In this document: one piece after another, positions 1-64,000 of the stretch | Layout of the letters: each line of letters begins with the position of its first letter | How positions within the stretch are numbered: the stretch's first letter is position 1 | Origin: Bacteroidales bacterium | Lineage (GTDB): Bacteria; Bacteroidota; Bacteroidia; Bacteroidales; JAADJA01 | DNA: 64,000 nucleotides | Reading direction: 5' to 3' | Assembly (NCBI GenBank): GCA_041393275.1 | Contig: JAWKKL010000001.1 | Coordinates: 65,927 to 129,926, forward strand | The notes under the pieces: model-generated | Seen by the model: only the letters and a program-made list of their open reading frames with translations | The model's database searches: none | Told to the model about the DNA's origin: nothing | Program-made: the position numbers and the translations under genes

Positions 1-2
1 GC

Positions 3-783
3 TGGTTTAACGAAGGCCAGACCGAAGGCCCTGCAGCCCATTTTCACCGCGAAATGATGGATGCCTTGTATCACGAAAATATGTACTTCATCGGCGAAGC
101 ATTCAAAGAATCAAAAATACAAACCGCTCCCTGGGTTACTGCTCCCGGGCAATGGGAAGAAGGGCATTGCGCTGGAACTTTTATGATATTAACATTCTGG
201 GCGACCCTGCCATGGCTATCTGGACTAAACGAACCGATGGAAATTGATGTTACCCATTCCGGTGTTTATGCCATGGGAACAAATTCGTATGAGGTCACGG
301 TTTTATTCAGCGGAAATCCGGCGGCAAATCTTAGGTGTGCTTTCCTTTGCGATGGTGAATTATATGGCGTTGGATATACGGATGCATCGGGATTTGTTGA
401 AATCAATATTGAAGGATTGAAAATCCGGGCGATGCCCAACTGGTGGTTTCCGGCAACAATTGTTTCGCCTGAAGCCTTGGATGTGGTCTGTTCGGTAAAT
501 ACCGGAGTTGTGGAAATACTTACGTCGGCAATGAATATTTTCCCTAACCCTGTAACAGATCATTTTACTGTCGAATATACCTTGCCGTCTTCATCCGGTG
601 TGTCTGTCAGAATTCTTGACCATGTGGGCAGAATCTGTTTAGAATTGGTAAATAATGAAATGCAACCGGCTGGAAAGCAAAGCTTTTGATTTTGGAAAAC
701 CCGATTCGTCGGATGGACTCTATCTGATGCAAATCAGAACAGATAATCAAACCATTAATCAGAAATTTATTATTTCTAAATGA
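3..783 (+). pseudogene. C-terminal ~260 codons of a gingipain-like (peptidase C25) surface protease paralog with a T9SS C-terminal sorting domain. The 5' end lies outside the window. The frame is broken 3 times (pseudogene or assembly indels).
   Basis: The frame is open from the window edge. The NILGDPAMAIW and YGVGYTDASG motifs are shared with the downstream C25 gene. The tail NIFPNPVTDHFTVEY...GLYLMQIRTDNQTINQKFIISK is a typical T9SS CTD. Continuity needs +/-1 nt at T-run 179-182, A-run 227-229 and T-run 684-687. Confidence 0.6.
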
Positions 784-818
784 TATCCTTATTAAGTAAA
801 ATATTTAACATTACATTT

Positions 819-3800
819 ATGAAAAAACATTATTCATTTTAAGTATACTCTTTTATCGGTGAGCATTTTTGCGCAGAAAAACTGGGTAGGATTTGCACCA
901 GACTCCCTCCCTTCCAGCGGTGGTAGTTGTTGAACAAAATGCAGAAAAAGTTGTGATGGATATATCTATACCGGGTATGTACATTTCTGAACTTGTTGAA
1001 AACGACATCAATTTTCAGCGCATTGAACTTTATTCCATTTCCAAACAATTAAAAATGTTGGAAAACCTGAATTGCCATTGATCAGTCAGGTAATTGGCAT
1101 ACCAGGAAATAAACTAGTAAATGTGGAGATTTTGGAAACAGAGTCCCGGAAACTTGAAAATTTTACGTTATATCCGTTTCAAACGCCAACGACTGATAAT
1201 CCGGAGGTTTCGACCATGAATTTATCACGGATCAGCAGTTTTACAATCAGTCAAAAAATTATCCGGGCCGCCAGGTTTATATGGATGGATCGGGCATTTG
1301 GAGAGATGTGAAGGTAGCATCATTGCATGTAGTTCCATTTAATTACAATGCTGTTGATAAACAACTGGAAGTGCTTACAAGTATTCGCATTGAGGTTACC
1401 TTATGGGACAGATTATTCAATGATGGTCAACAGGTCGAAAGAAGTATCACCGGTTTTTTATAATATGTATGAATCAAAAATCCTGAATTTTGGCTCTTTA
1501 GATATTCCAAATCCTTTAAAAGTAATAGTGATATTAAATATCTTATTATAACAAACACAGAAGCCTTAACCCATACAACCCTTTATTGATTGGAAAAACC
1601 AGGGTCTCAGGATTGAGGTAAGGACATTAGAATCTGGATTTAACACACCACAGGATTTTAAAAATTATATTAGCGAACTTTATGCCAGTGACGATCTGAA
1701 TATATTCTGATGGTTGGTGATGCTTATCCCAATGGTAGTAATTCTGGTGGCTCAAATGATGTACCTATGTACTGGTGGGCACCTGGGGAGAAGATGCATC
1801 CTATTCTGATAGTTGGTATACCTGCATGGACGGTTCGGATGACCACTATGCTGACATTGCAATTGGACGTATCACGTATGATAACCTGGCAGAACTTGAT
1901 TTGCAGATCCAAAAAACCCTGGATCATTATATGGCTCCGGACGTAAATAGCAACTGGCCGGAGAATACAATTTTAATTGCGCATAAAGAACAGTATCCCG
2001 GAAAATATACACACAATGTTGTGAAGAAATTAGGACTTTTCCTTATTCATTGCAACCCGGTTTTTGAGCAGGCTTATGGCGGTGCGGGGTATACAAATGC
2101 ACAGGTAGTTAATTATGTAAATACAAACGCCTGTGGGATATTTAATTATCGCGGACATGGGAGTGCAACAGAACTTTGGGACTGGGCCCAACGGGAAGTT
2201 TTACAGCTCAACACGTAAACCAATTGACCAATAACGATAAACTTTTTGTTTTCTTCGATGTGTTGCGATAACATGGATATTGTTGCGCATGCCGGAAACT
2301 GCCTTTGTGAAGATTTCATGAAATCACCCGTTGCAGCTGTAGCTGCAAATGGAGCCATCATTCCTTCATATACTATTCCAAATCACGACTATGATAAAGA
2401 GATGTATAAGGCGGTTTTTGAGGAAGGAATTTATAATATCGGATATATAACAAACTTTGCCAACATCACTGTATTGAATGTTCATGGAACCATTGGAAGA
2501 TCTAATGTAAGAACTTATTTGTGGCTGGGAGATGCATCTATGGAACCATGGACATTACAACCTGCCAACCTTTCTGTTACCCATGATGATCAATTATTTT
2601 TAGGCACAGCACAATTCATGGTGACGGTTTTAGGCACAGGTGGTGCTATAGAGAATGCTATGGTTTGTGTCTCTACTGACGATCAGTCAATATATGGCGT
2701 AGGATATACCGATGCAAGTGGAATGGTTCAAATTGTTTTTGATGAAGCAATTCAAAATCCCGGAACGGCAAAAATTACTGTAACGGCTCACAATCACCTG
2801 CCTTATCAGGCCGATGTTCCTGTTATTCCTCAAACTGGGCCTTATGTTATTAAAGAAGCCTATACATTAAACGATCAATTAGGTAATAATGATGGGCTTA
2901 TGGACTATGGTGAATCATTATTGCTTGGTTTATCAATAAAAAATGTTGGTGTATTGGCTGCAACAAACGTTGTGGTTACTCTTTCAACAACAGATCCGTA
3001 TTTAACTTTTACAGATAATACGGAAATTTATGGCGACATTGACCCGGATGAGATTTTGAATATTGTTGATGGTTTTGCATTTGAAGTTGCCCAGGATATT
3101 CCGGATGGACATTATGTTCTTGTTGAAGTTGAGGCCAATGGCAATGGAAAAGAAACATGGAATAGTACATTTACCATCGAAGGCCATGCCCCCGTGTTGG
3201 AACTGAGCGAATTTGAAATCCTCGATCCAACAGGCAATAGCAACGGAAAAATTGATCCGGGTGAAACAGTAGATATTGTAATTACAATTGAAAATACAGG
3301 TTCTTCAGAATCGTTTAATGTGCTTGGTGATTTATCTGTAACTGATCCTAACCTGACCATAAATACTTCGCAGGTTACTTACGGAAATATTGAAGGGGCC
3401 GGTTTTGCCCAGGGAATATTTAATGTAACCGCTTCATCAACTACCCCAACCGGACAGATGATTGAAATTGCCCTGGATATGTCGGCTGATATGGGCATTT
3501 CAGGTTCAGGAACTTTTCAAGTGGTTGTCGGCCAAATACCCGTGTTGATCCTGAATCTGGATGGAAACAACAACTCTGCAGGCGATATGGAAGAGGCTCT
3601 TTTTAACATGGATATTTCTTCTGAGACCCTGACCTTATTCCCTTCAGATTTAAATATTTATTCTTCCATTTTTGTATGTCTTGGTATATACAGCGATAAT
3701 CATGTCCTTTCGTCAGCCGAAGGAACTGCCCTGGCTGCTTATCTGAACAATGGAGGAAATGTATACATGGAAGGCGGCGATACCTGGGCATTTGATAGTC

Positions 3801-4933
3801 CAACAACCGTCCATTCCATGTTTAATATAAATGGATTGCAGGATGGAAGCAGTGATTTGGGAACCCTTGCCGGCCAATCAGGTACGTTTACCGAAGGAAT
3901 GTCTTTTAATTATACTGGTGAAAATAGCTACATTGACCGGCTTAGCCCGATTTCACCGGCGTTTACCCTTTTTGAAAACCAGTCTCCGGTATACGCAACA
4001 GCCATTGCTTACGATGCAGGAAATTATAAAACCATCGGCACTTCTCATGAATTTGGCGGCCTCGTAGATGGTTCATTCCCTTCAACTAAAGCCGGACTGA
4101 TGGCTGAATACTTGAACTTCTTTGGCCTAGCGGCATCTTTCCAGGCTTCCTTTGTTTCAGATTTAACCGAAGTATGTGAGCAAAGTATTGTTGCTTTTAC
4201 CGATTTGTCATCGGGCTCGGCAAACTCCTGGTTATGGACTTTTGAAGGAGGTAGTCCTGCTACTTCAACTCTCCAGAATCCATCCGTAGCTTATTTTACA
4301 GCCGGAACATACGATGTTTCTCTAGAGATTTCTGATGGCTCAGAAACAGCAAGTATTACAATGCCCGATTATATAACAGTTCTGACGATTCCTGGCCAGG
4401 CGGCAACTCCCTTAGGTGATATTGAGATTTGTACAAATACGATCATCTCATCGGATTATACAACAACGGGAGCAACCACAGCAGAGACTTATGTCTGGGA
4501 AATTTTACCGGTGGGTGCCGGAGCCGTAAACGGAACAGGAATGGCAGCAACGGTAGAGTGGACTATGAACTGGGAAGGCTCTGCAACCCTTAAAGTGAAA
4601 GGAATGAATGATTGCGGCGAAGGCGAATTTTCGGAAGAACTTACTATTTTGTGTTCGGTTTGTACCGGAATTGACGAAAGCTCCCTGGAAGCCGGAGTTG
4701 AAGTTTATCCTAATCCATCAAAGGGCATCTTTAATGTGAAATTCAATACAAACATTGGAGAGACCCAAATCAGGATTATGAATATGTTAAACAAAATAGT
4801 TGCAGATAAAACGATTTATTCTAAATCAGGTGACATATTACCTTTGGATATTTCAAGTTTATCCAATGGAATATATATTTTGAGTATCAGGGCCGGTGGT
4901 TCTGAATTGAATAAAAAGCTGATCGTTCATTAA
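819..4933 (+). pseudogene. Gingipain-like peptidase C25 with a PKD-like domain and T9SS CTD. The first ~1.4 kb is broken by about 13 frameshifts. The long intact ORF is 2246-4933.
   Basis: Signal peptide MKKHYSF/KYTLLSVSIFAQ. Propeptide motif VGKPELP near 1060-1080. Catalytic His context FNYRGHGS near 2150. Catalytic Cys context FVFFDV/CCDNMDI near 2255. PKD-like segment FTDLSSGSANSWLWTFEGGSP...YDVSLEISDG. CTD VEVYPNPSKGIFNVKF...GIYILSIRAGGSELNKKLIVH. Confidence 0.75.
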
Positions 4934-4952
4934 AGCATAAAATAAATGTCAG

Positions 4953-5002
4953 CCTGCCATGTTGTTGTTGGGAAAACCTTCAATTGATATGGCAGGTTTT
5001 TT
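4953..5002 (+). terminator. Candidate rho-independent terminator after the C25 gene
   Basis: CCTGCCAT (4953-4960) pairs with ATGGCAGG (4989-4996) and is followed by TTTTTT (4997-5002). The loop is long (~28 nt), so confidence is moderate. Confidence 0.45.
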
Positions 5003-5084
5003 CTTGTTTAAAATAAAAGGAATGTGGTTGTATGAGTGGTTGCATATCAAACCGTAATTTGGGTTTTGTATTTAGCCACAGCAA

Positions 5085-5606
5085 TTATTTAAAATGTTTC
5101 TGCACCAGGGGCAGCCAATCGTCAATTCGTTCATCTGTTTTTTCGGGTTGATGTTCTTCATCAATGGCCAGACCGAAAAACATTTTGTTTTTCATCCCGT
5201 CAGAATCAATAAAGTTATACCCGTCAATTGGCCATTGCCCAACGATATTTGCTTTTCGCGTTTCAAACTCTTCCTGAAAAACACCCAGGCCATCAACAAA
5301 ATGATGGGGGTATAAGATCTGGTCACCTAATCCATAAAAAGCGACAACTTTTTGTGTAAGATCAATTTTATTCAACTTCTTAAAAAATTCAAACCAAATG
5401 TTCGAATCATCGGCATCTTGCCACACATGAGAACCTACCGTTGATCCACCAATGATCCAGTTATTATATTCCTGAAGATCGCTGACGGAAACATTCGCAA
5501 CCGAGACCATTTTAAAATTTGATCTTTCGGACCGGAACGCGAATTTGCTTGCAACTTTTTCTACACTCCCTTCTTCGGGCCAGTAAACTAACAATACCTT
5601 CTTCAT
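5085..5606 (-). CDS. fldA: Long-chain flavodoxin
   Basis: 173 aa. The N-terminus MKKVLLVYWPEEGSVEKVA, plus FYGLGDQILYPHHF, WPIDGYNFIDS and GLAIDEEHQPEKTDERI, fit the flavodoxin FMN-binding pattern. Confidence 0.85.
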   Translation of the reverse strand: MKKVLLVYWPEEGSVEKVASKFAFRSERSNFKMVSVANVSVSDLQEYNNWIIGGSTVGSHVWQDADDSNIWFEFFKKLNKIDLTQKVVAFYGLGDQILYPHHFVDGLGVFQEEFETRKANIVGQWPIDGYNFIDSDGMKNKMFFGLAIDEEHQPEKTDERIDDWLPLVQKHFK

Positions 5607-5673
5607 GCTTAATGACTTAAATTTAACCCCTGGAATTTGAACTGCAAAGATAATAATGTCTTTTAATTTTTTG

Positions 5674-5691
5674 TGATTGTTTTAACAATCA
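5674..5691. promoter_or_regulatory. 18-bp palindrome TGATTGTT-TT-AACAATCA upstream of fldA, a candidate operator
   Basis: Perfect 8-bp inverted arms lie 68-85 nt upstream of the fldA start codon. A GATAATAATG element sits at 5649-5658. Confidence 0.3.
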
Positions 5692-6104
5692 ATTTTATTT
5701 TATTGATTTTCCGCTTTTGTGCCCCCCAAAATAGAACTCGTTAATTTTTAATATTCAGCTTTTGCAGCTAAATGCCAGTATTGATAATTGCAACTTTTTA
5801 ATTGGAATAAAATATTGGATATCGTACCATTATTTTAACTAATGAGCCATTTGGTCAACAGATTATAAGATTGTTCGATTGGGCCATGAAAAGATTTTGG
5901 ATATTGATAAAAAGGAATTCCATATTGAGTAAAAAATATTAAAAATTCTAATGTTAAAAATATTGCCGCCAAATCATAAATTGATTCTAGACAAAATATA
6001 TAAAATGCCTGTAAGCACAATTTCAAAATTATTAGTATTGATATTCGTATAAAGAATTATATGCGCAGGTCGCTGGCAAAATTTCGGAAAAGGGAATTAT
6101 TTAT

Positions 6105-6141
6105 ACCGTAAACTGATTTTCTTCAACCGTAAACTGATTTT
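6105..6141. repeat. 16-nt direct repeat ACCGTAAACTGATTTT x2 with a 21-nt period
   Basis: Copies at 6105-6120 and 6126-6141, about 70 nt upstream of the ORF starting at 6210. Confidence 0.5.
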
Positions 6142-6209
6142 TTCATTTTTCCTAAAAATTTTATACTATATTTACCACCACGTTTTGATTCAGCACTAAA
6201 AATGATTAT

Positions 6210-6659
6210 ATGGAAGAATTATTACCCCTTATTATTGGCATTGTTTGGGTAGTTTATTCCCTCTATACAAGAGGGCAAAAAAAGAAAAGCGGGCGTAAAC
6301 CACAACCCCAGAACGAAAACAGGCAACCATCGCTTTTAGAACAAATTTTATCGGGCCAGGGAATTTCAATCTCCGAACCGGAGGAAACCGATCTTGATTT
6401 TGATTATGAAGTGGAGCCAGTTATAGCAGATAAAGAACCGGTAAAAAAACGACCATTGCCATTTTTAAATTCAGAGTTAAATGAAGTTAAAGGGGAGGGC
6501 CAATCAAGCATTACTAATTATTTTGAATCTGAAAACTTTGCGTTCTCAGAGGATGACGAAAGAGATTGGGAATTTGTAAGGGAGTTAGAAGATTTCGACC
6601 TTAAAAAGGCTGTAATTTATAGCGAAATTCTGAACGCTCCTTATATTGATTATAAATAA
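6210..6659 (+). CDS. Hypothetical protein: one N-terminal TM helix followed by an acidic low-complexity region
   Basis: 149 aa. LLPLIIGIVWVVYSLY is followed by a basic stretch and then D/E-rich sequence. I recognise no family. Confidence 0.45.
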   Translation: MEELLPLIIGIVWVVYSLYTRGQKKKSGRKPQPQNENRQPSLLEQILSGQGISISEPEETDLDFDYEVEPVIADKEPVKKRPLPFLNSELNEVKGEGQSSITNYFESENFAFSEDDERDWEFVRELEDFDLKKAVIYSEILNAPYIDYK

Positions 6660-6768
6660 CTTTTAAAATACAGGGGTGGGAGAAAAATTTTGGAGTTTAC
6701 ATTTTTTTATTATTAACTTTACCCCCTTTTTGAAGCACAGTGTATTATCTTACATAAAAATAAATGGT

Positions 6769-9700
6769 ATGTTAAGAAATTTACTATTAACAATTGGGTT
6801 TATTTTATCAACAACGCTGGTTGTATTTTCTCAATCGGGAACATTAAAAGGTAAAATCATTGATAAAGACACAAAAGAGGCAATTCCTTTTGCCAATGTT
6901 GTGGTTGAGTCGGGCGGAACACAGGCCGGTGGGGCAACAACAGATTTTGATGGTAATTTTGTGATTAAGCCTATTGATCCGGGTACATATGACCTGAGAG
7001 CCTCCTATATAGGCTACAAAACAGTTTTATTAACGGGGCTGGTAATTAACTCCGACCAGATTACATTTTACAATGTGGATATGGAATCAACCACTGCAAC
7101 CCTTGAAGAAATTGTTGTTGAATCGTATTTAATTCCACTGATCGACAAGGACAAACTGTGTCAGGGGGAAGTATTACTGCCGAGGATATCAAGAAAATGC
7201 CGAACAGGGATGCCAACTCTGTGGCAACCTCCGTTGGTGGTGTGTTCTCAGAAGATGGAGAGAGGGCAACGTGAGGGGAGCCCGGGACGATCAAACCGTC
7301 ATGTACATTGATGGGATCAGGGTAATTGGTACATCAAGTGTTCCACAATCATCCATCGAACAGGTATCGGTATATCTTGGAGGATTGCCGGCACAATATG
7401 GTGATGCCCGGGGGGTATTATCAATGTAACAACAAAAGGCCCATCACGAACCTTTGGTGCGGGAGTTGAATTGGAAACTTCTCAATTTCTGGATGCCTTT
7501 GGCCAGAGCCGTTTTGGTTTTAATGTTCAGGGACCACTGATAAAAGGCAAAGAAGAAAGTCAAACCTCATTACTTGGTTTTTTCCTTTCAGGCGACCTGA
7601 AATATTTAGACGACAACAATCCAACAGCAAAAGGAGTTTATGTTTCTCAGGATGATTATTTACAATACCTGCAACAAACCCCTTTACGCCCATCCGGTCT
7701 GGCTGGAGGGGTACATATGCCAATGGTGAATTTACCCTCAGGGAAGATCTTGAAAATCAAAAAGCAACACCGAATACCAGCCGGTATTCCATAAACCTGT
7801 CTGGTAAAATTGACGTAAGAACTTCTCAAAACACCACCCTGACGTTTGGTGGACAGTATTATTATGATGATGGCAATATGTTTAATTTTAGCCATAGTAT
7901 GTTTAATTATGACAGGAACTTTCTTCAAATGAATAATACTTGGCGTGTTTTTGGACGGTTTACCCAACGTTTCCCAACCGACCGGGAAAGCACATCCGTT
8001 ATTAAAAATGTATATTATAACATTCATGCCGACTATTCGCAGGATCGTCAAAGAAATATGGACCCTTACCACAAGGAAGACCTCTTTAAGTATGGTTACC
8101 TTGGGGAATTTACAACGTACAAACAAAAAGGGTATGATTTTGAGCGGCAGGATATTACTATTGATGGCGTACTTTATGAAAATATGGTGGTGCAGAACAG
8201 TTGGGATTTTGATACAGCCTATATATTTTCTGCCCAAAATTATAATCCTTACCTGGCCAGACATACCAGTATGATTTACGAATTATTTCCTGATAAAGGC
8301 AATTTATTTGCCCCTTTCGGAAACTGGCGTAATGAAGATGACTTGACCCTAAGAGGAGGATTACTAAATGGGCAACAACCCGATTTTTTCTATGGCTTAT
8401 GGGCCCAACCCGGTATGATCCAAACCCGGTATGGTGAAGAAAATAATACACAAATGTCATTTAATGCTTCGGCTGCTGCTGACATAGGAAACCATGAGCT
8501 GAAAATTGGGTTTATTTACGAACAGCGCTCAGAAAGAGGGTATAGTTATAATTCATCGCGCTTGTGGACAATTATGCGAGGTTATACGAATAACCAAATT
8601 CGAGAGCTTGACTTAGACAACCCAATTATCAGTAACGATACGGTAAATTATAACCGTTTATATTCAAACATCGACCAATTCAGGTTCGATAAAAGTTTGC
8701 GTGAAAAACTTGGTTTAGCCGTAGATGGCCTTGATTTTATCCTGGTTGACTCGTATAATTTTGATAACGGCACTATTCTTTATTACGATAAAGATGGTTT
8801 AATGCATACAGCAAAAGTTGATGGAGATTTGTACAGTGTTGATATGTTTAGTGCCGACGAATTATTGGAGAATGGTAATTATACGGCATTTTATTATGGT
8901 TACGATTATAAAGGCAATAAATTCAAAGATCGGCCAAGTGTTGATGACTGTTTCACCGAAAAAGACAGCAGGGGTGATTTTGCCCGCCCAATAGGAGCCT
9001 TTGAACCGATTTATATGGCCGGATACTTTCAGGATAAATTTGCATTTAATGATCTTATCTTTAATGTGGGGGTGCGTGTCGACCGTTTTGATGCCAATCA
9101 GGCGGTATTAAAAGATCCTTTCCTGTTTTATGATGCCAGGAATGTGAATGAAGTATCCATGATAGATGGTCAAACAGTTAACCACCCTGGAAATATGGGA
9201 GGCGATTATGTAGTTTATGTTGATGATCCAAAAGCACCTACGAAGGTAATGGGATATCGTAATGAATATACCTGGTATAATGCTGAAGGGGTAGAAATTC
9301 AGGATCCTAATAATTTGGATGCCGGGAATGGGGTTTCACCATACCTGGTAAACCCAAACCAGGAGCGCATAAACTCCAGCTCATTTAAAGATTATGAACC
9401 TCAATGGACAGTTATGCCAAGGATATCATTTTCTTTTCCGATTTCTGATGAAGCCCTGTTCTTTGCCCATTATGATGTGTTGACTCAAAGGCCGTTAAAC
9501 AGTGTAAGATCAAATATTGCTGACTATTATTATATTAATACAGTGGGAAGCAACGCCATCAATAACCCGGACCTGAAACCTACAAAAACAATTGATTATG
9601 AATTAGGGTTCCAACAAAAACTGTCAAATAAATCCTCCCTGAAATTTGTGGCATTTTATCGTGAAATGCGCGATGACATTCAGATTTACAGATATACAGG

Positions 9701-10484
9701 AGCCTACCCAAGAGATTATACCTCGTTTAACAATATTGACTTTGGTACGGTAAAAGGGTTAACCGTTACTTACGACTTGCGAAGATCTAATAGCAATACC
9801 CGTATGACAGCCAGTTATACGCTTCAGTTTGCCGATGGTACCGGGTCATCTTCTGTTACCGCAGCCTCGCTGATTAATTCAGGGCTTCCAAACCTGAGAA
9901 CAACAAATCCGCTAAACTGGGACAGAAGACATAATTTTAATATCTCACTTGATTACCGTTTCAGGGATGGTAAAGATTATAACGGGCCAACAATTACCAC
10001 CAAAAGAGGTACAGAAAATGAAAAGTCTCACCAGATTCTGAAAAATACAGGCGTTAACTTCCTTATAACAGGTGGTTCGGGAACACCCTATACAGCTCAA
10101 TCAAATATTACCAGCTTTAGGACCGGTGGTACACGTGAATTGAAAGGAACGATAAACGGATCGCGTAAGCCCTGGCAATTCAGAGTAGATATGCGTTTGG
10201 ATAAAGAAATCTTCCTGAAAACTACTTCAGCCGGAAGAAATCCATATTTAAATATTTACCTTCAGGTACTTAACTTATTTAATACACAGAATATCCTTCA
10301 GGTATGGCCCGCTACCGGTGTACCTGACGATGATGGATACCTGGCAGCAGCCGAATGGCAAAGAGAGATTTCAGATCAAACCAATGAGGCATCATACCGT
10401 AACCTTTACGCCCTAAGGATTGATCAACCATGGTGGTACAGCCAGCCCAGGCAAATACGGTTGGGTGTAATGTTTAACTTCTAA
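6769..10484 (+). pseudogene. TonB-dependent receptor with an N-terminal CarboxypepD_reg domain. The plug region is broken by 4 single-base homopolymer deletions. The intact ORF is 7878-10484.
   Basis: Signal peptide MLRNLLLTIGFILSTTLVVFSQ. GTLKGKIIDKDTKEAIPFANVVV...DFDGNFVIKPIDPGTYDL matches CarboxypepD_reg. The plug motifs SITAEDIKKMPNRDANSVA and LGGLPAQYGDARGG(V)INVTTKG appear across shifted frames. There is an 868-aa beta-barrel part. Adding 1 nt at A-run 7153-7155 and at G-runs 7264-7266, 7410-7415 and 7708-7711 restores one 1239-aa ORF. The frame order 1,0,2,1,0 matches. Confidence 0.8.
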
Positions 10485-10529
10485 ACAAAAAATATTTTGC
10501 TGACTAAAAAATTTAAAAATTATATAACG

Positions 10530-12449
10530 ATGAGAAACTTTTACCGCTTTCTGGTTTTAATGCTGTTCTTGTTTGTAATTGTAAACCAGGGCTTTTCCGA
10601 AAAAGTCCAATTTGGTGATTTAAAAGGGACTAAAAACCTTAAATAAACAGCGGCCGGATGTCTGGACCCATCTGGATATAAATTTTTACAAATAAATAAT
10701 ATCAGAGCCAGGATAAATACTGGTGGCGATATGTGGTGGAACCTTGATGTATCGCAGTATTTTGTTCCCGCCGAAACATCAAAAACTTCTTTGTTTTCGG
10801 GTTCGCTGTGGATTGGTGGTCTTGATGTAAATAATCAGCTTAAGTTAGCCGCTTTGAGGTACCGGCAGGTTGGACAAGATTACTGGACTGGGCCGTTAAC
10901 CATTGATGGGACAGCAGCTATTGATGCCGAAACCTGTGCTGAATGGGATAAATTATTTAGCATCAACAGGGCAGACGTGGATCAGTTTATCCAGTGGTAC
11001 AACAGCACCAATAAAGCCGAAGATTTTCCCGGATATGTAATACCTCCGACGATTTTAGAATATCCGGCCCATGGTATTGTTTCGAAAGGCCAAAGTTATT
11101 ATATGGCCCCCTTTAAAGACGTTGATGGCAGTGGTGATTACGACCCCAATAATGGCGACTATCCATATTATGATATTACGAACGACCTTTGCCCCCTTAA
11201 TTATGTTGGAGATCCGAATTATGTGCCTACCCCTACTGCAGAATCCGAACTATATGATGACTATTTTGGAGGTATCCTTGTTGACCAGGTGCTTAAAGGA
11301 GATGAAACTTTATGGTGGGTTTTTAACGACAAAGGAAATATTCATACTGAAACTGATGGTTCTCCAATTGGAATGGAAATTAGGGCACAGGCCTTTGGTT
11401 TTTCGACAAACGATGAGATCAATAATATGACTTTCTACAGTTATGAAATAATTAACCGGTCGACTTACGAACTTACCAATACCTATTTTTGCCCCTGGGT
11501 TGATACGGACCTTGGATATGCATGGGATGATTATGTTGGCTGTGATGTAGAACGTGGCCTTGGTTATTGTTATAATGGTACCGACACCGACGAAGGCGGC
11601 CCTGAGGCATATGGTGAACAACCACCTGCCATTGGTGTGGATTTTTTCCAGGGACCTTATATGGACCCGGATGGCTATGACAACCCGGCATACCATGGAG
11701 TAGGGCTTTTAGGCCCCTCAATCAATGGCTGTGAAATTGTCAGTTTTGATGAACAAATAGTATCACTAACTTATGGTCCAGGAGATACAGCACAGGGAAA
11801 CTTCCTTGTTAGGGCCGAAGCCATCAATGGAGTAAACTTTGGAAACGGTATTAAAGACGATGAACGCTATGGCATGAAACGTTTTGTTTACCATAACAAT
11901 GGGGGTGCAAATTATATGTCCGACCCTTCGGATGCACCTGAGTATTATAACTTCCTTCGTGGCATTTGGAAAGACAATACACAAATGTTGTATGGTGGAA
12001 ATGCACATGCCACTTCCGGAGCCTTAGGCCCGGAATGTAATTTTATGTTCCCGGGTGATTCAGACCCTTGTAACTGGGGTACCGGAGGACTTCCACCAAA
12101 CGGTGGTTTTAATTCAGAAGGTTATTACTGGACCGAAGAGGTTGTCGATAATAATCCGGATGACCGTCGGTTTATGCAATCTGCGGGCCCATTTACCCTA
12201 AAACCCGGTGCTGTTAATTACATTACTGTTGGTATTCCCTGGGCACGTGCTATAGCCGGTGGTCCATGGGCGTCGGTTCAATTGTTGAGGGAAGTCGATG
12301 ACAAATGCCAGGCATTGTTCGATAACTGTTTTAAAGTAATTAACGGACCTGATTCTCCGGACCTTACTTTCCAGGAACTTGACAGGCAACTTATCATTTA
12401 TATTTCAAATAGTAAAAATTCAAATAATTACAAGGAATCATATATCTAA
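10530..12449 (+). CDS. N-terminal part of a large (~1470 codon) secreted T9SS-cargo protein of unknown function. It carries an in-frame TAA at 10644-10646 and ends at an in-frame TAA at 12447-12449.
   Basis: ATG at 10530 gives the signal peptide MRNFYRFLVLMLFLFVIVNQGFS. The same frame continues after the TAA (TAAGCLDPSGYKFLQINNIRARINTGGDMWW...) into ORF 10731-12449. I recognised no catalytic motif. Confidence 0.55.
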
Positions 12450-12542
12450 CTTGATCACCAGATTAAAACTCCCGATTCACTGGTTGGAACCGAAGATGAA
12501 TATGATCCATATTACAGGTTTGAAGGATATCAGATTTTTGAG

Positions 12543-14945
12543 TTGTCCGATGCATCTGTTACTATTTCAGATAGTCGTGATGATCCGGATAAAGTTCGGA
12601 TGATTGCTCAATATGATATTAGAAATGGAGTTGGGCAACTTTTTAATTATACGTTTAACCAGGCACTGGGTGCAAACGTGCCTGTAGAAATGGCAATTGA
12701 TGCTGACAATGGGGTGGTTCACTCCTTTACAGTTACGCAAACAGCATTTCCAATGTCAAACGATAGTCGTCTTGTAAATAATAAGCAATATTATTTTAGT
12801 ATTCTGGCATATGGTTATAACAATTACAAGGAATATGATCAAAATGATCCAACAAAACTTAATGGGCAGAAAAAGCCATACCTCGCCGGACGGAAAAACA
12901 TTAAAAACTATACTGCCATTCCGCACAAGACAGTCAATGGTATGGTAATGAACAGCAACTATGGCGATGGTCCGTCTATTTCCCGCATTGAAGGTAACGG
13001 AAATGGTGGTGTTGCTCTTGAGTTTACTGAAGAATCAATTGAATTATTGTTAAGTAAACCCCCGGCAGGAATAACAGAAAGTGGTGATACTATTGCCTAT
13101 GGGGATGATGATTATCCGTTAATTTATAATCCAGTTTATAAAAATGGAAAAGGGCCGGTTTACATCAAAGTTATCGATCCGTTAAACGTAAAGGAAGCCA
13201 GTTATTTATTAAAATTCGATACAGTATTTTACAGGGTTGTTTATGATAATATTACCAATACTGACGGCATGGTGCCAGGAGGTGATACATTGAGTATTAC
13301 AGCAACACCGGGTTGGCAGATTATTGATCAGGAAACACAGCATGTATATGAAGCGGATACCAGTACGAATATAGAATATGAGCAGTTGTTCCCCGATTTA
13401 GGAATTTCCATAACATTTGGCCCTATTGTTCAAGCAGGGCCATATACGGTGGGTAAAATGGCGGATGCAGAAAACACAGCGGTAAATGCAGTACCTGCGC
13501 CAAATAATGGGTTAATTGAAGCCACAATTTCTTTTTCCGACAGTTCCCAAAGATGGCTTAGTGGTATTGCCGACCAGGATATTATTGGATTTCCAATGAA
13601 CTGGATCCGTTCAGGGACGTATGATGATGACTGGGCAAGTTCAAATGATCCTTGGGATCCGGACGAAGTTTATGAAAAAATGATTGGTGGTACGTGGGCT
13701 CCTTACGCCTTATGTGCTTATAATGGACAGGATTCATACGGTGCTGCCCCTGCATTTGGCGAGGCAGCAGGTACATCAAAATCCCTATCCAACAAAATGA
13801 AAAACGTATATAGTGTGGAGGTCGTTTTCACACCAGATAAATCTAAATGGACCCGCTCGCCCGTTATCGAAATGTGCAACGATCCTTTATTGTCTGTTGG
13901 TGGAGCATCGAAATTTGCATTGCGGCGTTCTGCATCACTCGATAAAAATGGAAATCCCTCAGGTTGGCCGGCCGATAAATCAAAATCGTTTAGTAAGGAT
14001 GATCCGAACTATATTGCGCCTTATGGTATGAGTTGGTTCCCGGGATATGCTGTAAATCTGGAAACAGGAGAGCGCTTAAACATAATTTTTGGAGAAGATT
14101 CTAATTTACCTACGGAAAATGGAAGGGACATGTTATTTAACCCGACATCCTCAGATTTACGCAGACGTGATGATAATAATCAGATTATTACTGACCCGTT
14201 AACTCCATTGTTTGGTGGAAAACATTATGTTTATGTAATGGGAAGTGGTGAGTATGTGCGTTCTTCTGGTGCAGATACCCTGCGGTTTAAATTTAGTGCC
14301 TATGATGCAGGGAGAGGCCTTCAAATGGCATTGGATACACTTCCCCCAAAAGGAGATTCATTTTACCAAATTTATGGGAGCCTTATTTATGCAAGCACGC
14401 AATATGTAAATATTCCATTAGCTGTAGATGATGTTCCATGGCTGGCAAATGAAGTGAAAGTTAGGATTAGCCTTGTTAGGCCCTACAATAGATATTATGC
14501 CAATAGTCCATTACCTTCATCAGCAGGAGAAGGACTGAATAAACATTACCCATTGTATGAGTTTTCGACAAAAGGGATTGCTACAACTGAATATAGCGCC
14601 GATAAAGCCGAAACAGATCTTGATTTGGTTGCTGTTGTTCCTAATCCGTATTATGCTTTTGCTGTGGCCAATGGTTATGAATCTGTTCCGCTTGAAAATC
14701 TGGTAAAAATTATAAACCTGCCGGAAAAAGCAACAGTAACAATTTACAACGTAAACGGAACCCGAATCAGGCAATTAACAAAAGACGATCCGGTAACATT
14801 CCTCGACTGGGATCTTAAAAATCATGCGGGAATTCCTATAGCTGGTGGTGTGTACTTATTTCATGTGAAAGATGAAATCAAAAATAGTGAACGGATTGTT
14901 AAATGGTTTGGGGCACTTAGGGTAGAAGATTTCAATGAATTCTAA
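12543..14945 (+). CDS. C-terminal part of the same large secreted protein, ending in a T9SS/FlgD-Ig-like C-terminal sorting domain
   Basis: It is in the same frame as 10530-12449 and is open from 12450 (LDHQIKTPDSLVGTEDEYDPYYRFEGYQIF...). The tail is VVPNPYYAFA...ATVTIYNVNGTRIRQL...WDLKNHAGIPIAGGVYLFHVK. Confidence 0.65.
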   Translation: MSDASVTISDSRDDPDKVRMIAQYDIRNGVGQLFNYTFNQALGANVPVEMAIDADNGVVHSFTVTQTAFPMSNDSRLVNNKQYYFSILAYGYNNYKEYDQNDPTKLNGQKKPYLAGRKNIKNYTAIPHKTVNGMVMNSNYGDGPSISRIEGNGNGGVALEFTEESIELLLSKPPAGITESGDTIAYGDDDYPLIYNPVYKNGKGPVYIKVIDPLNVKEASYLLKFDTVFYRVVYDNITNTDGMVPGGDTLSITATPGWQIIDQETQHVYEADTSTNIEYEQLFPDLGISITFGPIVQAGPYTVGKMADAENTAVNAVPAPNNGLIEATISFSDSSQRWLSGIADQDIIGFPMNWIRSGTYDDDWASSNDPWDPDEVYEKMIGGTWAPYALCAYNGQDSYGAAPAFGEAAGTSKSLSNKMKNVYSVEVVFTPDKSKWTRSPVIEMCNDPLLSVGGASKFALRRSASLDKNGNPSGWPADKSKSFSKDDPNYIAPYGMSWFPGYAVNLETGERLNIIFGEDSNLPTENGRDMLFNPTSSDLRRRDDNNQIITDPLTPLFGGKHYVYVMGSGEYVRSSGADTLRFKFSAYDAGRGLQMALDTLPPKGDSFYQIYGSLIYASTQYVNIPLAVDDVPWLANEVKVRISLVRPYNRYYANSPLPSSAGEGLNKHYPLYEFSTKGIATTEYSADKAETDLDLVAVVPNPYYAFAVANGYESVPLENLVKIINLPEKATVTIYNVNGTRIRQLTKDDPVTFLDWDLKNHAGIPIAGGVYLFHVKDEIKNSERIVKWFGALRVEDFNEF

Positions 14946-14976
14946 AATTGACAGTAAAACTTTAAAATATAGCAGC

Positions 14977-16044
14977 ATGAAGAATTTTTATAAATACTTG
15001 ATTGCAATATTCATGGTAAGCCTGATGTTTCTTTCTTCTCATAATGCTGTGGCCGGAAACAAAGACCGGGCAGGGCAGGCAGGAGCATCTGAATTACTTA
15101 TTAACCCCTGGGCCGGAAGTTCAGGATGGGGAGGGGTTAGTATAGCTAATGTTAAAGGTTTAGAGGCAATGTATAACAATGTTGCAGGTATTGCATTCAC
15201 AAAGCAAACAGAACTGATATTTGCTTATACTGACTGGTTGAAAGGTGCCGATATCAAATTAATGAGTTTTGGCATTACGCAGCGTGTTGGCGAATCAGGT
15301 GTTTTTGGGCTTAGCGTCATGTCGATGAATTTTGGAGAAATTGACATTACTACCATTGAACTACCCGGAGGAGGTATTGGCAAGTTTTCGCCCCGGTATA
15401 TGACCATTTCAATTGGCTATGGAAAAGCATTTTCAAGTGCTATTTATGGTGGATTAGCCTTGAAAATTGTTAACGAATCCATCGCCGATGCCAACGCACA
15501 AGGCGTTGCCATTGATGCAGGTATACAATATGTAACCGGTGTGCAGGAAAACATTAAGTTTGGCATCTCATTACGAAATATTGGGCCAAAAATGAAATAT
15601 TCTGGTGATGGATTTTCTTTGTCAACTTTTGTTCCCGGAAACGATAATTCATTTACCACAACACAGCGTGGCCAGTCTTTCGAAATGCCGGCCCAGCTTA
15701 ATATTGGGGCATCGTACGATTTTCTATTCGAACAAAAAACCAGATTCACCCTGGCAGGAAGTTTTGCTTCGAATTCATTTAAGAAGGATCAATTCATTTT
15801 TGGTGGTGAATTTTCATTCAGGGATTATGTATTGCTAAGGGCTGGATATGCTTACGAAGAAGGAATAAATAAACCCGTAACAGATCCGGAGAAATCAAAT
15901 GTTAATTCAGGATTTAGTACAGGTTTAACAGTTCAAGTGCCAATGAGTAAAGGCAAAGGTTCTGTATTTGCTGTTGATTATTCATTCAGGCCCACGGATC
16001 ATTTTCAAAATATACATTCAATATCTGCCCGGTTTACCCTGTAA
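14977..16044 (+). CDS. PorV/PorQ-family outer-membrane beta-barrel protein (T9SS-associated family)
   Basis: Signal peptide MKNFYKYLIAIFMVSLMFLSSHNAVA. AGQAGASELLINPWAGSSGWGGVSIA resembles the PorV/PorQ N-terminal signature. The sequence has an alternating beta-strand pattern. The ATG at 14977 is preferred over 14935, which overlaps the upstream gene. Confidence 0.6.
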   Translation: MKNFYKYLIAIFMVSLMFLSSHNAVAGNKDRAGQAGASELLINPWAGSSGWGGVSIANVKGLEAMYNNVAGIAFTKQTELIFAYTDWLKGADIKLMSFGITQRVGESGVFGLSVMSMNFGEIDITTIELPGGGIGKFSPRYMTISIGYGKAFSSAIYGGLALKIVNESIADANAQGVAIDAGIQYVTGVQENIKFGISLRNIGPKMKYSGDGFSLSTFVPGNDNSFTTTQRGQSFEMPAQLNIGASYDFLFEQKTRFTLAGSFASNSFKKDQFIFGGEFSFRDYVLLRAGYAYEEGINKPVTDPEKSNVNSGFSTGLTVQVPMSKGKGSVFAVDYSFRPTDHFQNIHSISARFTL

Positions 16045-16086
16045 ACCAGACCGAAATAAAATAAAAAATATAATATAGATTGAAAG

Positions 16087-16108
16087 GACCCTTTCTCAAG
16101 GGTCTTTT
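16087..16108 (+). terminator. Rho-independent terminator
   Basis: GACCCTT-TCTC-AAGGGTC is followed by TTTT, then CGCATTTTTT. Confidence 0.6.
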
Positions 16109-16150
16109 CGCATTTTTTCAACTTTACTGAAAACGATAGAAATTTGAGTT

Positions 16151-16624
16151 ATGGCGAAAGTAACTTATTATACAGAAGATGGCCTAAACCGGCTGAGAGA
16201 TGAATTGGAATATCTTACCAGGGTGGAGCGACCCTCAATTTCCCAACAAATTGCCGATGCTAGAGATAAGGGAGATTTGTCAGAAAATGCTGAATATGCA
16301 GCAGCCAAAGAAGCACAGGGTTTGCTTGAAATGAAGATTTCAAAAATGCAGGATTTGGTAAATAATGCAAGGATCATTGACGAATCAAAAATGGATACAA
16401 CAAAGGTGTTGATATTATGTACGGTAAAAATTAAAAACCTGAAAAACAATGCCGAAATGACTTATATGTTAGTACCAGAGCAAGAGTCGGATCTTAAAAA
16501 AGGAAAAATTTCCGTATCATCACCCATTGCCAAAGGATTATTGGGGAAAAAAGTAGGCGACAAAGTCGAAATTAAAGTCCCTGCTGGAATTATTCCTTTT
16601 GAGATTATTGAAATTTCGAGATAA
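16151..16624 (+). CDS. greA: Transcription elongation factor GreA
   Basis: 157 aa. GLNRLRDELEYL...RPSISQQIADARDKGDLSENAEYAAAKEAQ, and C-terminal ISVSSPIAKGLLGKKVGD. Confidence 0.9.
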   Translation: MAKVTYYTEDGLNRLRDELEYLTRVERPSISQQIADARDKGDLSENAEYAAAKEAQGLLEMKISKMQDLVNNARIIDESKMDTTKVLILCTVKIKNLKNNAEMTYMLVPEQESDLKKGKISVSSPIAKGLLGKKVGDKVEIKVPAGIIPFEIIEISR

Positions 16625-16635
16625 ATTCAAAAATC

Positions 16636-17037
16636 ATGGCTACTATTTTTACAAAAATTATTCAGGGCGAAATTCCTTCTTACAAAATTGCAGAGGATGA
16701 GAATTATTTTGCCTTCCTCGACATTAACCCCTTATCGATAGGGCACACACTTGTTATACCCAAACAAGAGGTAGATTATATTTTTGATTTAAAGGATGAG
16801 ATTTACCAGGGATTGTTATTATTTGCTAAGAAAGTTGGAAAAGCTATTGAAGCTACAATTGAATGTAAACGATTAGGGTTGGTTGTTTATGGGCTGGATG
16901 TCCCTCATGTCCATATCCATTTAATTCCGCTAAAGGGAATAGGGAACGAAATCAACTTTAGCAATCCAAAAGTAAAAATGGGAAAAGAGGAATTCATTGA
17001 ATTGGCTGGAAAAATCTCAGAAAATTTCAGAAAATAA
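16636..17037 (+). CDS. HIT-family (histidine triad) nucleotide hydrolase
   Basis: 133 aa. IFTKIIQGEIPSYKI and the histidine triad HVHIHLIP. Confidence 0.85.
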   Translation: MATIFTKIIQGEIPSYKIAEDENYFAFLDINPLSIGHTLVIPKQEVDYIFDLKDEIYQGLLLFAKKVGKAIEATIECKRLGLVVYGLDVPHVHIHLIPLKGIGNEINFSNPKVKMGKEEFIELAGKISENFRK

Positions 17038-17039
17038 AG

Positions 17040-18941
17040 TCAATAAGCCCTTACGTTTCTGCCTTCGATATAATTAATAAAAGACCGGTTTACTACCTTA
17101 TTGCCGCCCGGAGTGGGATAATTCCCAGTAAAATACCAATCTCCAGTATGCCCCGGTATTGCTTCATGTAGGTCTTCAATGGTTTGATAAATAATCTGTA
17201 CATCCGTTTTGATCTCTCTTTCCTTTAACATAGAAGAAATTTTCGCGGAAATTTCCAATGCTGAAAACGGTTTGTAAATCTCTTTGACATAATTTACCAT
17301 TTCGTTCATAGGCAGGTTTTCCTGTGCTTTACACTTTTTATAAACCTGGTTTATTATTTCCTGTTGATTGGTGTCTTTCAGGAGTTCAATTGTGGCCCGA
17401 AACGCAATAAAATCATTCAATTTTGCCATATCAATTCCATAACAATCAGGGAAGCGAATTTGGGGAGCCGATGAAGCGATGACTATTTTTTTTGGGCCAA
17501 GGCGGTCAAGTATCCTGATAATACTTCGTTTAAGTGTTGTTCCGCGAACAATGGAGTCATCAAGCACCACGAGGTTATCTTGTCCGGGTTTAAGAATACC
17601 ATATGTAACATCGTAAACGTGACCTACCAGGTCGTCGCGCTGTGTATCCTGCGTAATAAACGTGCGAAGTTTTAAATCCTTCACGGCCACTTTCTCAATC
17701 CGAGGGCGTAAATCAAATATTTTACTGAGTTTTTCTTTTGTAATGTTGCCTTGCAATTCCAATATTTTGTCTTGTTTTACGGTATCGCAAAACCGCTCTA
17801 ATTCTTCGGCCAATCCACGGAAAGCAACGGCAGCAGTGTTAGGAATATAAGAAAATACAGTATTTTCAAGGTCATAATTTACCTCCTTCAAAATGGCAGG
17901 GGCAAGTAGTTTACCAAGTTTTTTTCGTTCGAGGTAAATGTCTTTATCTGTTCCACGCGAAAAATAGATCCGTTCAAAAGAACAGGATTTTTTTTTCAGC
18001 GGTTTTTTAATTTCAACTTCCAGTGAACTCCCGTCCTTTTTAATAATTAGGGCATGCCCGGGAGTTAATTCTCGAATATTTTCCAGCGAAACATCAAACG
18101 CTGTTTGAATAGCCGGACGTTCGGAGGTAGCTACTATAATTTCATCATCCTTGTAATAAAATGCCGGTCTTATCCCTGCCGGATCGCGCAATACAAAAGC
18201 ATCCCCATGGCCAATCATACCGGCAATGGCATAACCTCCATCCCAATGCTGGGCTGATTTGGACAAAATGCTTCGCAGATTCAATTTATTTGAAATTTCT
18301 ACGGTGCTTTCGAGTTTGGTAAATCCCTGCTTCTTTAGATTCCTGTAAAGCAATTCGTTCTCTTCATCTAAAAAGTGGCCGATTTTTTCAAGAATGGTTA
18401 TTGTATCTGAGGTCTCTACCGGATATTGGCCATAATCTACCAGTTTATTAAAAAGCTCATCCACGTTGGTCATATTAAAGTTCCCGGCCAAAACAACGTT
18501 CCGGGTTTTCCAATTATTTGCCCGGATAACAGGGTGGAGATTAACAAGTTCATTTTTACCAAATGTACCGTACCGAAGATGGCCTAAAAATAATTCACCG
18601 GTAAAATCAACATTTTCTTTTAACCAATTAACATCCCGAAGACGGTCAGGATAAGCTGAGCATGATTCGTTTACCTGGTCGTCAACGATACGAAAGATTT
18701 CTTTTATGGGAGATTCTGCATTCGAGCGAAGCCGGTTGATGTATTTTCTTCCCGGCGGGATATTGAGCTTTACACATGCAATCCCAGCTCCATCCTGTCC
18801 CCTGTTGTGTTGTTTCTGCATTAGCAAATGGAGTTTCTTCAGGCCATAAAAGCTGGTACCATATTTAGCCAGGTAGTACTCGAGGGGCTTTAAAAGCCGG
18901 ATGAGAGCAATGCCACATTCGTGTTTTATCTGTTCGCTCAT
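17040..18941 (-). CDS. purF: Amidophosphoribosyltransferase (long Bacteroidota-type PurF)
   Basis: 633 aa. N-terminal nucleophile context MSEQIKHECGIALI. PRTase loop VVLDDSIVRGTTLK. Confidence 0.9.
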   Translation of the reverse strand: MSEQIKHECGIALIRLLKPLEYYLAKYGTSFYGLKKLHLLMQKQHNRGQDGAGIACVKLNIPPGRKYINRLRSNAESPIKEIFRIVDDQVNESCSAYPDRLRDVNWLKENVDFTGELFLGHLRYGTFGKNELVNLHPVIRANNWKTRNVVLAGNFNMTNVDELFNKLVDYGQYPVETSDTITILEKIGHFLDEENELLYRNLKKQGFTKLESTVEISNKLNLRSILSKSAQHWDGGYAIAGMIGHGDAFVLRDPAGIRPAFYYKDDEIIVATSERPAIQTAFDVSLENIRELTPGHALIIKKDGSSLEVEIKKPLKKKSCSFERIYFSRGTDKDIYLERKKLGKLLAPAILKEVNYDLENTVFSYIPNTAAVAFRGLAEELERFCDTVKQDKILELQGNITKEKLSKIFDLRPRIEKVAVKDLKLRTFITQDTQRDDLVGHVYDVTYGILKPGQDNLVVLDDSIVRGTTLKRSIIRILDRLGPKKIVIASSAPQIRFPDCYGIDMAKLNDFIAFRATIELLKDTNQQEIINQVYKKCKAQENLPMNEMVNYVKEIYKPFSALEISAKISSMLKEREIKTDVQIIYQTIEDLHEAIPGHTGDWYFTGNYPTPGGNKVVNRSFINYIEGRNVRAY

Positions 18942-18967
18942 TAAATGATCATTAAAAATCTAATTGC

Positions 18968-19000
18968 ATTTTTGCTACTTTCGCAATACGTTGCAAAAAT
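18968..19000. promoter_or_regulatory. Inverted repeat ATTTTTGC-N17-GCAAAAAT in the 67-nt divergent purF / beta-helix gene spacer
   Basis: The arms are at 18968-18975 and 18993-19000. Function is unknown. Confidence 0.2.
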
Positions 19001-19008
19001 AACATTAA

Positions 19009-20484
19009 ATGAAAAAGAACATCGCTTTTGGTTTTATTTTGATTTGGTTTTCCCAAATCGCATGTGCACAATACATTTCTCCGGGAACAGGTGTGGTTTG
19101 GGATTTCGACGACCTCGTTGAACATGCCCAGGGGGCTTTTGTCTTTGATAGCTCCTACAAAATGGTGGATGACATTACCATTTCTGCAAACGACACCCTT
19201 CGTCATGCGGTTAATGCCATGATGGTTATTGAAGAGGCTATGTTAATGACAATTGAAGGAGTTCTGCAACTAACCCCACCTGATAGTATTGTTATTAGCC
19301 AGGCGAACCAGGAGCAATTTTTTAAAGGATTCCGGTTTGAAAACTCGGCTTCTTCAATAATGGATAAATGTATTATTCATCGAGGAGGAGGTATTAAGCT
19401 TGTATATTCCGATGTTCTATTTACAAATTGTAAATTTAGGGAAAACAGTACGTTAAACTGTACCGGCACAATTGATTTATTCCATTCGAGCCCGGATATT
19501 GTAAATTGTGAATTTATGAATAACCAGGGTCCGGCCGTTCTGAGTGCCGCCAACGGCGAAAGTTCACCTTATATTTACAACAATTTGATGTACAGGAACA
19601 ATACCCTGAATACAAATATGCCCCAAATTAACCTGGGAACATCAGATGGGGTATTGCCAATCCGGATTATAAAGAATACTGTTGAAGGCTTTTATACAAA
19701 CTCAGGAGGTATAGCCATTACAACCCTTGCGGGCGGTTCAGTGGAATGTATTATTGACAGCAACATGATTTTTAACAACCGGTATGGAATAACAGCTTAT
19801 GGATTTGATATTAATTCCATAATATCCAACAATGAAATTTACGATAACAACATAGAAAACCTACCCATGCAGGGTGGGAGCGGGATTAATTATTGGGGAG
19901 GGACTTCAAATACCTCCATGGTATTTAAAAATAAAATTTATGGCAATCTTTGGGGAATAACCATTACGGGTGATGCTTTGCCAAACCTCGGGCAAATCGA
20001 TCCTGACACGATAAATATTGGCCATAATAAGTTTTTTGATAATGGAAATAATGAAGAAATTTTCGCTCTTTATAATAATACGCCCAATGCGATTTATGCT
20101 GAAAATAATTACTGGGGATATTATGACCAGGATTCGGTTGAAAATGTAATTTTCCATTATCCTGATGATGAAACGTTAGGTTTCGTTGATTATCTACCGT
20201 ATGTAGATACACTGCTGACATCTTACAGGGAGCTTATTCCAAAAAATATTTATGTTTTTCCAAACCCGGCCAATAATTATTTTATCATTGAAAGGCCTGA
20301 AGAATTTTCGAAAAATCAAGAGGTTGAACTTTTTATCTATAATTCTTTGGGGAAATTGGTTCATCGGCGCCGGACTTTTTCAACCCAAATTGAAATTGAT
20401 ATTAGTTCATTGCCCGCGGGGCTTTATCCGCTCAGACTTTCAGACGGTATATCCGTTTATTCAACACAGCTTATCAAAAATTAA
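19009..20484 (+). CDS. Right-handed parallel beta-helix repeat protein with T9SS CTD
   Basis: Signal peptide MKKNIAFGFILIWFSQIACAQ. Repeated N-rich beta-helix turns (IFNNRYGITAYG, ISNNEIYDNN, FKNKIYGNLWGITI). CTD YVFPNPANNYFIIE...LPAGLYPLRLSDG. Confidence 0.7.
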   Translation: MKKNIAFGFILIWFSQIACAQYISPGTGVVWDFDDLVEHAQGAFVFDSSYKMVDDITISANDTLRHAVNAMMVIEEAMLMTIEGVLQLTPPDSIVISQANQEQFFKGFRFENSASSIMDKCIIHRGGGIKLVYSDVLFTNCKFRENSTLNCTGTIDLFHSSPDIVNCEFMNNQGPAVLSAANGESSPYIYNNLMYRNNTLNTNMPQINLGTSDGVLPIRIIKNTVEGFYTNSGGIAITTLAGGSVECIIDSNMIFNNRYGITAYGFDINSIISNNEIYDNNIENLPMQGGSGINYWGGTSNTSMVFKNKIYGNLWGITITGDALPNLGQIDPDTINIGHNKFFDNGNNEEIFALYNNTPNAIYAENNYWGYYDQDSVENVIFHYPDDETLGFVDYLPYVDTLLTSYRELIPKNIYVFPNPANNYFIIERPEEFSKNQEVELFIYNSLGKLVHRRRTFSTQIEIDISSLPAGLYPLRLSDGISVYSTQLIKN

Positions 20485-20558
20485 AATTGTTGAATTTGTG
20501 GATTTATCAAACAAGGCAATCGATTATTCTGTAGATTTGTTACCAAGGTAAAAATAAT

Positions 20559-21020
20559 ATGGAAATTAGCGTAGCATTTCCCGAAGATATAGAAAGAATT
20601 GTTGAGTTTCAACAAAAAATGGCACAGGAAACCGAACAGATTTCCCTTGATAATTATACTGTTTCATTAGGAGTTCAGGCTGTTTTTTCAAACCCGGCTA
20701 AAGGAACTTATGTTGTGGCAAAGGACAGAAATACCCTTGTTGCTTCCATGCTACTTACCCCTGAATGGAGTGATTGGCGGAATGCCACCTTTTTATGGAT
20801 ACAATCGTTGTATGTTTTGCCCGAGTACCGTAAAAAGGGAATATTCAGGAAAATGTATGATTATGTTAAAAAGACGGTAAATGATTCGAATCATTATGCG
20901 GGAATAAAACTTTATGTGGCATCTGAAAATGAATTGGCTCAGGAAGTTTATAAAAATGTTGGAATGATTTCAAGTCATTATCGTTTATTTGAATGGAATA
21001 AATTAGAAATTAAAAAATAG
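20559..21020 (+). CDS. GNAT-family N-acetyltransferase
   Basis: 153 aa. The acetyl-CoA binding region is LYVLPEYRKKGIFRKMYDYV. Confidence 0.7.
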   Translation: MEISVAFPEDIERIVEFQQKMAQETEQISLDNYTVSLGVQAVFSNPAKGTYVVAKDRNTLVASMLLTPEWSDWRNATFLWIQSLYVLPEYRKKGIFRKMYDYVKKTVNDSNHYAGIKLYVASENELAQEVYKNVGMISSHYRLFEWNKLEIKK

Positions 21021-21028
21021 GATTCGTT

Positions 21029-22657
21029 ATGTTAAAAGTCAGCTATTTAGTTATTGCTTTAGGATTGATAATTGCAAACTCACTTGTCGCCCAGGTTGAT
21101 AAATCAGACTGGGTAGGCGGTTTTCCGGATGGTTGCACCTCCATCACGGTTGGAAAGGGCGCCAGCGTTGATGGCTCCGTCATTACATCCCATACTGATG
21201 ATAGCCACCGTACACGCTCCTGGATTGATATTCAACCGGCCAAAACGCATGAAAAGGTTGCCACCACAACCATGTATAAAAGAGTAGCAAGCGATTCTCT
21301 TGTTATGCCTACGTATGCTCATATTCCCATAGGAGAAATTCCACAGGTTGAAAACACCTATGGTTTTATTAACACCGCCTATCCCTGTATGAATGAAAAA
21401 CAGCTGGCCATTGGCGAATCTACCTTTGGAGGCCGGGAAGAACTTCAATCGGACAAAGGCCTGATTGATTGTCAAAGGCTTTGCCAGCTTATGCTGGAAC
21501 GTTGTACCACGGCCCGTGATGCCATAAGATTGGCTGACGAGCTAACTAAAAAATACGGTTGGAACGATGCGGGTGAATGTTTGACCATTGCCGATAAAAA
21601 AGAGGTCTGGCATTTTGAAATTCTTGGTTCTGGTAAAGACAAAGTGGGCGCAGTCTGGGCTGCCCAGCGTGTCCCGGATGATCATGTCGGTGTTAATGCT
21701 AATGCAAGCACCATCAAAGAAATTGACTTAAAGAATGCCGATTATTTTATGGCTTCTGAGAATATTTTTGATGTTGCTATTGAAAATGGCTATTGGAAAA
21801 GGGGCGAGAATTTTTCATTTTGTTATGTATATGCACCTCATAGCCGGGAGTCTGTTGCATCAAGACGCCGGGAGTGGCGGGTGTTTGATTTGCTTGCCCC
21901 ATCACTGAATTTACACCCGGATGATAAGGATTATCCTTTTTCAGTTAAGCCCGACAAACAAGTCAGTCTTTCGGATCTGGTATCTGCTTTTAAAGATTAT
22001 TACGAAGGTACTCCTTATGATATGACCCGACTGATAACCGATACGGATGAAGAAGGAAAAACTCAGATTTCCCCGCTGGCAAACCCGTTTTTGCCTTATG
22101 ATCAATTGAACATTCAAAATGTAAATGGAGGATGGTATAGTGTAAATAAAGAAAGTGGTGAAATTCGTTTTCTTGGCGAACGAACAATTGCCCGATGGTA
22201 TACGATGTATGCCACTATCATACAATGCCGCGACTGGCTGCCTGATGAGATAGGTGGTTTGGTTTGGCTTGCCATGGACAATGTGGCAACCTCCATCTAT
22301 GTCCCTGTCTATTGTTCCGTTACAGATTTACCAGAACCATACAAAACACCTGGCCGGCCAAACGGGTATACCACCAAATCGGCCTGGTGGGCATTTAACC
22401 GTTTAGGAACATTAACTGCCCAGCGATGGGGTGATATGCGAAAAGATGTAAATGAAGTATTCAATCCGTGGCAAAAAGAATTATTCGATAATCAAAAAGC
22501 GTTTGAAGCCAAAATCCTTGAAATGTATACTGCCGAAAACCCAGGTGAAACCAGGCAGCATCTTACCAAATATACGTTTGAATGGGGAAATAAAGTAGTA
22601 AGTAAAGCATGGGAATTAGGAGATTATTTATGGACCAAATATGATGAGAAGTTTTAG
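21029..22657 (+). CDS. Secreted C69-family dipeptidase
   Basis: Signal peptide, then GCTSITVGKGASVDGSVITSHTDD (N-terminal Cys nucleophile context of peptidase C69). Confidence 0.8.
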   Translation: MLKVSYLVIALGLIIANSLVAQVDKSDWVGGFPDGCTSITVGKGASVDGSVITSHTDDSHRTRSWIDIQPAKTHEKVATTTMYKRVASDSLVMPTYAHIPIGEIPQVENTYGFINTAYPCMNEKQLAIGESTFGGREELQSDKGLIDCQRLCQLMLERCTTARDAIRLADELTKKYGWNDAGECLTIADKKEVWHFEILGSGKDKVGAVWAAQRVPDDHVGVNANASTIKEIDLKNADYFMASENIFDVAIENGYWKRGENFSFCYVYAPHSRESVASRRREWRVFDLLAPSLNLHPDDKDYPFSVKPDKQVSLSDLVSAFKDYYEGTPYDMTRLITDTDEEGKTQISPLANPFLPYDQLNIQNVNGGWYSVNKESGEIRFLGERTIARWYTMYATIIQCRDWLPDEIGGLVWLAMDNVATSIYVPVYCSVTDLPEPYKTPGRPNGYTTKSAWWAFNRLGTLTAQRWGDMRKDVNEVFNPWQKELFDNQKAFEAKILEMYTAENPGETRQHLTKYTFEWGNKVVSKAWELGDYLWTKYDEKF

Positions 22658-22742
22658 GAAAATTTAATTTATTGAAATAAACAGGAAATCATTTCGTCGA
22701 TAAGATTGTTATATGGTTCATTTTTAAAATTGATTCTCTATT

Positions 22743-23897
22743 ATGCGCAATATCCAGTTTATTATTTTCTTTTCCATCGTATTCAGTATATTCTTTCTAT
22801 TAAGTTATTATATCTATTCAAGGGGGATTCAGGCATTTCCATCGGGAACAAATGGAAGAACGTGGTTTAAATCTGTTTTTATTTTTCTTTCCCTCGCCTA
22901 TCCTGCCGCCCGTTTTTTGGAAAGGCTTTGGATATCACCGGTGTCCGACTTATTGACATGGATAGGCTCATTCTGGCTGGCAGTATTTTTTTATTTTCTT
23001 CTTATTGTTTTGGTAATAGACTTGGTTCGACTTGCAAACTATATAATCCCATTTCTTCCTGAATATGTATCAACATTTGCTTTTAAAAGACAATTTTTTA
23101 TCGTCGTAAGCAGTGCTGTAGGATTATTAATTTTAGTAGGGTTTATCAACAGCATTTCTCCCCGCATTAAAAAACTTGACCTTGAGATTGACAAACAGGT
23201 TAATGGAATGAAAGAACTTACCATTGCATTTGCTTCCGATATCCATCTTGGCACATTGATCGGGCCGCGACGTACGAATCAGATTGTCAAAAAAATAAAC
23301 TCGCTGAACGCCGATTTGATATTGTTGGGCGGCGATATTGTGGATGAAGTCTTAGGCCCTGTCATCCGAAATAACCTTGGCGACTCTTTAAAGAAGCTTC
23401 ACGCACCTTTAGGGGTCGTTGGTATCACTGGCAACCATGAATACATTGGGGGCGCTGAAGCGGCTGTAAAATACCTTACAGAGCATGGCATTAAAATGAT
23501 CAGGGATTCTTTCTTGCTGATAGATGATAAATTTTACATCCTGGGCCGGGAAGACCGCGACAGGCCAAGATTTTCAGGCAACGGTCGAAAAAAAATCAGC
23601 GAATTAATGAAAGGTGTTGACACTTCAAAACCTATTATTTTGCTAGACCATCAACCTTTCGAATTAGATGAAAAAGAAAAACAGGGCATTGACCTGACTT
23701 TGTCCGGGCATACACATCATGGGCAATTGTGGCCGTTAAACTATATTACAAAGGCGATTTACGAAGTAAGCTGGGGATACAAACAAAAAGGGAAAACCAA
23801 TGTGTACGTTTCCTCAGGGGTTGGTGGCTGGGGGCCACCGGTGAGAATTGGCAACCGGCCTGAAGTAGTTTATATCCGAATAAAATTCAAACAATAA
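22743..23897 (+). CDS. Membrane-anchored metallophosphoesterase (YkuE-like)
   Basis: N-terminal TM helices. Motifs ASDIHLG, GGDIVDE, GNHEY and LSGHTHHGQ. Confidence 0.8.
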   Translation: MRNIQFIIFFSIVFSIFFLLSYYIYSRGIQAFPSGTNGRTWFKSVFIFLSLAYPAARFLERLWISPVSDLLTWIGSFWLAVFFYFLLIVLVIDLVRLANYIIPFLPEYVSTFAFKRQFFIVVSSAVGLLILVGFINSISPRIKKLDLEIDKQVNGMKELTIAFASDIHLGTLIGPRRTNQIVKKINSLNADLILLGGDIVDEVLGPVIRNNLGDSLKKLHAPLGVVGITGNHEYIGGAEAAVKYLTEHGIKMIRDSFLLIDDKFYILGREDRDRPRFSGNGRKKISELMKGVDTSKPIILLDHQPFELDEKEKQGIDLTLSGHTHHGQLWPLNYITKAIYEVSWGYKQKGKTNVYVSSGVGGWGPPVRIGNRPEVVYIRIKFKQ

Positions 23898-23942
23898 ACC
23901 ATCCTGAAATTACTATTTTTGCGGATATAAAGAGCCTTCAAT

Positions 23943-25538
23943 ATGTTTAAGAAAATTCCGCATACTTACGTCATCATTTTTTGGGCAATTATTTTTGCAG
24001 CCATCCTTACATGGTTCATTCCGGGTGGTGAATATAACCGTGAATCGAAGATGGTAAATGGTGTTGAAAGGACAGTCATTGATAAAGATTCGTTTCATTA
24101 CACCGAAAGCCATGCCCAGACCTGGCAGGTTTTTTCTGCCTTGTTCACCGGATTTGAGCGACAGGCCGGCATTATTGTCCTCATCCTGATGATCGGCGGG
24201 GGCTTCTGGATCATGAATGCCAGCAAATCAATTGATGTTGGAATTTTTGCCTTTTTAAAATTTACAAAACGGCTTGAACACATGAAATTTTTTAAAGTTC
24301 TGGGCGTAAACAATATGATCATTATTTTGGTGATGGTACTCTTTAGCCTTTTTGGAGCCGTTTTTGGCATGAGTGAAGAAACCATTGCTTTTGTCATTAT
24401 CATTGTCCCCCTGGCCATTTCCATGGGATACGACTCCATTGTTGGGGTGAGTATGGTATATGTTGCGGCCCATCTTGGATTTGCGGCGGCTGTTTTAAAT
24501 CCTTTTACCATTGGCATTGCCCAGGGAATCGCCAACCTTCCGCTTTTTTCCGGCCTTGAATACAGAATATTCTGCTGGTTTGTTCTCAATACGATTGGTA
24601 TAGCCTGGGTTCTTTGGTATGCGAAAAGGGTGAAAGAAAAGCCCGAACATTCGCCCATGTATAAAATTGATGAATACTGGCGAAAAAGGGGAACTGCTGA
24701 GATAGAAAACATCGTATACGTTACTTCCAAAATGGCCTGGTTTATCTATGGATTTATCTTGATTGCCCTGGCGATATTTTCGTGGATTTATCCTCAGACG
24801 GAAATGAAAATCGGGAACTCTTCTACTATTTTTCCAGCTGTTCCCATTACAACAATTTTGTTTGGGCTAACAGGAATTCCTGCGTTGCTTAAATCGGGCC
24901 ATTATTTTGTACTCAATTTATTAGCATTTACTATCGTTTTTCTGGTTATCGGAGTAATGGGCTATAGTTGGTATCTGATGGAAATTGCCTCACTCTTTTT
25001 TGCCATGGGCATATTTTCAGGTCTGGCCATGAATTACGGAGGCAACCATATTACAAAGTTATTTATCGAGGGAAGTAAAGATATCTTGTCTGCGGCCCTT
25101 GTGGTTGGCCTGGCGGGTGGAATATTAGTTGTGTTAGAAAACGGAAGGATCATAGACACCATTTTGTTCAGTGTTTCAAATTCGATGGAGGGTATGGGGA
25201 AAACCGGTTCAATTAGTATCATGTATGCCATTCAGACGTTAATCAATATCATCATTCCATCGGGTTCAGCTAAAGCTGCACTCACCATGCCGGTGATGGC
25301 CCCTTTTTCAGATCTGGTTGGGCTTTCAAGGCAAGCCACGGTCATGGCTTTTCAGTTTGGTGACGGTTTTACCAATATGATTACCCCAACCTCCGGTGTG
25401 TTGATCGGTGCTCTGGGAATTGCTAAAATCCCATATGATAAATGGGTAAAATGGATACTTCCGTTTATGGCCATTTTAATTATTATGGGATGGCTACTCC
25501 TGCTTCCCACTGTTTTCTTAGACTTGAACGGTTTTTAA
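23943..25538 (+). CDS. YfcC/DcuC-like anion/amino-acid transporter family protein
   Basis: 531 aa polytopic membrane protein. The N-terminus KIPHTYVIIFWAIIFAAILTWFIPGGEY is typical of the YfcC family. Confidence 0.7.
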   Translation: MFKKIPHTYVIIFWAIIFAAILTWFIPGGEYNRESKMVNGVERTVIDKDSFHYTESHAQTWQVFSALFTGFERQAGIIVLILMIGGGFWIMNASKSIDVGIFAFLKFTKRLEHMKFFKVLGVNNMIIILVMVLFSLFGAVFGMSEETIAFVIIIVPLAISMGYDSIVGVSMVYVAAHLGFAAAVLNPFTIGIAQGIANLPLFSGLEYRIFCWFVLNTIGIAWVLWYAKRVKEKPEHSPMYKIDEYWRKRGTAEIENIVYVTSKMAWFIYGFILIALAIFSWIYPQTEMKIGNSSTIFPAVPITTILFGLTGIPALLKSGHYFVLNLLAFTIVFLVIGVMGYSWYLMEIASLFFAMGIFSGLAMNYGGNHITKLFIEGSKDILSAALVVGLAGGILVVLENGRIIDTILFSVSNSMEGMGKTGSISIMYAIQTLINIIIPSGSAKAALTMPVMAPFSDLVGLSRQATVMAFQFGDGFTNMITPTSGVLIGALGIAKIPYDKWVKWILPFMAILIIMGWLLLLPTVFLDLNGF

Positions 25539-25594
25539 TAAGCGACATTTTTTTTTAGAGTTGAACCAATTCCTGATAGTTTGGTTTATAATGC

Positions 25595-26671
25595 ATGTTT
25601 TTACACAACCGAATCAACAAAGAAGAGCTTAAACGGCAACTGATGGAAGAGCCTTTTAAGCGCAGGACAATTTCCTTCTATCGTTATGTGATCATCGAAA
25701 ATCCTCATGAATTTCGGGACAGGCTTTATGAAGCCTGGTTTAAGCTGGATTGTTTTGGACGCATATACATTGCCCGTGAGGGAATTAATGCCCAAATGAG
25801 TATTCCTGAAAATCAGCTTGAAGATTTTTTGAAAGAGCTTGATCAAATCACCGAACTTAAAAACATGCCAATAAAATATGCCATTGAAGATGATGGGAAA
25901 TCCTTTTATAAACTGACCATAAAAGTAAGGCCGAAAATTGTTGCTGATGGACTTGATGACAATACCTTTGATGTAACAGATGTCGGGAAACACCTTTCTG
26001 CCCTTGATTTTCATGAGCAGGTTCAAAAACCGGATACGATTGTCGTGGATATGCGTAACCATTACGAAAGTGAAATTGGGCACTTTGAAGGCGCTATTTG
26101 TCCGGATGCTGATACATTCAGGGATGAAATTCAAATGGTGGTAAAAGACCTTGAAGATAAAAAGGATCAAAAAATCCTTTTGTATTGTACAGGTGGTATC
26201 CGTTGTGAAAAAGCCAGTGCCTATTTACGGCATCACGGCTTTAAAGATGTATCCCAATTGCATGGCGGCATCATCGAATATGCCCAGCAAATCAAAAAGC
26301 TTGGGATAGAGTCAATATTTATTGGAAAAAACTTTGTGTTTGACGAACGCCTGGGAGAATCAGTAAACGGACAGGTAATAAGCCATTGTCATCAATGTGG
26401 AAAAACTTCCGATGCTCATACAAATTGTGCGAATGCGGCCTGTCATCTGCTTTTTATTCAATGTGAGGACTGTAGTAAAACTTACGATGGTTGTTGTTCC
26501 AGCGAATGTAAAGAAATTCTAACTTTGCCCATTGAAAAACAAAAGGAAATCAGGGTTCAGATGCAGGAAAAGTATGCTCAAAACAAAATATTCAAAAGCC
26601 GACTAAGGCCTGAGCTTAAAAATCAATTTCATGCATTGACCGGGATTTCAGAGGCAATAAATGGCAACTAG
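25595..26671 (+). CDS. trhO: Rhodanese-domain tRNA uridine(34) hydroxylase (UPF0176/YceA family)
   Basis: ISFYRYV...EGINAQMS. Rhodanese active loop [17 protein letters not shown]. Cys-rich C-terminal tail. Confidence 0.75.
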
Positions 26672-27659
26672 TTTCTGGCACAATTTTAATAAACCGGTAT
26701 TTACATTAGCCCCCATGGAGGATGTAACGGATACCGTATTTCGTGAGATTGTACTTGGAATTTCTGATCCCGAATGTTTACACGTACTTTTTAGCGAATT
26801 TATGTCAACCCATGGATTTGTTCATGCTATTGGAGGTCCCCGGGTTAAACACCGGATACAGATCAATCCTTCTGAATTAGAATTACTAAAGAAGACCGGG
26901 GTGAAAATTGTCGCCCAGATCTGGGGGACAGATCCGGAAAAGTTCGCTCAGACAGCCAGCGAAATTTGTAATGATGGTCATTTTGATGGCATTGATATAA
27001 ACATGGGATGCCCCGTTCGGAAAATCGTCAAACAAGGCGGTTGTTCTGCGCTCATTGGCCAACCTGAATTGGCTAAAGAAATAATTATTGCGACACAGGA
27101 AGCCTCCACTATTCCGGTAAGTATTAAAACAAGGGTAGGGCTTAAAAAAGTCATCACCGAAGAATGGATAAGCCATTTGCTGGAAACTGAACCTGTTCTT
27201 ATTACAATCCATGGCCGCATACAAACCCAACAATCGGAAGGGTTGGCCGATTGGAATGAAGTGGCTAAAGCGGTGAAGCTTCGGGATCGGATGGGCTCAA
27301 AAACACTTATTCACGGCAATGGCGATGTTATGTCGTATGAGGAGGGCCTCAACAAAGCAGCTGAATTTGGTGCAGACGGAATAATGATTGGCCGGGGAAT
27401 TTTTCAAGATCCCTGGTTCTTTAATAAAACAACCATTGAAAAAACACCCGAAGAACGGCTTCAATTATTATGGAAACATGCAACATTGTTTACCGAGACA
27501 TGGCAGGATGAAAAAAGTTTTGCCATTTTAAAACGCTTCTTTAAAATATATACTTCGGGTTTTCATGGAGCAGCAAATATCCGTGCTAAACTCATGGAAA
27601 CAAACTCTATGGATGAATTGAGAAATGTTTTAGAAGAATGTGATTTTTCTGTTTTCTAA
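26661..27659 (+). CDS. tRNA-dihydrouridine synthase family protein
   Basis: [34 protein letters not shown] and ITIHGR. It overlaps trhO by 11 nt. Confidence 0.8.
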
Positions 27660-27815
27660 AAAACTTTTCAAATCGGATAGTAGCCAAACGACAGTATCAG
27701 TAATATTTTAACTGATGAAAATACCGGCTTTAGCTTAATGCTAAGGTTAGTGTCCATACCAACCAATTCTTTATAACCTCAATCAACAAAATAATAACCA
27801 AAGGTAAAATCAAAA

Positions 27816-27833
27816 AGCAGCCTTAAAGCTGCT
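27816..27833. terminator. Hairpin between the convergent dus and fabH genes, a probable (bidirectional) terminator
   Basis: AGCAGC-CTTAAA-GCTGCT. On the minus strand it is followed by TTTTTGATTTT. On the plus strand it is followed by ATGTTTTCT. Confidence 0.5.
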
Positions 27834-27864
27834 ATGTTTTCTACGTGTAGTCGCTATTCAAACG

Positions 27865-28866
27865 CTACTTCTTCCCATCGTAAGCCCATTTAAGGTAAAT
27901 AGAGCCCCACGTAAACCCGCCTCCAAAAGCGGCTAAAATTATATTATCCCCTTTTTTTAGCTTGTCCTCCCATTCGTATAGGCACATGGGGATTGTTCCA
28001 TTGGTGGTATTTCCGTACCGTTGAATATTGATCATTACCTTATCTCGATCGAGCCCCATTCTGCGGGCTGTTGCATCAATAATCCGCAGGTTGGCCTGAT
28101 GGGGAACGAGCCATGCAATGTCATCAGATCCCAGGTTATTTTTTTTCATGATCTCTACCGAAACATCTGCCATATTTGAAACTGCAAACTTAAACACGGC
28201 TTGTCCTTCCTGGTAAACATAATGCTCACGATTAGTCACCGTTTCGATGGATGCCGGCCTGACAGAGCCACCTGCTTTTTGGTGAAGATGAACACGTCCT
28301 GACCCATCTGAACGGGTAATTGAGTCTTGAATCCCCATACCATTTTCAGTCGGTTCAAGAAGAACGGCACCGGCTGCATCCCCAAAAATAACGCAAGTCT
28401 GGCGATCGGTATAATCAACAATGGATGACATTTTATCAGCGCCGACAACAATAATTTTGTTATAAGCTCCTGATTCAATATATTTAGATGCTGTAACCAG
28501 CGCATAAATAAACCCGGAACAAGCCGCATTCAAATCGAAACTAAAGGCATTTTTAATCCCGACTTTATCACTTATAATATTTGCTGTAGCAGGATACACC
28601 ATATCAGGGGATACGGTGGCACAAATGACAAGTTCTATTTCTTCAGGTTTGGTATTTGTTTTTGCCAGCAAGCCTTTGACTGCTTCAACCGCCATGTCGG
28701 AGGTCCCCAATCCTTCACCTTTTTGAATATGTCTTTCTTTTATTCCAGTTCTGGTGGTAATCCACTCGTCAGTGGTGTCAACCATTTTCTCGAGTTCGAT
28801 ATTTGTTAGGACGTAAGGAGGAACATATCCGTGAATTCCGGTTATCGCTGCTTTTATCGTTGCCAT
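27865..28866 (-). CDS. fabH: 3-oxoacyl-ACP synthase III
   Basis: 333 aa. The active-site Cys context is [11 protein letters not shown], with HQANLRII and GNTTNGTIP. Confidence 0.9.
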
Positions 28867-28903
28867 TAAATCAAAATTGTAATTAACATCGTCAAAAATA
28901 ACA

Positions 28904-29860
28904 CTATTTATTTTGGGTATGTTTGTGCATAGCTCGTTTAATCTTTTTTGTTAACCGGGCTTCATGTATATCTTTTGATAGCAGGATCATATTCATGATG
29001 GCTGTTGCGTTTGAAATTCCATGGCCAATGACTACAGAACCGTTAACCCCAAGAATAGGGCTTCCTCCATAATTTTCATAATTGAATTTCCGAATATAGT
29101 CATCCAGAAGATTCCTTTTTACCAACAAACGGTACATGGCTTCAATCTGCTTTAATACAATATTTCCTGTAAAACCGTCGCAAACAATGACATCTGCTTT
29201 ATCTTTAAATAAATCACGGCCTTCGATGTTGCCAAAAAAGTGGAAATCCTCAGAATCCTTCATCAAACGAAAGGCTGACTGGCATAATAAATTCCCCTTT
29301 TCCTCTTCTTCACCGATATTTAATAATCCAACTTTAGGGTTTTTAATATTTAAAACATTTTTTGAATAGATTGAACCAAGAATAGCAAACTGGTAAAGAA
29401 TATCAGGTTTAATGTCAGGATTGGTTCCGATGTCAAGCAAAACGTTCATTCCTCCACTTTCTTTTGGAACAACAGTAAGTGTGCAAGGCCTTATAACGCC
29501 CTGGATATTGTTTACACTGTACATGGCCCCAACCATCGTGGCGCCTGAATTACCGGCACTGGAAAAGGAATCAATCTGTTTCGTTTTAAGAAATCGGAAT
29601 CCTTTGGAAATACTTGAATCGGGTTTTTGGGTGTAGGCTTTAATGGGGCGTTCGCCCATGCCAATAATTTCCGGAGAATGAACAATTGTAAATAGTGACT
29701 TGTCGTATCCTTTTTCAGCAAGTTTATCTTCAATAATTTCCTGTGGCCCAAAAAGAAAAATCCTGTCATCAACTGACAATTTTTTTTGTGCAGACCATGC
29801 TCCCTCAATGGTGGCATCTGGAGCATAATCTCCACCCATTACATCAAGGCCAATTTTCAT
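28904..29860 (-). CDS. plsX: Phosphate acyltransferase PlsX
   Basis: 318 aa. [14 protein letters not shown] and [10 protein letters not shown]. Confidence 0.9.
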
Positions 29861-29898
29861 TAACAGAAATTAAGTTTCACTTAACGTATATTTGTGGT

Positions 29899-30090
29899 TT
29901 ATTCAGCCTCTGTTTTTGAATATACTAGTTTTCCTTTGTAATACAGGTCCCCATCAACATAATAACCCCTGTGATAACGGTGTACTTCACCGGTAGTCTG
30001 GCATTTAGCCAGGGTAGGAGCTTCTGCTTTATAATGGGTTCTCCTTTTGTCTCTTCTGGTTTTTGATATTTTTCTCTTCGGATGAGCCAT
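29899..30090 (-). CDS. rpmF: 50S ribosomal protein L32
   Basis: 63 aa. [19 protein letters not shown]. Confidence 0.9.
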
Positions 30091-30101
30091 TGTTGTAATA
30101 T

Positions 30102-30629
30102 TTAATTATTGTTATCTAATTTAAAATTTTTTAAAACTTCCCATCTGGGATCAATTTCCTTTTTTATAGTTGTTTGATGCAATATCGCTAATGTTTCTTT
30201 ATCACATAATAAGTTTCCCTTTTCATCTTTCCCATGAACTTTTTTAATAGGCAAGGATAAAATAATGAAATCAAAAATCACTTCTGAAATATCAATTTCG
30301 AATTCATTTTCAGGAATAATAAGGATTTCTTCGGATTCTTCTTTTCTTTCATGGCCAAGTTTAATATAGTAGTGTTCATGAATATTTGCCGGAATGATCA
30401 AATTGCCGAGGCAACGATCGCATTCCACTTCCAAGGTTCCGGTGATATTGAATTCCAGTGCAAACATTCGTTCTGTTTTATCCATTTCTAAATGAATTTG
30501 AAGCTGACAATTCAAAATATCCTCATTTTCAAACAACTCAAAGAACCGTTTTGTAATTACCCATTCAAATTGGTGGCTACCCAAATTTAATCCTTTAAAA
30601 GGAATTTTAAACGCTTTCAAATCTTTCAA
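30102..30629 (-). CDS. yceD: DUF177 (YceD-like) protein
   Basis: 175 aa. It sits in the conserved position upstream of rpmF-plsX-fabH and has a CDRCL motif. Confidence 0.7.
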
Positions 30630-30952
30630 CCTGTCTCCGTTTTAGGTAAACCAACAAGGTTTACAAAATTATATCCTGTGCTAATAACACAATGGATGTT
30701 AAATTAAACCCTTCTGATTCAACAAAGAATAAAGGGGTGCAAAGGTAAAAATATTTTTATGAATAGCAAACGAGCAAAATATTTTATAAATGGAGCAACC
30801 CGACATATAAATTTGGTGTTTTATCATAGCTAAACAACACATAATCAGTGACAATGAGTAAAAATCACCTTTTCAAATCAATTTAGAATTTCTTTGAATG
30901 TTTACAAGCGAATGTAAATGAGATTTAAATCTCAACAAGAAAATAGCAAAGA

Positions 30953-31998
30953 ATGTTTGAAGGTTTTGATATATTGAAATTGTTGGCCGGTCCTGGAATT
31001 TTTATGTCTGAGATGTCTTTAATGGAAGAATCCAAAAAAAACTTTCAGGATGGGCTTTAAAATGCTTGAACAGGTTTTATAGCACCGGCAAAATTAAATC
31101 TATATTTTCTGGAATATTAACGACCTCTATTCTTCAGAGTAGTTTTGCGGTATCGTTAATGGTGCTTGTTTTTGTGGGGGCGGGCATCATGACAATGGAA
31201 AATGCCATTGGGGTTATACTTGGCTCTAATATCGGAACTACTGTTACTGCATGGATAGTGGCTACAATTTGTTTTAAGGTAAAAATTGAAAGTTTTGCCC
31301 TGCCCTTTGTGGAACTCTCTTTCCATATCACAAGTCAAATGCATAGCTATAATGAGGCCAAATGCTTGGAGTTGGTTGATAACGAACTCGCAGTTAAAAT
31401 ACTTGAGAAAATGGATTTACATGATGTTGAATTAATTTTAAGACAGTGTAATGAGATTTTTAGCAACAATATGTTAAATGGCCTACCTGCGAAACCTGCA
31501 GCTTTATTAAAGGAAAAACTTTCTCATCCTGTTGATACTGTTGGTGCATTTATGACACCCATTTTATTAAGATTGCGAAAAGAAATTACCATTCAGGAAG
31601 CCATATCTACTAATATACGTGAAAAGGCAAACTTTTCTTCTCAGATTTTCCTGGTAGATGAAGAAGGGAAATTGGAGGGAGTTGTTAATATACACGACTT
31701 ATTGAGCCACGAAAGCACCGCAACTTTATCTTCCATAATGATTGTTGATTTTCCAAAATTTTTCGCTGATACAGATATTGCTTCCGTTGCCAATCATCCG
31801 GGATGGTACGATTTTCACGATATTCCGATAATTGATAGTTCCGAAAGGTTAATCGGTGCCTTACATTTTAAATCAACCCGGAAAGACAAACAAATTATGG
31901 ATGAAAAAGGAACAAATGAAATTATCGTTACCAGTAATGCACTGGGTGAATTGTACCGGATAGGCATGACTGGATTTTTACAAAGTGTAGGTAAATAG
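30953..31998 (+). pseudogene. Chimeric ORF: the N-terminal ~125 aa of a Na+/Pi-cotransporter (NptA family) is joined to an MgtE-N / CBS-pair module that has no membrane domain
   Basis: ATG 30953 gives MFEGFDILKLLAGPGIFMSEMSLMEESKK, then a frameshift in the A8 run at 31034-31041. SGILTTSILQSSFAVSLMVLVFVGAGIMTMENAIGVILGSNIGTTVTAWIVA is the first Na/Pi repeat. After ~31320 the sequence becomes MgtE-N-like (LAVKILEKMDLHDVELIL) followed by CBS-type sequence. Confidence 0.5.
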
Positions 31999-33339
31999 GT
32001 GAGTGAAAATTTTAAAAGCGAAAAAATGGATAAAATAAATACAATAGCTGAACAAAATCTTATCAATGAATTTCTTCTGCAGTTCCCAAGGGAGGCAGCC
32101 CTATCAATGGATTCATTTCCTTCAGAAAAAATATTGAAGTATTTGAAAAGTTTGCCTGTGGAAAAAATGGTTGAAATATTTTCTTTTTTGAATCCTGATG
32201 TGGCAGTTGAAGTCATTCAAATAATGGATGACCTTATATTTATTCAGATTTTCTCTAAAATCAACACGCAATTGGGTGCGCGTTTACTTTCCCGTTTTAG
32301 TAAAAAAAATATCCAGGGCAAATTGAGTTTACTTCCTGGCTTTATTGCCAGGGAAATACAAGACTTCCTCTCCTATCAACCTGATTCGGCTGGGTACCTG
32401 ATGGAATCCATCGTCACAACATTCTATCCTGAAAACAAAGTGGAAGACGTATTGGCAAGGATTCGGAAACTTAGCGACCGAAGAATTACATTGATTTATA
32501 TTATAAATGAAACCGGACTGCTCTTGGGGAAAATACCACTACAGGTTATTGCTATTTCCCAGCCTCATGAAAATTTGAAGGATTTAATGCAGGAGGCTCC
32601 GGCTGTCACAGCTCTGTCATCAACAGAAGATGTATTGCAGCTTCTCGATAATTGGAACCTGCTACAGATTCCAGTCACTGATATCAATGGAAAACTATTA
32701 GGAGTGATCATGAATAAATCTCTCCTCAGTGCTTCAAAACAGGAAATTACACAGGATGTTCAGGCCATGTTTGGCGCAGGCCGTGAAGAACATGCCTTAT
32801 CGAAGGTATCGGTGGCCATAAAGTCGCGACTTCCCTGGTTACAGGTAAACCTTGCCACCGCTTTCCTGGCATCGTTGGTTGTTGGTTTATTTGAAGATAC
32901 AATTGCCCAGATAACTATCCTGGCTGTATTTCTACCCGTAGTGGCCGGTCAATCGGGCAATACAGGCTCACAGGCCCTGGCCGTTACCATTCGTGGCCTT
33001 GCTTTGAGGGAGATAAGGATATCAGAGTGGTTTAGAGTAGCAAGAAAAGAAATCATGGTAGGATTGATAAATGGAATTGCTGTGGCATTAACCACGGGAA
33101 TCATTGTTTATTTTTGGACATCCTCATTAGGTATAGGAATTGTGATTGCCATTTCAATGATAATTTCGATGGTAATTGCAGGTTTTTCAGGTGCAATAAT
33201 TCCCATTGGTTTGAAAGCAATTGGCCAGGACCCTGCCACGTCATCATCCATAATATTGACTACAGTTACCGATATTTGTGGCTTTCTTAGCTTTTTAGGT
33301 TTGGCCACAGCACTTTCAACGGTACTTGGTTTTACCTAA
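31999..33339 (+). CDS. mgtE: Magnesium transporter MgtE
   Basis: 446 aa with an MgtE-N region, a CBS pair and a C-terminal TM domain. PVVAGQSGNTGSQALAVTIRGLAL is the family signature. There is a GTG at 31999 and an alternative ATG at 32026. Confidence 0.85.
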   Translation: MSENFKSEKMDKINTIAEQNLINEFLLQFPREAALSMDSFPSEKILKYLKSLPVEKMVEIFSFLNPDVAVEVIQIMDDLIFIQIFSKINTQLGARLLSRFSKKNIQGKLSLLPGFIAREIQDFLSYQPDSAGYLMESIVTTFYPENKVEDVLARIRKLSDRRITLIYIINETGLLLGKIPLQVIAISQPHENLKDLMQEAPAVTALSSTEDVLQLLDNWNLLQIPVTDINGKLLGVIMNKSLLSASKQEITQDVQAMFGAGREEHALSKVSVAIKSRLPWLQVNLATAFLASLVVGLFEDTIAQITILAVFLPVVAGQSGNTGSQALAVTIRGLALREIRISEWFRVARKEIMVGLINGIAVALTTGIIVYFWTSSLGIGIVIAISMIISMVIAGFSGAIIPIGLKAIGQDPATSSSIILTTVTDICGFLSFLGLATALSTVLGFT

Positions 33340-33409
33340 ACATTTCTCCCTTGTTTATTATCCAAATGTTATTCGCATTATTTCACAAAAGCCACTTTGA
33401 TGGTCATGA

Positions 33410-34792
33410 TTAATCTTTCAATATGGCTTTATCGTGTAAATGAGGGACCATACAGTTCCAGCCAAACCTATCTTTAATTTTAACTCGTAAAACATCTGAT
33501 GCATGGGGCTCGCCATGGATGATAAATACCTTTTCCGGTTTATTTGTAATGTCTGACAACCAATCCAGAATTTCACCCTGGTCGGCGTGCGATGACATAG
33601 TATGAATATGTTCTACGGTTGCCCTGACTTGAAAATAGTGGCCATGAAGTTTTATCTCAGTCGTTCCTTCACTGATCATCCTCCCCCGTGTTCCTGCTGC
33701 CTGGTAGCCTGGGATAATTATCGTTGCATTTGGATCATCCATATGCGATTCAAGATAATGCAGAATCCGCCCGCCATTCATCATGCCACTTCCGGCAATG
33801 ATAATTCGTGGGTGTGGGTTTTTGGCCAGTTTGCGCGTTTCTTCAATGGTGTGTACCATACGTGTACTTATAAAAACCTCCCTGAAAACATCAGGCGCCA
33901 GTTTAAGCCAGTCAGGATATTTTAGGAATAGCTTACTGACATCATTTCCCATGGGGCTGTCAAGATAAACCGGAATGTCGGGAATTTTATTTTCCTGTTT
34001 TAATTTCCAGATAACGTACATAAAATCCTGGGCGCGATCCACCGTAAAGCTTGGAACTATTAGTGGTCCGTGATTTTCAAAACTTTTATTGATAATCTTT
34101 AACAATACATCTTCTGTCGAATCGGATGGGTGGAGCCGGTCTCCATAGGTTGATTCTACAAATATATAATCCGCTTTTTCTGGTTTTTCAGGTGAAAGCA
34201 ACATGGGGTCATTTGGCCGGCCAATATCTCCCGAAAAAACAAAACGTTTTCCGTTAATGTCCATTTCGATAAAGGATGCTCCTGGAATATGGGCATTTTT
34301 ACGAAAACGAAAACGGATGTCATCGTTTATTGAAATAAATTCGTTGAGTGGTTCTGGTTTCAACAATGGCAACGTTTTCTTTACATCCTTCAACGTATAC
34401 AGAGCCAAGGCCGGACTGTGTTTTGAATAACCGCGGGTGTTTGCTTGCTCTGCATCCTCCTCCTGGATTTTGGCGCTATCAGTCAAAATAATTTCAGCTA
34501 AATCCGCCGTTGGAAAAGTACAATAAATGGAACCTTTAAATCCCTGGTTCACCAACCTGGGCAGGTACCCTATATGATCCAGGTGGCCGTGGGTTAAAAT
34601 TACATGGTCTATTTCTGCTGCCGGAAAAGGCAGGTCCATCCAGTTCAGTTCACGTAAATTCTTTAATCCCTGGAATAGGCCGCAATCAACCATCAGAGTT
34701 TGGTTATTGTATGAAATAAGGAATTTTGATCCGGTAACGGTTCCGGCAGCTCCCAGAAATTGAACCGATACAGTATTTGACTTTGCAAGCAT
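33410..34792 (-). CDS. MBL-fold beta-CASP family hydrolase (RNA-metabolising metallo-beta-lactamase type)
   Basis: 460 aa. The HxHxDH motif is in ILTHGHLDHIGYLP. The length and C-terminal HGEP...-type end are typical of beta-CASP proteins. Confidence 0.7.
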   Translation of the reverse strand: MLAKSNTVSVQFLGAAGTVTGSKFLISYNNQTLMVDCGLFQGLKNLRELNWMDLPFPAAEIDHVILTHGHLDHIGYLPRLVNQGFKGSIYCTFPTADLAEIILTDSAKIQEEDAEQANTRGYSKHSPALALYTLKDVKKTLPLLKPEPLNEFISINDDIRFRFRKNAHIPGASFIEMDINGKRFVFSGDIGRPNDPMLLSPEKPEKADYIFVESTYGDRLHPSDSTEDVLLKIINKSFENHGPLIVPSFTVDRAQDFMYVIWKLKQENKIPDIPVYLDSPMGNDVSKLFLKYPDWLKLAPDVFREVFISTRMVHTIEETRKLAKNPHPRIIIAGSGMMNGGRILHYLESHMDDPNATIIIPGYQAAGTRGRMISEGTTEIKLHGHYFQVRATVEHIHTMSSHADQGEILDWLSDITNKPEKVFIIHGEPHASDVLRVKIKDRFGWNCMVPHLHDKAILKD

Positions 34793-34903
34793 GGATTGAA
34801 AGTTATTTGATTGAAAAGGTAAAGATAGTTTAAAAATTCCCTTCCTTAACGTGATAAATTAGTGTAACTTTGGAAAGTCTCCAATCTATAACTACAATCC
34901 ACT

Positions 34904-35809
34904 ATGGAAGAATTTGTAAACACCTGGATATATAATTCCACCATCGGTAAGCTGGTTGCCATCGTTATTGGCGTTGCCGTTATCTGGACCTTAATGAAAA
35001 TTCTGAAACGAAGAATTGCTGGGCCTATTCAAAGTACTGACAACCGCTACAGAACAAAAAAACTTCTCGATTTTACCGGATATTTTCTGATGATCATAAT
35101 GATCACTATTGTTTTCAGCGATAAACTTGGTGGATTAACAGTGGCTCTTGGTGTGGCCGGGGCCGGTATAGCTTTTGCCTTGCAAGAGGTGATTGCCAGT
35201 GTGGCCGGTTGGCTGGCCATTTTGTTTGCCGGCTTTTATAAAACGGGTAACAGGGTACAGCTTGGCGGTATTAAAGGGGATGTGATTGATATTAATGTTT
35301 TACGCACAACGCTCATGGAAACCGGCCAGTGGGTGGATGGTGATCTTTACAATGGCCGAATTGTGCGTATTGCCAACAGTTTTGTTTTTAAGGAGCCGGT
35401 TTTTAATTATTCTGGCGACTTTCCTTTCCTTTGGGATGAAATCAAAATTCCGGTCCAGTTTGGTTCTGACTACGATAAGGCAAGGGATCTTTTTCTAACC
35501 GTAACCCGCGAAGTAACTTCAAAAGAAACCGCAGAATCAGCGGAAACATGGAAACATATTGTCTCAAAATTTATGATTGAAAATGCCCGGACAGAACCCA
35601 TGGTTTCCCTTATTGTCAATGATAACTGGGTGGAATTTACAATCCGCTATGTGGTAAATTTTAAGAAAAGGCGAATAACCAAGGATGAGTTGTTTACCAA
35701 AATCTTAAAAGCCGTTGAAACCGGAGGCAGCCGTATTAAATTTGCCTCCGCCACATTCCAATTGGTTGAAGCGCCAGATTTTAATGTTTCAATTAAGAGT
35801 GGAAAATAA
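34904..35809 (+). CDS. MscS-family mechanosensitive channel
   Basis: 301 aa with three N-terminal TM helices, then GNRVQLGGIKGDVIDINVLRTTLMETG. Confidence 0.75.
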   Translation: MEEFVNTWIYNSTIGKLVAIVIGVAVIWTLMKILKRRIAGPIQSTDNRYRTKKLLDFTGYFLMIIMITIVFSDKLGGLTVALGVAGAGIAFALQEVIASVAGWLAILFAGFYKTGNRVQLGGIKGDVIDINVLRTTLMETGQWVDGDLYNGRIVRIANSFVFKEPVFNYSGDFPFLWDEIKIPVQFGSDYDKARDLFLTVTREVTSKETAESAETWKHIVSKFMIENARTEPMVSLIVNDNWVEFTIRYVVNFKKRRITKDELFTKILKAVETGGSRIKFASATFQLVEAPDFNVSIKSGK

Positions 35810-35832
35810 AAACATTTGTATTTAATTTAACT

Positions 35833-38727
35833 ATGAAAAAAACATACATTGTCATACTTTGCATGCTTATGCCTTTTCTGGTAATGTCGCAAAAATTCGA
35901 CAACAGCCAGATTACAAGCATGGTGGTAAAATTTAGACAAGACCCAAAAGGGCCCTACAAGGATATTCGCTGGTTTTGTAAAGATGGAACTACCCGGCCG
36001 CCTCAGGAACGATGCCCCGAACCGGGTGTGCAACGGGCACGCTATAAAGATGAAGTTGTTTCACTGGCTAAAACCAACCATGTTTTTCTGGGTCAAATTC
36101 TCGCAACAACTGATTTCAGCGAGTTCTGGGATGAAACCAGCTATCATTCCCGGTTAAAACAATACCAGCTTGAAAAATATTTAATAAGAACAAATGATGG
36201 TTGGATTTTGCGAAAAGCACAATATTACCGGGGCGCATTTCAGGCGGAAGATGAAGAAAACTGGGGCGTTGAATTTTTTAACTGGTTGCTGGAAGATAAC
36301 AACCGGTTGAAGCAAAATTTCTTCCTCATCCGCGAAGCCGCCAAAGATATCCCACACCAGGGTGATGATAGCAAAACCCAAATGGTTCGTGCTTTATCAA
36401 AAGAAATTTCGGATAGTGTCCAATCTTTTTTAAACATACGCATCAAAATTCATGGCCAGCCTGAAGCAACTGACATACAAACGGTAAAACAGTTCAGAGA
36501 AGCAAACAAAAACAAACTTTCGGCAACCCAGCTTAAAAAGGTGGACGAACTCATTGCTAATATGGAAATCGTTTATCAGCCGGCTAACCTGAATTCGTTG
36601 AAGAAATACCTGAAAAATATTCCTAAAGAATCCGAGGTGGCTAAATCCATCCAAACCTTAACAGACCAGTATAATACTAAATCCGGGAAGGATAAAATTA
36701 TTGATCTGGCTAATAGGCTTCTACTAATCCGAGAACAAATTACAACCATCCCAAAAAGTTCCGGACGGCTTGCCTTGCTCGATATTTCATTAAAACTCGA
36801 AGAAATCCTGTTTAGGGAGATGAAATCATGGGATAGCAAAACATTGCAAGACCTGCTATCGAAAACCTATTACCTTGGCCTGGCTTCAGCCGGGTGCGGT
36901 TACATTGAAATGTGGGAATGGTCAACCATCAAATACCATTTTGAAAAGCCCATGTATGCATCAATCTCTCTTGCGGACTTGAATAATATCCTTGAGTCTT
37001 CAAGACAACTGGTCGAATGGAGTGCCGGAATGTCAAGGGGTGTTTACAAAGATGCCATTGACCTGTTCAATGGTTTTGAACCTTTAGTCTACGGTTTTAC
37101 TGATGATAGGGTCAGGTCTTCATCCTTGCTCTATTTGGGAAACTGTGTAAGTGAATTAGGAGAATTTATTTCCCATGAAGCCGATCTTTCGAACAAAGTA
37201 ATGGATATTTCGGGACAAAGCCACATCAGGGGAATCAATCCCGGTTTTGCCATGGGTGAATTGGTGGTGTTGAATGAAATAACTGAAAATACAATTATTT
37301 CCGGGGATAAAATTTATGTGTTTGACCATCCTCCCGCAGATTTAAAGCCAGTGGCCGGTATTGCCACGGTTACCGAAGGAAATATGGTTTCTCACGTTCA
37401 GCTTCTCGCCCGTAATCTTGGCATACCCAATGCAGTTGTATCGGCTGATAACCTGGAGCAACTGAAAAAATTCAACGGAAAGAAAGTGTTTTACGCTGTA
37501 TCAAACAAAGGAACGGTTATTATGAAGCCGGCTGAACAGATGACTGCTGAGGAGAAAAAGCTGTTTGAAACAAAAAAGAGAAGTGAAGAAAAAATTACGA
37601 TTCCGGTTGACCGGATGAATTTGAAACAAACCAACATGGTAAACCTACGTGATCTAAATACAAAACAATCAGGAATCCTTTGCGGGCCAAAAGCGGCCAA
37701 TCTCGGCCAGTTAAAACTCATGTTCCCCGACCATGTGGTGGAAGGTTTTGTCATTCCGTTTGGCATTTTCAGGCAGCACATGGAACAAATCATTCCCGGC
37801 AAAAAATTATCCTATTGGGAATTCCTGAATGATATTTTTATAAAGGCAATGGACATGAGTAAGCAAGGCGAATCAGAAAATGATATTGACACCTATGTGC
37901 TTGGGGAGTTGGATGTGTTGCGAAAAGAAATAAAATCCATGAGTCTCACCCCGGAATTTATTGCAGACCTTGAAAAATCCTTTATTAACATTTTAGGAAA
38001 AAAAATTGGCGATATTCCGGTATTCCTTCGCAGCGATACAAATATGGAAGACCTGAAAGATTTTACCGGGGCAGGTTTAAATCTTACCTTATTCAATGTT
38101 GTTGATAGAGAAAAAATCCTCCAGGGAATCAAGGATGTGTGGGCATCACCTTATTCAGAGCGGAGCTATAAATGGCGTCAGCGTTATTTATTAAATCCTG
38201 AAAATGTATATCCTTCTATCCTGGTCATCCCGGCTGTGGATGTTGATTATTCGGGGGTCATGATCACCAAAGGTATTGTTACCAATAACGATGACGACCT
38301 GACCATCGCCTTTAGCCGCGGAGCAGGAGGTGCGGTCGAAGGACAAGCTGCTGAATCGTACCTGCTCAAATTTGATGGGGAGAATCTCCTGTTGTCGCCT
38401 GCGAGAGAGCCTTTTTATATCAAGCTTCCGGCCAAAGGGGGAACGGATAAAACCTTTGCCACGTTTGAGAAACCTATCCTCAGTGAAAATAACTTAATGC
38501 AATTGCGTGATTTTGCCTATAGGATTAAACGCGACATGGCTAAATTACCCGATTCAAAGTCAGAAGGCCCGTTTGATATTGAATTGGGATTTAAAGACAA
38601 TAAAATCTGGTTATTTCAGATCAGACCGTTTGTTGAAAACAAGAATGCTTTAAAAACGGAGTATTTAACTTCCATAACACCGGTAATACCCGAATCGAAA
38701 TTGATAAATTTAAACACAACACTTTAA
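35833..38727 (+). CDS. Signal-peptide-bearing PEP-utiliser family protein: unknown ~440-aa N-domain, then a His swivel (mobile) domain, then a C-terminal PPDK_N-type ATP-grasp
   Basis: MKKTYIVILCMLMPFLVMSQ. Swivel domain VAGIATVTEGNMVSHVQLLARNLGIPN, with the His codon at 37393-37395. ATP-grasp motifs CGPKAANLGQL, FLRSDTNMEDLKDFTGAGL and VWASPYSERSYKWR. Confidence 0.7.
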   Translation: MKKTYIVILCMLMPFLVMSQKFDNSQITSMVVKFRQDPKGPYKDIRWFCKDGTTRPPQERCPEPGVQRARYKDEVVSLAKTNHVFLGQILATTDFSEFWDETSYHSRLKQYQLEKYLIRTNDGWILRKAQYYRGAFQAEDEENWGVEFFNWLLEDNNRLKQNFFLIREAAKDIPHQGDDSKTQMVRALSKEISDSVQSFLNIRIKIHGQPEATDIQTVKQFREANKNKLSATQLKKVDELIANMEIVYQPANLNSLKKYLKNIPKESEVAKSIQTLTDQYNTKSGKDKIIDLANRLLLIREQITTIPKSSGRLALLDISLKLEEILFREMKSWDSKTLQDLLSKTYYLGLASAGCGYIEMWEWSTIKYHFEKPMYASISLADLNNILESSRQLVEWSAGMSRGVYKDAIDLFNGFEPLVYGFTDDRVRSSSLLYLGNCVSELGEFISHEADLSNKVMDISGQSHIRGINPGFAMGELVVLNEITENTIISGDKIYVFDHPPADLKPVAGIATVTEGNMVSHVQLLARNLGIPNAVVSADNLEQLKKFNGKKVFYAVSNKGTVIMKPAEQMTAEEKKLFETKKRSEEKITIPVDRMNLKQTNMVNLRDLNTKQSGILCGPKAANLGQLKLMFPDHVVEGFVIPFGIFRQHMEQIIPGKKLSYWEFLNDIFIKAMDMSKQGESENDIDTYVLGELDVLRKEIKSMSLTPEFIADLEKSFINILGKKIGDIPVFLRSDTNMEDLKDFTGAGLNLTLFNVVDREKILQGIKDVWASPYSERSYKWRQRYLLNPENVYPSILVIPAVDVDYSGVMITKGIVTNNDDDLTIAFSRGAGGAVEGQAAESYLLKFDGENLLLSPAREPFYIKLPAKGGTDKTFATFEKPILSENNLMQLRDFAYRIKRDMAKLPDSKSEGPFDIELGFKDNKIWLFQIRPFVENKNALKTEYLTSITPVIPESKLINLNTTL

Positions 38728-38731
38728 ATAC

Positions 38732-39988
38732 ATGAAAAAGCTAAAGTTTCTATTGCTTTCACTCCTAATTTTTGCTCTTCAGGGAGAATCTTTTGCCTAT
38801 CCCTACGACGGTTACTATATCTCCGGTATACGGCGGTTGGTCCGGCTACAGTTAATTATGATGGGTGCAATCAAAGATACAAAACCTGTTTTGGGCGCTC
38901 AGAAATCCATTATGGACATTCATCTGAATCTGATGAACGAAAAAGGCGATAGCCTTGAAGCTTTTCCAGCGACCGATCCAGCCTTACAAAAATCAATAAA
39001 CGCTCTTTTCCCATACATGCATGAAAGTTATTCGCTTTGTGTAATTGATATTACGTCGGGCAAACCTATCCGGTATGCACAGCGAAATGAAAAACGGGGC
39101 TATATGCCAGGCAGCGTAGCAAAACTTGCTGTGCTTGCAGGATTATTTAACGAACTTCAAAAGCTTTATCCCGATTCGTTTGAATTGAGGCAGCAAGCAA
39201 TGAGAAACAGGTTGGTTAGGGCCGGTAAATGGGCCAACTATGATGAACATACCGTACCATTTTTTAATCCGGAAACACAAAAATTTTACAAAGCCGTTGT
39301 CAAAGAAGGAGACACTTGTTCGCTTTACGAATGGGCCGACCATATGATCTCCGTAAGTAACAATGCAGCTGCCAGCATAGTTTGGAAAGAAGCGCTGCTT
39401 ATGCAGGCATTTGGGGCAAATTATCCACCAACAACTGAAGAAGAAGCTGAGTTTTTTAGTACCACGCCAAAATCAGAACTAACGGCAATGGCCGTGGCGG
39501 TTGTTGATGAACCGCTAAGAAATATGGGGATCACCAAGGAGGAGTTCAGGCTGGGAAGTATGTTTACTCGTGACGCCAAAAAAATCGTTCCGGGCGCCGG
39601 TGGTACCATCGCCAGCCCTTATGGATTGATGAAATACCTTGTAGCCATGGAAAGAGGAAAAATTGTTGACCCTGAATCAAGCCTTGAAATCAAACGGCTG
39701 ATGTATGCCACCGACCGCCGGATACGGTATGCCGCCTCTACTGCCCTGACCGATGCCGCCGTTTATTTTAAATCGGGTAGTTTGTATAAATGCAAACCGG
39801 AAGAGGATTTTAAATGTGGAAAATATATGGGTAATGTAGAAAACTATATGAACTCGGTAGCGATTGTCGAACAACCCGACGGGACAACCTACATGGTCAC
39901 CATGATGTCGAATGTCCTGAAAAAAAATTCAGCTAATGATCATTTTGCCCTGGCTTCTCAGATTGATAAAGTGGTAAGAAAAAAGTGA
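38732..39988 (+). CDS. Exported class-A beta-lactamase-fold serine hydrolase (function unknown)
   Basis: Signal peptide MKKLKFLLLSLLIFALQGESFA. The motifs SVAK (SxxK), SVSNN (SxN) and KSGS (KTG-like) occur in the right order. It starts 4 nt after the upstream gene. Confidence 0.65.
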   Translation: MKKLKFLLLSLLIFALQGESFAYPYDGYYISGIRRLVRLQLIMMGAIKDTKPVLGAQKSIMDIHLNLMNEKGDSLEAFPATDPALQKSINALFPYMHESYSLCVIDITSGKPIRYAQRNEKRGYMPGSVAKLAVLAGLFNELQKLYPDSFELRQQAMRNRLVRAGKWANYDEHTVPFFNPETQKFYKAVVKEGDTCSLYEWADHMISVSNNAAASIVWKEALLMQAFGANYPPTTEEEAEFFSTTPKSELTAMAVAVVDEPLRNMGITKEEFRLGSMFTRDAKKIVPGAGGTIASPYGLMKYLVAMERGKIVDPESSLEIKRLMYATDRRIRYAASTALTDAAVYFKSGSLYKCKPEEDFKCGKYMGNVENYMNSVAIVEQPDGTTYMVTMMSNVLKKNSANDHFALASQIDKVVRKK

Positions 39989-40017
39989 TTATTTTTGGCT
40001 TAATTACTAATTTTTAG

Positions 40018-41184
40018 ATGAGGCAGGACATTTTCATCGGTTTCTTTGATTTATTTATTTTTCTGGGCGTATTTCAGGGAATATTTCTAGCCTGGTTTTT
40101 TATCAAGAATGGCAAAAGTGAGCAACGCGCCAATTTATATCAGGGCCTGCTCTTGTTATTTTTAAGTCTTGGAATATTTGAGGAATTGCTTAACAATACA
40201 GGGTATATTGTTCAAATGTTGCCAATTTCAAACTTTACCGAACCCCTGGCTTTAGCTTTTGCTCCACTTGTCTACTTGTATATTATTAAATCTCTAAATC
40301 CTGACAAAAATGAAAAGGTTTGGCCACATTTTATACTTTCAGTATTCTGGTTGTTTTATATGTATTTTTATTGGGCTCAGGCTAATGATCTAAAGTATAA
40401 TTCCTATATCGGCTCCAAACATCCTGATTGGGAATTCCTTGATGTTGTGCCAAAAATGGACGAGGATCCATTAGGGATAAGGTATTATTTCAATGAAATG
40501 CTGGCCGTCCAATTTATAATTTACATTAGAGTTTCAATGGTTAAGTTGTTACGAAAATTCAGATCACTGAACCAACAGTTGTTTAATACTAAAAATGAGT
40601 TATTAATCACGTTACGTAATACAATTATTCATTTTATTATCATCATTTCTGTATTTCTTATAACCAAACTTTATTTTGGAATGAGGAGTGATATTGGTGG
40701 TTATTGGATTGCAACCTATATTTCATTTATGATCTATGTAACAAGTTATCAGGTTTTAAACAGGTCTGAGTTTTTTAATCATCCAAGTTCTTTTATGGCT
40801 TTCCCTATGCCTAAATATCAAAAATCTTCTCTGTCGGAAGATAATAAGGAATTGATTTTATCCAAAATCAAAAAAGAGATGGAAAGTCGAACTTATTTTT
40901 CAAATAATTTAGCTTCACTTTCAGGGTTGGCAAAACAAATTAATGAGTCATCACATCATGTATCACAGGTAATAAATGAAAAACTAAACAAGAATTTTTT
41001 TGAATTGCTGGCCGAATACAGAGTGGAATACGCACAAAAGCTTATCAGGGAAGACAAAGAAATAAAACTGACCGTGGAAGAGCTGGCGGAAATGGTCGGA
41101 TATAATTCAAAATCGTCTTTCAATACTGCATTTAAAAAAATAACTTCCTTAACACCCACCGAATATAGAAAATCAATATGTTGA
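40018..41184 (+). CDS. AraC-family transcriptional regulator with an N-terminal multi-TM domain
   Basis: 388 aa. The C-terminal HTH region is LAKQINESSHHVSQVINEKL...VGYNSKSSFNTAFKKITSLTPTEYRK. Confidence 0.75.
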   Translation: MRQDIFIGFFDLFIFLGVFQGIFLAWFFIKNGKSEQRANLYQGLLLLFLSLGIFEELLNNTGYIVQMLPISNFTEPLALAFAPLVYLYIIKSLNPDKNEKVWPHFILSVFWLFYMYFYWAQANDLKYNSYIGSKHPDWEFLDVVPKMDEDPLGIRYYFNEMLAVQFIIYIRVSMVKLLRKFRSLNQQLFNTKNELLITLRNTIIHFIIIISVFLITKLYFGMRSDIGGYWIATYISFMIYVTSYQVLNRSEFFNHPSSFMAFPMPKYQKSSLSEDNKELILSKIKKEMESRTYFSNNLASLSGLAKQINESSHHVSQVINEKLNKNFFELLAEYRVEYAQKLIREDKEIKLTVEELAEMVGYNSKSSFNTAFKKITSLTPTEYRKSIC

Positions 41185-41320
41185 TCTTAGTAATTGATAA
41201 TCTTTCTCTTAATCAAATTATAATGTTCTTCCCGATAAGGCCGTACATCGTTCCGATAGGCTAAGTCGTTGCAATTGGCCAAGTGATATTAGGTTTGCCA
41301 GAAATTCAAATCATAATATC

Positions 41321-42550
41321 ATGACAACGGAAAAAATTCAGAAAACAGATCAGAAATCAGAACGTCAATATTACATTGATTGGTTACGTATACTTCTTAT
41401 TTTTAGTGTATTTCTTTTCCATATTGGAATGATTTTTAATTCCTGGGGCTGGCACGTGAAAAATGATGTGACTGCAGGTTCAAAAGGAGTTTTATGGTAC
41501 ATTATGGTCTTTATGCACGAGTGGCGTATGCCATTGCTGATCCTGATATCTGGTGCCGGTACTTATTTTGCCTTGGGTAAACGAACATCCTGGCAATACC
41601 TCGGTGAACGATTTAAACGACTTTTCATACCCTTGTTAGTTGGTGTATTTACGTTAGTTCCTGTTCAGGTATACATTGAGAAATCGGCTCAATTTGGTTC
41701 TTTGATGGAATTTTATCCACATATGTTTGAAGGAATATACCCAAAGGGTAATTTCAGCTGGCATCACTTGTGGTTTATTGCTTATTTATTTTTCATTGCC
41801 CTGATCATTGCCCCATTTTTAAATTTTTTCAGAAGTGGACGATTTGACCTTTTTGTTGGCAGACTGGCCAGGATCGTATCCAAAAAGTTTGGTGCAAATA
41901 TTTTTGTGGTCCCGATGCTTTTATCACAACTCCTTCTCCGTCCTTATTTTCCTGAAAATACACATGGTTTATTCGATGATTGGGCAGAAGTAATGTACTT
42001 TTTGATATTTTTCCTTTCGGGATTCATATTGCTTTCAAACAATAAGATAACTGAATCAATAAGGAAACAAAAATGGTTTTTTTTAGTGGAAGCATTAATC
42101 ACAACCGTTGTACTGGTAACTGTTCCATATATGATAGGTGAAAAAGCCGGCAACCTGCTTTGGGATACCCTGGAACCCTTTGTTGCCTTTTCGTGCGGAC
42201 TGACAGCCATCGGTTTTGCAAAACAATATTTGACCAAAAACAACAAACTTCGTAAACTTGCCAATGAAGCTATTTACCCGTTCTATTTATTGCATCAACC
42301 GTTGATCGTTGTGGTTGGTTATTATATGGTGCAATGGAATATATCTGTTTTTGCGAAAGTACTTTTTATCACCCTCACATCCTTTACCCTAACTGTTGCA
42401 ATCTATTGGTATCTGATCAGACCGTATAATGCCTTGAGGATAATATTCGGGATGAAAATGAACAGGATAGAAAAGGGGGACGAAATACATGGTTTGTCTC
42501 CTTCCCCTGTATCCCTGCTGCAAAATAAAAACATAATCCTGAAAAAGTAA
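41321..42550 (+). CDS. Acyltransferase family 3 (OpgC-like) integral membrane protein
   Basis: 409 aa. YYIDWLRILLIFSVFLFHIGMIF plus about 10 TM helices. Confidence 0.7.
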   Translation: MTTEKIQKTDQKSERQYYIDWLRILLIFSVFLFHIGMIFNSWGWHVKNDVTAGSKGVLWYIMVFMHEWRMPLLILISGAGTYFALGKRTSWQYLGERFKRLFIPLLVGVFTLVPVQVYIEKSAQFGSLMEFYPHMFEGIYPKGNFSWHHLWFIAYLFFIALIIAPFLNFFRSGRFDLFVGRLARIVSKKFGANIFVVPMLLSQLLLRPYFPENTHGLFDDWAEVMYFLIFFLSGFILLSNNKITESIRKQKWFFLVEALITTVVLVTVPYMIGEKAGNLLWDTLEPFVAFSCGLTAIGFAKQYLTKNNKLRKLANEAIYPFYLLHQPLIVVVGYYMVQWNISVFAKVLFITLTSFTLTVAIYWYLIRPYNALRIIFGMKMNRIEKGDEIHGLSPSPVSLLQNKNIILKK

Positions 42551-45397
42551 TTATGTTTTCAACAGCTCAAACAAAGCTTGCTTTGCAAAATTTTCGATCT
42601 TGGGATTTTTATTATTTGTAAAATTAGCAACAAGTGGAATATACTTTTTATCTTTAATTTGAGCAATCAAATAAAGGGTCGCTAAATTTATTTTTACATC
42701 ATGACCGGAAAGCAACATCGAAAGACACTGAAATTCATCCGGTATTTTCAGGTTCAGGTTTTTAATGGCCTCCTCCGAAAGTGTATCCAGCAGTGCTGTT
42801 TCAACAATGGGAACCAACACCCTCTTTAAATTGGTCTCTAACAGGTTGTCTAAAAACTCTACAGCATTTATGCGCATTTCCGGCTTTTTACTTTGTATTC
42901 CCTGGTAAATATTTAAAATATCATCAAAGGGATATTTTAATCCCAACAATCTAAAAATCCGTTCCAGGTTTCCATCCAGCCGACGTTCCAACAGTACGAT
43001 CAAACTTTTTCGAGCCTCAAGTTCTTTTTCGTTTTGCTCCACACCGAAGTTTTTTTCCTCTATATCCTTTACTGTGGATTGGGTATAAAGTGCGGTTAAT
43101 GTTTCAAGATACAAATGGGCTTCATCCAAAATCCGCCTGATCACATCCTTTTGATGGAAGCGAAGATTAGGGTGGTTAATTTTCAATGTATTCAACGAAC
43201 GGAGAGCTTCCATGCGAAGGCCGATATCAGGATGATCGAGCAAAGAAAATAACAGTTCGACCGATTGCTGTGTCCCAATTTGTTCTAAAATGGAAGGAAC
43301 ATGATGCAATAGTTCAATGCCCCATAAATCTTTTTGGATGATTTCAGCAAAATTTTCAACAATGGCCGGACCATAATTTACAAGCGCCATTTTAGCCGAT
43401 GTCCTGAATTCTTCCTGGATAAGAAAATCAGATAAACAATCGATGAATTCAGGACTTAAGGTATTTCCAGCTGATATGATAGCCTGATTTACGATGTCCG
43501 GGTCTTCATCCTTCATGAAGTTTTTGATCTCAATATAAAAAATAGCGATATTAGCTTGTGCAATCGCTTTTAGAATAATCTTTTTTCTGAATTTGATTTC
43601 CTCAGGATCTTTTAACCCAGCCAGGCTATTTATCCTTTTTTCGATGAGTTTTTCAAGGTCAAATTTATTCCTGAGATCAGGATTATTCCGTGATTCAAGG
43701 GCGAGGCTTACAAGGGCAGCACCCCGCACCCTGTAATCTTTATCATGAAGATATTTTGTCAAAAATTCTACCCGGTTTTCGGGAACATGAGCAATGAGGT
43801 ATTCAAAAGCCGCTGATTTTACTTGTTGATTCGGGTCATTGATCAAAAGTAAGACGCTATCTACACTATGTTGATTTCTGAAAAAATACAAACATTGTAG
43901 TGCTTCCGCACGGATGTCAGCCGATGCATGGTCAAGCAATTTGCTCACATCATCAAATAATCTGTCATCAGGGAATTCTTTTATTTTGCGCAGGATGTAT
44001 ATAATTTGAGTCTCAGTTCCCTTCTGCAATACTTTCCGCAGTCCGCTCAGGACAGATTCTTTTGATAAATCCAGCGAGCCTTTTTTCTCATGGTTTCCTT
44101 TTGTTTGTTCAATTTTTAATTTAAACGACCGCACATACTCAAACCGGATTTTTCGTGAAAAATATATCCAAACAAAGAAAAGGGCAAGAATTATAAGGCT
44201 GATAAAGCGGGTGGAAAGATCAAGCCCGTTCACCACAAAAATAAGGATTATCCCGCTAATTCCTGTGGCCGCGCTATCAATAAAAACATCAATAAAACTT
44301 TTTGTTTGGTTTTTAATCTCAAGGGGTATCGGAAGGGCCATAAGCTCAATGGCTGATTTATTTACCGATTGTTTCAGGCTCCCATCTATAAGTTTTAAAA
44401 TAATAACAGCCCAAAGTTCAGGAAAAATCAAAACGAGAAATGCCCCTAGCATGATGCCGAATGGAAGAAAAAAAAGCGATGTGCCTACGCCAAATACACC
44501 TACAATCCTTCGTGTTATAAAAAGCTGAATGATAAGTGAAATGAGGTTAAAGGTCGAAAACCAAAACCCAAAGAAGGCGGTCAAATCATCGGAGTTGGGA
44601 ATTTTTAATGAAGCGATGGCACTGAACTGATAGTCGACAAGCTTTGCGACGATGACACTGATCCCAATTATGGTCGCCAGGTAAGTCAGGTGTTTCGATT
44701 TTCTGATGAGGGCGATGGGGTTAGAATCAAATCCCTTAATCCGTTTTTTGCGTTGAAATTTTGTTTGCGTTGGTAAAACCTCTTTTTTCCATATGGTTTG
44801 TGTAATCGGAATACAAAATGAAAGTAAGATTGCCGCCACAAAAGGGAGGGTTTCGCTACCGATTTGTTCGGCAATGAGCGATGTAAGGTAACCCCCGAAT
44901 ATGCCTCCTGCAATTGCCCCGGCTCCAATAAATCCGAAAAGACGTTTGGCTTCCCTGGCATTAAAAACAATGTTTGCAAGTACCCAAAATTGAGAAGCTG
45001 ATAGTACCGCAAAAATGGCCACCCATATATAAAACAGGTATAAAACCCAGCCCTCAAGGAAATTAAGCCGTAACAATACCCCAAAAACAAAAAGACTCGT
45101 AACAGACCACAGCATGGTTCGTGTAATGATGATGTTAAGGGGCATACGTGATAATAACCTGGAATATAACAATGAAACCAAACCAGCAAAAACAGCAACA
45201 AGTAAAAAAGCATTGGGCAGGTTTTCGGCTCCCATTTTGGCAAGGAACAATCCGTTGACAGCGGGTTTGACTATGAGAAGTGTGGAAATGATCAGGAAGA
45301 TGTTCAATTGCATCAATACTGCACGGCGGTACTCTCCCTCCCGAATATCAAATACATTCCTGAGCAAATGCTCTGCATATTTTTTGATGGTCTCCAT
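42551..45397 (-). CDS. TLC/AAA-family nucleotide (ATP/ADP) translocase-like membrane domain fused to a ~500-aa HEAT-repeat domain
   Basis: 948 aa. FWVLANIVFNAREAKRLFGFIGAGAIAGGIFGG matches the TLC hallmark (FW..AN....EAKR.Y). There are about 11-12 TM helices. C-terminal repeats include LLDHASADIRAEAL, LHDKDYRVRGAAL and LLDHPDIGLRMEAL. Confidence 0.65.
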   Translation of the reverse strand: METIKKYAEHLLRNVFDIREGEYRRAVLMQLNIFLIISTLLIVKPAVNGLFLAKMGAENLPNAFLLVAVFAGLVSLLYSRLLSRMPLNIIITRTMLWSVTSLFVFGVLLRLNFLEGWVLYLFYIWVAIFAVLSASQFWVLANIVFNAREAKRLFGFIGAGAIAGGIFGGYLTSLIAEQIGSETLPFVAAILLSFCIPITQTIWKKEVLPTQTKFQRKKRIKGFDSNPIALIRKSKHLTYLATIIGISVIVAKLVDYQFSAIASLKIPNSDDLTAFFGFWFSTFNLISLIIQLFITRRIVGVFGVGTSLFFLPFGIMLGAFLVLIFPELWAVIILKLIDGSLKQSVNKSAIELMALPIPLEIKNQTKSFIDVFIDSAATGISGIILIFVVNGLDLSTRFISLIILALFFVWIYFSRKIRFEYVRSFKLKIEQTKGNHEKKGSLDLSKESVLSGLRKVLQKGTETQIIYILRKIKEFPDDRLFDDVSKLLDHASADIRAEALQCLYFFRNQHSVDSVLLLINDPNQQVKSAAFEYLIAHVPENRVEFLTKYLHDKDYRVRGAALVSLALESRNNPDLRNKFDLEKLIEKRINSLAGLKDPEEIKFRKKIILKAIAQANIAIFYIEIKNFMKDEDPDIVNQAIISAGNTLSPEFIDCLSDFLIQEEFRTSAKMALVNYGPAIVENFAEIIQKDLWGIELLHHVPSILEQIGTQQSVELLFSLLDHPDIGLRMEALRSLNTLKINHPNLRFHQKDVIRRILDEAHLYLETLTALYTQSTVKDIEEKNFGVEQNEKELEARKSLIVLLERRLDGNLERIFRLLGLKYPFDDILNIYQGIQSKKPEMRINAVEFLDNLLETNLKRVLVPIVETALLDTLSEEAIKNLNLKIPDEFQCLSMLLSGHDVKINLATLYLIAQIKDKKYIPLVANFTNNKNPKIENFAKQALFELLKT

Positions 45398-45468
45398 TTA
45401 CAGGCCTGACTTTGACTTGGCTAAGTTACGAAAAGAATACAGAGAATAAATTCCAGGAAAGGCAGCTT

Positions 45469-46386
45469 TTAATTCTTCAGCACCAGTTCGATTTTGGTGA
45501 CCAGTTCGCGGCATATTTTTTCACCCTCCGCATCTTCGATGAGCGTAACCAGGATATACCTTCTTCCGTCAGGTCCCCAAACAAGAACCGAATCCGTATG
45601 AAAATTTTGCCAGGTTCCCGATTTCCTGAATATTTTTGCCCTTGGGGCCACCTTGTCAAGTGTATTTACAAATTTATGATGCAGCTCTGGATCAACCATC
45701 ATATCAAGCATGATTTTCGACCGTTCAGGACTTACCAGTTTTCCGTAGGCAAGCATATAATAATACCTGCAAACCTGCGAAACAGTGGCTGCATGGCTAA
45801 GCCCTTTCATTGGCTCCGGATACCGTTCGCCATATTTGGCATAACGTTTTCCTACCCATAAACCACCGCCATAATCTTCGTCGTACAGGTCATATTTTGG
45901 GTCGGTTAAAACACTTTCAATCTTTTCGTATCCTAACCTGTCAATCATTCGGGTAGAGGCTGCATTATCAGATTTGCTGATCATTAATCGTAAATCATTT
46001 CTTATTTCATCGGATTCTTCCATTTCTCCTTTTTCAATGGCATCTTCAGCGGCCAATAAAACGGCAATTTTTGGCAGGCTGGCAGCATACATCATTACAT
46101 TCCCATTTACTCTTGCATATTTTACATTTTCAGGATCGCGCAAGTCCACAAGGCCCACCGCCATTTTTTTTTGTTCAATCAATCGTTTCCACTTTTTATT
46201 TTTATTTAATTCAGTAATTAACTTTTCCTGAAAGGGTAAATCAACAAGATTCCTGAGGGGTTTGATATCGGAAATAGCGAGTGGAAGTGTATCAAAATTT
46301 GGTTTGATCTCATCACTTTTTTGTGTACAGCCTGTAGTTCCAAAAAGAATTAGCAAAACAATGGAAATCAGTAATTTGTTTTTCAT
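45469..46386 (-). CDS. Lipoprotein with a class-A beta-lactamase fold (serine hydrolase, function unknown)
   Basis: Lipobox LFGTTGC. SLPK (SxxK), SKSDN (SDN) and KSGT (KTG-like). It lies upstream of, and probably in one operon with, the TLC::HEAT gene. Confidence 0.65.
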   Translation of the reverse strand: MKNKLLISIVLLILFGTTGCTQKSDEIKPNFDTLPLAISDIKPLRNLVDLPFQEKLITELNKNKKWKRLIEQKKMAVGLVDLRDPENVKYARVNGNVMMYAASLPKIAVLLAAEDAIEKGEMEESDEIRNDLRLMISKSDNAASTRMIDRLGYEKIESVLTDPKYDLYDEDYGGGLWVGKRYAKYGERYPEPMKGLSHAATVSQVCRYYYMLAYGKLVSPERSKIMLDMMVDPELHHKFVNTLDKVAPRAKIFRKSGTWQNFHTDSVLVWGPDGRRYILVTLIEDAEGEKICRELVTKIELVLKN

Positions 46387-46666
46387 GTGAGTTTTTTAAA
46401 AAATGTGCGCAAAAATCGTTAAAAAACGGATTCCCGTTACATTTTAGTCTAATTATTGAATAATATTTTACAAAAAAGAATCATGGTTTCAAAAAATGAT
46501 CACCCAATAAAATATATTTAACAATGTGCATGTAATAGGCTAATTTTGAGAAGCGAGGAGTTTGATTTTATCCTGAATTTTAATTTGAATAATACAGGCT
46601 CAGCTTTTTTACCCTTAAATTTTATTAACTTTAGCAACCCTAAATTTTACATTTAAACAATAACGA

Positions 46667-47728
46667 ATGAATCTACTTGATGGTGTTAAATCAGCTGAAA
46701 TCAGAATAACAAAAGAAGTACAAGCCCTGAGTGATTTGGTGAAGGATACCACCCTGTCTGTAGTTGACCGGATTGAATCCTTTGAAGATATCATGAATAT
46801 GGAAATCGGTGATACGTCTTTACACAGGGCCCGCAACCTTGAAAGAGAATTAAATATCCGCCAGTTGTATATAAAATATGAAGGTGAAAATCCTTCAGGC
46901 ACGCAAAAGGACAGAATTGCCTTTGCTCAGGTTCACGATGCTTTCCGCAGAAATTATGAAATTATATCCCTGGCCACATGCGGAAACTACGGCGTAGCCG
47001 TTGCTTATGCCGCTCATCTGGCCGGATTGAAGTGCAAAATATTTATTCCTGAATCGTATCATACAGAGCGCATAAAAGAGATGGAACATTTTAATGCGGA
47101 AATCATTCGGCTGTCCGGTTCGTATGAAGACATAGTTACTGAATCAAGCCGGCTTGCTTACGCCAATGAATGGTACGATGCAAATCCGGGGGGGGCAAAT
47201 ACACCACTGCAAATTTCAGCCTATGCCGAAATTGCCAATGAAATTTATGACCAGTTGCGCGATGCCCCAAAATATATTGCAGCACCGGTTTCAAACGGAA
47301 CCTTACTGGCTGGCGTTTATCGTGGGTTTGTGAGCCTTTATAAACGAGGAAAAACATCAAGGATACCAAAATTTATTGCGGGTTCGGCTGCTTTTAAAAA
47401 TCCTATCATTACATCTTTTAAAGCAGGTCTTGAGGAATGTAAAGATATTGACCCAAAACAAATAAAAGAAACAGCCATTAACGAACCATTGATCAATTGG
47501 CATAGCTTTGATGGCGATGAGGCCCTTTACGCCATCCGACAATCAGATGGGGAAGCACACCACATTAGCGATAAGAAAATGCGTGAAATGAGTTCTTTTT
47601 TATTAAAAAAAGAAGGCTACAGAATATTACCGGCTTCCACTTCAGGCTTAATTGCCCTGCTTGAAATGCATGAAAAAAAAGAAATGATAAATGACAGATA
47701 TGTGGCTATATTAACAGGAAGAAGATAA
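46667..47728 (+). CDS. Fold-type II PLP-dependent enzyme (threonine synthase / cysteine synthase-like)
   Basis: 353 aa. The PLP-lysine context is YEGENPSGTQKDRIAF. The glycine-rich loop is APVSNGTLLAG. Confidence 0.7.
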   Translation: MNLLDGVKSAEIRITKEVQALSDLVKDTTLSVVDRIESFEDIMNMEIGDTSLHRARNLERELNIRQLYIKYEGENPSGTQKDRIAFAQVHDAFRRNYEIISLATCGNYGVAVAYAAHLAGLKCKIFIPESYHTERIKEMEHFNAEIIRLSGSYEDIVTESSRLAYANEWYDANPGGANTPLQISAYAEIANEIYDQLRDAPKYIAAPVSNGTLLAGVYRGFVSLYKRGKTSRIPKFIAGSAAFKNPIITSFKAGLEECKDIDPKQIKETAINEPLINWHSFDGDEALYAIRQSDGEAHHISDKKMREMSSFLLKKEGYRILPASTSGLIALLEMHEKKEMINDRYVAILTGRR

Positions 47729-47730
47729 AC

Positions 47731-48804
47731 ATGGAAACAAAAAAAATAACAACAGTATATTGCGAGGGGGCATACAACACAACCAATGGCAAAACCGCGC
47801 ATGGATTAGTTCGCTTAACAGAAAGATATGATATCCAGTCGGTAATAGATTCCCGTTATGCAGGCCAGGATGCGGGCATGGCACTGGATGGAAAAAATAA
47901 TGGTATTCCCATTGTTGGCTCTTTAGAAGAAGCGATGAAAGTGAATGACAACAAAAAACCATCCCATTTTGTTGTGGGCCTGGCCCCCGATGGCGGGAGA
48001 TTGGATAAGGCCGCAAGGCAGGATGTAAAAGCTGCCATCAAATTGGGCTTAAGCGTTGATTCGGGTTTACACGATTACCTGACCGATGACCCGGAAGTTA
48101 TGAAATTGGCCACTGAGGCTAATGTTCATATACATGATATTAGAAAACCTGCGGCAGTTAAAGACCTCCACTTTTTTACAGGAAATATAGAAAAAGTTAA
48201 AGCTTTAAAAATAGCCGTTTTAGGAACTGATTCAGCCGTTGGTAAAAGAACCACTGCATGGCGGGTTGTATTCGGCTTCAGGGAGGCCGGTTACAAGGCT
48301 GAGTTGATTGGTACCGGCCAGACAGCCTGGCTTCAGGGAGCCAAATATAGCATGGTGATGGACTCAGTGGTCAATGATTTTGTTTCAGGCGAAATTGAAC
48401 ATGCCGTTTATTCATGCTGGGAAAATGAAAAACCCGACGTGATTGTGCTGGAAGGTCAGGGAAGTTTGATGAACCCGGCCTATCCCGGAGGATTTGAATT
48501 ATTAGCCGCCGGCCGGCCAGATATAGTAATCCTTCAACATGCCCCGGCAAGGCTTGAATACGATGGATTTCCCGGTTACCCACTACATCCCATTGATCAC
48601 CAGATCCGTGCTATTGAAGTCCTCTCGGGGAAAAAAGTAGTAGCCATTACGGTAAATCACGAAGACTTAAGAGCTGACCAGATTGATGAAGTCTGCCGGA
48701 GAATTGAAGCTGAAACCGGCCTCCCGACGACTGATGTCTTAGTTCATGGTCAGGAAAAACTTATAAAAGCATTACTCCCTTATTTAAAAATAAAACAGCA
48801 TTAG
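47731..48804 (+). CDS. DUF1611-family protein (DgcN-like)
   Basis: 357 aa. KIAVLGTDSAVGKRTTA and VLEGQGSLMNPAYPG are typical of DUF1611. It starts 2 nt after the PLP gene. Confidence 0.6.
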   Translation: METKKITTVYCEGAYNTTNGKTAHGLVRLTERYDIQSVIDSRYAGQDAGMALDGKNNGIPIVGSLEEAMKVNDNKKPSHFVVGLAPDGGRLDKAARQDVKAAIKLGLSVDSGLHDYLTDDPEVMKLATEANVHIHDIRKPAAVKDLHFFTGNIEKVKALKIAVLGTDSAVGKRTTAWRVVFGFREAGYKAELIGTGQTAWLQGAKYSMVMDSVVNDFVSGEIEHAVYSCWENEKPDVIVLEGQGSLMNPAYPGGFELLAAGRPDIVILQHAPARLEYDGFPGYPLHPIDHQIRAIEVLSGKKVVAITVNHEDLRADQIDEVCRRIEAETGLPTTDVLVHGQEKLIKALLPYLKIKQH

Positions 48805-48808
48805 AAGT

Positions 48809-51157
48809 ATGAAAGAAATTGAATCCGATTATAACAGCGATTCGCTGGCCGTTCTTGAGGTCATTGATGAGTTGGTCGTCGGGCCGGTAGAACTTTTGCC
48901 AAATAAGCTCTCTATGCCCTATACAGTAGTGATTGGGAGTGAGAGATCAACATATAACCTTGAGTATAAATATGAAGAGGATGTATTTGAAGCGAATGAT
49001 GGCGGGCATCAGAACCTGGCTTCGCTGGTGGGGGCACAAGTGGCCCTCAATTATGGCCTGTTTTGCAAAAAAATTCGGTTTATTGGCTTATTTGATAATA
49101 CGGATAAACGCTTCATTGCTGATATGATGGAGAATACATCACGTGAGATCTATGTCGTGAAACTTCTGCACCCGAACCCTTTTCTTATAGGCGATGCCTT
49201 GAATCTACCCCTTATTAAGCAAAAAAAATATACCCGTGCACAATTAGAGTTTGAAGGAACTGGCTCAATAAATAAAGTGAAATGGCAGTTTTGGGAAACG
49301 GACAAGATCAAACATTGTATTTTATCCAGCGGAGGAAAAGATAGTTTACTGAGCTATGGCCTGATCAATGAAATTGGAAAAGAAACCCATCCTATTTTTG
49401 TTAATGAATCTGGTAGACATTGGTTTACAGCGCTAAACAGCTTTAGGCATTTTAAACAAAACGTGCCCAACACAGCCCGGGTATGGACCAACAGCGACCG
49501 TTTGTTCAACTGGATGTTAAGGCATTTGTCTTTCATTCGGAAGGATTTTAATACCATCCGTGCTGATGACTACCCCATTCGTCTCTGGACTGTTGCTGTT
49601 TTTTTATTTGGTGTTTTACCCATAATGAAAAAAAGGGGAATCAGTCGTTTACTGATCGGCGATGAATATGATTCTTCCCAAAAGAGAAGTTTCAACGGAA
49701 TTACACATTATTCCGGCTACTACGATCAAAGCAAATATTTTGATGAAGCCATGAGCCGGTTTTATTTTAAAAAAGGGTGGGCCGTAAGCCAGTTTTCAAT
49801 TTTGCGCCCAATTTCCGAATTGCTGATTCAAAAAATACTAACCAAACGCTATCCCGAAATCCAGCAACACCAGGTATCATGTCATGCAAGCCATCAAAAG
49901 GAAGAGCGGATTTATCCGTGTGGTAAATGCGAAAAATGCCGACGCATCGTAGGCATTTTAAAAGCGGTGGATGAAGATGCCACGCGCTGCGGTTTTTCAA
50001 AGGAACAGATAGAATATTGCCTGAAAGAATTAGAAAATAAAAATGTAAAACAAATCGGTGAAGACGCCCGGCAGCTTTATTTTATGCTCAATCAAAAAGG
50101 GCTTATCAAAAAGGAAGGTGTTTTAAAGGGTAATCCTGAAACTTTAATGCTCCGTTTCGATAATGAGCGTTCACCGATCAACGCCATACCCACGGACTTG
50201 CGTAAGAAAATTTACAACATTTTCCTTGCTTACTCCGATGGAGCGGTAATTAAAAAAGGAAGCAATTGGGAAGATTTTGATGTGTTGAATGATCCTGTAA
50301 CAGAAATTTATTATCCTTTTGAACATGATCCGGCTGTGGCTGAAAAGTTTGCTACCGAAGGTATTCAGGAAATTCAGTCGAAATATTTATGGGCTGAACT
50401 AACCTGGCCCGAAGCCGAGGAAAAATTAAGCACTGTTGATGTAGCTATTTTACCGGTTGGTGCCATTGAACAACATGGCCCCCACTTACCACTGGATGTT
50501 GATTCGTTTGACGCAGACTATTTAGCCCGGCGTGTAGCCGAAGCTTGCAGCGATCCAAAACCGCTGGTTTTGCCTCTTATACCTTATGGCGTATCCTATC
50601 ATCACAATGACTTTAAGGGTACGATCAGCATATCAAATGATGCACTAGCAAAGCTGGTATATGAAGTGGGTCTCAGTCTTGCCCGGAATGGCATTAAAAA
50701 GCTGCTTATCATCAATGGACATGGCGACAATAAACCGACCTTGCAATATGCTGCTCAAATGATTAACCAGGATGCGAGGATTTTTACTTGTGTGGATACG
50801 GGTGAAACCTCTGACTTTGATATTGATAAAATCACTGAAACGATCAATGATGTTCATGCAGGCGAAGTTGAAACAAGCACCAGCCTGGCAACTCGCTCAC
50901 ACCTGGTGAAAATGGATTTGGCCGTTTCCAGCATACCACAGTTTACGACAAGGTATTTGAATTTTTCATCGGTTCGTGGATTACCATGGTATGCATATAC
51001 CAAAAAGTTTTCGGAAACAGGCGTCATGGGCGATCCCACCAAAGCAACAGCAGAAAAGGGGGAAAAAATATGGGAAATGATGATCGCTCACCTCGTGGTT
51101 TTAGTGGAGGATCTTAAAAGACTTTCATTGGAGGAAATATTTCAAAAAGGGTATTAA
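48809..51157 (+). CDS. Fusion protein: unknown N-domain, then a PP-loop ATP-pyrophosphatase-like domain, then a C-terminal creatininase-family metal amidohydrolase
   Basis: 782 aa. PP-loop SGGKDS at nt 49328-49345. Cys cluster YPCGKCEKCRR. Creatininase motifs LPVGAIEQHGPHLPLDVD, IINGHGDN and HAGEVETS (about nt 50380-51154). Confidence 0.65.
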   Translation: MKEIESDYNSDSLAVLEVIDELVVGPVELLPNKLSMPYTVVIGSERSTYNLEYKYEEDVFEANDGGHQNLASLVGAQVALNYGLFCKKIRFIGLFDNTDKRFIADMMENTSREIYVVKLLHPNPFLIGDALNLPLIKQKKYTRAQLEFEGTGSINKVKWQFWETDKIKHCILSSGGKDSLLSYGLINEIGKETHPIFVNESGRHWFTALNSFRHFKQNVPNTARVWTNSDRLFNWMLRHLSFIRKDFNTIRADDYPIRLWTVAVFLFGVLPIMKKRGISRLLIGDEYDSSQKRSFNGITHYSGYYDQSKYFDEAMSRFYFKKGWAVSQFSILRPISELLIQKILTKRYPEIQQHQVSCHASHQKEERIYPCGKCEKCRRIVGILKAVDEDATRCGFSKEQIEYCLKELENKNVKQIGEDARQLYFMLNQKGLIKKEGVLKGNPETLMLRFDNERSPINAIPTDLRKKIYNIFLAYSDGAVIKKGSNWEDFDVLNDPVTEIYYPFEHDPAVAEKFATEGIQEIQSKYLWAELTWPEAEEKLSTVDVAILPVGAIEQHGPHLPLDVDSFDADYLARRVAEACSDPKPLVLPLIPYGVSYHHNDFKGTISISNDALAKLVYEVGLSLARNGIKKLLIINGHGDNKPTLQYAAQMINQDARIFTCVDTGETSDFDIDKITETINDVHAGEVETSTSLATRSHLVKMDLAVSSIPQFTTRYLNFSSVRGLPWYAYTKKFSETGVMGDPTKATAEKGEKIWEMMIAHLVVLVEDLKRLSLEEIFQKGY

Positions 51158-51158
51158 T

Positions 51159-52220
51159 ATGAAAATTACAGGGATTGAATTTTGGGAAGTCAGGATGAAA
51201 CTGGCGGTGCCTTACACCATCGCTTACGAAACGTTTGACTCGGCCGTAAATGTCTTTTTAAGGTTAAAAACAAATTCAGGAATTACCGGTTTTGGTTGCG
51301 GGGCCCCGGCCCCTGAAGTTACGGGGGAAACAGAAAAAGATGTCCTTGAAAAAACAAATCGGGTGGTCGAACCATTTTTAAAAAATACTGATCCTCTTCG
51401 GCTTTCTTTTCTCATCGAAAAACTCAAACCTGAATTAAAAGGCTATCCGGCCACCCAGGCGATGGTTGATGCGGCTCTTTGGGATATCATGGCAAAAAAA
51501 GCAGATATTCCTTTATATAAACTGCTTGGTGGTTTCCGCGACCGCATGAAAACGAGCATCACCATTGGTATCATGCCTGTTTCAGAAACGGTGGTTAATG
51601 CGAACGATTTTATTAGACAGGGATTTAAAGTACTTAAAATAAAAGGAGGAATTGATGTTAATGAAGACATCGAACGCGTCGTTAAAACACGTGAGACTGT
51701 GGGAACCTCCATCGAAATCCGTTTTGATGCCAACCAGGGATATAGCCTGGAGGATACAATCCTGTTTGTGAATGAAACAAAAAAAGTAAAAGTTGAATTG
51801 CTCGAACAACCTACACCTTATGATGAACTTGAAAAAATGGCACAGGTAACCAGCAAAGTTTCAATTCCTATTATGGCAGATGAAAGCCTGCAAAACCTGC
51901 GGGATGTGTTCAACATAGCCAGACGTAACCAGGCCGATATGATCAACATCAAGATCATGAAAGTAGGGGGTATTTATGAAGCCATACACATCAATTCGGT
52001 TGCCCGATCTGCCGGCATCGAAGCAATGGTGGGTTGTATGGATGAATCGGCCCTGGGTATTTCTGCCGGGTTGGCATTTGCTCTCAGCCGACCCAATGTC
52101 CATTATGCCGATCTTGATGGCCACCTCGATTTAATTGGCGATCCGGCCCAAGGAGCTGTCATTTTAAAAGATGGAATTTTATATCCTTCGGCTAAACCGG
52201 GATTGGGAATTGAATTGTAA
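51159..52220 (+). CDS. Enolase-superfamily (MLE subgroup) dipeptide epimerase
   Basis: 353 aa. KIKGG (KxK), metal ligands in FDANQGY / LEQP / MADES, a second Lys in NIKIMKVGG, and a DLD (DxD) motif near the C-terminus. Confidence 0.8.
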   Translation: MKITGIEFWEVRMKLAVPYTIAYETFDSAVNVFLRLKTNSGITGFGCGAPAPEVTGETEKDVLEKTNRVVEPFLKNTDPLRLSFLIEKLKPELKGYPATQAMVDAALWDIMAKKADIPLYKLLGGFRDRMKTSITIGIMPVSETVVNANDFIRQGFKVLKIKGGIDVNEDIERVVKTRETVGTSIEIRFDANQGYSLEDTILFVNETKKVKVELLEQPTPYDELEKMAQVTSKVSIPIMADESLQNLRDVFNIARRNQADMINIKIMKVGGIYEAIHINSVARSAGIEAMVGCMDESALGISAGLAFALSRPNVHYADLDGHLDLIGDPAQGAVILKDGILYPSAKPGLGIEL

Positions 52221-52286
52221 TAATAAGTGAAAGATTGGTGTTTGCAACTTCATAATTATAAATTTGGCCATTTATTGCTAACAGAA

Positions 52287-53048
52287 TTATTTTGTGCAAA
52301 AGTAGATTTCACCACTTGCTGAAGTCAATCCATTCAGAATAGCTTCTTCTTCACTCACAAATTCACTTACGGTAATGGTATCCACTTTGAATCCTGCTTC
52401 GCGAAGCCTGTCGACATAATCAGGGCCATATCTTCGAACATGATCTTCCTGCCCAAAAGCCCGTAGCCGATCCTGTGGCTTCACAATGGATGGATCTTCG
52501 TAAGTTACTTCACTGGTGATAGGAACCAATAATATTGCCCAGCCGTTATTATTCAATACGCGATAAAATTCCTTCATCGCTTTTCTATCGTCTTGAACAT
52601 GCTCAAGTACATGACTGCAATAAATAACATCGAACGATTGGTCGGGGTATTTAATATCTGTAATATCCATATTTACCATTACCCGGGGGTCAATTATATC
52701 GGCTGTTATATAATCGTCTTTTAGTTTCTCCCTTAACCTTTGTTCAAAACAACGCTCGGGTGCTACATGCAGCATCTTTTTTGGAGAGCCATCGAACAGG
52801 TTTGTGTTCCTTAAGAAATAAAGCCACACAAAACGATGTCGTTCGAGTGAACTGCAATGTACACATTGGGCATCCTTTCGCTGAATAATGCCAAATGAGC
52901 GAAACAGACGTGATGAATTACCACACACCGGACAGATTCTTCCTTCACCTGAATATCGAAATTTCCTCAAATTATCCCGTATGGGTAAAAGGTAGTTTTT
53001 TGCCCAGTCGGGCAAATTTGAAGAATAAGGTATATTGTTCTTTTTCAT
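52287..53048 (-). CDS. Class I SAM-dependent methyltransferase with an N-terminal Cys4 ribbon
   Basis: CPVCGN...CVHCSS, then MLHVAPE...FDVIYCSHVLEHVQD (Methyltransf_11-like). Confidence 0.75.
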   Translation of the reverse strand: MKKNNIPYSSNLPDWAKNYLLPIRDNLRKFRYSGEGRICPVCGNSSRLFRSFGIIQRKDAQCVHCSSLERHRFVWLYFLRNTNLFDGSPKKMLHVAPERCFEQRLREKLKDDYITADIIDPRVMVNMDITDIKYPDQSFDVIYCSHVLEHVQDDRKAMKEFYRVLNNNGWAILLVPITSEVTYEDPSIVKPQDRLRAFGQEDHVRRYGPDYVDRLREAGFKVDTITVSEFVSEEEAILNGLTSASGEIYFCTK

Positions 53049-53541
53049 TTAATTATTTGTTAAAAGGATATAACAGAAACTGTTTAATAGTAAAAAATCA
53101 TGAACTTGCAATAATTTTATAATTAGTAATATTATTTTAAAGTTAAATAATTATAAGCTAGTAGCATCACTTTGATGATTTCCAAATATTACCTGTCCTA
53201 ATTTTAAAAGGGAAGAAAATTATGTAGCAGTATGTGGTAAATTAAGTTGTTTAAGGGGATTGGAAGGAGCGCATTGAGTTATAAAGGTGTATGGTTTAAG
53301 TGCCTGGTAATCTATTGATTGGGTAAGTATTTTTAATTTGGAAACAAATCCTTTTTAAAATTTTATTTGGAATTGACAAAGTGTATAAAACATGTCAAAG
53401 AACTATATTTGATATGAATTAATGTATTGTAAGAATATACGTTCAAAAAAAGTTTGCAAATGTAATATAGTTTTCTTGATTATTCAAAAAAATATTTATT
53501 TAGAAAACATGTATTCTGAATCAATAATATTTTATCATTTT

Positions 53542-54395
53542 TTACTTAAGCCGTTTTTCTGATCGAATGAATTTAATTTTTGGCAAAACGATCCTTACCT
53601 CCCGTTCGTCTTCTTTGTCGTACCACCAAACAATAAAATTTATAGTTGCCCTGACCAATGTGTATCCCATATCTATCCATTTATTTAACGACTCTCTTGA
53701 ATTTTTTGAAAATTTCAACACATACTTTTTATTCTGATTCAAAAGTCCATCACACATTGAGGTCATCAGATTCACGAATAATGGTGCCGGCTTTTTCAAC
53801 ATTTTTAACAAGAAAACTATCGGCAAAAAGACGGGGTACGTTTTGCGTTCTTTTTACAAAACCGGCTTCTTCTAATACTGCAATTGCAGTGGTTATCCTT
53901 GTTTCGAGGTCATGCATTTCGGTATCCCATCCGGAATATTTTGCAATTTCGAGAGCTGATTTTATAATTTTTCCTTTCCGGAATTTACTCAGGTATTTCA
54001 ATCCTCTCCATACCTGGGCGATTTCTTTCAGGTTTAAGCGCGAAATATATAACAGTTTGAAATGTTCACTTATATCATTTTCGTCGTACAATACAGAACA
54101 TTCTGCTTTTATGGATTGGTCTCTTCCTGCTCAGCCGGTCTCCCGGATATAGCTCTCAAGCGAAGCAGAAATATCATAATGGATGATGATTTTTATATCG
54201 TCTTTATCCACTCCCATCCCAAAGGCAGGTGTGGCAACAATAATACTGGCTTTTCCGGTCATGAACTTATGCTGAAAACGTCGAATCTTGATATAGAGTT
54301 ATCCGCAAATACAAGCCCATCAAGAACAGCCCCGATTTTCTCAACCTTGTGGTTTTTTTGTTTATTTCAAGGTCGAAGAAAAGAATCCTGGGCAT
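53542..54395 (-). pseudogene. Remnant of a RecQ-like helicase with a DEDD-exonuclease-type N-terminus. It is internally deleted, frameshifted and carries a nonsense codon.
   Basis: The minus strand reads MPRILFFDLEINKK/NHKVEKIGAVLDG, then jumps directly to helicase motifs V/VI ([41 protein letters not shown]). A TGA sits where the conserved Arg of GRAGRD is expected. Motifs I-IV are absent. The downstream part changes frame again near 53750-53830. Confidence 0.6.
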
Positions 54396-55033
54396 GTAGT
54401 TATATTTTCATCAAAATTATTGAAAAAATATGTTGGGAGAAAATGAATATATTAATCTGACGAACTTTAATTGAACACTAAACAATACAACTGATAACTT
54501 TTGGGATTAAATCCATTAAGGGGATCATGAATTGTTGATGGAGTTTAAGGAATTATCAATTCTCTCCAGCTATTAAATGCAATATAGGTTGTTTGGCTAA
54601 AATGTTCTTTCCGTAAATAAAGCATAACGAAGTTATAAAACCTTAGTTGGCATCTTTTGTAATTCGTTTACTTCGGAGCCTTTCATATTGTGATGTAAAA
54701 ATGATCGAGTTTTCATAGGGAATTTTTAATAATTGGGATAATAATGAGGAGAATGCCCTTCAAGTTTAAGGTATGAAAAGTTTAATAGTTTTGTGTTTCT
54801 TCAATTGTTTTCGCTTAGTAACTATGCCCTATTCAAAATTACCAATGAGATATTCCAAAATCAATATTCATATGATAGCCTAAATTACTCAGGATTTGTA
54901 TCCGTTCTTTTTTAATTCCTTAAAAATGTTTCGGTAACATTTTTGAATTTGGCATAGGCTTTTTCATCGGAATAAAATTGTTTGACTTGAAGAAAAATTA
55001 AAGCACAGGGTTTTCATAACAGGTAAACTAAAT

Positions 55034-55763
55034 TCATCGTACCCTTGCCTTTTTCAAATCTTTCTGCGACACGATTTTCCATGTTGGCCACGCGTTTGGA
55101 CCATTTTGCTGTACCATTACCAGGTAGTCTCCAAATGGAAGAGGTTTACTTAATTTGTATACTTGCTTATTATTTAATTTGGTATGTTTGATCACAGCAG
55201 GGTCTACTTGTAATAATTTCGCCCAGATAATTTCGTCAGTCGAGGTAAAGGTATTGTTATAACAAACGTCGTAATTCATTCCGCCGTGTTTAACCCAATA
55301 ATGGCCTGAAAATTTGAAACACTTCAAATCAGAAAAAGAACTTGTTGCAGAAGTAAGCACATTTCATTCCATTTCGAATCGATAATTCGATCCAGGCATG
55401 GTAATAAATTGAGAAGGGTCACTACCATTTGAAAATCCTTGTAACCTAAACATTTTTCGGCAATCCATTTAAAATTATAGTTGAAAGAAGCACAAGCACA
55501 TGCGCATTGCTGTTTCCTTTTCACTATCCACCATCTGCTACTATTCTTCCTGCACTTTGAACCCAGGACCAGTGCTGGCGGCCATATTCATAATAGCTTT
55601 TCATCAACTTTAAAAGTGCCTTTTGAACGGTATCGCCAAAAAGTAATCCTGATCCTGGTATAGGCGGAAGCAGCCTTGCGTTTGAAATAATTTCCCAGGC
55701 AGGCTTATTGATAGTTATACCAAGTTTTCCTATTTTTTCTTTAATTGCTGGTTGAATCGACAT
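55034..55763 (-). pseudogene. Hypothetical ~240-codon gene broken into three frames. It may encode a papain-like Cys/His enzyme.
   Basis: ORFs 55524-55763, 55324-55524 and 55034-55360 abut on the same strand. It has a Cys-rich QQCACACASF segment and a later FSGHYWVKHGGMNYDVCYN segment. The family assignment is uncertain. Confidence 0.35.
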
Positions 55764-55963
55764 AATAAATCGGTTTTTTTATGCTGGCCGTTATAGTCAG
55801 CTGTTAGTATTATTTCCCTGTCAGTTTTTAGCTAATAATATTTTCAAGGGGTAGCTAGTCTTAAATCAGTGAATTCGGGTAATATAAACCATCATCAATA
55901 AATGGATAAGCGGTTTATTCGTTAGTTGGGCCTGGTTAGGAAACAATACAAAAAGGTATTTGT

Positions 55964-57411
55964 TCATGTCAGAGATACATTCAGCCGGATTCTGGATCTA
56001 TTTATTTTCGTTCCTTTATTTATTAAATAAAAAGCAAGAATTAATGCCGAAGTGATAAAGGCTGGAATAAATGAAGATTTGGGTTCATATTGTTCGGGAT
56101 ACAGGGTTCCCAGGTAAAAAGACAAGGTTTACAACAAACCCTGCAATGACACTTAAAACAGCCACTCTGTATTTATAGACCTCTTGCGGAACAATGCCAG
56201 AAAAGTAATAGGAACAATATAACAATTGTAGCTAATCCAACCACCAATAGATCCACAATCCTGGGCAGCAATAAAGCCATCCCGAGGGCGATATCTGAAA
56301 AAATTACAGCCGCTGCCCTGATTTCTTTATGAATATGTTGTTTATCGGCTAGCGAATTTTGTTTTTGCCAACCGGCAAAATCACGAATAGCTGAGATTGC
56401 GATCAGGTTCAGATAACTATCTCCTGAGGACATCAATGCCGACATTAAACCAACCACAGAAAATCCAAGAATAAATTCAGTGCTGTGCCGTTCCAGGAAA
56501 AGATATGCGACGTATTTTGGCTCAATGCTTTCGGTAAGTGCAATTTTTATTGCCATGCCAACCAAAGGGAAAATGATATAAAAAGGCAACATACCCAAAC
56601 CGGATATTATACTCACTCGTACAGCTACTTTTTCATTTTTAGCCGCTAGAATTCGTTGCCAGATATCCATCCGAATTAGAACCGATGGCGATAAAAATAA
56701 TGGCAGACCAATTAAGAAAGCCCACCCATAAAATGTTCCGTTCAGGAAGCTGACTGGAAGTTCCGTAAGTTTGCTCAGATTGTTTGTATCAGATACGATT
56801 CCGGGAATAAATATGACAACGATCATGATGGTAAGAAAAATAAATTGTATCAGATCGGTGATGATTACCCCTGATAATCCTGCAAAAGCAGTGTAGGCAA
56901 TAACAATAAGGCATGAGATGATGGCAGCCGTAAGAAATCCGATGTCGAAGGCAAATTTTAACAAGGAAGCCATGGCCACAAATTGTGCTGCCAAAAGGAA
57001 GAAGAAAATAAAGATATTCACCCCGCTAACGACAGATGAAAATAGCCTGGAAAAACCCTGATCATTTGGAGACGTAAACCTGGAATTGAGAAATTGAGGA
57101 AATGAATATATTTTTTCTTTCCTGCCAATCCGGTTCATCTTTGGAGCGAAATACGACAAAATAAGAAATCCGATTACATAGGCAATACCAATGCTCACCG
57201 CTGCAAGACCGGACTCGTAACCCATAGCCATCAATCCAATGGATGTACCACCACCAACAAATGTCGCCAGGGTTGTAGCAACCAATGGAAATGTTTTAGT
57301 TTTCCGGTTATTGACCAGGTAGTTTTCCAGGTCGCCCGTTTTTACATGACGGGTTGTAAAATACAGGATAAGTAGCAGATATAAAACAATCCAGAATATA
57401 AGCCAGGCCAT
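55964..57411 (-). pseudogene. Sodium:solute symporter (SSS) family transporter. The 3' ~200 nt need two frame corrections. The intact ORF is 56173-57411.
   Basis: The N-terminus ...NYLVNNRKTKTFPLVATTLATFVGGGTSIGLMAMGYESGLA is typical of SSS. Hydrophobic C-terminal segments continue in the other two frames (KYRVAVLSVIAGFVVNLVFL, SSFIPAFITSALILAFYLI) down to a TGA at 55964-55966. Confidence 0.7.
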
Positions 57412-57414
57412 CCT

Positions 57415-57912
57415 TTAGTCTTCGTAAAGTTTAAGATATTCATGTGAATTTCCGGAAAAAGAAAGAAATTTCTCAAAGTCCTCGAATGAAATTACCAGTG
57501 ATGCAGTATTAATGCAAGGATGAAAACTTATGGTTGTTGATTTTTTCAGGTTTTCATCTAAAAACAAGTGTACATGGTTTTCTTTGTCGTTGATAAGTCC
57601 AAAAGGAGTTACCGAACCCGGCGTTACCCCCAAATATTTCATCATCCTTTTTGGTGAAGCAAAAGAAAGTTTACCCTGTTTTAATCGTTTTTCCAAATCG
57701 TGAATATCAAGGTCCTGTGTGTGTTCAAGAATCACCAGGTAATGCCGGTTCCCTTTGTGGTTTCTGAAAAAAATGTTTTTGCAATGGGTGGCCTTCAGGT
57801 CTTTCCAGTATTTTATGGCTTCTTCGATGGTTGGTGCCGGTGGGTGTTCGTAATATTCAAACGGGATGTTTAATTCTTCAAGTATTTTATATAATTCGGG
57901 TTGTCCGTTCAT
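57415..57912 (-). CDS. YbaK/ProX-like (prolyl-tRNA synthetase associated) domain protein
   Basis: 165 aa. HCKNIFFRNHKGNRHYLV and YLGVTPGSVTPFGLIND. Confidence 0.75.
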   Translation of the reverse strand: MNGQPELYKILEELNIPFEYYEHPPAPTIEEAIKYWKDLKATHCKNIFFRNHKGNRHYLVILEHTQDLDIHDLEKRLKQGKLSFASPKRMMKYLGVTPGSVTPFGLINDKENHVHLFLDENLKKSTTISFHPCINTASLVISFEDFEKFLSFSGNSHEYLKLYED

Positions 57913-57937
57913 GAGGATTGTTTAAAATTCCTAGCCA

Positions 57938-57968
57938 AAAATAAGAAAAGTCCCGCACATGGCGGGAC
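57938..57968 (-). terminator. Rho-independent terminator after amt
   Basis: GTCCCGC (57950-57956) pairs with GCGGGAC (57962-57968). On the minus strand it is followed by TTTTCTTATTTT. Confidence 0.6.
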
Positions 57969-58000
57969 TTAAACTAATCTAAATCCAACCTGAATTGCTT

Positions 58001-59212
58001 CTACAGAGCACCTTCATCATACGCTTTTTCGCCATGAAGTGAGTCGTCAAGGCCCAATTCTTCTTCTGCCTCCGACACTTTAACCGGGGTTATGGCATTT
58101 ATAATAATCAGCATTAAATAGGTAAACAAGAAAGCATAAGCTGCCGCTGCAACAACGGCAACCACTTCTTTCATAAAAAAGGCAACGTCTCCTTCGATTA
58201 AGCCAGTTTGGCCTCCAACAGCTTCGACAGCAAATACCCCCAGTAAAATCGTTCCAAGAACACCCCCAATGCCGTGTACTCCCCATACATCAAGTGCGTC
58301 GTCCCATCCAAGTTTATTTTTAAATTGAACGGCGATATAACAGATTGTACCTGCAGAAATACCAATAACGATGGCTGCCCAAAGTGGCACAAATCCAGCT
58401 GCCGGTGTAATAGTTGCCAGTCCTGCGACAGCTCCCGTCAATAATCCAACAAACTTAGGTTTACGATCCCTTGACCATTCGATCACCATCCAGGTTATAG
58501 CTGCAAAAGAGGCGGCCACATCGGTATTTAAAAAGGCAAGGGTAGTTATAGCATCTACATCAAGTTCGCTGCCTGCATTAAATCCGTACCATCCAAACCA
58601 TAGCAAACCGGTTCCAATGGCTACCAGCGGAATGCTGTTTGGTGGGGAAGCCGTATCGCGACGTTTGCCAACATAAAATACGGAAGCGAGTGCTGCAAAT
58701 CCGGCCGTTGCATGGACAACAATTCCTCCGGCAAAGTCTTTAACTCCCCATTCGGCGAGGAATCCACCGCCCCAAATCATATGCACGAAAGGATAATAAA
58801 CAAAGAGTTGCCATACAACGAGGAAAATTAAGTATGCTTTGAATGTTACCCTGTTTACAAATGCACCCGTTATAAGTGCTGGGGTAATTATGGCAAACAT
58901 CATTTGATACGCGACAAAAATATACATGGGATATTTTCCGTTATCAAATGCAGAATCGAACGGAATACCATTTAAAAAGGCCAGGTTGAGATTACCGATA
59001 ATGCCACCTTCACCACCACTAAAACAAAGTGAGAACCCGACGGTTACCCACATGATTGTTGTTATACCTAAAGAAACAAAGGTTTGGATCATAATGCCCA
59101 AAATGTTTCTTTTTCCTGCCAAACCCCCATAGAAAAAGGCCAGACCGGGTGTCATTAGCATCACCAGGCTGGTTGACAGGATCATGAATGTTGTTGTTCC
59201 GCTATCGAACAT
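58001..59212 (-). CDS. amt: Ammonium transporter (Amt family)
   Basis: 403 aa. MLMTPGLAFFYGG, DFAGGIVVHATAG and WGVHGIGGVLGT. Confidence 0.9.
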   Translation of the reverse strand: MFDSGTTTFMILSTSLVMLMTPGLAFFYGGLAGKRNILGIMIQTFVSLGITTIMWVTVGFSLCFSGGEGGIIGNLNLAFLNGIPFDSAFDNGKYPMYIFVAYQMMFAIITPALITGAFVNRVTFKAYLIFLVVWQLFVYYPFVHMIWGGGFLAEWGVKDFAGGIVVHATAGFAALASVFYVGKRRDTASPPNSIPLVAIGTGLLWFGWYGFNAGSELDVDAITTLAFLNTDVAASFAAITWMVIEWSRDRKPKFVGLLTGAVAGLATITPAAGFVPLWAAIVIGISAGTICYIAVQFKNKLGWDDALDVWGVHGIGGVLGTILLGVFAVEAVGGQTGLIEGDVAFFMKEVVAVVAAAAYAFLFTYLMLIIINAITPVKVSEAEEELGLDDSLHGEKAYDEGAL

Positions 59213-59245
59213 AATTTTTATCTCCTATATTTAATTTGTACTATT

Positions 59246-59995
59246 CTAAAGTGAAATGCCAAAAACAAAAAATACATTCTCTTGCATGGGGTTGACGATG
59301 AATGACACGCTCACAGGTAATGAGAACTTTTCTGAGATGGGAATTTCCCTGCCGGCTGTGAGGCCAACGTTGACTATTCCCGCCTTTGGTCCATAATAAC
59401 CAGATTCGCCTTTATCCTTATCCGGATTTGTGGGTGTTCCTCCAATAAAAACATCGAGACTTGTTTTTTGAACGTTCAATGAATACCCAAGTTCGATATA
59501 GGTTGAATACTGTAATTTATTTTCAAAGGTTCTGGCATCTGCACCGGCAAAATTGGTTGCGACCATTACCCACAATGGAACTTTTTCCGTTCCATTAAAT
59601 TTTACCATTCCTTCAAAAATATGGCCTGTACTGTCGCTCTCATAATTCAAATAATCATTATTCGTCGCTCTGCCATCGGGGAAAAAATAATCAGTGACGG
59701 TTAATGTAAGCAGTTCCTTAAAAGTATAGGATGCATACAGGTCAATCTCCTGAAAATTGGCATCATTTGTTGAGAATGAACCCCAGGCGCCCAGGGCAAA
59801 GCCGCCGTAACCCATTTCCAGTGCTGGCTGAATTGCCGGTGAATTACCGAAATCTGTTCCGCGCCAAACATAACGGCTTACGAAATCACCACCCGGCTCA
59901 AGTGAAATTTTGTTTTGAGCAAAAAGCCCGTTCATGGATCCTGTCATGCACATAATTGTTAACAGGAATGCAATACGAATTGTAATTTGTCTCAT
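59246..59995 (-). CDS. Outer-membrane beta-barrel, porin-like protein (possibly TorF-like family)
   Basis: Signal peptide MRQITIRIAFLLTIMCMTGSMNGLFAQ. FVSRYVWRGTDFGNSPAIQP and an alternating strand pattern. It ends 33 nt upstream of the amt start. Confidence 0.45.
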   Translation of the reverse strand: MRQITIRIAFLLTIMCMTGSMNGLFAQNKISLEPGGDFVSRYVWRGTDFGNSPAIQPALEMGYGGFALGAWGSFSTNDANFQEIDLYASYTFKELLTLTVTDYFFPDGRATNNDYLNYESDSTGHIFEGMVKFNGTEKVPLWVMVATNFAGADARTFENKLQYSTYIELGYSLNVQKTSLDVFIGGTPTNPDKDKGESGYYGPKAGIVNVGLTAGREIPISEKFSLPVSVSFIVNPMQENVFFVFGISL

Positions 59996-60131
59996 TGTCT
60001 TTTAAATTTATAATTAACAAGACAAAGGTTTAAATAAGTCTATTGAAAACCAATGGTTTAAATTCGTAAAATGCGTAGGTATCGAACGTAATGTATTATA
60101 CGTGTTTTACGTAAATAGGAAATTTAAATGG

Positions 60132-60785
60132 CTATATTTCAATGATATTGTTTTTAATAGCAAATTTAATAAGCTCAACAGTGGATTTCAGTTCAAGCTT
60201 TTGCATGATGTGGTTTTTATGCGATTCAACAGTGCGGCAACTTATAAAAAGTAAATCCGCAATTTCTTTGTTGCTTTTTCCTTCGGCGAAGAGTTTTAAA
60301 ATTTCCAATTCGCGTTTTGAAAGGGCATTTTCTCTTAATTCATTTTCGTGATTGGATTTTGCTTTTTTGATATAGCTTTTAAGAATTATATTTGAGACAG
60401 GTTCGGTAAAATAGTCTTCTCCCTCAGCTACTTTTAGAATGGCTGTAATAAGCTCCTTCCTGTTGGTATTTTTTGGAAGGTAGGCCATGGCACCGGCTTT
60501 CACCGCATTAAAAATGAAATCTTCATTCAGGTGCATGGATAATATGATGACTTTTATTGCAGGAAATTCAGCCGATAGTTTTTTTGTTATTTCAATCCCC
60601 GAAATGTCAGGAAGGCTGATGTCGAGAATGGCGATGTCGGGTTGTTCTGTTTTTAACAAACAGAAAAACTCAGCAGCTGAAGATGCTTCGTTAATCACTT
60701 CAATTTCTTCTACACTGATCAGTGATTTTATCCCATCCCTGACAATGGCATGATCATCAACCAGGATTACTTTTATTTTAGTCAT
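60132..60785 (-). CDS. NarL/LuxR-family response regulator
   Basis: The receiver domain has DDH...ILDISLPD. The C-terminal HTH region is LSKRELEILKLFAEGKSNKEIADLLFIS.RTVESHK. Confidence 0.85.
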   Translation of the reverse strand: MTKIKVILVDDHAIVRDGIKSLISVEEIEVINEASSAAEFFCLLKTEQPDIAILDISLPDISGIEITKKLSAEFPAIKVIILSMHLNEDFIFNAVKAGAMAYLPKNTNRKELITAILKVAEGEDYFTEPVSNIILKSYIKKAKSNHENELRENALSKRELEILKLFAEGKSNKEIADLLFISCRTVESHKNHIMQKLELKSTVELIKFAIKNNIIEI

Positions 60786-62571
60786 TTTTTAATGTATTAA
60801 GCGGAATCTCAATACTAATTTGAGTTCCGATTCCTGATTCGGAGAGAATTTCAATTTTACCATCAAGCAGCCTGATGCGCTCGCGCATATTTGGAATTCC
60901 ATTTCCTGTATTTTTATGGGGACGATCGACATTCCATCCTTTGCCGTTATCAAAAATTTTCATCAGGACAAGGTGTTGTTGGCGGATCAAATGAATTTCA
61001 GCATCAGATGCCTTCGCATGCTTAACAATGTTATTTATCGCCTCCTGCATGATCCTAAAGAGATAGATGGTCAATTTTTTATCAAGATCATTAAACTTCC
61101 CTTCATAAGCAAAGCGCAGATCGATATTCGCGTTTTCAGAAATTTCTTCGCACATATTTTTTAATGCGGTCATCAGGCCAAATTCATCCAAAACAGCCGG
61201 CATCAAATCGTTTGAAATACGCCTGATTTCATTTATTGTTCCATCAACATTTGTTTTCACTTCTTTTATTGTTTTATTGATGGCACATACATCTTTACCA
61301 TGAATGGTTTCCAACTTTAATTTTAACGCAATCAATGATTGCCCAAGTCCGTCATGCAATTCACGAGACAGGCGTTGCCTTTCCATTTCCTGCCCATCGA
61401 TCATGGCTGTAATCCGTTTATTTCGTTCACTCTTAAGTTCATTTTCTTTATCCCTAAGGCTTTCGGCCATGCTATTAAAAGAAGTTGTTAACTGGCCGAT
61501 TTCATCGTGTGCAATACGGGGAAGACGAACATTCAGGTTACCACTTTTAATATTCGCTGCGGCTTCGCTTAGATTCATCAACGGTGAGGTAATTCTCTTC
61601 GAGAAGATAAATGAAATTACAAATACGATAAAAGATACCAGAATGGTAAGAAACAAAATATTGTTCCGGATAAAATAGATTGATTTAATGGCTTCGTTAT
61701 AGTCAATCTCCGCAAGAATAACCCAATCAAGTGCTGGCACATCTAGTTTACTATAGGAGCTTAAAACTTTGATCCCCCGGTAGTCATCAATGACAGAAGT
61801 TCCCGTAATATCATTATAGGCCTTTTCAACTCCGTCTGTTAAAACCTGTGTGTGCATGATAGAAACGGGTTGGAATCGTGAAACACTCCGCATGAATTTA
61901 TCAGGACCCACAATGTACGATTCGCCTGACGTGCCCAGTCCGTCATTAGGGTTTTGTTCAAGCATGATGGCATTGATAGCATCAATGGAAATTTCGAGAG
62001 CGATTTTTTTTTTGATTGATTTTTCATTGTCGATTGAATAGCCTGAAATAAACATTCTGGGCTTATGTTTAATGGAATCAAACAGATAATCATGAATTAT
62101 AAATGAATCATTGACTGAAACGCGATTAAAAATGGTAGAAATAAATTGCCGTTCTTTTTTTTCTAAGATGTAAAATCCGATGTTTCCCTGTTTTTCAAGG
62201 TTATAGCCGGCAATTATATCTTGTTCAACTTCAATAAACATCCTGTTGAAATATTTACCGTTGGCAAGGTGATTTAAAAGATTTTGTTTAAACGGTCCTG
62301 TTTGTTGCGTATTTGGTTCGTTGCTAGCTATGGCAATCCTTGAAATTTCGGCTGTGGTGCTAATCAGTTTAAATTCGCTGATCCGGTCATTAAAAAATTG
62401 TTCAACCTGGTTTTTTTTTACAACTCTTACCGAAGTTAGCTGATCAAACGTTCGTTGAAGAAGAGCATTTTTTGAAGTATAAAACGAATAGGTGCTAACA
62501 ATGGCAATAGCAGTAACCCCAATTATTACAAAATATAAAACGATTTTATCTGAAAGCGACCTTATCCGCAT
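60778..62571 (-). CDS. Sensor histidine kinase: periplasmic Cache-like domain, HAMP, HisKA_3 and HATPase
   Basis: 597 aa with two TM helices flanking a ~270-aa extracytoplasmic domain. HAMP region ...HDEIGQLTTSFNSMAESL. H-box LSRELHDGLGQSL. C-terminal GNGIPNMRER. It overlaps the regulator gene by 8 nt. Confidence 0.8.
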   Translation of the reverse strand: MRIRSLSDKIVLYFVIIGVTAIAIVSTYSFYTSKNALLQRTFDQLTSVRVVKKNQVEQFFNDRISEFKLISTTAEISRIAIASNEPNTQQTGPFKQNLLNHLANGKYFNRMFIEVEQDIIAGYNLEKQGNIGFYILEKKERQFISTIFNRVSVNDSFIIHDYLFDSIKHKPRMFISGYSIDNEKSIKKKIALEISIDAINAIMLEQNPNDGLGTSGESYIVGPDKFMRSVSRFQPVSIMHTQVLTDGVEKAYNDITGTSVIDDYRGIKVLSSYSKLDVPALDWVILAEIDYNEAIKSIYFIRNNILFLTILVSFIVFVISFIFSKRITSPLMNLSEAAANIKSGNLNVRLPRIAHDEIGQLTTSFNSMAESLRDKENELKSERNKRITAMIDGQEMERQRLSRELHDGLGQSLIALKLKLETIHGKDVCAINKTIKEVKTNVDGTINEIRRISNDLMPAVLDEFGLMTALKNMCEEISENANIDLRFAYEGKFNDLDKKLTIYLFRIMQEAINNIVKHAKASDAEIHLIRQQHLVLMKIFDNGKGWNVDRPHKNTGNGIPNMRERIRLLDGKIEILSESGIGTQISIEIPLNTLKND

Positions 62572-62647
62572 TTTGTTTGAAAATGACCAAATGTATAAAG
62601 TTTTCTTTCACAGAAAAGGAAATAGGTAAATAATTATTTGGCTTCAC

Positions 62648-63298
62648 TCAGATTTTCTGGATCTCATCTGATTCGAAAATTCGAATGGATTCATTCTTAT
62701 TTATGGCCGTGTTTAGCATAGCCATAGCCACCTGTCGGGCTTGTATTCCTTTGTATTTTCTGAGTTTTCCTACAAATAGTGGATTGATTATTTTGTAAAC
62801 AGCAACGGCGGTTTTTTCACCGGCCCTCTGTTCTTTTCGGTTTCCCATTAGTAAAGATGGCCTGAAAATAAAGAGATGTGGCAAACCAAGTTCTTTCAAT
62901 GCGTTTTCTATTTCTCCTTTTACCCTGCTATAAAAAATGGCTGACGTTGCATTTGCTCCAAGCGAGCTAACCATTAGGAATTTTTCAGAATTCCACTCTT
63001 TCGCTTTGCGGCCAAGAGCCAGCACATAGTCATAATCAACTTTTCTGAAATTTTCTTTTGTTTTGGCTTTTTTTATGGTAGTACCAAGGGTGCAAAATAC
63101 ATGATCAATTTTTTCATTGATTTCAACACTTTCCAACTCATCAAAATTGATTTGATGGACAATGATTTTTTTGGATTTGACATCAATCGGATTTCTGACC
63201 AATACATGAATTTGTGAATACTCATTATCTTTCATCAATTGTTGAAGGAGCTCTGAACCAACCAATCCTGTTGCTCCTGCTATTAACGCTGTTTTCAT
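62648..63298 (-). CDS. NAD(P)H-binding (atypical SDR / NmrA-like) protein
   Basis: 216 aa. ALIAGATGLVGSELL Rossmann motif. Confidence 0.7.
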   Translation of the reverse strand: MKTALIAGATGLVGSELLQQLMKDNEYSQIHVLVRNPIDVKSKKIIVHQINFDELESVEINEKIDHVFCTLGTTIKKAKTKENFRKVDYDYVLALGRKAKEWNSEKFLMVSSLGANATSAIFYSRVKGEIENALKELGLPHLFIFRPSLLMGNRKEQRAGEKTAVAVYKIINPLFVGKLRKYKGIQARQVAMAMLNTAINKNESIRIFESDEIQKI

Positions 63299-63458
63299 TT
63301 TGAATAATTATTATTTGGAACACTGATACCGCTGATTTGGCACATAATCGCTGATAAATTAATTGGCGTAAATCAACAAAATCTGCGTTATCCGCGTTCT
63401 ATTCATTTCCGCATAAAATTAATCATTAAATTTATTGCTCATTTCTCGATCGGAAATT

Positions 63459-63851
63459 ATGAGTAAATTCAAACTGTTAATATTGCTTTCTTTAATCGTT
63501 ATTGTCCCCATTGGATTTTTAACCAAGTTTTACACAGGTCCTGCACAGGACTGGGTGAATGATTCTCTGGGAGGATTGTTTTATGAAATATTCTGGTGCC
63601 TGGGTTTTGCTTTTTTATTCAGTAAAGTTAATCCTGTTAAAATTGCGATTTGGGTCTTCGCCGCTACTTGTATGCTTGAATTTCTTCAATTGTTTCACTG
63701 GCCAATTCTGGACATAATCCGTAGCCAATTTATCGGACGAACAATTTTAGGAAACTCCTTCAACTGGATGGATTTCCCTTACTATATCGCAGGAAGTGTA
63801 ATTGGCTTTTTCTGGCTGATGGCCATCCGAAAATTAAGCATTGTAAATTAG
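63459..63851 (+). CDS. DUF2809-like small integral membrane protein
   Basis: About 130 aa with four hydrophobic helices. FYTGPAQDWVNDSLGGLFYEIFW and ILGNSFNWMDFPYY. The ATG at 63459 is preferred over the TTG at 63435. Confidence 0.55.
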   Translation: MSKFKLLILLSLIVIVPIGFLTKFYTGPAQDWVNDSLGGLFYEIFWCLGFAFLFSKVNPVKIAIWVFAATCMLEFLQLFHWPILDIIRSQFIGRTILGNSFNWMDFPYYIAGSVIGFFWLMAIRKLSIVN

Positions 63852-64000
63852 CCTAAATCCATTAATTCAACAATGCTGCCCATTTCTTCTTCCGTAAGTT
63901 TGAAGTTTGCCCCTCTGACTTTATTTTTTAACATGGTATCGAGGATCAATTGTTTTTTATCAGACGAAATTCCGGCATCTGAAAGCCTTACAGGGCTGGC
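63848..64000 (-). CDS. 3' end (50 codons) of an unidentified gene that continues beyond the window
   Basis: The minus strand is open from the window edge and reads ...LSDAGISSDKKQLILDTMLKNKVRGANFKLTEEEMGSIVELMDLG* with its stop at 63848-63850. I recognise no family. Confidence 0.3.
   Translation of the reverse strand, partial: ASPVRLSDAGISSDKKQLILDTMLKNKVRGANFKLTEEEMGSIVELMDLG

What the first reader, a model, noticed from the sequence alone, without database searches (positions are those of the whole stretch)
35833..39988. Apparently exported, domain-permuted PEP-utiliser/ATP-grasp enzyme co-transcribed with an exported beta-lactamase-fold protein
Seen in sequence:
- The 964-aa protein starts with a textbook Sec signal sequence (MKKTYIVILCMLMPFLVMSQ).
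- Near the N-terminus it has a Cys pair (WFCKDG...ERCPEPG).
- It has a phospho-histidine swivel domain (TEGNMVSHVQLLARNLGIP, His codon 37393-37395) that lies upstream of the PPDK_N-type ATP-grasp (CGPKAANLGQL, RSDTNMEDL..FTGAGL).
- The next gene starts 4 nt later, also has a signal peptide, and carries SxxK / SxN / KxG motifs in order.

Established knowledge: in PEP synthase, PPDK and rifampicin phosphotransferase the ATP-grasp is N-terminal and the His domain follows. These enzymes are cytoplasmic because they need ATP or PEP.

Inference: an ATP-dependent phosphotransfer enzyme predicted to be periplasmic or surface-exposed, with a permuted domain order and a 440-aa unknown N-domain, is not explained by known family members. 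Its partner hydrolase fold suggests a cell-envelope or antibiotic-like substrate.
Basis: partly seen in the sequence, partly recalled or inferred. Interest (0 to 1): 0.7.

Follow-up and report, generated by a model that had tools for sequence, protein, structure and literature searches.

The report
Exported dikinase module with nucleotide transporter
A 964-residue ATP-grasp/phospho-histidine enzyme that is almost certainly exported to the periplasm sits in a gene module conserved across several bacterial phyla, together with two exported penicillin-binding-type proteins and an ATP/ADP-carrier-family membrane transporter, which suggests these bacteria deliberately feed ATP into a compartment usually thought to lack it.

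Summary
The 964-aa protein has a Sec-type leader, an invariant Cys pair, a swivel domain with invariant His521, and then a C-terminal PPDK_N ATP-grasp. The next gene starts 4 nt downstream and encodes an exported SxxK/SxN/KxG protein.

The leader is kept in about 90% or more of roughly 290 full-length relatives. In Bacteroidota it ends in an invariant Gln, which fits the phylum's signal-peptidase "Q-rule". Export is therefore well supported.

The domain order is not unprecedented: plant glucan/phosphoglucan water dikinases also place an acceptor-binding N-terminal region before the His domain and a C-terminal nucleotide domain. The 440-aa all-alpha N-domain is confidently modelled but matches nothing in Pfam or the PDB.

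The main new result is the gene context. The dikinase belongs to a four-gene module with two exported beta-lactamase-fold proteins and a TLC/NTT-family nucleotide transporter. In this window the transporter is an NTT-HEAT fusion at 42551-45397. The module recurs in Bacteroidota (transporter in 50 of 52 informative loci), Desulfobacterota, Myxococcota and Gammaproteobacteria.

Best reading: a periplasmic phosphorylation system of the glucan-water-dikinase type, with the transporter supplying ATP. The acceptor is unknown and nothing has been tested biochemically.

The parts
35833..38727 (+). Gene A: exported His-swivel dikinase, 964 aa
   Evidence: ORF; domains; more than 1275 homologues of about 964 aa; AF2 model with pLDDT 80 and pTM 0.73.
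35833..35889 (+). Sec/SPase I signal peptide (aa 1-19), with predicted cleavage ...VMS|QK exposing Gln20
   Evidence: A leader is present in 104/112, 62/70 and 99/110 full-length relatives under a strict rule (sequences shown). Q20 is invariant. The Bacteroidetes Q-rule is described in PMC5837995.
35893..37212 (+). N-domain (aa 21-460): a small beta element carrying invariant Cys49/Cys61, then an all-alpha domain; presumed acceptor-binding or phosphotransfer site
   Evidence: AF2 model with pLDDT 84 and pTM 0.81. No Foldseek PDB hit (best E 0.15), no Pfam hit and no PDB profile hit. 467 cluster representatives carry it, always at the N-terminus of proteins of about 930-1040 aa.
37213..37530 (+). 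Phospho-histidine swivel domain (aa 461-566); the catalytic His521 codon is at 37393-37395
   Evidence: Pfam PF00391 at 21.1 bits. phmmer aligns aa 467-545 to the His domain of PEP synthase 8a8e. H521 is invariant. The codon was checked.
37630..38655 (+). C-terminal PPDK_N-type ATP-grasp nucleotide-binding domain (aa 600-941)
   Evidence: Pfam PPDK_N E 1.2e-25. Foldseek hits rifampin phosphotransferase 5hv1 at E 1.3e-13. The A1 profile hits PEP synthase 8a8e at E 5.7e-27. The nucleotide/Mg motifs are invariant.
38732..39988 (+). Gene B: exported beta-lactamase-fold (SxxK/SxN/KSG) protein, 418 aa, translationally close-coupled to gene A
   Evidence: Present in 52/52 informative Bacteroidota loci and in 10 of 11 contexts from other clades. 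Motifs and the Cys354/Cys362 pair are invariant. Leader present in 75/76 orthologues.
42551..45397 (-). NTT-HEAT protein, 948 aa: TLC/AAA-family nucleotide-transporter membrane domain (aa ~1-430, nt ~44108-45397) fused to a cytoplasmic HEAT-repeat domain (nt ~42554-44078)
   Evidence: Pfam TLC 36.9 bits against a cut-off of 21, plus HEAT_2. A profile of module TLC domains hits solved NTT structures 9j3n and 9j3j at E 1e-32 and 1e-27. A hydropathy scan found 11 segments with K/R-rich N-terminus and central loop. Present in 50/52 informative loci.
45469..46386 (-). Second exported beta-lactamase-fold protein (lipoprotein-type leader ...TTGC), 305 aa, upstream of and co-oriented with the NTT-HEAT gene
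   Evidence: Pfam Beta-lactamase2 E 1.4e-19. Nearest solved relative is Tll2115 (E 0.026, E 0.0018). SLPK, SxN and KSG are invariant. Present in 49/52 loci. Leader present in 56/57 orthologues.
40018..42550 (+). Lineage-specific insertion between gene B and the NTT-HEAT gene: a membrane-anchored AraC-type regulator (40018-41184) and an OpgC/MdoC-like Acyl_transf_3 protein (41321-42550). Not part of the conserved module.
   Evidence: Pfam and NCBIfam results. Neither gene has an orthologue in any of the 80 related loci.

Best explanation
Gene A encodes a periplasmic His-swivel dikinase that works like a glucan water dikinase. The C-terminal ATP-grasp binds ATP and pyrophosphorylates His521. The swivel domain then carries the phosphoryl group to the novel all-alpha N-domain, where a hydroxyl or enol group of an envelope substrate is phosphorylated, with AMP and Pi as by-products. 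The enzyme operates as part of a four-component module. Two exported serine enzymes of the penicillin-binding/beta-lactamase fold act on the same substrate stream, most plausibly something D-Ala-D-Ala-like or derived from peptidoglycan. An inner-membrane NTT/TLC-family carrier, regulated here by a cytoplasmic HEAT domain, exchanges cytoplasmic ATP for periplasmic adenine nucleotide and so supplies the phosphoryl donor.

Shown: the domain content, intact catalytic motifs, export signals, conservation of the module across phyla, and NTT-family membership of the transporter.

Inferred: the dikinase chemistry, the direction and substrate of transport, and the identity of the acceptor.
For: The catalytic His and all ATP-grasp nucleotide/Mg motifs are invariant.

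Export is supported several ways. The leader is conserved in about 90% or more of relatives across three sampled groups. Gln20 is invariant and fits the Bacteroidetes Q-rule. The Cys49/Cys61 pair is invariant. Among full-length relatives whose called start leaves room for a leader, P0284, which lacks the Cys pair, also lacks a clear leader. B and blac2 also carry leaders.

The module is conserved. In 52 Bacteroidota loci with enough flank, B is present in 52, NTT-HEAT in 50 and blac2 in 49, and no other gene is conserved. The same set with a HEAT-less TLC occurs in a Desulfovibrionales MAG, Desulfonema ishimotonii, Guyparkeria and an unnamed metagenome contig. A Myxococcota locus carries an NTT-like protein with a cyclic-nucleotide-binding domain.

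Module TLC domains match solved ATP/ADP carriers at E 1e-32. NTT-HEAT fusions are a monophyletic, widespread family of unknown function in free-living bacteria (PMC5381601). GWD and PWD share the N-domain, His, C-terminal nucleotide-domain order.
Against: There is no biochemical or localisation evidence. Neither the acceptor nor the role of the N-domain can be named.

The transporter is not universal. Two distant loci carry an orthologous MFS_1 transporter instead of TLC. Three loci show no adjacent transporter, namely L087, L089 and L084; a fourth, L088, sits on a short contig and is uninformative.

Known NTTs import nucleotides or exchange ATP for ADP, whereas a dikinase would release AMP. 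ATP export by an NTT has no precedent. ATP could also be lost through outer-membrane porins.

The Pfam score for the His domain in this protein is just under the curated cut-off.
Confidence: 0.5

Rival explanations
1. The module is the same and the dikinase is periplasmic, but the transporter does not supply ATP. It instead moves the acceptor, the phosphorylated product or the released nucleotide (AMP) across the inner membrane. The phosphoryl donor reaches the enzyme some other way, for example as extracellular or leaked ATP.
For: An orthologous MFS_1 transporter (37% identical between L083 and L086) replaces TLC in two distant loci. Some loci have no adjacent transporter. Characterised NTTs are importers or exchangers (PMC5381601). 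A cluster of cytoplasmic D-amino-acid or murein-peptide-type enzymes sometimes lies next to the module, which would fit import of a product.
Against: All characterised TLC/NTT substrates are nucleotides or dinucleotides, and module TLC domains match ATP/ADP carriers strongly. The one clear unmet need of an exported ATP-grasp enzyme is a nucleotide supply. TLC proteins are uncommon in free-living bacteria, yet one recurs beside this enzyme in four phyla.
Confidence: 0.25
2. The module is an antibiotic-inactivation unit. An exported kinase related to rifampin phosphotransferase, together with two beta-lactamase-type hydrolases, detoxifies an antibiotic that targets the envelope.
For: The best structural matches of the ATP-grasp are rifampin phosphotransferase structures. 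Both partners have the class A beta-lactamase/PBP fold with intact SxxK, SxN and KSG motifs.
Against: NCBIfam scores are far below the curated cut-offs: RIF_Ptrans_rph 61 against 999, and bla_class_A 17-19 against 200. The N-domain does not resemble the rifampin-binding domain. No full-length copy exists on any of 72,556 plasmids. The module is chromosomal, and its gene content is conserved across several phyla (gene order also within Bacteroidota), which is more typical of a housekeeping envelope function than of an acquired resistance gene.
Confidence: 0.1
3. The protein is not extracytoplasmic. Either the hydrophobic N-terminus is an uncleaved anchor that leaves the enzyme on the cytoplasmic face, or the true start is an internal Met.
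For: No experimental localisation exists, and no dedicated signal-peptide predictor was available. A few relatives are called without a leader, for example P0358.
Against: K/R residues precede the hydrophobic segment, which predicts N-in/C-out. Gln20 is invariant at the cleavage site, matching the Q-rule. Sequence conservation begins before the first internal Met that could serve as a start (Met30). The Cys pair is invariant. Both partner proteins also carry leaders or lipoboxes in every phylum sampled.
Confidence: 0.07
4. The exported protein is not a kinase. The ATP-grasp and His domains serve as a nucleotide-binding or sensing module, or the enzyme runs in reverse, making ATP from AMP, Pi and a phosphorylated envelope compound for uptake by the NTT.
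For: A sub-branch of the family has lost the His and ATP-grasp motifs but keeps the N-domain, so the N-domain has some value without catalysis. Characterised NTTs import ATP (PMC5381601).
Against: The catalytic His and the Mg/nucleotide ligands are invariant in nearly all members. No high-energy periplasmic phosphoryl donor is known that could drive ATP synthesis.
Confidence: 0.05

Closest known systems
Plant and algal alpha-glucan water dikinase (GWD) and phosphoglucan water dikinase (PWD)
   Same: The same linear layout: acceptor-binding N-terminal region, then the catalytic phospho-His domain, then a C-terminal PPDK-type nucleotide-binding domain. There is no PEP/pyruvate TIM-barrel. The implied chemistry is also the same: ATP + acceptor-OH + H2O gives AMP + acceptor-phosphate + Pi.
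   Different: No CBM45 or CBM20; the N-domain is an all-alpha fold with no Pfam or PDB match. The protein is bacterial, Sec-exported and probably disulfide-bonded rather than plastidial or cytosolic. It is embedded in a module with PBP-fold proteins and an NTT. Its phylogenetic relationship to GWD was not tested.
PEP synthase / pyruvate phosphate dikinase
   Same: A homologous ATP-grasp (profile E 5.7e-27 to 8a8e) and a homologous swivel His domain.
   Different: The domain order is reversed relative to these enzymes. There is no PEP/pyruvate-binding domain. NCBIfam scores are 93 against 598 and 82 against 740. Those enzymes are cytoplasmic.
Rifampin phosphotransferase (RPH)
   Same: The best structural match for the ATP-grasp (5hv1, E 1.3e-13), and a three-domain logic with a separate acceptor-binding domain.
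   Different: The RPH order is ATP-grasp, rifampin-binding domain, His domain. The N-domain here shows no similarity to the rifampin-binding domain. NCBIfam gives 61 bits against a cut-off of 999. RPH is cytoplasmic.
NTT-HEAT fusion proteins (TLC/AAA nucleotide transporters; Major, Embley and Williams 2017, PMC5381601)
   Same: The 948-aa protein at 42551-45397 has exactly this architecture.
   Different: That paper reports the family's function as unknown and does not mention a linked exported dikinase. Here the carrier is tied to one by conserved gene neighbourhood, and HEAT-less and cNMP-binding versions occupy the same position in other phyla.
Class A beta-lactamase fold proteins (PF13354 Beta-lactamase2); nearest solved relative Tll2115 of Thermosynechococcus (PDB 2j9o)
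   Same: Both B and blac2 hit Beta-lactamase2 and have invariant SxxK, SxN and KSG motifs. blac2's nearest solved relative is Tll2115. I recall Tll2115 as a DD-peptidase-type PBP-A, but I did not check this here.
   Different: The match is very distant (E 0.002-0.03). The B profile has no PDB hit at all, and B carries an extra N-terminal YPxDG..GIRRL region and its own Cys pair. Both score far below the bla_class_A cut-off.

Membership tests
His-swivel dikinase superfamily (PEPS/PPDK/RPH/GWD) | PPDK_N-type ATP-grasp nucleotide-binding domain with intact nucleotide/Mg ligands | tested here: met
   Pfam PF01326 E 1.2e-25 against a cut-off of 27 bits. Foldseek 5hv1 E 1.3e-13. K620, R733-D740, D915/E917 and Q929/R931 are invariant.
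His-swivel dikinase superfamily (PEPS/PPDK/RPH/GWD) | Mobile phospho-histidine domain with a catalytic His in a (T/S)H motif | tested here: met
   PF00391 scores 21.1 bits, just under the cut-off of 23.1. phmmer aligns aa 467-545 to the His domain of 8a8e. H521 is invariant. PF00391 is recorded for many relatives.
PEP synthase / PPDK | ATP-grasp at the N-terminus, His domain in the middle, PEP/pyruvate-binding TIM barrel at the C-terminus | tested here: not met
   The order here is N-domain, His domain, ATP-grasp, and there is no PEP-utilizers_C hit. NCBIfam equivalog scores are 82-93 bits against cut-offs of 598-883.
Rifampin phosphotransferase | ATP-grasp, then rifampin-binding domain, then C-terminal His domain; NCBIfam RIF_Ptrans_rph score at or above cut-off | tested here: not met
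   61 bits against a cut-off of 999. The N-domain model has no Foldseek match to RPH chains.
Glucan/phosphoglucan water dikinase | Acceptor-binding N-terminal region, then catalytic His, then C-terminal PPDK-type nucleotide domain | tested here: met
   The GWD order comes from PMC5575247 and PMC12892837 (catalytic His992 of potato GWD); that His992 precedes the C-terminal nucleotide-binding domain is my inference from the two papers.
Glucan/phosphoglucan water dikinase | CBM45 or CBM20 starch-binding modules at the N-terminus | tested here: not met
   No Pfam hit in aa 21-460 even at E of 10 or less. The domain is all-alpha.
Glucan/phosphoglucan water dikinase | Phylogenetic grouping of the catalytic half with GWD/PWD rather than with PEPS or RPH | not tested
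   No GWD sequence or structure was available in the tools (there is no solved GWD structure).
TLC / NTT (AAA family) nucleotide transporters | TLC-family membrane domain with the family signature (FW..AN....EAKR.F) | tested here: met
   PF03219 scores 36.9 bits against a cut-off of 21. Alignments to 9j3n are (profile E 1.3e-32).
TLC / NTT (AAA family) nucleotide transporters | Nucleotide (ATP/ADP or NTP) transport activity | not testable with these tools
   Requires uptake or exchange assays.
NTT-HEAT fusion clade | NTT domain fused at its C-terminus to HEAT repeats | tested here: met
   TLC at aa 113-421 plus HEAT_2/HEAT at aa 486-740. Architecture as described in PMC5381601.
Class A beta-lactamase | SxxK, S(D)N and K(T/S)G motifs in order | tested here: met
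   B has S128/K131, S209/N211 and K347-G349. blac2 has S103/K106, S139/N141 and K255-G257.
Class A beta-lactamase | NCBIfam bla_class_A score at or above the cut-off of 200 bits | tested here: not met
   16.8 bits for B and 19 bits for blac2.
Sec/SPase I exported proteins of Bacteroidota | Leader with positively charged start, hydrophobic core and cleavage region, with Gln at +1 (Q-rule) | tested here: met
   MKK, then a hydrophobic core, then VMS|Q20. Q20 is invariant in 44 sequences. The rule is described in PMC5837995. No SignalP-type predictor was available.

The most novel reading that the evidence does not exclude
Diderm bacteria from several phyla export ATP into the periplasm on purpose, through NTT/TLC-family carriers gated by cytoplasmic HEAT or cNMP-binding domains. 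The ATP powers a dedicated periplasmic His-swivel dikinase that phosphorylates an envelope substrate, probably related to peptidoglycan, handled by two PBP-fold enzymes. This would be an ATP-driven periplasmic enzyme system encoded with its own energy supply line, and it would give the first function to the NTT-HEAT family in free-living bacteria.
Probability: 0.4. Interest if true: 0.92.

Novelty: new variant of a known kind. Interest (0 to 1): 0.78.

Why it matters
Textbook accounts of the Gram-negative envelope assume the periplasm has no ATP. That assumption underlies why folding, lipoprotein sorting, LPS transport and peptidoglycan cross-linking are all thought to be powered from the cytoplasm or from pre-activated bonds.

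A widely conserved exported enzyme with an intact ATP-grasp, genetically tied to a member of the transporter family whose characterised members carry ATP and other nucleotides, offers a concrete and testable counter-example.

It would also explain why NTT-type carriers, usually viewed as hallmarks of energy parasites and plastids, are common in free-living bacteria. That question has been open since 2017 (PMC5381601).

Finally, it defines a new substrate-binding domain for dikinase chemistry and points to an unrecognised phosphorylation of an envelope component.

Tried and rejected
- Foldseek of the full-length model against the PDB aligned only the ATP-grasp.
- The N-domain alone gave nothing in Foldseek (best E 0.15), nothing in Pfam at E of 10 or less, and nothing in a PDB profile search.
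- PADLOC gave no defence-system match for any of the four proteins beyond a generic HEAT hit.
- A profile of B found no solved relative.
- Sigma-70 promoter, terminator and Bacteroidetes-type promoter scans were no better than shuffled sequence, so the operon structure rests on gene spacing and synteny only.
- Clustering all ORFs in the 80 loci found no fifth conserved gene; the other clusters that recurred were ORFs overlapping the conserved genes on other strands or frames.
- The MscS, beta-CASP, AraC and Acyl_transf_3 neighbours are not conserved, so I rejected an osmoregulated-glucan reading based on the MscS and OpgC-like genes.
- The MFS_1 transporters in L083 and L086 are not AmpG or TLC by NCBIfam or Pfam.
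- Literature searches for a periplasmic dikinase or an NTT-HEAT function found no description of this module.
- A paper giving the nucleotide-binding residues of the solved NTT structures was not in the library, so those residues could not be mapped.

Full report
**Observation.** The two ORFs exist exactly as described: 35833..38727 (+, 964 aa) and 38732..39988 (+, 418 aa). A script confirmed every quoted motif and coordinate.
- Cys49 and Cys61 lie in WFCKDG...ERCPEPG.
- The His521 codon is CAC at 37393-37395, inside TEGNMVSHVQLLARNLGIP.
- CGPKAANLGQL is at aa 617, RSDTNMEDL at aa 733 and FTGAGL at aa 744.
- There is a 4-nt gap between the TAA of the first gene and the ATG of the second.
- In the second protein SVAK is at 128, SNN at 209 and KSG at 347.

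Pfam places a PEP-utilizers mobile domain at 504-544 (21.1 bits, just under the 23.1 cut-off) upstream of a PPDK_N ATP-grasp at 617-941 (E 1.2e-25). It assigns the second protein to Beta-lactamase2. phmmer against the PDB aligns aa 467-545 to the His domain, and aa 682-939 to the ATP-grasp, of PEP synthase 8a8e.

**Is the protein really exported?** More than 1275 homologues of nearly constant length (about 964 aa) were found.
- Their N-termini differ freely in sequence, but almost all keep a K/R-containing start, a hydrophobic core, and then '(A/S)Q(K)'.
- In a 44-sequence alignment Gln20 is invariant, as are Cys49, Cys61 and His521.
- An invariant Gln immediately after the hydrophobic core is the signature of the Bacteroidetes 'Q-rule', in which signal peptidase I cleavage exposes Gln (PMC5837995).
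- I applied a strict rule: a hydrophobic 10-mer scoring 1.8 or more, preceded by K/R. A leader is present in 104/112 close orthologues, 62/70 distant cluster representatives and 99/110 members of a second clade. Most of the 'failures' still show a hydrophobic core or look like truncated start calls.
- P0284, which lacks the Cys pair, also lacks a clear leader. P0331 lacks the pair too, but its called start lies too close to the conserved motif to judge. This fits a periplasmic disulfide but rests on very few sequences.
- Conservation begins upstream of Met30, so an internal start is unlikely.

No dedicated signal-peptide predictor was available and there is no experimental localisation. I rate export at about 0.85.

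**Anatomy.** An AF2 model built on 44 sequences (pLDDT 80, pTM 0.73) shows four parts after the leader:
- a small beta element carrying the Cys pair;
- an all-alpha region up to about residue 450;
- the swivel domain at 466-566;
- the ATP-grasp at about 600-940.

Foldseek of the whole model aligns only the ATP-grasp. The best hits are rifampin phosphotransferase 5hv1 (E 1.3e-13), HpeI 9goj and PEP synthase 2ols. The N-domain modelled alone is confident (pLDDT 84, pTM 0.81). It has no PDB match (best E 0.15, TM below 0.2), no Pfam match at E of 10 or less, and no PDB profile hit. All residues that characterise the nucleotide/Mg site of this ATP-grasp family are invariant (K620, RSDTNMED, D915/E917, Q929/R931).

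**Domain order.** It is indeed the reverse of PEP synthase, PPDK and rifampin phosphotransferase, and NCBIfam scores for those families are far below their cut-offs. However, glucan and phosphoglucan water dikinases have N-terminal carbohydrate-binding modules and a C-terminal PPDK-like nucleotide-binding domain (PMC5575247). Their catalytic His (His992 in potato GWD; PMC12892837) lies upstream of that domain, as I infer from combining the two papers. The order therefore matches a described subfamily. What differs is the N-domain (no CBM45 or CBM20, all-alpha, unknown fold), the bacterial origin and the export. I did not test phylogenetic relatedness to GWD, because no GWD sequence or structure was available.

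**Family extent.** A phmmer search with the N-domain alone against 1.84 billion cluster representatives gave 467 clusters at E of 1e-3 or less and 177 at 1e-30 or less. The domain always starts at about residue 25-60 of proteins of about 930-1040 aa; shorter hits look like gene fragments, though I did not check their contig ends. There is thus a single fixed architecture. Almost all full-length members keep the Cys motif, SH(V)QLLAR and RSDTN.ED.

A scan of one genome per species found at least 568 species with a relative. The top 80 are all Bacteroidota, including cultured Maribacter, Winogradskyella, Pricia, Algibacter, Aquimarina, Lutibacter, Sediminicola and Sunxiuqinia.

A second clade, about 28% identical in the N-domain, includes Desulfonema ishimotonii, Desulfocurvibacter africanus, Syntrophobacterales, Myxococcota, Tectomicrobia and Guyparkeria/Gammaproteobacteria. 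No full-length copy occurs on 72,556 plasmids.

**Gene context (the main new result).** I compared all window proteins with six-frame ORFs of the 80 related loci. Three neighbours are conserved: the 418-aa protein B, the 948-aa protein at 42551-45397 (-), and the 305-aa protein at 45469-46386 (-).
- Among the 52 loci with at least 9 kb downstream of the dikinase, B is present in 52, the 948-aa protein in 50 and the 305-aa protein in 49.
- All-against-all clustering found no further conserved gene.
- In this window an AraC-type regulator and an Acyl_transf_3 gene (40018-42550) are inserted between the two gene pairs. No other locus has them.

The 948-aa protein is a TLC (ATP/ADP transporter family) membrane domain fused to HEAT repeats. 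It matches solved plastid and bacterial ATP/ADP carriers. A profile built from module-associated TLC domains hits those structures at E 1.3e-32 and 1.1e-27. A hydropathy scan found 11 segments, with K/R-rich N-terminus and central loop; an MFS-like N-in topology would place the HEAT domain in the cytoplasm. This is the 'NTT-HEAT' architecture described as monophyletic, widespread in free-living bacteria and of unknown function (PMC5381601). Only three papers in the library mention it, and none assigns a function.

The 305-aa protein (blac2) has a lipoprotein-type leader and invariant SLPK, SxN and KSG motifs. Its nearest solved relative is Tll2115 of Thermosynechococcus. B has invariant SxxK, SxN and KSG motifs, its own invariant Cys pair and a conserved leader.

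**Context in other phyla.** Look-ups of 11 distant members show the same partners.
- Dikinase, B, blac2 and a HEAT-less TLC (395-448 aa): a Desulfovibrionales MAG (L081), an unnamed metagenome contig (L082), Desulfonema ishimotonii (L090) and Guyparkeria (L092).
- Myxococcota (L091): dikinase, B and blac2 beside a 1038-aa protein. Its membrane domain is colinear with the window's TLC domain, including the FW...R(E/Q)AKRLF signature, and it ends in a cyclic-nucleotide-binding domain.
- L083 and L086: an orthologous MFS_1 transporter (37% identical between the two) in place of TLC.
- No adjacent transporter: L087, L089 (Desulfocurvibacter africanus, which has dikinase and B only), L084 (only a 521-aa blac2-like protein beside the dikinase) and L088. 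L088 is on a short contig and is uninformative.

In the distant loci, B and blac2 orthologues also begin with hydrophobic, leader-like N-termini. In many loci the dikinase and B genes overlap by 4 nt or sit within a few nucleotides of each other, which argues for co-translation.

The core of the module is therefore the dikinase plus one or two PBP-fold proteins. A membrane transporter, usually of the rare TLC family, is attached in most lineages.

**Interpretation.** The module itself suggests an answer. The only characterised substrates of the TLC/NTT family are nucleotides, chiefly ATP/ADP, and a member of that family travels with the exported ATP-grasp enzyme across at least four phyla.

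I therefore think the most likely mechanism is as follows. The carrier exchanges cytoplasmic ATP for periplasmic adenine nucleotide. The ATP-grasp pyrophosphorylates His521. The swivel domain delivers the phosphoryl group to an acceptor bound by the novel N-domain. The cytoplasmic HEAT or cNMP-binding domains would be suited to gate ATP loss.

The acceptor is unknown. The two PBP-fold partners with intact serine motifs point to a D-Ala-D-Ala-like or peptidoglycan-derived substrate. In five Bacteroidota loci a cluster of cytoplasmic enzymes lies next to the module in differing arrangements: threonine-synthase-like PLP enzyme, DgcN-like, MftE/creatininase-like and L-Ala-D/L-Glu-epimerase-like (window 46667-52220). 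This hints at murein peptides or D-amino acids, but it is only a lead.

Steps shown are domain content, motif conservation, export signals, synteny and family membership of the carrier. Steps inferred are the dikinase chemistry, the direction of transport and the acceptor.

**Rivals.**
- (i) The transporter moves the acceptor, product or AMP rather than supplying ATP. The MFS_1 replacements and the transporter-less loci support this.
- (ii) The module is an antibiotic-inactivation unit, given the RPH-like ATP-grasp and beta-lactamase fold. Scores far below family cut-offs, an unrelated N-domain, absence from plasmids and housekeeping-like conservation argue against it.
- (iii) The protein is in fact cytoplasmic. 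The Q-rule Gln, positive-inside topology, Cys pair and exported partners argue against it.
- (iv) The protein has a non-catalytic or reverse role. The invariant catalytic residues argue against it, although a degenerate sub-branch lacking the His and ATP-grasp motifs does exist.

**Novelty and verdict.** The enzyme belongs to a known superfamily and shares its domain order with GWD and PWD, so it is not a new kind of catalyst. The combination is not described in the literature I could search: extracytoplasmic location, an N-domain with no PDB or Pfam match, and a conserved module with two PBP-fold proteins and an NTT-family carrier.

I classify it as a new variant of a known kind. There is a substantial chance (about 0.4) that it represents something categorically new at the system level, namely an ATP-powered periplasmic enzyme with its own ATP supply line. 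Interest: 0.78.

Noticed in passing
window 46667-52220 (+): Four-gene cluster: a threonine-synthase-like PLP enzyme (NF004996, 428 bits, above its cut-off), a DgcN-like DUF1611 protein, a 782-aa protein with a C-terminal creatininase/MftE-like domain, and an L-Ala-D/L-Glu-epimerase-like MR_MLE enzyme. Orthologues of two or more of these genes (L068: the epimerase-like gene only) lie beside the four-gene module in L006, L016, L039 (upstream there), L066 and L068. This hints at a link to murein peptides or D-amino acids.
   Followed up: partly
window 31066-33339 (+): An ORF combining a Na/Pi-cotransporter fragment with a CBS domain (31066-31998) directly abuts a complete MgtE gene (31999-33339). 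GC content falls to 0.337 in 30001-32000. It may be a gene remnant or an unusual fusion.
   Followed up: no
window 40018-42550 (+): An AraC-type regulator with N-terminal transmembrane segments and an OpgC/MdoC-like Acyl_transf_3 protein are inserted between the two halves of the conserved module. This occurs only in this genome; neither gene has an orthologue in the 80 related loci.
   Followed up: partly
window 34904-35809 (+): An MscS-like mechanosensitive channel gene ends 23 nt upstream of the dikinase gene. Only the closest relative (L006) shares this arrangement, so it is not part of the module.
   Followed up: yes
proteins P0248, P0287, P0296, P0298, P0304: A sub-branch of the family keeps the leader, the Cys motif and the N-domain but has lost the catalytic His and the ATP-grasp nucleotide motifs. 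These look like pseudo-dikinases, which implies the N-domain has a function of its own.
   Followed up: partly
proteins P0331 and P0284: These two family members lack the conserved Cys pair. P0284 also lacks a clear N-terminal hydrophobic leader; P0331's called start lies too close to the conserved motif to judge. They may be rare cytoplasmic variants or miscalled starts.
   Followed up: no
L083:1883-3376 (-) and L086:8525-10045 (-): In two distant loci an MFS_1 transporter occupies the position held elsewhere by the TLC carrier. The two copies are 37% identical to each other and are not TLC or AmpG by the profile libraries.
   Followed up: partly
L091:4805-7921 (-): In a Myxococcota contig the module sits next to a 1038-aa protein with an NTT-like membrane domain and a C-terminal cyclic-nucleotide-binding domain. 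This recalls the NTT-HEAT-cNBD fusions described by Major et al. 2017, although no HEAT hit was returned for it here.
   Followed up: partly
L084:6325-7890 (-): In one lineage the only partner is a 521-aa protein whose C-terminal half is blac2-like. Its roughly 260-aa N-terminal extension has no Pfam match. Genes for B and a transporter are absent nearby.
   Followed up: no

Follow-up and report, generated by a model that had tools for sequence, protein, structure and literature searches.

Related enzymes and carriers

The plant and algal enzymes alpha-glucan, water dikinase (GWD1) and phosphoglucan, water dikinase (PWD) consist of a substrate-side all-alpha region, a His domain and a C-terminal ATP-binding domain, in this order (GWD1 order from PMC13553574); the same order is found in the dikinase-like protein (dikinase) of the four-gene module described here. 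The plant enzymes work in a compartment, the plastid, that needs ATP import via an NTT-family carrier, and they are functionally linked with hydrolases that act upon this polymer once it is phosphorylated. The module dikinase differs in that CBM45 and CBM20 domains are lacking and that its N-domain shows no recognisable relationship to a solved protein, in sequence or in fold; its partners are SxxK serine enzymes instead of amylases, and its predicted setting is the bacterial periplasm instead of the plastid. The resemblance to the GWD/NTT pair is one of architecture and logic, and homology of the systems is not claimed.

With RPH-Lm, PEP synthase and HpeI (phenylphosphate-synthase type) the module dikinase shares a homologous ATP-grasp domain (Foldseek E 4e-14 to 1e-11; for PEP synthase 8a8e, phmmer E 1e-17 in addition), the swivel His motif and the equivalents of R117 and T136. 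In contrast to these relatives, which are all cytoplasmic, it carries an export signal; its domains are permuted (His domain before ATP-grasp), its third domain is unrelated, and it scores far under every NCBIfam family cut-off.

NTT-HEAT fusions (PMC5381601; TLC family TC 2.A.12), with N-terminal TLC followed by C-terminal HEAT repeats, have the layout of the carrier of the module; their function was given as unknown by Major, Embley & Williams 2017 (PMC5381601). One particular subclade is linked here to the predicted exported dikinase and both SxxK genes, a context absent from PMC5381601, whereas other Bacteroidota NTT-HEAT clades are unlinked to the module; NTT-HEAT-cNBD variants also adjoin it in other phyla. 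PBP-A (Tll2115, Thermosynechococcus) and a class A beta-lactamase are the best solved relatives of one SxxK protein, BlaB (E 3.6e-4 and 4.6e-4), and the SxxK, SxN and K(S/T)G motifs of these families are kept by both BlaA and BlaB. Both proteins are nevertheless extremely divergent (bla_class_A 17–19 bits against a cut-off of 200), and BlaA, longer by ca. 130 residues, matches no solved structure significantly. No publication describing the four-gene module was found in the literature.

The locus and its distribution

The window is the whole stretch of 64,000 nt analysed (Bacteroidales bacterium, GCA_041393275.1, contig JAWKKL010000001.1, positions 65,927–129,926, forward strand); all coordinates are window-relative. 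The earlier note had listed six genes (dikinase, BlaA, AraC regulator, acyltransferase, carrier and BlaB); all six open reading frames were located at their coordinates, and its domain calls were reproduced for each of them with Pfam and NCBIfam. Four of the six, namely dikinase, BlaA, TLC::HEAT carrier and BlaB, form the module. These four families cluster together in ca. 125 loci of multiple phyla: Bacteroidota, Balneolota, KSB1, Margulisbacteria, Gemmatimonadota, Acidobacteriota, Gamma- and Zetaproteobacteria, Desulfobacterota, Nitrospirota and Myxococcota. Almost all Bacteroidota-type loci with sufficient flanking sequence have the cassette dikinase> BlaA> <carrier <BlaB; 80 more loci, from other phyla, hold the same four families in rearranged orders, so that gene order differs among loci and phyla and the families still stay together.

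Clustering of the neighbours (1475 ORFs) placed the four families in 125, 104, 90 and 78 loci; a conserved fifth gene was not found among them, the next family being present in 15 loci. Among the 60 loci flanked by 6 kb or more on each side, 40 have all four families, and the trio of dikinase and both Bla genes lacked an adjacent carrier in 11 of the 60; the adjacent carrier is absent from about a quarter of well-flanked loci. As had been proposed, both large proteins have a hydrolase-fold gene as partner: the BlaA gene follows the dikinase gene after 4 nt, and the BlaB gene precedes the carrier gene by 71 nt. This arrangement in pairs is conserved; in one genome (G275) the two pairs lie on different contigs.

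A phylogenetic profile was computed for 400 sampled Bacteroidota genomes (orthologous TLC-HEAT, >500 bits). The dikinase was present in 11 of the 400; orthologous TLC-HEAT carriers numbered 8, every one in a dikinase-positive genome, and a TLC-type match was obtained in 11/11 dikinase-positive and 27/389 dikinase-negative genomes. In three of the 11 the trio lacked an adjacent carrier, two of these having a related TLC-only gene elsewhere; one genome (G351) still has the complete set of four, each gene at a place of its own. Pfam TLC was found in 0/14 control genomes; in the genome of the window it is single-copy, and the PF13354 genes there are two only, BlaA and BlaB. Failure of the carrier and the PEP-utiliser-like gene to co-occur in other genomes had been named beforehand as a refuting observation; since the two co-occur strongly, in many phyla and with all 8 orthologous carriers, the proposal withstood this test.

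The dikinase

The dikinase (35833–38727, + strand, 964 aa; Pfam PPDK_N E 1.2e-25; AF2 model pLDDT 82.9) has relatives encoded in at least 585 species genomes and comprises, in order, a leader, a Cys-pair hairpin, an all-alpha N-domain, a His-swivel and an ATP-grasp domain. Residues 1–19 (35833..35889, + strand) are read as a putative Sec-type signal peptide; the N-terminus is MKKTYIVILCMLMPFLVMS|QK, with predicted cleavage at ...VMS|QK leaving Gln at +1. The N-domain (35896..37218, + strand, ca. 440 aa, AF2 pLDDT 83.9) starts with a beta-hairpin holding Cys49 and Cys61. It is presumed to bind the substrate; it gave no match in Pfam, no fold match in the PDB (best E 0.08) and no PDB sequence match, and its profile matched 643 representative clusters.

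The phospho-His swivel domain (residues 466–566; 37228..37530, + strand) matches Pfam PEP-utilizers at residues 504–544 with 21.1 bits, just below the gathering score of 23.1. Its motif GNMVSHVQLLARNLGIPN contains the invariant S520-H521 and is aligned to the PEP synthase 8a8e motif ...GRTSHAAIVSRELGIP; H521 does not vary among 26 sequences, and 11 of 12 distant homologues have it. Downstream follows the ATP-grasp nucleotide-binding domain (residues 600–941; 37630..38655, + strand; PPDK_N match at residues 617–941, E 1.2e-25). Foldseek matched rifampin phosphotransferase, HpeI and PEP synthase; the best match, rifampin phosphotransferase (E 4e-14), covers the ATP-grasp only. R733 and T752, both invariant, align with Arg117 and Thr136 of RPH-Lm, which bind the alpha-phosphate (PMC4844700); GPKAANL (K620), DIE (E917) and Q929 are likewise invariant. 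Since all ATP-site residues are invariant, a nucleotide is very probably used.

If the N-terminus were an anchor, or the start codon miscalled, the dikinase would be cytoplasmic, its ATP chemistry ordinary and its partners linked to it in some other way. Export is deduced by sequence heuristics, which leaves room for this reading, and yet we hold it to be extremely improbable. Across many phyla, 103 of 106 homologues have a hydrophobic leader, and it always immediately precedes RGPY, the first conserved motif; positive charges precede the hydrophobic stretch, which places the N-terminus inside and the C-terminus outside. The Cys pair is conserved in 108 of 122 homologues; among the best 150 N-domain matches listed, the full-length ones are all of 900–1050 aa, with the domain starting at ca. 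residues 25–70; and both co-encoded Bla partners are predicted to be exported too. Every sequence feature thus points to an extracytoplasmic ATP-grasp/His-swivel enzyme, as the earlier note had supposed.

BlaA and BlaB

BlaA (38732..39988, + strand, 418 aa; Beta-lactamase2 PF13354 E 1.6e-10), a predicted exported SxxK acyl-serine enzyme, has a Sec-type leader and belongs, as a strongly diverged member, to the beta-lactamase/PBP fold. S128-x-x-K131, S209-x-N211 and K347-S-G are invariant, the Cys354/Cys362 pair is nearly so, and the nearest solved structure is a PBP (E 0.087). BlaB (45469..46386, − strand, 305 aa; PF13354 E 1.4e-19) is a PBP-A/class-A-like putative SxxK lipoprotein with a lipobox-like sequence ...GTTGC and invariant AASLPK, SxN and KSG; its nearest solved structures are PBP-A Tll2115 and beta-lactamase 4ewf. 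Export leaders were seen in 42 of 43 BlaA and 85 of 89 BlaB proteins, and both retain the full SxxK/SxN/KSG catalytic set. The description of the two as paralogs, one with a Sec leader and one a lipoprotein, stands as regards the shared Pfam family and the leaders; a recent paralogy is rejected, the two being barely alignable with each other; they are ancient relatives.

The best structural match of the dikinase to rifampin phosphotransferase, the weak NCBIfam matches to RPH and class A beta-lactamase, and the phosphorylation of small aromatic molecules by dikinases such as HpeI would suit a detoxification or antibiotic-resistance set, in which an RPH-like kinase inactivates a toxic small molecule beside two beta-lactamase-like hydrolases and the carrier gives ATP or exports the product. 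We consider this very unlikely: the NCBIfam scores are far under cut-off (RPH 61 against 999; bla_class_A as above), the N-domain is unlike the RIF-binding domain, the domain order differs from that of RPH, and the module sits on the chromosome between variable flanks, with neither mobile elements nor resistance genes around it.

Insertion and neighbouring genes

A membrane AraC-family regulator gene (40018–41184, + strand; AraC HTH E 1.7e-16, N-terminal hydrophobic segments) and an Acyl_transf_3 gene (41321–42550, + strand; E 3.7e-28) lie on a 2.56-kb insertion (39989..42550, + strand). Both had been counted as members of the system; they lie inside its span, yet the insertion has no counterpart in the ca. 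125 related loci, and they were rejected as parts of the module. In the closest relative (L008), which lacks them, the stop codons of BlaA and carrier abut (TGAttaTTA). The GC content of the insertion falls to 0.34, and ATTAT is found at both junctions. The four-gene locus is best explained as a conserved, self-contained envelope module that is interrupted here by an unrelated two-gene insertion.

An MscS-family channel gene (34904..35809, + strand; Pfam MS_channel_2nd) precedes the dikinase gene by 23 nt on the same strand. Counting the window, 7 loci have an MscS-like gene no more than 113 nt ahead of the dikinase gene, and these loci may stand for only ca. 3 lineages; the channel is possibly an accessory outside the core. 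Within the module of 5 loci lies a gene for an exported HAD-IIIB acid phosphatase, a finding that fits phospho-chemistry in the periplasm.

The carrier

The carrier (42551..45397, − strand, 948 aa; TLC E 2.6e-9, HEAT_2 E 1.1e-20), a TLC/NTT-family inner-membrane protein, consists of TLC at ca. residues 1–430 (36.9 bits, cut-off 21) and a HEAT-repeat domain at ca. 455–948. It matches the solved AtNTT1 structure 9j3j with E 9e-8 and is distant from characterised NTTs. Because its N-terminus, central loop and post-TM12 segment are K/R-rich, the HEAT domain is placed in the cytoplasm. In the carrier tree it falls in a 35-row clade composed of module-linked carriers only. Linked carriers occur in at least 5 clades (TLC-HEAT, two TLC-only, mid-length TLC-HEAT, a small pair) and are interleaved with unlinked ones, with 6 label changes, at least 3 of them forced by well-supported branches; the link to the module is therefore to the TLC transport domain and not to one inherited arrangement. 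Outside Bacteroidota the carrier of the module is usually without HEAT.

The TLC match is weak, MFS_1 also scores on TLC-only partners, and about a quarter of well-flanked loci have no adjacent carrier; the carrier of a periplasmic module might, instead of supplying ATP, move what the three exported enzymes use or make, such as a phosphorylated or a peptide fragment that is recycled after uptake. The phosphoryl donor would be leaked or extracellular nanomolar ATP, or a non-nucleotide compound; extracellular ATP is measurable in other bacteria, and the acid phosphatase embedded in 5 loci would fit product processing ahead of uptake. We judge this unlikely. To our knowledge, every characterised TLC-family member carries nucleotides or NAD. 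The invariant ATP site speaks for use of a nucleotide, and nanomolar external ATP is far under the micromolar Km of a related dikinase (RPH-Lm, 8 µM; PMC4844700).

Proposed function

Our preferred reading of these sequences, held tentatively at a probability of roughly 0.4, is that the module may be a periplasmic water dikinase fed by an ATP-exporting carrier, with the SxxK enzymes acting on the same substrate. The dikinase would be an 'X, water dikinase' (ATP + X + H2O → AMP + Pi + X-phosphate), the beta-phosphate being carried by His521 from the ATP-grasp domain to the substrate on the all-alpha N-domain. The inner-membrane carrier would feed it by swapping adenine nucleotides (ATP out, AMP/ADP ± Pi in), gated by the cytoplasmic HEAT domain. 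The two SxxK enzymes would share an envelope substrate with the dikinase, phosphorylation controlling or enabling acyl-transfer or hydrolysis; our guess for X is a polymeric envelope component, e.g., peptidoglycan or a periplasmic glycan.

Against ATP supply by the carrier count the trios without an adjacent carrier (11/60 loci, 3/11 genomes) and its distant relation to characterised NTTs (E 9e-8). Characterised NTTs, so far as we know, exchange ATP and ADP and do not exchange AMP, but the products set free by a water dikinase are AMP + Pi. Periplasmic ATP is also expected to leak through porins and to be attacked by periplasmic phosphatases.

The characterised NTTs known to us import ATP, and PPDK runs in the ATP-forming direction in some microbes. 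The exported dikinase could form ATP from an external high-energy phosphoryl compound on the N-domain and scavenged AMP and Pi or PPi, and the carrier import it, as periplasmic substrate-level energy or nucleotide salvage. The PPDK reaction is described as reversible in PMC5371819, and the module is found mainly in sediment and marine bacteria (record titles), where dissolved organic phosphorus is available. A plausible abundant external phosphoryl donor is not known, the nearest structural relatives (RPH, HpeI, PEP synthase) are ATP-consuming water dikinases, and the two SxxK enzymes would be left without a role; this direction appears distinctly improbable.

For the periplasmic water dikinase fed with exported ATP, a precedent is Lig E, an exported ATP-dependent enzyme with an unexplained ATP source. 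Lig E belongs to an unrelated enzyme family, and its paper describes no neighbouring gene for a dedicated nucleotide carrier, whereas the module has a putative one. The periplasm is usually regarded as ATP-free; the module, if this reading is true, suggests ATP-driven chemistry in that compartment.

Gene layout of the locus

Six open reading frames claimed in the earlier note were recovered at their positions in the window, and their domain content was reproduced with Pfam and NCBIfam. The forward strand encodes a putatively exported His-swivel/ATP-grasp dikinase-like protein (dikinase; 35833–38727, 964 aa; PEP-utilizers swivel at residues 504–544 and PPDK_N at 617–941) and, after a gap of 4 nt, the SxxK protein BlaA (38732–39988; Beta-lactamase2 match). 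On the reverse strand lie the SxxK lipoprotein BlaB (45469–46386; Beta-lactamase2 match) and, after 71 nt, the carrier (42551–45397, 948 aa; TLC plus HEAT). Two further genes, one of the AraC family and one matching Acyl_transf_3, separate the BlaA gene from the carrier gene (39989–42550). The dikinase, BlaA and BlaB are referred to below as the trio, and the trio with the carrier as the module.

In L008, the closest relative, the flanking genes are 82–90% identical to those of the window, and the stop codons of BlaA and the carrier abut (TGAttaTTA). Exactly at this point the window holds a 2.56-kb segment (GC 0.34) with the two extra genes, which are thus a local insertion outside the system. 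No AraC or acyltransferase gene was found at related loci, L008 included; both had been counted as members of the system in the earlier note, and both are ruled out by this absence and by the low-GC placement. ATTAT is present at both junctions of the insertion; a search around it for flanking repeats and mobile-element marks gave short matches only, at chance level. The best NCBIfam match of the inserted acyltransferase was OpgC/MdoC (93.6 bits, cut-off 338). The promoter and terminator scan remained at shuffle level, and PADLOC returned no relevant match for anti-phage defence.

An MscS-family mechanosensitive channel gene (34904–35809, +) directly precedes the dikinase gene on its strand, at a gap of 23 nt. 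Such a gene precedes the dikinase gene also in L001, L002, L005, L008, L010 and L041 (gap up to 113 nt); it may be an accessory of the module in a minority of cases, or simply synteny passed on by descent, and the loci bearing it may represent perhaps about three lineages only. Farther upstream (33410–34792, −) is a 460-aa β-CASP/metallo-β-lactamase RNase; its best NCBIfam match was the type VII CRISPR Cas14 model, at 373.8 bits far under the cut-off of 800, and aCPSF1 was matched as well.

Conservation of the four-gene module

The four-gene module is conserved. With the dikinase as query and one genome per species, the first scan yielded 43 loci from Marinilabiliales, Cytophagales, Chitinophagales, Saprospiraceae, Flavobacteriaceae, Balneolaceae, KSB1, Margulisbacteria and Calditrichota; in nearly all of those with sufficient flank the order was dikinase and BlaA on one strand, converging on BlaB and the carrier on the other, and clustering of the neighbouring ORFs gave the four module families as the only recurrent ones. 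In the second scan, for which distant dikinase members served as queries, at least 585 species were matched; the best 80 loci were retained (Gemmatimonadota, Acidobacteriota, Gamma-, Beta- and Zetaproteobacteria, Desulfobacterota, Nitrospirota, Myxococcota), and the same four families clustered there in several differing gene orders. By neighbour clustering, the four families were present in 125, 104, 90 and 78 of 125 loci; no fifth conserved gene was seen, the family of response regulators and kinases coming next with 15 of the 125. Among the 60 loci with at least 6 kb of flank on either side, all four families were found in 40, the trio without an adjacent carrier in 11, and fewer families in 9. 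The Margulisbacteria locus was rejected as a carrier-less case, a divergent 411-aa TLC-only gene adjoining BlaB there.

A complete module (L092) was also met on contig CAXQPB010000182.1, binned as the archaeon Nitrosopumilus; in the tree its carrier is placed within gammaproteobacterial sequences, so that misbinning is more probable than a true archaeal case. A gene for a HAD-IIIB acid phosphatase whose N-terminus has a hydrophobic stretch (Pfam Acid_phosphat_B, E 1e-34 to 1e-38) occurs in five loci from Proteobacteria or Desulfobacterota, inside the module or at most 146 nt away (L076, 16788–17720; L097, 14287–15120; L111, 8094–8945; L125, 14602–15468; L088, 438–1490); phosphate removal or clearing of AMP in the periplasm would fit such a gene.

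Co-occurrence of carrier and dikinase

The dikinase was found in 11 of 400 evenly drawn Bacteroidota genomes. The earlier note had made its proposal depend on the carrier and the PEP-utiliser-like gene travelling together in other genomes, and they do: all eight orthologous TLC-HEAT genes (>500 bits) lay inside the 11 dikinase-positive genomes and none in the other 389. Any TLC-type gene was present in 11/11 dikinase-positive vs 27/389 dikinase-negative genomes; these counts are not independent trials, since the sampled genomes are related to one another. Three dikinase-positive genomes carry the trio without an adjacent carrier, and two of these encode elsewhere a TLC-only protein that is sister to a module-linked clade. 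In one genome (G351) all four module genes are kept at four separate places, so that co-occurrence outlasts the loss of synteny. Pfam TLC was matched in 0/14 control genomes; in the window's own genome TLC is single-copy, and the only PF13354 genes are the two of the module. The earlier interpretation is supported in part: the module and its link to the carrier are real, the AraC regulator and acyltransferase are unrelated to it, and ATP export stands as a proposal.

Carrier

The TLC domain (Pfam PF03219, TC 2.A.12) scored 36.9 bits against a cut-off of 21, and among solved transporters the carrier matched AtNTT1 (9j3j, E 8.9e-8) and a second 'ADP,ATP carrier protein 1' entry (9j3n, E 1.1e-5). 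HEAT_2 was matched C-terminal to TLC (E 1.1e-20 at 486–566, and further on); about 12 hydrophobic segments were counted in a crude hydropathy scan, and K/R residues are abundant at the N-terminus, in the central loop (11 K/R) and in the stretch past the last helix, from which a cytoplasmic HEAT domain is predicted. The architecture, TLC with C-terminal HEAT repeats, is that of the NTT-HEAT fusions catalogued in 2017, whose function was stated as unknown (PMC5381601).

Outside Bacteroidota the carrier is mostly TLC-only (420–475 aa; Pfam TLC E down to 1.6e-21), occasionally TLC-HEAT (about 720–740 aa) or TLC-HEAT-cNMP (about 1050–1070 aa). In the maximum-likelihood tree of 104 TLC domains, the Bacteroidota-type module-linked carriers form a single clade (35 rows, SH-aLRT 100) with nine unlinked NTT-HEAT proteins as sister; the remaining linked carriers fall into at least four further clades, interleaved with unlinked ones, and the linked/unlinked label changes six times, at least three of the changes being forced by well-supported branches. 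What recurs as partner is thus the TLC transport domain itself.

Two different TLC carriers (TLC-HEAT of about 720–740 aa and TLC-only of about 410–490 aa) stand beside the trio in the gammaproteobacterial loci L076, L097, L098 and L132, and the two fall in different clades of the tree. A different pairing, independent of the module, recurs in Bacteroidota, for the most part where the dikinase is missing: TLC-only and NTT-HEAT genes are near neighbours (genome:contig G308:C58, G320:C8, G360:C1, G368:C1 and G364:C7; loci L138 and L141–L144), directly adjacent in four genomes and about 3.5 kb apart in G320. Such pairs form a second unexplained setting for these carriers.

Dikinase: domains, catalytic residues and export

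The ATP-grasp domain was matched by PPDK_N (PF01326, 617–941, E 1.2e-25, 90.9 bits vs cut-off 27), and the swivel by PEP-utilizers (PF00391, 504–544) at 21.1 bits, slightly below the gathering score of 23.1; residues 1–480 gave no Pfam match. In the AF2 model (pLDDT 82.9) a leader helix is followed by a small hairpin at Cys49/Cys61, an all-α domain (72–450; N-domain), the swivel (466–566) and the ATP-grasp. Foldseek matched the model to rifampin phosphotransferase, HpeI and PEP synthase over the ATP-grasp region only; against the RPH ATP-binding domain, TM(target) was 0.80–0.84 (E 3e-13).

The swivel motif aligns to the TSH motif of PEP synthase, S520-H521 being invariant in 26 sequences. The residue set compared for nucleotide-phosphate and Mg binding was K22, R117, T136 and E297 of RPH-Lm; R733 and T752, both invariant, correspond in the alignment to RPH-Lm Arg117 and Thr136, residues that hold the ATP α-phosphate in position (PMC4844700). 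The GPKAANL, DIE and Q..RP motifs are invariant too, and K620 (GPKAANL) and E917/Q929 (DIE...Q.RP) are putative nucleotide/Mg residues, placed by motif and spacing only. Read from these alignments, the catalytic residues of the dikinase are intact. In one distant homologue (P0066) Asn replaces the catalytic swivel histidine (ALSNVQLLARNLGIPN); such a variant may lack activity or act in another way.

For the N-domain no significant fold match was obtained with Foldseek (best E 0.08), hence no clue to a substrate, and a profile search of PDB sequences gave no match (best E 0.16). A profile of the N-domain found 643 representative clusters in a 1.84-billion-protein library; in the 150 best hits, all those of full length measure 900–1050 aa, with the N-domain starting at about residues 25–70, so that among these it occurs only in this architecture, behind a leader. 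In twelve distant members a hydrophobic leader and an RWFC...C motif were present in 12/12, and SHVQLLARNLGIPN in 11/12.

A cytoplasmic dikinase is one of the rival readings. The dikinase N-terminus is MKKTYIVILCMLMPFLVMS/QK; for the window's proteins a positive n-region, a hydrophobic core and small residues ahead of the cleavage site were noted, which is a heuristic reading. Across the family, a hydrophobic leader precedes the first conserved motif in 103/106 dikinase homologues, the Cys pair is kept in 108/122, and leaders are present in 42/43 BlaA and 85/89 BlaB proteins. This family-wide evidence, heuristic as it is, is consistent with export of dikinase, BlaA and BlaB and favours it over a cytoplasmic location.

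BlaA and BlaB

The SxxK, SxN and KSG motifs are invariant in both families (BlaA: S128/K131, S209/N211, K347-S-G; BlaB: S103/K106, S139/N141, K255-S-G), which are extremely divergent. The nearest solved relatives of BlaB were PBP-A Tll2115 and one β-lactamase (E about 4e-4); for BlaA nothing better than E 0.087 was found among solved structures. Recent paralogy was ruled out, the pair being barely alignable. With the class A β-lactamase model NF033103 the two scored 16.8 and 19 bits, missing the cut-off of 200 so far that the name β-lactamase is unsuitable; they are best described as active SxxK acyl-serine enzymes. The same scores speak against an unlikely rival reading of the trio as a detoxification set, for which the rifampin phosphotransferase match of the dikinase can be cited.

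Proposed mechanism and comparison with known systems

The dikinase is predicted to run a water-dikinase reaction in the periplasm (ATP → AMP + Pi, the β-phosphate passing to an acceptor); adenine-nucleotide exchange through the carrier would feed it, and its substrate would be shared with the SxxK enzymes BlaA and BlaB. To this reading a probability of roughly 0.4 is given. A broader form, in which many double-membraned bacteria export ATP via dedicated TLC/NTT carriers and so drive phosphorylation of an envelope polymer by the dikinase, this phosphorylation in turn gating two PBP-like serine enzymes, is rather unlikely.

Several points weigh against ATP export. Some loci lack the carrier, and the carrier is only weakly similar to characterised NTTs; in a rival reading it would transport another substrate instead of supplying ATP. 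AMP is what a water dikinase gives off, and the NTTs characterised so far are known for exchanging ATP with ADP. In a further, less likely rival the direction would be reversed and ATP harvested. Periplasmic ATP should, moreover, leak and be hydrolysed, and the N-domain, having no fold match, gives no hint of a substrate.

The dikinase lacks the hallmarks of a PEP synthase or PPDK proper: PF02896 (the PEP-utilizers_C TIM barrel) was not matched, and the NCBIfam PEP synthase models gave at most 93 bits vs cut-offs of at least 598. Its order (N-domain, His, ATP-grasp) is permuted relative to PEP synthase, PPDK and RPH, the order in PEP synthase/PPDK being ATP-grasp, His, TIM. It is shared with GWD/PWD (α-helical, His, C-terminal ATP-binding), as in the central α-helical, His and ATP domains of GWD1 (PMC13553574). 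No CBM family, including the starch-binding modules CBM45/CBM20 of GWD/PWD, was found in the Pfam scan of the dikinase; its N-domain had no sequence or fold match in the PDB, where the GWD1 central-domain entries 9HA9 and 9QVI may postdate the Foldseek library (to April 2026). Plastids take up ATP via an NTT-family carrier, and the closest functional analogy to the module would be plastid starch phosphorylation; in the broader form given above, the module would be to bacteria what glucan,water-dikinase, NTT and hydrolase together are to the plastid.

Among enzymes that are exported and depend on ATP, Lig E offers a precedent. A hypothesis paper of 2014 argued that in some prokaryotes ADP and ATP have to be carried across the membrane, with no gene named (PMC4289276). 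An exported dikinase family or the four-gene module was not described in the publications found.

Significance

Textbook envelope biology assumes that ATP is absent outside the inner membrane, and for this reason periplasmic processes are held to use pre-activated substrates, proton-motive force that the inner membrane relays, or ATPases facing the cytoplasm. Here a predicted exported dikinase with an intact ATP site stays with relatives of nucleotide carriers in hundreds of species of about ten phyla, and the presence of the module in cultured strains makes the question of ATP outside the inner membrane directly testable. A first functional context is offered for the NTT and NTT-HEAT carriers that free-living bacteria possess, the 2017 work having left their function open, and for two deeply divergent PBP/β-lactamase-fold families. 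If the ATP-export reading were true, the rule of no ATP-dependent enzymology in the periplasm would be overturned, and NTT carriers would gain their first physiological role in free-living bacteria; were the substrate an envelope polymer, peptidoglycan or another, envelope remodelling would gain a new layer in this module.

Follow-up and report, generated by a model that had tools for sequence, protein, structure and literature searches.

In textbooks, NTT carriers are a hallmark of energy parasitism. Their fusion to HEAT repeats in free-living bacteria has already been published (Major, Embley & Williams 2017, Genome Biol Evol 9:480; PMC5381601), with 43 Bacteroidetes sequences and as a single, widely distributed clade, and none of these HEAT-fused relatives, which are widespread in free-living bacteria, has a known function. 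The published fusions carry the NTT/TLC domain N-terminally and the HEAT repeats (PF13646, PF02985) C-terminally, and a cNMP-binding partner or fusion was reported for the clade, while exported hydrolases or a dikinase were not mentioned (PMC5381601). Structures of AtNTT1 (PDB 9j3j, 9j3l and 9j3m) and of Chlamydia pneumoniae NTT1 (CpNTT1; 9j3n and 9j3o) are those of Lin et al. 2025 (Nature 641:797; cited in PMC13176400). Both import ATP into an energy-dependent compartment and are devoid of HEAT repeats. Moreover, the charged residues K155, E245, E385 and K527 of AtNTT1 are required for binding and transport, K527 being the one linked to ATP binding (PMC4256464, PMC3306366), and the substrates of NTTs are not readable from their sequences (PMC4256464).

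A carrier gene with the published NTT-HEAT architecture was found in the window, i.e. the whole 64,000-nt stretch of Bacteroidales DNA analysed (Table 1). The sequence-only reading had described a TLC hallmark followed by a HEAT array of about 500 aa, and the 948-aa ORF with all the motifs quoted was recovered. The profile searches proposed there gave scores above the Pfam cut-offs for both parts, namely 36.9 bits for TLC PF03219 (TC 2.A.12; cut-off 21; residues 113-421), which was still above the cut-off in a whole-genome scan (30.2 bits), and 74.1 bits for HEAT_2 (cut-off 27.7) and 40.9 bits for HEAT. No MFS family matched the carrier at E ≤ 0.01 in Pfam, so the better score to generic MFS families that had been named as a ground for withdrawing the TLC assignment was not observed. 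The signature FW..AN....EAK[RK] lies after helix 4 (SQFWVLANIVFNAREAKR, residues 135-152), aligns with LFWGFANQITTVDEAKK of AtNTT1 and is invariant across 20 homologues, and the HEAT-like repeats include LLDHASADIRAEAL, LHDKDYRVRGAAL and LLDHPDIGLRMEAL. At least 1962 homologues were retrieved, under names such as 'Npt1/Npt2 family nucleotide transporter', 'AAA family ATP:ADP antiporter' and 'HEAT repeat domain-containing protein', and 2028 representatives of 50%-identity clusters were related at E ≤ 1e-30. The TLC-HEAT architecture was present in all of the 120 homologues among the matches listed and the best 150 of the 2028 representatives.

Table 1. Features of the carrier locus, with positions in the window.
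Feature	Position	Strand	Basis
TLC/NTT-HEAT carrier gene, 948 aa	42551..45397	-	ORF, Pfam TLC and HEAT_2
Carrier membrane domain, residues 1-425, 12 helices, N and C termini predicted in cytoplasm	44123..45397	-	Hydropathy, K/R counts, AF2, Foldseek, hhalign
Carrier HEAT/armadillo-like solenoid, residues 447-948, predicted cytoplasmic	42554..44059	-	Pfam, PDB profile matches, AF2
Spacer between hydrolase and carrier, 71 nt	45398..45468	-	Between the two ORFs
Exported PBP-A/class-A beta-lactamase-fold serine enzyme (hydrolase), 305 aa, lipoprotein in host clade	45469..46386	-	Pfam PF13354, motifs, AF2/Foldseek
Second exported beta-lactamase-fold paralogue, 418 aa, module member	38732..39988	+	PF13354 (41.1 bits), motifs, conserved position
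Exported dikinase-type enzyme, 964 aa, module member	35833..38727	+	PPDK_N, PEP-utilizers, signal peptide, motifs
Two inserted genes (membrane AraC-type regulator, Acyl_transf_3), not module members	40018..42550	+	Pfam

Hydropathy and the AlphaFold2 model (pLDDT 79.9; mostly 80-93 in the HEAT domain) agreed on 12 membrane helices arranged 6+6, at the upper end of the 11-12 counted earlier, followed by an all-helical domain from residue 447 to 947. The side faced by the HEAT domain, for which a topology prediction had been suggested, was derived from hydropathy and K/R counts: all predicted inside loops are K/R-rich, including the central loop 203-235 with 11 K/R, and the carrier is predicted to be N-in/C-in, which places the HEAT domain in the cytoplasm. 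With the model as query, ranks 1-5 in Foldseek were all AtNTT1 or CpNTT1 (E from 8.9e-9 to 4.1e-6), led by 9j3m (E 8.9e-9, TM 0.77 on the target, rmsd 3.4 Å), while the best-ranked generic MFS protein, NorA, came after the NTT structures (E 7.9e-6). Likewise, AtNTT1 and CpNTT1 were the only membrane proteins among the PDB sequence matches, and hhalign against plant NTTs gave a probability of 95% over residues 112-418. The HEAT domain matched alphaRep HEAT proteins among PDB profiles; its last ~150 residues were the most conserved stretch of the solenoid, with the invariant columns clustered at 796-866.

The carrier shares with AtNTT1 and CpNTT1 the signature above and several charged residues of helices 1, 7, 10 and 11, the kept pathway residues (AtNTT1~carrier) being R134~K44, E385~D255, K492~K342, E501~E351, K516~K366 and D520~D370. 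In contrast, its identity to the solved NTTs is only ~18% in the structural match, and three of the four key charged residues are replaced by uncharged ones (K155 by F64, E245 by A127 and K527 by T378), E385 alone being kept, as D255; this mapping was concordant between hhalign and MAFFT, with the numbering verified on the Arabidopsis sequence. These three replacements are invariant or nearly so within the carrier family. Other polar residues, specific to this family, are invariant in its membrane helices (Q30, K252, Q257, D338, Q343, N346, K347 and D374). The phylogenetic placement of the membrane domain that had been called for put the carrier with HEAT-fused carriers and apart from the characterised NTTs. 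In this unrooted tree, on which the canonical NTTs were AtNTT1, two plant NTTs and a CpNTT1 fragment only, these four grouped separately (100/100), set off by a branch of 7 changes per column, while 25 module-type carriers formed one group (100/100) adjoining a second HEAT-fused subfamily (84/86). By its sequence, the carrier is thus placed as a distant relative, within an NTT-HEAT clade, of the ATP/ADP carriers of intracellular parasites, and no substrate can be transferred from characterised relatives because of the ~18% identity and the very long branch. Regarding the earlier description as a 'TLC-type nucleotide translocase', the family holds, but 'nucleotide translocase' exceeds the evidence because three of the four charged residues important in AtNTT1 are not kept.

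Directly upstream of the carrier, the lipobox protein with SxxK, SDN and KSG motifs noticed earlier on the same strand was found as described. No terminator-like site was seen on the minus strand of the 71-nt spacer, and the two genes are probably co-transcribed. This 305-aa protein scored 70.7 bits with Beta-lactamase2 PF13354 (cut-off 22) and carries the lipobox LFGTTGC at residues 14-20 and the catalytic motifs S103-L-P-K106, S139-D-N141 and K255-S-G257; SxxK, SxN and KSG are invariant in 68 orthologues, among which the signal peptide is conserved, while the lipobox Cys appears in close relatives only. Its AF2 model (pLDDT 83.3) matched best the PBP-A Tll2115 of Thermosynechococcus elongatus (2j9o, E 2.3e-10), BlaB and class A enzymes in Foldseek, with which it has the fold and the three motifs in common. 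The BlaB in question, from Streptomyces cacaoi, is a regulatory protein. However, the sequence similarity to PDB entries was marginal (E 0.005-0.03), and the omega-loop region (173-196), strongly conserved as GGGLWVGKRY... and modelled at pLDDT < 50, is unlike that of known enzymes. A true class A beta-lactamase was considered for this protein and rejected, as NCBIfam bla_class_A NF033103 reached 19 bits against a cut-off of 200 and no clear equivalent of the general base Glu166 was seen in the omega loop. The nearest structure, PBP-A, belongs to a penicillin-binding protein, and the title of the 2j9o entry (L158E mutant) suggests a Leu at this position in PBP-A.

In the 418-aa paralogue, a signal peptide precedes a conserved YP.DGY..GIRRL start, and the SxxK/SxN/KSG motifs and two conserved Cys are present. 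The 964-aa dikinase comprises an uncharacterised N-terminal domain, a phospho-histidine swivel domain and a C-terminal ATP-grasp domain, with Pfam scores of 90.9 bits for PPDK_N and 21.1 bits for PEP-utilizers, the latter slightly below its cut-off of 23.1 bits. Conserved in it are the catalytic-His motif VSHvQLLARNLGIP, the ATP-grasp motifs, an invariant Cys49/Cys61 pair and, in 52 orthologues, a signal peptide with Gln at +1. Overall, the signal peptides of the three partners are conserved in 52-68 orthologues each, many obeying the Bacteroidetes Q-rule for exported proteins (PMC5837995), and with their catalytic motifs intact the three look exported and active.

The carrier, the hydrolase, the 418-aa paralogue and the dikinase constitute a conserved four-gene envelope module, and these were the only gene families recurring around the carrier in 81 loci. 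In 69 of the 70 related loci with enough flank, the gene immediately upstream of the carrier, in the same orientation, was that of the hydrolase (median gap 76 nt), so the lack of conservation that would have spoken against the pairing was not found. Of 68 informative loci, 60 had the paralogue convergent with the carrier and four more had it farther off, and the dikinase lay within 10 kb in 52 of 56, while the four remaining genomes all encode it elsewhere. The tightest partner of the carrier is the hydrolase, not the dikinase. Furthermore, strong orthologues of carrier, hydrolase and dikinase occurred in the identical 7 of 300 sampled Bacteroidota genomes. Within the window, two unrelated genes inserted over 2.5 kb separate the two halves of the module, and homologues of these genes were present in none of 80 related loci. 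An amino-acid/dipeptide-converting operon adjoins the module in 8-11 of the 81 loci, in several families. A literature search found no publication describing the four-gene module, whose fixed set of three exported partners differs from the cNMP-binding partner of the published NTT-HEAT proteins; a cNMP-binding domain was absent here, both fused to the carrier and among the families recurring in the 81 loci. In other NTT-HEAT clades, genes for cNMP-binding proteins and response regulators follow the carrier gene, or an adenylate cyclase gene adjoins it (cNMP-binding genes adjoining in L088, L098 and L100), and sister clades of Bacteroidota and Zixibacteria adjoin genes for Metallophos phosphoesterases with crudely predicted signal peptides and for an Omp85-type outer-membrane protein. 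Given such different contexts, the pairing with an exported ATP user is no general rule of the clade.

The host genome is a metagenome-assembled genome of 3.27 Mb (63% completeness) encoding purC, purH and ATP-synthase-type genes, in line with the free-living-type Bacteroidota chromosome proposed from sequence, and, at this completeness, one TLC gene only. As it makes its own purines and ATP, the host is not an energy parasite, in contrast to the energy-dependent compartments served by AtNTT1 and CpNTT1. The earlier statement that the role of the carrier and its pairing with the hydrolase were unclear was fair, and to it are now added the published fusion and the four-gene module with its exported dikinase.

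Our leading, if tentative, reading is of a nucleotide exchanger that supplies the exported dikinase, and the linkage within the module hints at a nucleotide deliberately passed to the periplasm. From the fold and family shown here, together with the topology, the export signals, the catalytic motifs found intact and the strict co-occurrence and adjacency of the four genes, we infer that the substrate is a nucleotide and specifically ATP, as well as the direction in which it is carried and the function of the HEAT domain. The carrier would be an inner-membrane solute carrier and the sole cytoplasmic-membrane component of the module, most likely exchanging an adenine nucleotide; ATP would move outward and spent AMP, or ADP and phosphate, back in, which would enable the periplasmic dikinase to charge its catalytic histidine using a nucleoside triphosphate, and the ~500-residue HEAT solenoid probably gates or regulates the carrier from the cytoplasm. 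Against this reading stand the three replaced charged residues, the distance from the characterised NTTs, the differing gene contexts of related NTT-HEAT clades and the hydrolase, not the dikinase, being the tightest partner. In plastid starch phosphorylation, a glucan or phosphoglucan water dikinase gets its ATP via the plastid NTT. This offers an analogy only, in that a dikinase with a His domain followed by a C-terminal ATP-grasp domain works in a compartment receiving ATP through an NTT, whereas the compartment here would be the bacterial periplasm and the set includes two PBP-like enzymes. It is possible, though somewhat unlikely, that some free-living diderms deliberately export ATP or another NTP to the periplasm via a dedicated NTT-HEAT carrier, the ATP powering an exported dikinase that phosphorylates an envelope substrate shared with the two PBP-like enzymes.

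The replacement of the ATP-linked K527, as well as of K155 and E245, by uncharged residues fixed in the family and the family's own invariant polar residues would also fit a carrier moving another anionic or nucleotide-like solute, a possible but somewhat unlikely alternative. Such a carrier might import the product of the enzymes (e.g. a compound phosphorylated by the dikinase or a fragment that the two serine enzymes release) or export a nucleotide-linked precursor, and the module would be a processing-and-transport pathway rather than an ATP supply. The closest linkage being with the hydrolase, over a ~76-nt spacer, is the usual pattern for enzymes and the transporters of their products, and the neighbouring amino-acid/dipeptide-converting operon also favours this possibility, as do the varied substrates of characterised NTTs, NAD included (references listed in PMC5381601). 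However, the exported dikinase would be left without an NTP source, as no second transporter was conserved near the carrier in the 81 loci, and the data name no candidate solute. It is improbable that the carrier is a scavenging importer taking up extracellular nucleotides whole from the periplasm, with exported neighbours of a separate cell-wall function: characterised NTTs all import nucleotides (PMC5381601; bioRxiv 10.64898/2026.03.31.715626), and the Metallophos and Omp85-type neighbours of the sister clades fit nucleotide or phosphoester handling in the envelope, but the co-occurrence in the same 7 of 300 genomes and the fixed arrangement argue against independent functions, the host has de novo purine synthesis and the AtNTT1 nucleotide-binding residues are missing. 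Least probable of all is a protein that has lost transport and serves as a sensor or scaffold in the membrane (a 'transceptor'), its HEAT domain passing on to cytoplasmic partners an envelope signal generated by the PBP-like proteins. Although that domain equals the membrane domain in size and is strongly conserved, with a maximum over the last 150 residues, cNMP-binding, response-regulator or adenylate cyclase genes lie nearby in other clades and the 305-aa protein has BlaB among its closest structural relatives, the canonical NTT path residues (K342, E351, K366, D370, D255 and the EAKR motif) are conserved and no signalling gene was conserved near the carrier in the 81 loci of the module clade.

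The locus gives one NTT-HEAT clade a testable context, that is, a constant association with three exported enzymes, among them one that requires an NTP. If the carrier supplies that NTP, the periplasm of module bacteria would not be ATP-free, which bears on how envelope processes are energised: ATP-driven chemistry would take place in a compartment usually held to be ATP-free, and a relative of the parasite importers would run in the opposite physiological direction. If it moves another solute, as the loss of the ATP-binding lysine allows, the module would represent an undescribed envelope pathway around two PBP-like enzymes. The module is carried by the cultivable species Flavilitoribacter nigricans, Labilibaculum filiforme, L. 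manganireducens and Sunxiuqinia indica, and both readings can therefore be tested by ordinary genetics and biochemistry.

A total of 80 loci with carriers 46–78% identical to that of the window were compared, drawn from Bacteroidales, Marinilabiliales, Saprospiraceae, Flavobacteriaceae, Cyclobacteriaceae, Ignavibacteriales and Rhodothermales, and arrangements were counted only in those with enough flank. Clustering of all ORFs resulted in exactly four recurrent gene families, forming a module: the TLC/NTT-HEAT carrier, the 305-aa serine enzyme encoded upstream of it (hydrolase), a 418-aa beta-lactamase-fold paralogue and a 964-aa PPDK_N/PEP-utilizer enzyme (dikinase). The positions of the carrier and hydrolase genes, their shared strand and the 71-nt gap proposed by the sequence-only reading were borne out by the ORF coordinates, every motif that it had cited was found in the two proteins, and no terminator-like site was seen in the 71-nt spacer. 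Its suggestion that the two genes belong together also held in the relatives, where the hydrolase gene was on the same strand and directly upstream in 69 out of 70 loci (median gap of 76 nt). Moreover, the 418-aa paralogue was convergent just downstream of the carrier in 60 out of 68 loci and farther off in four more, while the dikinase lay within 10 kb of the carrier in 52 out of 56, being encoded elsewhere in the same genome in all four loci without a nearby copy. When 300 evenly sampled Bacteroidota genomes were searched, the carrier, the dikinase and the hydrolase had strong orthologues in one and the same set of seven genomes, six of which had the dikinase on the same contig, a few kb from the carrier-hydrolase pair. 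Chance neighbourhood of the carrier and the hydrolase was rejected by the upstream placement in 69 of 70 loci and by this shared set of genomes. In the window, two genes part the carrier-hydrolase half of the module from the paralogue-dikinase half; absent from all 80 loci, they were rejected as members of the system. The stop codon of the acyltransferase gene (42548–42550) abuts that of the carrier gene (42551–42553) on the opposite strand. Furthermore, two carrier-hydrolase pairs per MAG were found in some Saprospiraceae (loci L022 and L026 in one MAG, L050 and L051 in another), and loci L027 and L040 had the pair alone, with the dikinase elsewhere in the genome. In the plasmid collection, the dikinase was absent and the only carrier match was a weak one in Runella.

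Features of the window and of the loci (L numbers) around carrier relatives
Feature	Location	Strand	Remarks
Dikinase	35833-38727	+	964 aa
418-aa paralogue	38732-39988	+	418 aa
Membrane AraC-type regulator and Acyl_transf_3 (MdoC-like) genes	40018-42550	+	Between module halves
Carrier	42551-45397	-	948 aa
Hydrolase	45469-46386	-	305 aa; 71 nt upstream of carrier gene
PLP enzyme/DUF1611/PP-loop-creatininase/epimerase operon	46667-52220		Adjoins hydrolase side of module; also at L002, L003, L026, L027, L038, L046, L047, L075, L076, L078
Bacteroidota subfamily 2 NTT-HEAT (~30% identity)	L082 7971-14861; L083, L084, L085		Followed by Omp85-superfamily protein, ~560-aa unknown lipoprotein and exported Metallophos phosphoesterase
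Zixibacteria MAG carrier	L098 2330-10835		Preceded by Omp85/unknown-protein/Metallophos triad; also HEAT-less TLC, cNMP-binding protein and response regulator
Acidobacteriota NTT-HEAT gene	L100 6571-14063		Followed by cNMP-binding, response-regulator and PPK2 genes; PPK1 on opposite strand
Very distant HEAT-fused relatives (~1060-1090 aa)	L091 7986-16047; L095 1281-9458		Adjoin TIR/DUF4062 protein and nSTAND1-WD40 NTPase

The proposed fusion of a TLC domain to HEAT repeats was recovered by Pfam profiles, with TLC scoring 36.9 bits (cut-off of 21) over residues 113–421, HEAT_2 74.1 bits and HEAT 40.9 bits. A generic MFS identity was rejected, since no MFS family matched at E ≤ 0.01 in Pfam and NTT structures headed the fold search. 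In particular, among membrane proteins of known structure, the carrier sequence matched only the Arabidopsis and C. pneumoniae ATP/ADP carriers (AtNTT1 and CpNTT1), and their structures occupied ranks 1 to 5 of the fold search (best E-value of 8.9e−9, TM-score of 0.77, rmsd of 3.4 Å), with generic MFS proteins below; being best both by sequence and by fold, they uphold the TLC assignment. Hydropathy and the AlphaFold2 model (pLDDT of 79.9) gave 12 membrane helices arranged 6+6, followed in the model by an all-helical solenoid spanning residues 447–947. The positive-inside rule was obeyed at every loop, with K/R counts of 6 at the N-terminus, 3 in loop 4-5, 11 in the central loop and 5 in loop 10-11, and a basic tail past helix 12. 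These counts place the N- and C-termini in the cytoplasm, and with them the HEAT domain, the side of which the sequence-only reading had left to topology prediction.

The carrier family comprised 2,028 representatives of 50%-identity clusters at E ≤ 1e−30. Judging from the sequence, the carrier is not close to real ATP/ADP carriers, its identity to the solved NTT carriers being ~18%. The residue comparison rested on four charged residues characterized by mutagenesis of AtNTT1, K155 (ADP binding), E245 (translocation), E385 and K527 (ATP binding, nucleoside triphosphates) (PMC4256464, PMC3306366), which were located on the Arabidopsis sequence and mapped by a profile-profile alignment (hhalign, probability of 95%) and an independent MAFFT alignment. 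Both were concordant, where both cover, in pairing E245 with A127, E385 with D255 and K527 with T378. The pairing of K155 with F64 was taken from MAFFT and from matching helix 2 by hand, this helix falling beyond the stretch covered by hhalign. Of the four charges, E385 alone was thus kept (as D255), and the substitutes for the lost ones were invariant or nearly so across the carrier family. On the other hand, R134 (K44), the EAK[RK] motif, K492 (K342), E501 (E351), K516 (K366) and D520 (D370) were retained. In an unrooted maximum-likelihood tree, the carriers of the module loci formed one group (100/100) adjoining a second HEAT-fused subfamily, far from AtNTT1 and CpNTT1. This placement agrees with Major et al. 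2017 (PMC5381601), who had already described NTT-HEAT fusions in free-living bacteria, Bacteroidetes among them, as one widespread clade whose function was unknown. The source genome, a Bacteroidales-like MAG of 3.27 Mb and only 63% complete, had a single TLC gene in a whole-genome scan, and encodes purC, purH and ATP-synthase-type genes, on which classical energy parasitism was rejected for this genome.

The beta-lactamase fold ascribed to the hydrolase was confirmed in Pfam (Beta-lactamase2, 70.7 bits), and its model (pLDDT of 83.3) was nearest to PBP-A (Tll2115), BlaB of Streptomyces cacaoi and class A beta-lactamases. The motifs S103xxK106, S139xN141 and K255SG257 were invariant across 68 orthologues, while the omega-loop region was conserved among them yet unlike that of known enzymes, and the protein failed the NCBI class A beta-lactamase model (19 bits vs. 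200). A signal peptide was present in every orthologue; the lipobox Cys was confined to close relatives, and the signal of more distant orthologues was of type I, in many cases with Gln at +1 (Q-rule, PMC5837995). The description that suits the hydrolase best is that of an exported PBP-like acyl-serine enzyme and not of a beta-lactamase. The dikinase, which kept the catalytic-histidine and ATP-grasp motifs, and the 418-aa protein, for which a PDB sequence search returned no useful match, both had conserved signal peptides and Cys pairs. These pairs, YKCKPEEDFKCGKY in the 418-aa protein and C49 and C61 in the dikinase, close to its mature N-terminus, are consistent with disulfides formed outside the cytoplasm.

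The carrier is the sole inner-membrane protein of the module; the other three products carry export signals, and the dikinase needs a nucleoside triphosphate. In the simplest reading, the carrier would be an adenine-nucleotide exchanger, passing adenine nucleotide to the periplasm and retrieving the spent nucleotide, with the cytoplasmic HEAT domain as its regulator. This reading is held only tentatively, because the ADP- and ATP-binding residues of AtNTT1 are missing in the carrier, its closest partner is the hydrolase and not the dikinase, and other NTT-HEAT clades occupy unrelated contexts. Its main rival, a rather unlikely one, has the carrier transport some other anionic or nucleotide-linked solute of the pathway served by the module. 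Scavenging import by the carrier is less likely than this rival and appears improbable, and a sensor role is the least probable of all. A 2014 hypothesis paper, drawing on two old reports and naming no gene, argued that ATP may be carried into the periplasm in some prokaryotes (PMC4289276). In the literature search, neither a function for NTT-HEAT proteins nor the module nor an exported dikinase was found described.

An exported ATP-user beside every NTT-HEAT subfamily was not borne out, as the contexts were heterogeneous. The module was not found around the more distant carriers examined from other phyla (Zixibacteria, Acidobacteriota and Calditrichae), the last of which had no telling gene context. 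The surroundings of the very distant relatives at L091 and L095 look like signalling or defence. Finally, the PLP/DUF1611 operon was found beside the module in 8–11 out of 81 loci, in Bacteroidales, Saprospiraceae and Flavobacteriaceae, an adjacency that may be a relic of ancient gene order or may point to a functional tie with D-amino-acid or dipeptide metabolism.

Follow-up and report, generated by a model that had tools for sequence, protein, structure and literature searches.

Within the window analysed (the whole 64,000-nucleotide stretch), four plus-strand open reading frames occupy positions 46667-52220, with intergenic gaps of 2, 4 and 1 nucleotides in the ORF listing. They encode a PLP enzyme, a DUF1611 protein, a fusion of PP-loop and creatininase domains and an enolase-superfamily epimerase. 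These genes and the features upstream of them are as follows.

42551-45397, minus strand: TLC-type transporter-like membrane protein with HEAT repeats, 948 aa (Pfam)
45469-46386, minus strand: beta-lactamase-2-family lipoprotein, 305 aa (Pfam)
46387-46666, no strand: divergent intergenic region of 280 nt, presumed operon promoter region (ORF layout)
46667-47728, plus strand: gene 1, PLP enzyme, 353 aa
47731-48804, plus strand: gene 2, DUF1611 protein, 357 aa
48809-51157, plus strand: gene 3, PP-loop::creatininase fusion, 782 aa
48809-50368, plus strand: N-terminal half of gene 3, PP-loop domain, about residues 1-520
50369-51157, plus strand: C-terminal half of gene 3, creatininase domain, linker plus residues 529-765
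51159-52220, plus strand: gene 4, enolase-superfamily epimerase, 353 aa

Because the upstream neighbour at 45469-46386 lies on the minus strand, the 280 nucleotides before gene 1 form a divergent region; the downstream neighbour (52287-53048), also on the minus strand, is convergent with the four genes. The gaps, the divergent region and the convergent gene that the first-pass annotation had listed are all present in the ORF list, and its reading of a single transcription unit is consistent with gene spacing and strand layout. The motifs that it quoted (GENPSGTQKDR, GTDSAVGKRTT, SGGKDS, CGKCEKC, EQHGPHLP, NGHGDN and HAGEVETS) were likewise found in the translations, and the Pfam and NCBIfam profile searches that it suggested agreed with its family assignments. 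In the region 46387-46666, no Rfam family matched, even at E ≤ 1, and promoter-like matches were not above shuffled expectation. The upstream gap varies in length among relatives and is reduced to zero in one of them (L004), and thus neither a leader nor a small ORF is conserved.

The divergent pair at 42551-46386 is possibly associated with the operon. Homologous transporter/lipoprotein pairs stand divergently beside three-gene cassettes in marine Bacteroidota (L106-L109, L111 and L117), contigs distant enough for PLP-enzyme identity to be only 67-69%. Cassettes of the other phyla examined lack the pair, so that the link is lineage-restricted and unproven.

The order PLP enzyme, DUF1611 protein, PP-loop::creatininase fusion, epimerase is complete in 68 of 85 loci, covering more than 15 phyla, and the other loci are mostly contig ends. 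Cassette flanks are unrelated between loci: we found the same order within wholly different surroundings in Ignavibacteriales, in a JGI metagenome contig (L003) and in the NCBI MAG GCA_964627935.1 (L004/L005). Such recurrence in independent loci is far beyond chance. Relatives of the fusion protein are encoded by at least 415 GTDB species; Desulfosarcina variabilis, D. alkanivorans and Draconibacterium are cultured carriers of the operon. The pairwise identities of the four proteins correlate (r = 0.40-0.67, 57 loci). The best explanation is that the four genes form a single, self-contained operon, inherited and transferred as a unit. Co-conservation of the four families outside the source genome is strong, and their products fall below the equivalog cut-offs of characterised families, PRK06381 for gene 1 being the sole exception. 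The first-pass annotation had not recognised the combination as a described pathway; in the literature searched, we also found no published description of the cassette, of its function or of the PP-loop::creatininase architecture.

The four-gene unit is real and conserved, as first proposed, but it is not minimal, since a three-gene form comprising PLP enzyme, DUF1611 protein and epimerase alone is common. This form amounts to a DgcN/DgcA-like pair plus a PLP enzyme. We also found five-gene split variants, two-gene variants and a DUF1611::PP-loop fusion. The PLP enzyme is the constant member, the only gene found in every variant; DUF1611 plus epimerase and PP-loop plus creatininase behave as separable modules, the latter being an insertable one. 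The PP-loop and creatininase parts are fused here and in many other loci, and are encoded by separate genes in Draconibacterium and SAR324, the creatininase domain being a stand-alone gene of 256-267 aa in five-gene variants. DUF1611 is fused to the PP-loop domain in P0125, within a cassette of the same kind, and the two-gene variants (PLP enzyme and fusion) lack both the DUF1611 protein and the epimerase. A YitT/DUF2179 membrane protein is encoded downstream of the cassette in about 19 loci, two-gene variants included.

Gene 1 is predicted to encode a non-canonical, ThrC-like PLP enzyme of fold type II, which scores 183.6 bits against Pfam PALP (PF00291, threshold 35) and has a conserved PLP lysine, K81. 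Its 428 bits exceed the cut-off (266) of the NCBIfam 'threonine synthase' PRK06381, an old model that appears to describe gene 1's own family, and its best PDB relatives are threonine synthases, at an E-value of only 2e-22. The curated TIGR00260 (thrC) model gives 100.5 bits, under its cut-off of 167.1. Residues T88/N154/S155/R160 of Thermus ThrC align with Y108/G176/A177/Q182; among 69 orthologs, G176 and Q182 are at least 97% conserved, Y108 and A177 falling outside that class. The earlier label 'ThrC-like' is right for the family, but the phosphate-binding residues of ThrC are missing. Gene 1 is linked to DUF1611 in practically every locus with room for it.

The gene 2 product combines a Rossmann-like N domain and a P-loop C domain (DUF1611_N, PF17396, 91.5 bits; DUF1611, PF07755, 214.6 bits), and has 2g0t (E 2e-42), 2obn and 7xrj as PDB relatives. 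Its P-loop, G165-T174, the core of GTDSAVGKRTT, is at least 97% conserved except for V170. With 160 bits against the NCBIfam DgcN model (cut-off 480), it is a paralog of DgcN and not an ortholog.

No Pfam model reaches its threshold over the first 520 or so residues of gene 3 (QueC comes to 18.2 bits, threshold 22). They belong to a small family that Pfam does not cover; among 1.84 billion proteins, it counts only 403 representatives (50% identity). From the AlphaFold model (pLDDT >85 over most of residues 10-500), this half is predicted to take the QueC fold of PP-loop ATP pyrophosphatases, with an additional subdomain at the N terminus; Foldseek returned QatC (9y02_B, 464 columns), QueC (2pg3/3bl5) and Cap9 (9nto_B). 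The SSGGKxS PP-loop and C358/C371/C374/C377 are at least 97% conserved in 84 sequences. The NCBIfam MurL model matches 10 of 21 family members, the best match being a divergent one (P0238, E 7e-10, model positions 130-354 of 447). The generic adenylating module of the first-pass annotation is present as a PP-loop domain, but of a specific, MurL-related family with the QueC fold.

The C-terminal half of gene 3 is a creatininase-family amidohydrolase domain with a predicted two-metal site (PF02633 match to residues 529-765, 237.9 bits). The metal and catalytic residues of Pseudomonas creatininase are all represented here, E34/H36/D45/H120/E122/H178/E183 aligning with E554/H556/D565/H638/D640/H683/E688, all at least 97% conserved except D640. 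Like creatinine amidohydrolase, MftE, ArfB and IolN, the domain clearly belongs to the Pfam family; unlike these named subfamilies, it is fused to a PP-loop enzyme and stays under each of the nearest cut-offs (MftE, 145.6 against 172; creatininase, 106 against 235; IolN, 76 against 245).

Gene 4 probably encodes an MLE-subgroup epimerase of the enolase superfamily, of the dipeptide-epimerase type and with an acidic substrate pocket (MR_MLE_N, 58.7 bits; MR_MLE_C, 164 bits). The catalytic residues previously listed were all found, and K160/K162, D190, E216, D241, K265 and D318-L-D320 are at least 97% conserved. The best PDB relatives are the dipeptide epimerases 3jva, 1jpm and 3rit (E 2e-65 to 4e-61). 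Gene 4 has in common with YkfB (1jpm/1tkk) and with the enzymes of E. faecalis (3jva) and M. capsulatus (3rit) the KxK motif, the second catalytic lysine, the D/E/D ligands and the DxD motif. However, 62 of 69 orthologs have Glu at the position of YkfB Arg24, which we take to bind the substrate's Glu side chain, and D295, conserved in 69 of 69, lies in a 'GCMDES' motif common only to the M. capsulatus enzyme, which was reportedly crystallised with a cationic dipeptide. Gene 4 reaches no NCBIfam equivalog cut-off, neither that of DgcA (152 against 400) nor those of the L-Ala-D/L-Glu epimerases (227.7 against 500; 106.3 against 343). The dipeptide-epimerase reading stands; an L-Ala-D/L-Glu enzyme is not what the pocket residues indicate.

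What might such a cassette do? The first-pass annotation had described DgcN as a D-glutamate N-acetyltransferase partnered with the racemase DgcA. NCBIfam does name an N-acetyltransferase DgcN and an N-acetyl-D-Glu racemase DgcA, and this D-glutamate catabolic pathway (Yu et al. 2023, ISME J 17:537) is cited in PMC12363236 and PMC10845958; in it, DgcN N-acylates D-Glu and DgcA racemises N-acetyl-Glu. Our preferred reading, plausible though somewhat short of probable, is that the operon is a relative of this route in which an amino acid would be inverted at its α-carbon, in either direction between D and L, while it carries a handle (N-acyl or N-aminoacyl). Chemical steps, flux direction and substrate are all proposed. 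The DUF1611 protein would place the handle on the α-amino group, giving an N-acyl amino acid or a dipeptide whose C-terminal residue the epimerase would reversibly invert. The PP-loop domain might adenylate a carboxylate of this class of intermediate, ATP giving AMP and PPi, and so either make the inversion one-directional, as proposed for MurL, or make or re-make the amide bond of the handle. The creatininase-type two-metal hydrolase would remove the handle, and the ThrC-like PLP enzyme would be either the source or the consumer of the free amino acid.

The nearest characterised relatives all work on an amino acid or peptide that is N-acylated, at or beside its C-terminal residue, which supports a route through a handle. 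Dipeptide epimerases act on the C-terminal residue, MftE is a peptidyl-dipeptidase, and MurL, using ATP and releasing AMP, inverts the C-terminal Glu of a muramyl dipeptide after a proposed adenylation of the α-carboxylate. Conservation of the PLP lysine, the PP-loop and four-cysteine site, the creatininase metal site (D640 below 97%) and the epimerase residues also supports inversion. Like DgcN/DgcA, the cassette pairs a DUF1611 protein with an MLE-subgroup enolase racemase and would follow an acylate-then-racemise logic; unlike it, the epimerase retains the dipeptide DxD in addition to a pocket made acidic by Glu24 and Asp295, a ThrC-like PLP enzyme accompanies every variant, and a PP-loop plus creatininase insert is frequent. 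A similar three-step logic is reportedly found in the N-succinylamino-acid racemase route of Geobacillus, said to have been described by Sakai and colleagues in 2006, where an acyltransferase, an enolase-type racemase and an L-specific hydrolase convert D- to L-amino acids irreversibly. Its acyltransferase is reportedly a GNAT and its hydrolase an M20 enzyme, with no PLP or PP-loop partner; gene 4 also differs from that racemase in keeping DxD, which is E-L-T in 2p88.

The PP-loop domain resembles QueC, Cap9 and QatC in predicted fold, SGGxDS PP-loop and C-terminal four-cysteine cluster, and would share their general chemistry, in which a carboxylate is AMPylated and a nitrogen nucleophile then attacks. 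For PP-loop enzymes in general, the AMPylated atom is a carboxyl or keto oxygen and the attacking one N or S (PMC13376578). Compared with QueC, it is about 300 residues larger, scores 18-19.5 bits against the Pfam threshold of 22 and has no deazapurine genes nearby. Its family's homology to MurL is remote: gene 3 itself reaches 16 bits (cut-off 700), and its PP-loop domain differs in carrying an additional subdomain at the N terminus, in being joined to a hydrolase and in having small-molecule enzymes as neighbours rather than a Mur ligase.

Several observations fit the inversion route less well. A reversible enolase epimerase and a MurL-like domain look redundant if both only epimerise. The conserved DxD argues for a free N-terminal amine, as in a dipeptide, and not for an N-acetyl group, a poor fit with an acetyl-CoA-dependent DgcN-type transferase; judging from profile scores, the DUF1611 protein would itself be far from DgcN. 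In two-gene variants, inversion would fall to the PP-loop domain alone or to unlinked genes. Finally, the YitT/DUF2179 protein fits product export as well as substrate import.

Alternatively, although we consider this unlikely, the operon may build a small exported product, which would be a modified dipeptide or serve as an osmolyte or signal. The PLP enzyme would supply a non-protein amino acid through β- or γ-replacement, to be joined into a dipeptide or amide by DUF1611, the PP-loop domain or both; the epimerase would set a D-centre and the creatininase domain would trim or cyclise. ThrC/CysK-type enzymes are typical makers of unusual amino acids, gene 1 is without the ThrC phosphate site, stands at the head of the cassette and is missing from no variant, Cap9 and other QueC-fold enzymes join amines through amide bonds, and the YitT/DUF2179 protein could serve as exporter. 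However, typical natural-product clusters look different from this cassette, which occurs in more than 15 phyla with 54-63% identity and has no further biosynthetic genes around it; most carriers are sediment and marine heterotrophs that degrade detritus, in keeping with salvage, and the DUF1611 and enolase relatives of known role are catabolic.

Cell-wall peptide recycling, in which gene 4 would be a YcjG/YkfB-like L-Ala-D/L-Glu epimerase and the other genes would help murein-peptide breakdown, is much less probable. Gene 4 does take its best NCBIfam name from an L-Ala-D/L-Glu epimerase model, YkfB is among its PDB matches, and a beta-lactamase-fold lipoprotein lies upstream in Bacteroidota; yet the Glu replacing Arg24, the conserved Asp295 in the pocket and equivalog scores far under their cut-offs argue otherwise, and no LD-carboxypeptidase, MpaA or NlpC/P60 partners were found in the cassettes examined. 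That gene 1 is a plain threonine synthase next to unrelated housekeeping genes is highly improbable: the PRK06381 score and the JGI name of close homologs ('threonine synthase') are set against the TIGR00260 miss, an NCBI name reading only 'pyridoxal-phosphate dependent enzyme', the substituted phosphate-ligand positions and a near-universal DUF1611 linkage that chance adjacency does not explain. Equally improbable is peptide maturation or anti-phage defence, an MftE-like peptidase and a QatC/Cap9-like enzyme modifying a protein or peptide terminus, which the nearest family and folds of gene 3 recall, whereas the upstream gaps hold no conserved leader or small ORF, radical-SAM, QatA/B/D and CBASS partners are absent, PADLOC matches none of the four proteins and the partner proteins are small-molecule enzymes.

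Whichever way the preferred inversion route would run, Glu at the Arg24 position of Ala-Glu epimerases argues against Glu as the substrate of gene 4, and we infer that the operon probably acts on an amino acid other than glutamate. The acidic pocket of the epimerase suggests a substrate with a basic or neutral side chain.

The operon at 46667-52220 comprises four genes on the forward strand, for which Pfam and NCBIfam profile searches gave the following assignments:

46667-47728, + strand: gene 1, PALP
47731-48804, + strand: gene 2, DUF1611_N and DUF1611
48809-51157, + strand: gene 3, PP-loop::creatininase fusion, with creatininase on residues 529-765
51159-52220, + strand: gene 4, MR_MLE_N and MR_MLE_C

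These searches upheld the families proposed for the four genes in the first-pass annotation, and all the motifs quoted there were found in the translated ORFs. The ORF listing of the window also confirmed the claimed layout: four same-strand genes separated by 2, 4 and 1 nt, a 280-nt divergent region upstream of gene 1 (the neighbour, 45469-46386, is on the minus strand) and a convergent gene downstream (52287-53048, minus strand). No Rfam family was found in the whole 64-kb window at gathering score, nor in a riboswitch and leader search of 46300-46750 at E≤1. A promoter and terminator scan returned matches not above shuffled expectation, and ARAGORN detected neither tRNA nor tmRNA genes in the 64-kb window.

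The product of the convergent neighbour (52287-53048) is a class I SAM methyltransferase whose N-terminal CxxC...CxxC segment resembles a zinc ribbon; the gene is not kept beside cassettes elsewhere. A stretch of about 3 kb (53050-56170) has a low G+C content (~35%) and short overlapping ORFs on both strands, none of 200 aa or more; it may be non-coding or the remains of decayed genes. On the other side of the cassette, upstream and divergent, the minus strand of 42551-46386 encodes two proteins: a TLC-type transporter-like membrane protein of 948 aa that contains HEAT repeats, and a lipoprotein of the beta-lactamase-2 family (305 aa). This pair also lies upstream of three-gene cassettes in distant marine Bacteroidota contigs (L106-L109, L111 and L117), where the PLP enzyme is 67-69% identical to gene 1, and is absent from cassettes of other phyla. 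Its position may reflect lineage synteny or a functional link.

The fusion protein encoded by gene 3 has more than 2,900 homologs, including an identical copy in a Bacteroidales MAG (P0001), and its identity is still 60-63% in Desulfobacterales, Ignavibacteriales and Melioribacteraceae. When one genome per species was scanned, relatives turned up in at least 415 GTDB species, the best 80 of which include Bacteroidota, Ignavibacteria, Desulfobacterota (among them the cultured Desulfosarcina variabilis and D. alkanivorans), Zixibacteria, Planctomycetota, Gemmatimonadota, Acidobacteriota/Aminicenantes, Calditrichota, Latescibacterota, KSB1, Krumholzibacteria, Deferribacteres, Clostridia and others. 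The first-pass annotation had named a lack of co-conservation outside this genome as a result that would refute it; co-conservation was found. Using the window proteins in tblastn, we recovered all four genes, in their order, at 68 of 85 loci; contig ends cut most of the others. The same order occurs within wholly different flanks in Ignavibacteriales, in a JGI metagenome contig (L003) and in a third lineage (L004/L005). Pairwise identities of the four proteins correlate (Spearman r = 0.40-0.67, 57 loci), as would be expected of a unit inherited and transferred together.

The cassette also occurs in variant forms, which we counted on metagenome contigs probed with the PLP enzyme, keeping only loci with enough downstream sequence:

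PLP-DUF1611-epimerase (three genes): ~24 loci, many on TARA ocean contigs
PLP-DUF1611-fusion-epimerase (four genes, as in the window): ~17 loci
Split form, PP-loop protein and creatininase as separate genes (five genes): ~8 loci
PLP-DUF1611-PP-loop-epimerase: ~1 locus (L142)
PLP-PP-loop-creatininase: ~1 locus (L101)

Draconibacterium (L086) and SAR324 (L088) carry the split form and Cloacimonadota (L087) the three-gene form; in some Desulfobacterales only the PLP enzyme and the fusion are present, and a YitT/DUF2179 membrane protein comes next. Even at 33% identity, a PP-loop homolog has a PLP enzyme and a DUF1611 gene nearby. These variants show that the PLP gene is the constant element, and that DUF1611 plus epimerase and PP-loop plus creatininase form two modules. 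The PP-loop domain is fused to either neighbour, depending on the lineage: one homolog, P0125, is a DUF1611::PP-loop fusion, in a locus ordered PLP, P0125, creatininase, epimerase.

Neighbourhood clustering returned a single recurrent partner gene, encoding a YitT/DUF2179 (or DUF5698/DUF2179) membrane protein directly downstream on the same strand in ~19 of ~83 loci (L003, L026, L031, L036, L048, L155, L162 and others), two-gene PLP-fusion variants included; no YitT/DUF2179 gene adjoins the cassette in the window. Within Desulfobacterales, sigma-54 regulators and GroEL are found repeatedly some kilobases away, in what looks like lineage synteny. In L087, L089 and L090, a small GNAT acetyltransferase is encoded near cassette variants or distant PP-loop homologs with no creatininase gene. 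In L054, from a Deferribacteres MAG, no epimerase follows the fusion gene, and a gamma-glutamyltranspeptidase is encoded ~1.5 kb downstream (11920-13611).

No Pfam model reaches its threshold within residues 1 to ~520 of gene 3; QueC (PF06508) scores 18.2-19.5 bits against a threshold of 22, over residues 299-379 only. This half combines the PP-loop, QueC-like predicted fold and four-cysteine cluster of QueC-fold PP-loop pyrophosphatases. The loop (S173-S174-G175-G176-K177-x-S179) and the cysteines C358, C371, C374 and C377 are at least 97% conserved, with a cysteine spacing that we take to be much like that of the QueC zinc site. An AlphaFold model based on 38 homologs has high confidence for most of residues 10-500, and Foldseek matched it to QatC (464 aligned columns), QueC and Cap9 with E-values of 3e-5 to 4e-4 and a probability of 1.00. 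The family is small, with 403 representatives (clustered at 50% identity) in a set of 1.84 billion proteins. Gene 3 scores 15-16 bits against a cut-off of 700 for the MurL equivalog NF041275, and the MurL NCBIfam model matches 10 of 21 family members (best E 7e-10, positions 130-354 of 447). On these sequence comparisons, the relation to MurL is one of remote homology, not membership. Because a PDB search with the family profile aligned the PP-loop stretch only (E ~0.1-0.3), the QueC/MurL classification rests on the predicted fold and the MurL HMM matches; a search with P0238, a bridging protein, gave six nameless relatives only. Some gene 3 relatives (P0132, P0151, P0154 and P0210) have a degenerate PP-loop, for example VLVDGTRESLL for ILSSGGKDSLL, and look like catalytically dead paralogs. 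P0151 has lost creatininase metal ligands as well (IQYG for EQHG, NRIPSN for NGHGDN); it adjoins a CofD-family gene, in surroundings that differ from those of the cassette and were not informative.

The creatininase domain is clearly recognised (PF02633, 237.9 bits against 31.3), and each metal and catalytic residue of the Pseudomonas enzyme has a counterpart in it: E554, H556, D565, H638, D640, H683 and E688 align with E34, H36, D45, H120, E122, H178 and E183. Its scores fall below the subfamily equivalog cut-offs for MftE (145.6 against 172), creatininase proper (106.1 against 235), IolN (76.1 against 245) and ArfB (25.5 against 180); the peptidyl-dipeptidase MftE is its nearest named subfamily. 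Both DUF1611 domains of gene 2 are above threshold (PF17396, 91.5 bits; PF07755, 214.6 bits), the P-loop core of GTDSAVGKRTT (G165-T174, V170 excepted) is at least 97% conserved, and the PDB relatives are 2g0t (E 2e-42), 2obn and 7xrj. Since its score against the DgcN equivalog NF041892 is 160 bits against 480, over residues 78-348 only, gene 2 is by sequence a DgcN paralog, not DgcN.

What could these proteins do together? For each of the four non-PLP parts, the nearest characterised relative works on an amino acid or peptide that is N-acylated, at its C-terminal residue or next to it: DgcN, related to gene 2, makes an N-acylated amino acid; DgcA and dipeptide epimerases, related to gene 4, invert such an amino acid or peptide; MurL, the remote relative of the PP-loop domain, adenylates and inverts a C-terminal residue; and MftE cleaves next to one. 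From this common site of action and the two-way domain fusions we infer, tentatively and at somewhat less than even confidence, a route of stereo-inversion on an N-acyl or dipeptide handle, steps, direction and substrate included. What the data show directly is family membership, intact motifs and gene linkage. By spending ATP, the PP-loop domain would give the route its direction or form a bond, the creatininase domain would take the handle off, and the PLP enzyme would make or consume the free amino acid. MurL consumes ATP and releases AMP, and adenylation of the α-carboxylate has been proposed for it. PP-loop enzymes AMPylate a carboxyl or keto oxygen, which nitrogen or sulfur then attacks, and for Cap9 and argininosuccinate synthase the nucleophile is an amino-acid amine (PMC13376578).

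A bolder version, which we consider improbable, would make the fusion a new ATP-driven stereo-inversion machine and, with the other genes, a widespread D-to-L route, or the reverse. The MurL/QueC-like domain would adenylate an N-acyl amino acid or dipeptide at its α-carboxylate and so promote cyclisation to a five-membered intermediate of the oxazolone or imidazolone type, with a labile α-proton, and the fused creatininase-type hydrolase would open the ring stereoselectively. The α-proton is labile in classical azlactone racemisation, and the creatininase archetype hydrolyses creatinine, a five-membered imidazolone. If this were true, anaerobic sediment and marine bacteria would convert D-amino acids to L-forms that they can use, or do the opposite, with neither oxidase nor dehydrogenase, by a widespread and previously unrecognised route.

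The main alternative to stereo-inversion on a handle is biosynthesis of an exported small molecule containing a D-residue; the recurrent YitT/DUF2179 neighbour fits this reading, which we nevertheless regard as rather unlikely. Murein-peptide recycling faces specific contrary evidence from gene 4. This protein is indeed the MLE-subgroup enolase first described, with its KxK motif, D/E/D metal ligands and C-terminal DxD: K160/K162, K265, D190/E216/D241 and D318/D320 align with the dipeptide-epimerase residues of YkfB and are at least 97% conserved. However, it falls short of the L-Ala-D/L-Glu epimerase equivalogs (227.7 against 500; 106.3 against 343), and the position of YkfB Arg24, presumably the basic residue that binds the Glu side chain, is Glu in 62 of 69 orthologs. 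Asp295, part of a 'GCMDES' motif that also occurs in 3rit from M. capsulatus, is conserved in 69 of 69. Given these two acidic positions, gene 4 is, judging from the alignment, not an L-Ala-D/L-Glu epimerase, and its pocket hints at a basic or neutral substrate side chain. On the stereo-inversion reading, its expected substrates would have an unblocked N-terminal amine and end in a non-acidic, possibly basic, residue.

Plain threonine synthesis is likewise contradicted by specific evidence. The description of gene 1 as a ThrC-like PLP enzyme held for the family (PF00291, fold-type II PLP, 183.6 bits against 35) and for the Schiff-base lysine, K81 in GTQKDR (xxKDR context), which is conserved and aligns with the PLP lysine of ThrC; it did not extend to the thrC equivalog or the phosphate residues. 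Threonine synthases are the closest relatives in the PDB, at E 2e-22 only, and the structure model is poor (pLDDT 67, from a shallow alignment at ≥82% identity). Gene 1 exceeds PRK06381 ('threonine synthase'; 428 against 266) and misses the curated TIGR00260 (100.5 bits against 167.1). T88, N154, S155 and R160 of Thermus ThrC, which reportedly bind the phosphate of O-phosphohomoserine (Omi et al. 2003), are not present at the aligned positions of gene 1 (Y108, G176, A177 and Q182), where G176 and Q182 are at least 97% conserved in 69 orthologs. From the missed cut-off and these changed positions we conclude that gene 1 is probably a ThrC-like enzyme with a different substrate; moreover, cassette partners accompany the PLP gene across the variant forms. 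A RiPP or defence role is opposed by specific evidence too: a precursor peptide was rejected because upstream gaps vary among loci and are zero in L004, none of the four proteins matches PADLOC, and the QatABCD and CBASS type IV partners (QatA/B/D, CD-NTase) are absent from all neighbourhoods examined.

We found no description of the cassette, the PP-loop::creatininase fusion or the PP-loop family in the full-text literature searched, which excludes most subscription papers. Since the DUF1611/enolase pairing is already known from DgcN/DgcA (PMC12363236), we rate the cassette as a variant of that pairing, with three undescribed additions and a presumably different substrate. The 'dgcN' counts in Bacteroidia and Marinisomatia (PMC12363236) may include cassette DUF1611 genes, which are far below the DgcN cut-off. 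Gene 1 presents a similar annotation hazard: some pipelines name it 'threonine synthase', as JGI does for close homologs that NCBI calls 'pyridoxal-phosphate dependent enzyme'. In this cassette, 'threonine synthase' for gene 1 and dgcN for gene 2 are probably both mistaken labels.

One domain family in the operon lacks a Pfam model, and MurL is the only one of its remote relatives to have been characterised; the PP-loop::creatininase architecture is new, and the ThrC-like enzyme appears to have lost the ThrC substrate site. Solving one of the cassette proteins could explain the others. Most carriers belong to sediment and marine lineages that degrade detritus, such as Bacteroidales, Ignavibacteria, Desulfobacterales, Acidobacteriota, Zixibacteria and Marinimicrobia. 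If the stereo-inversion reading is true, one compact operon in hundreds of species and more than 15 phyla would represent an unstudied handling of amino-acid chirality. D-amino acids from cell-wall debris constitute a large pool of refractory organic nitrogen, and such a route would therefore bear on carbon and nitrogen turnover.
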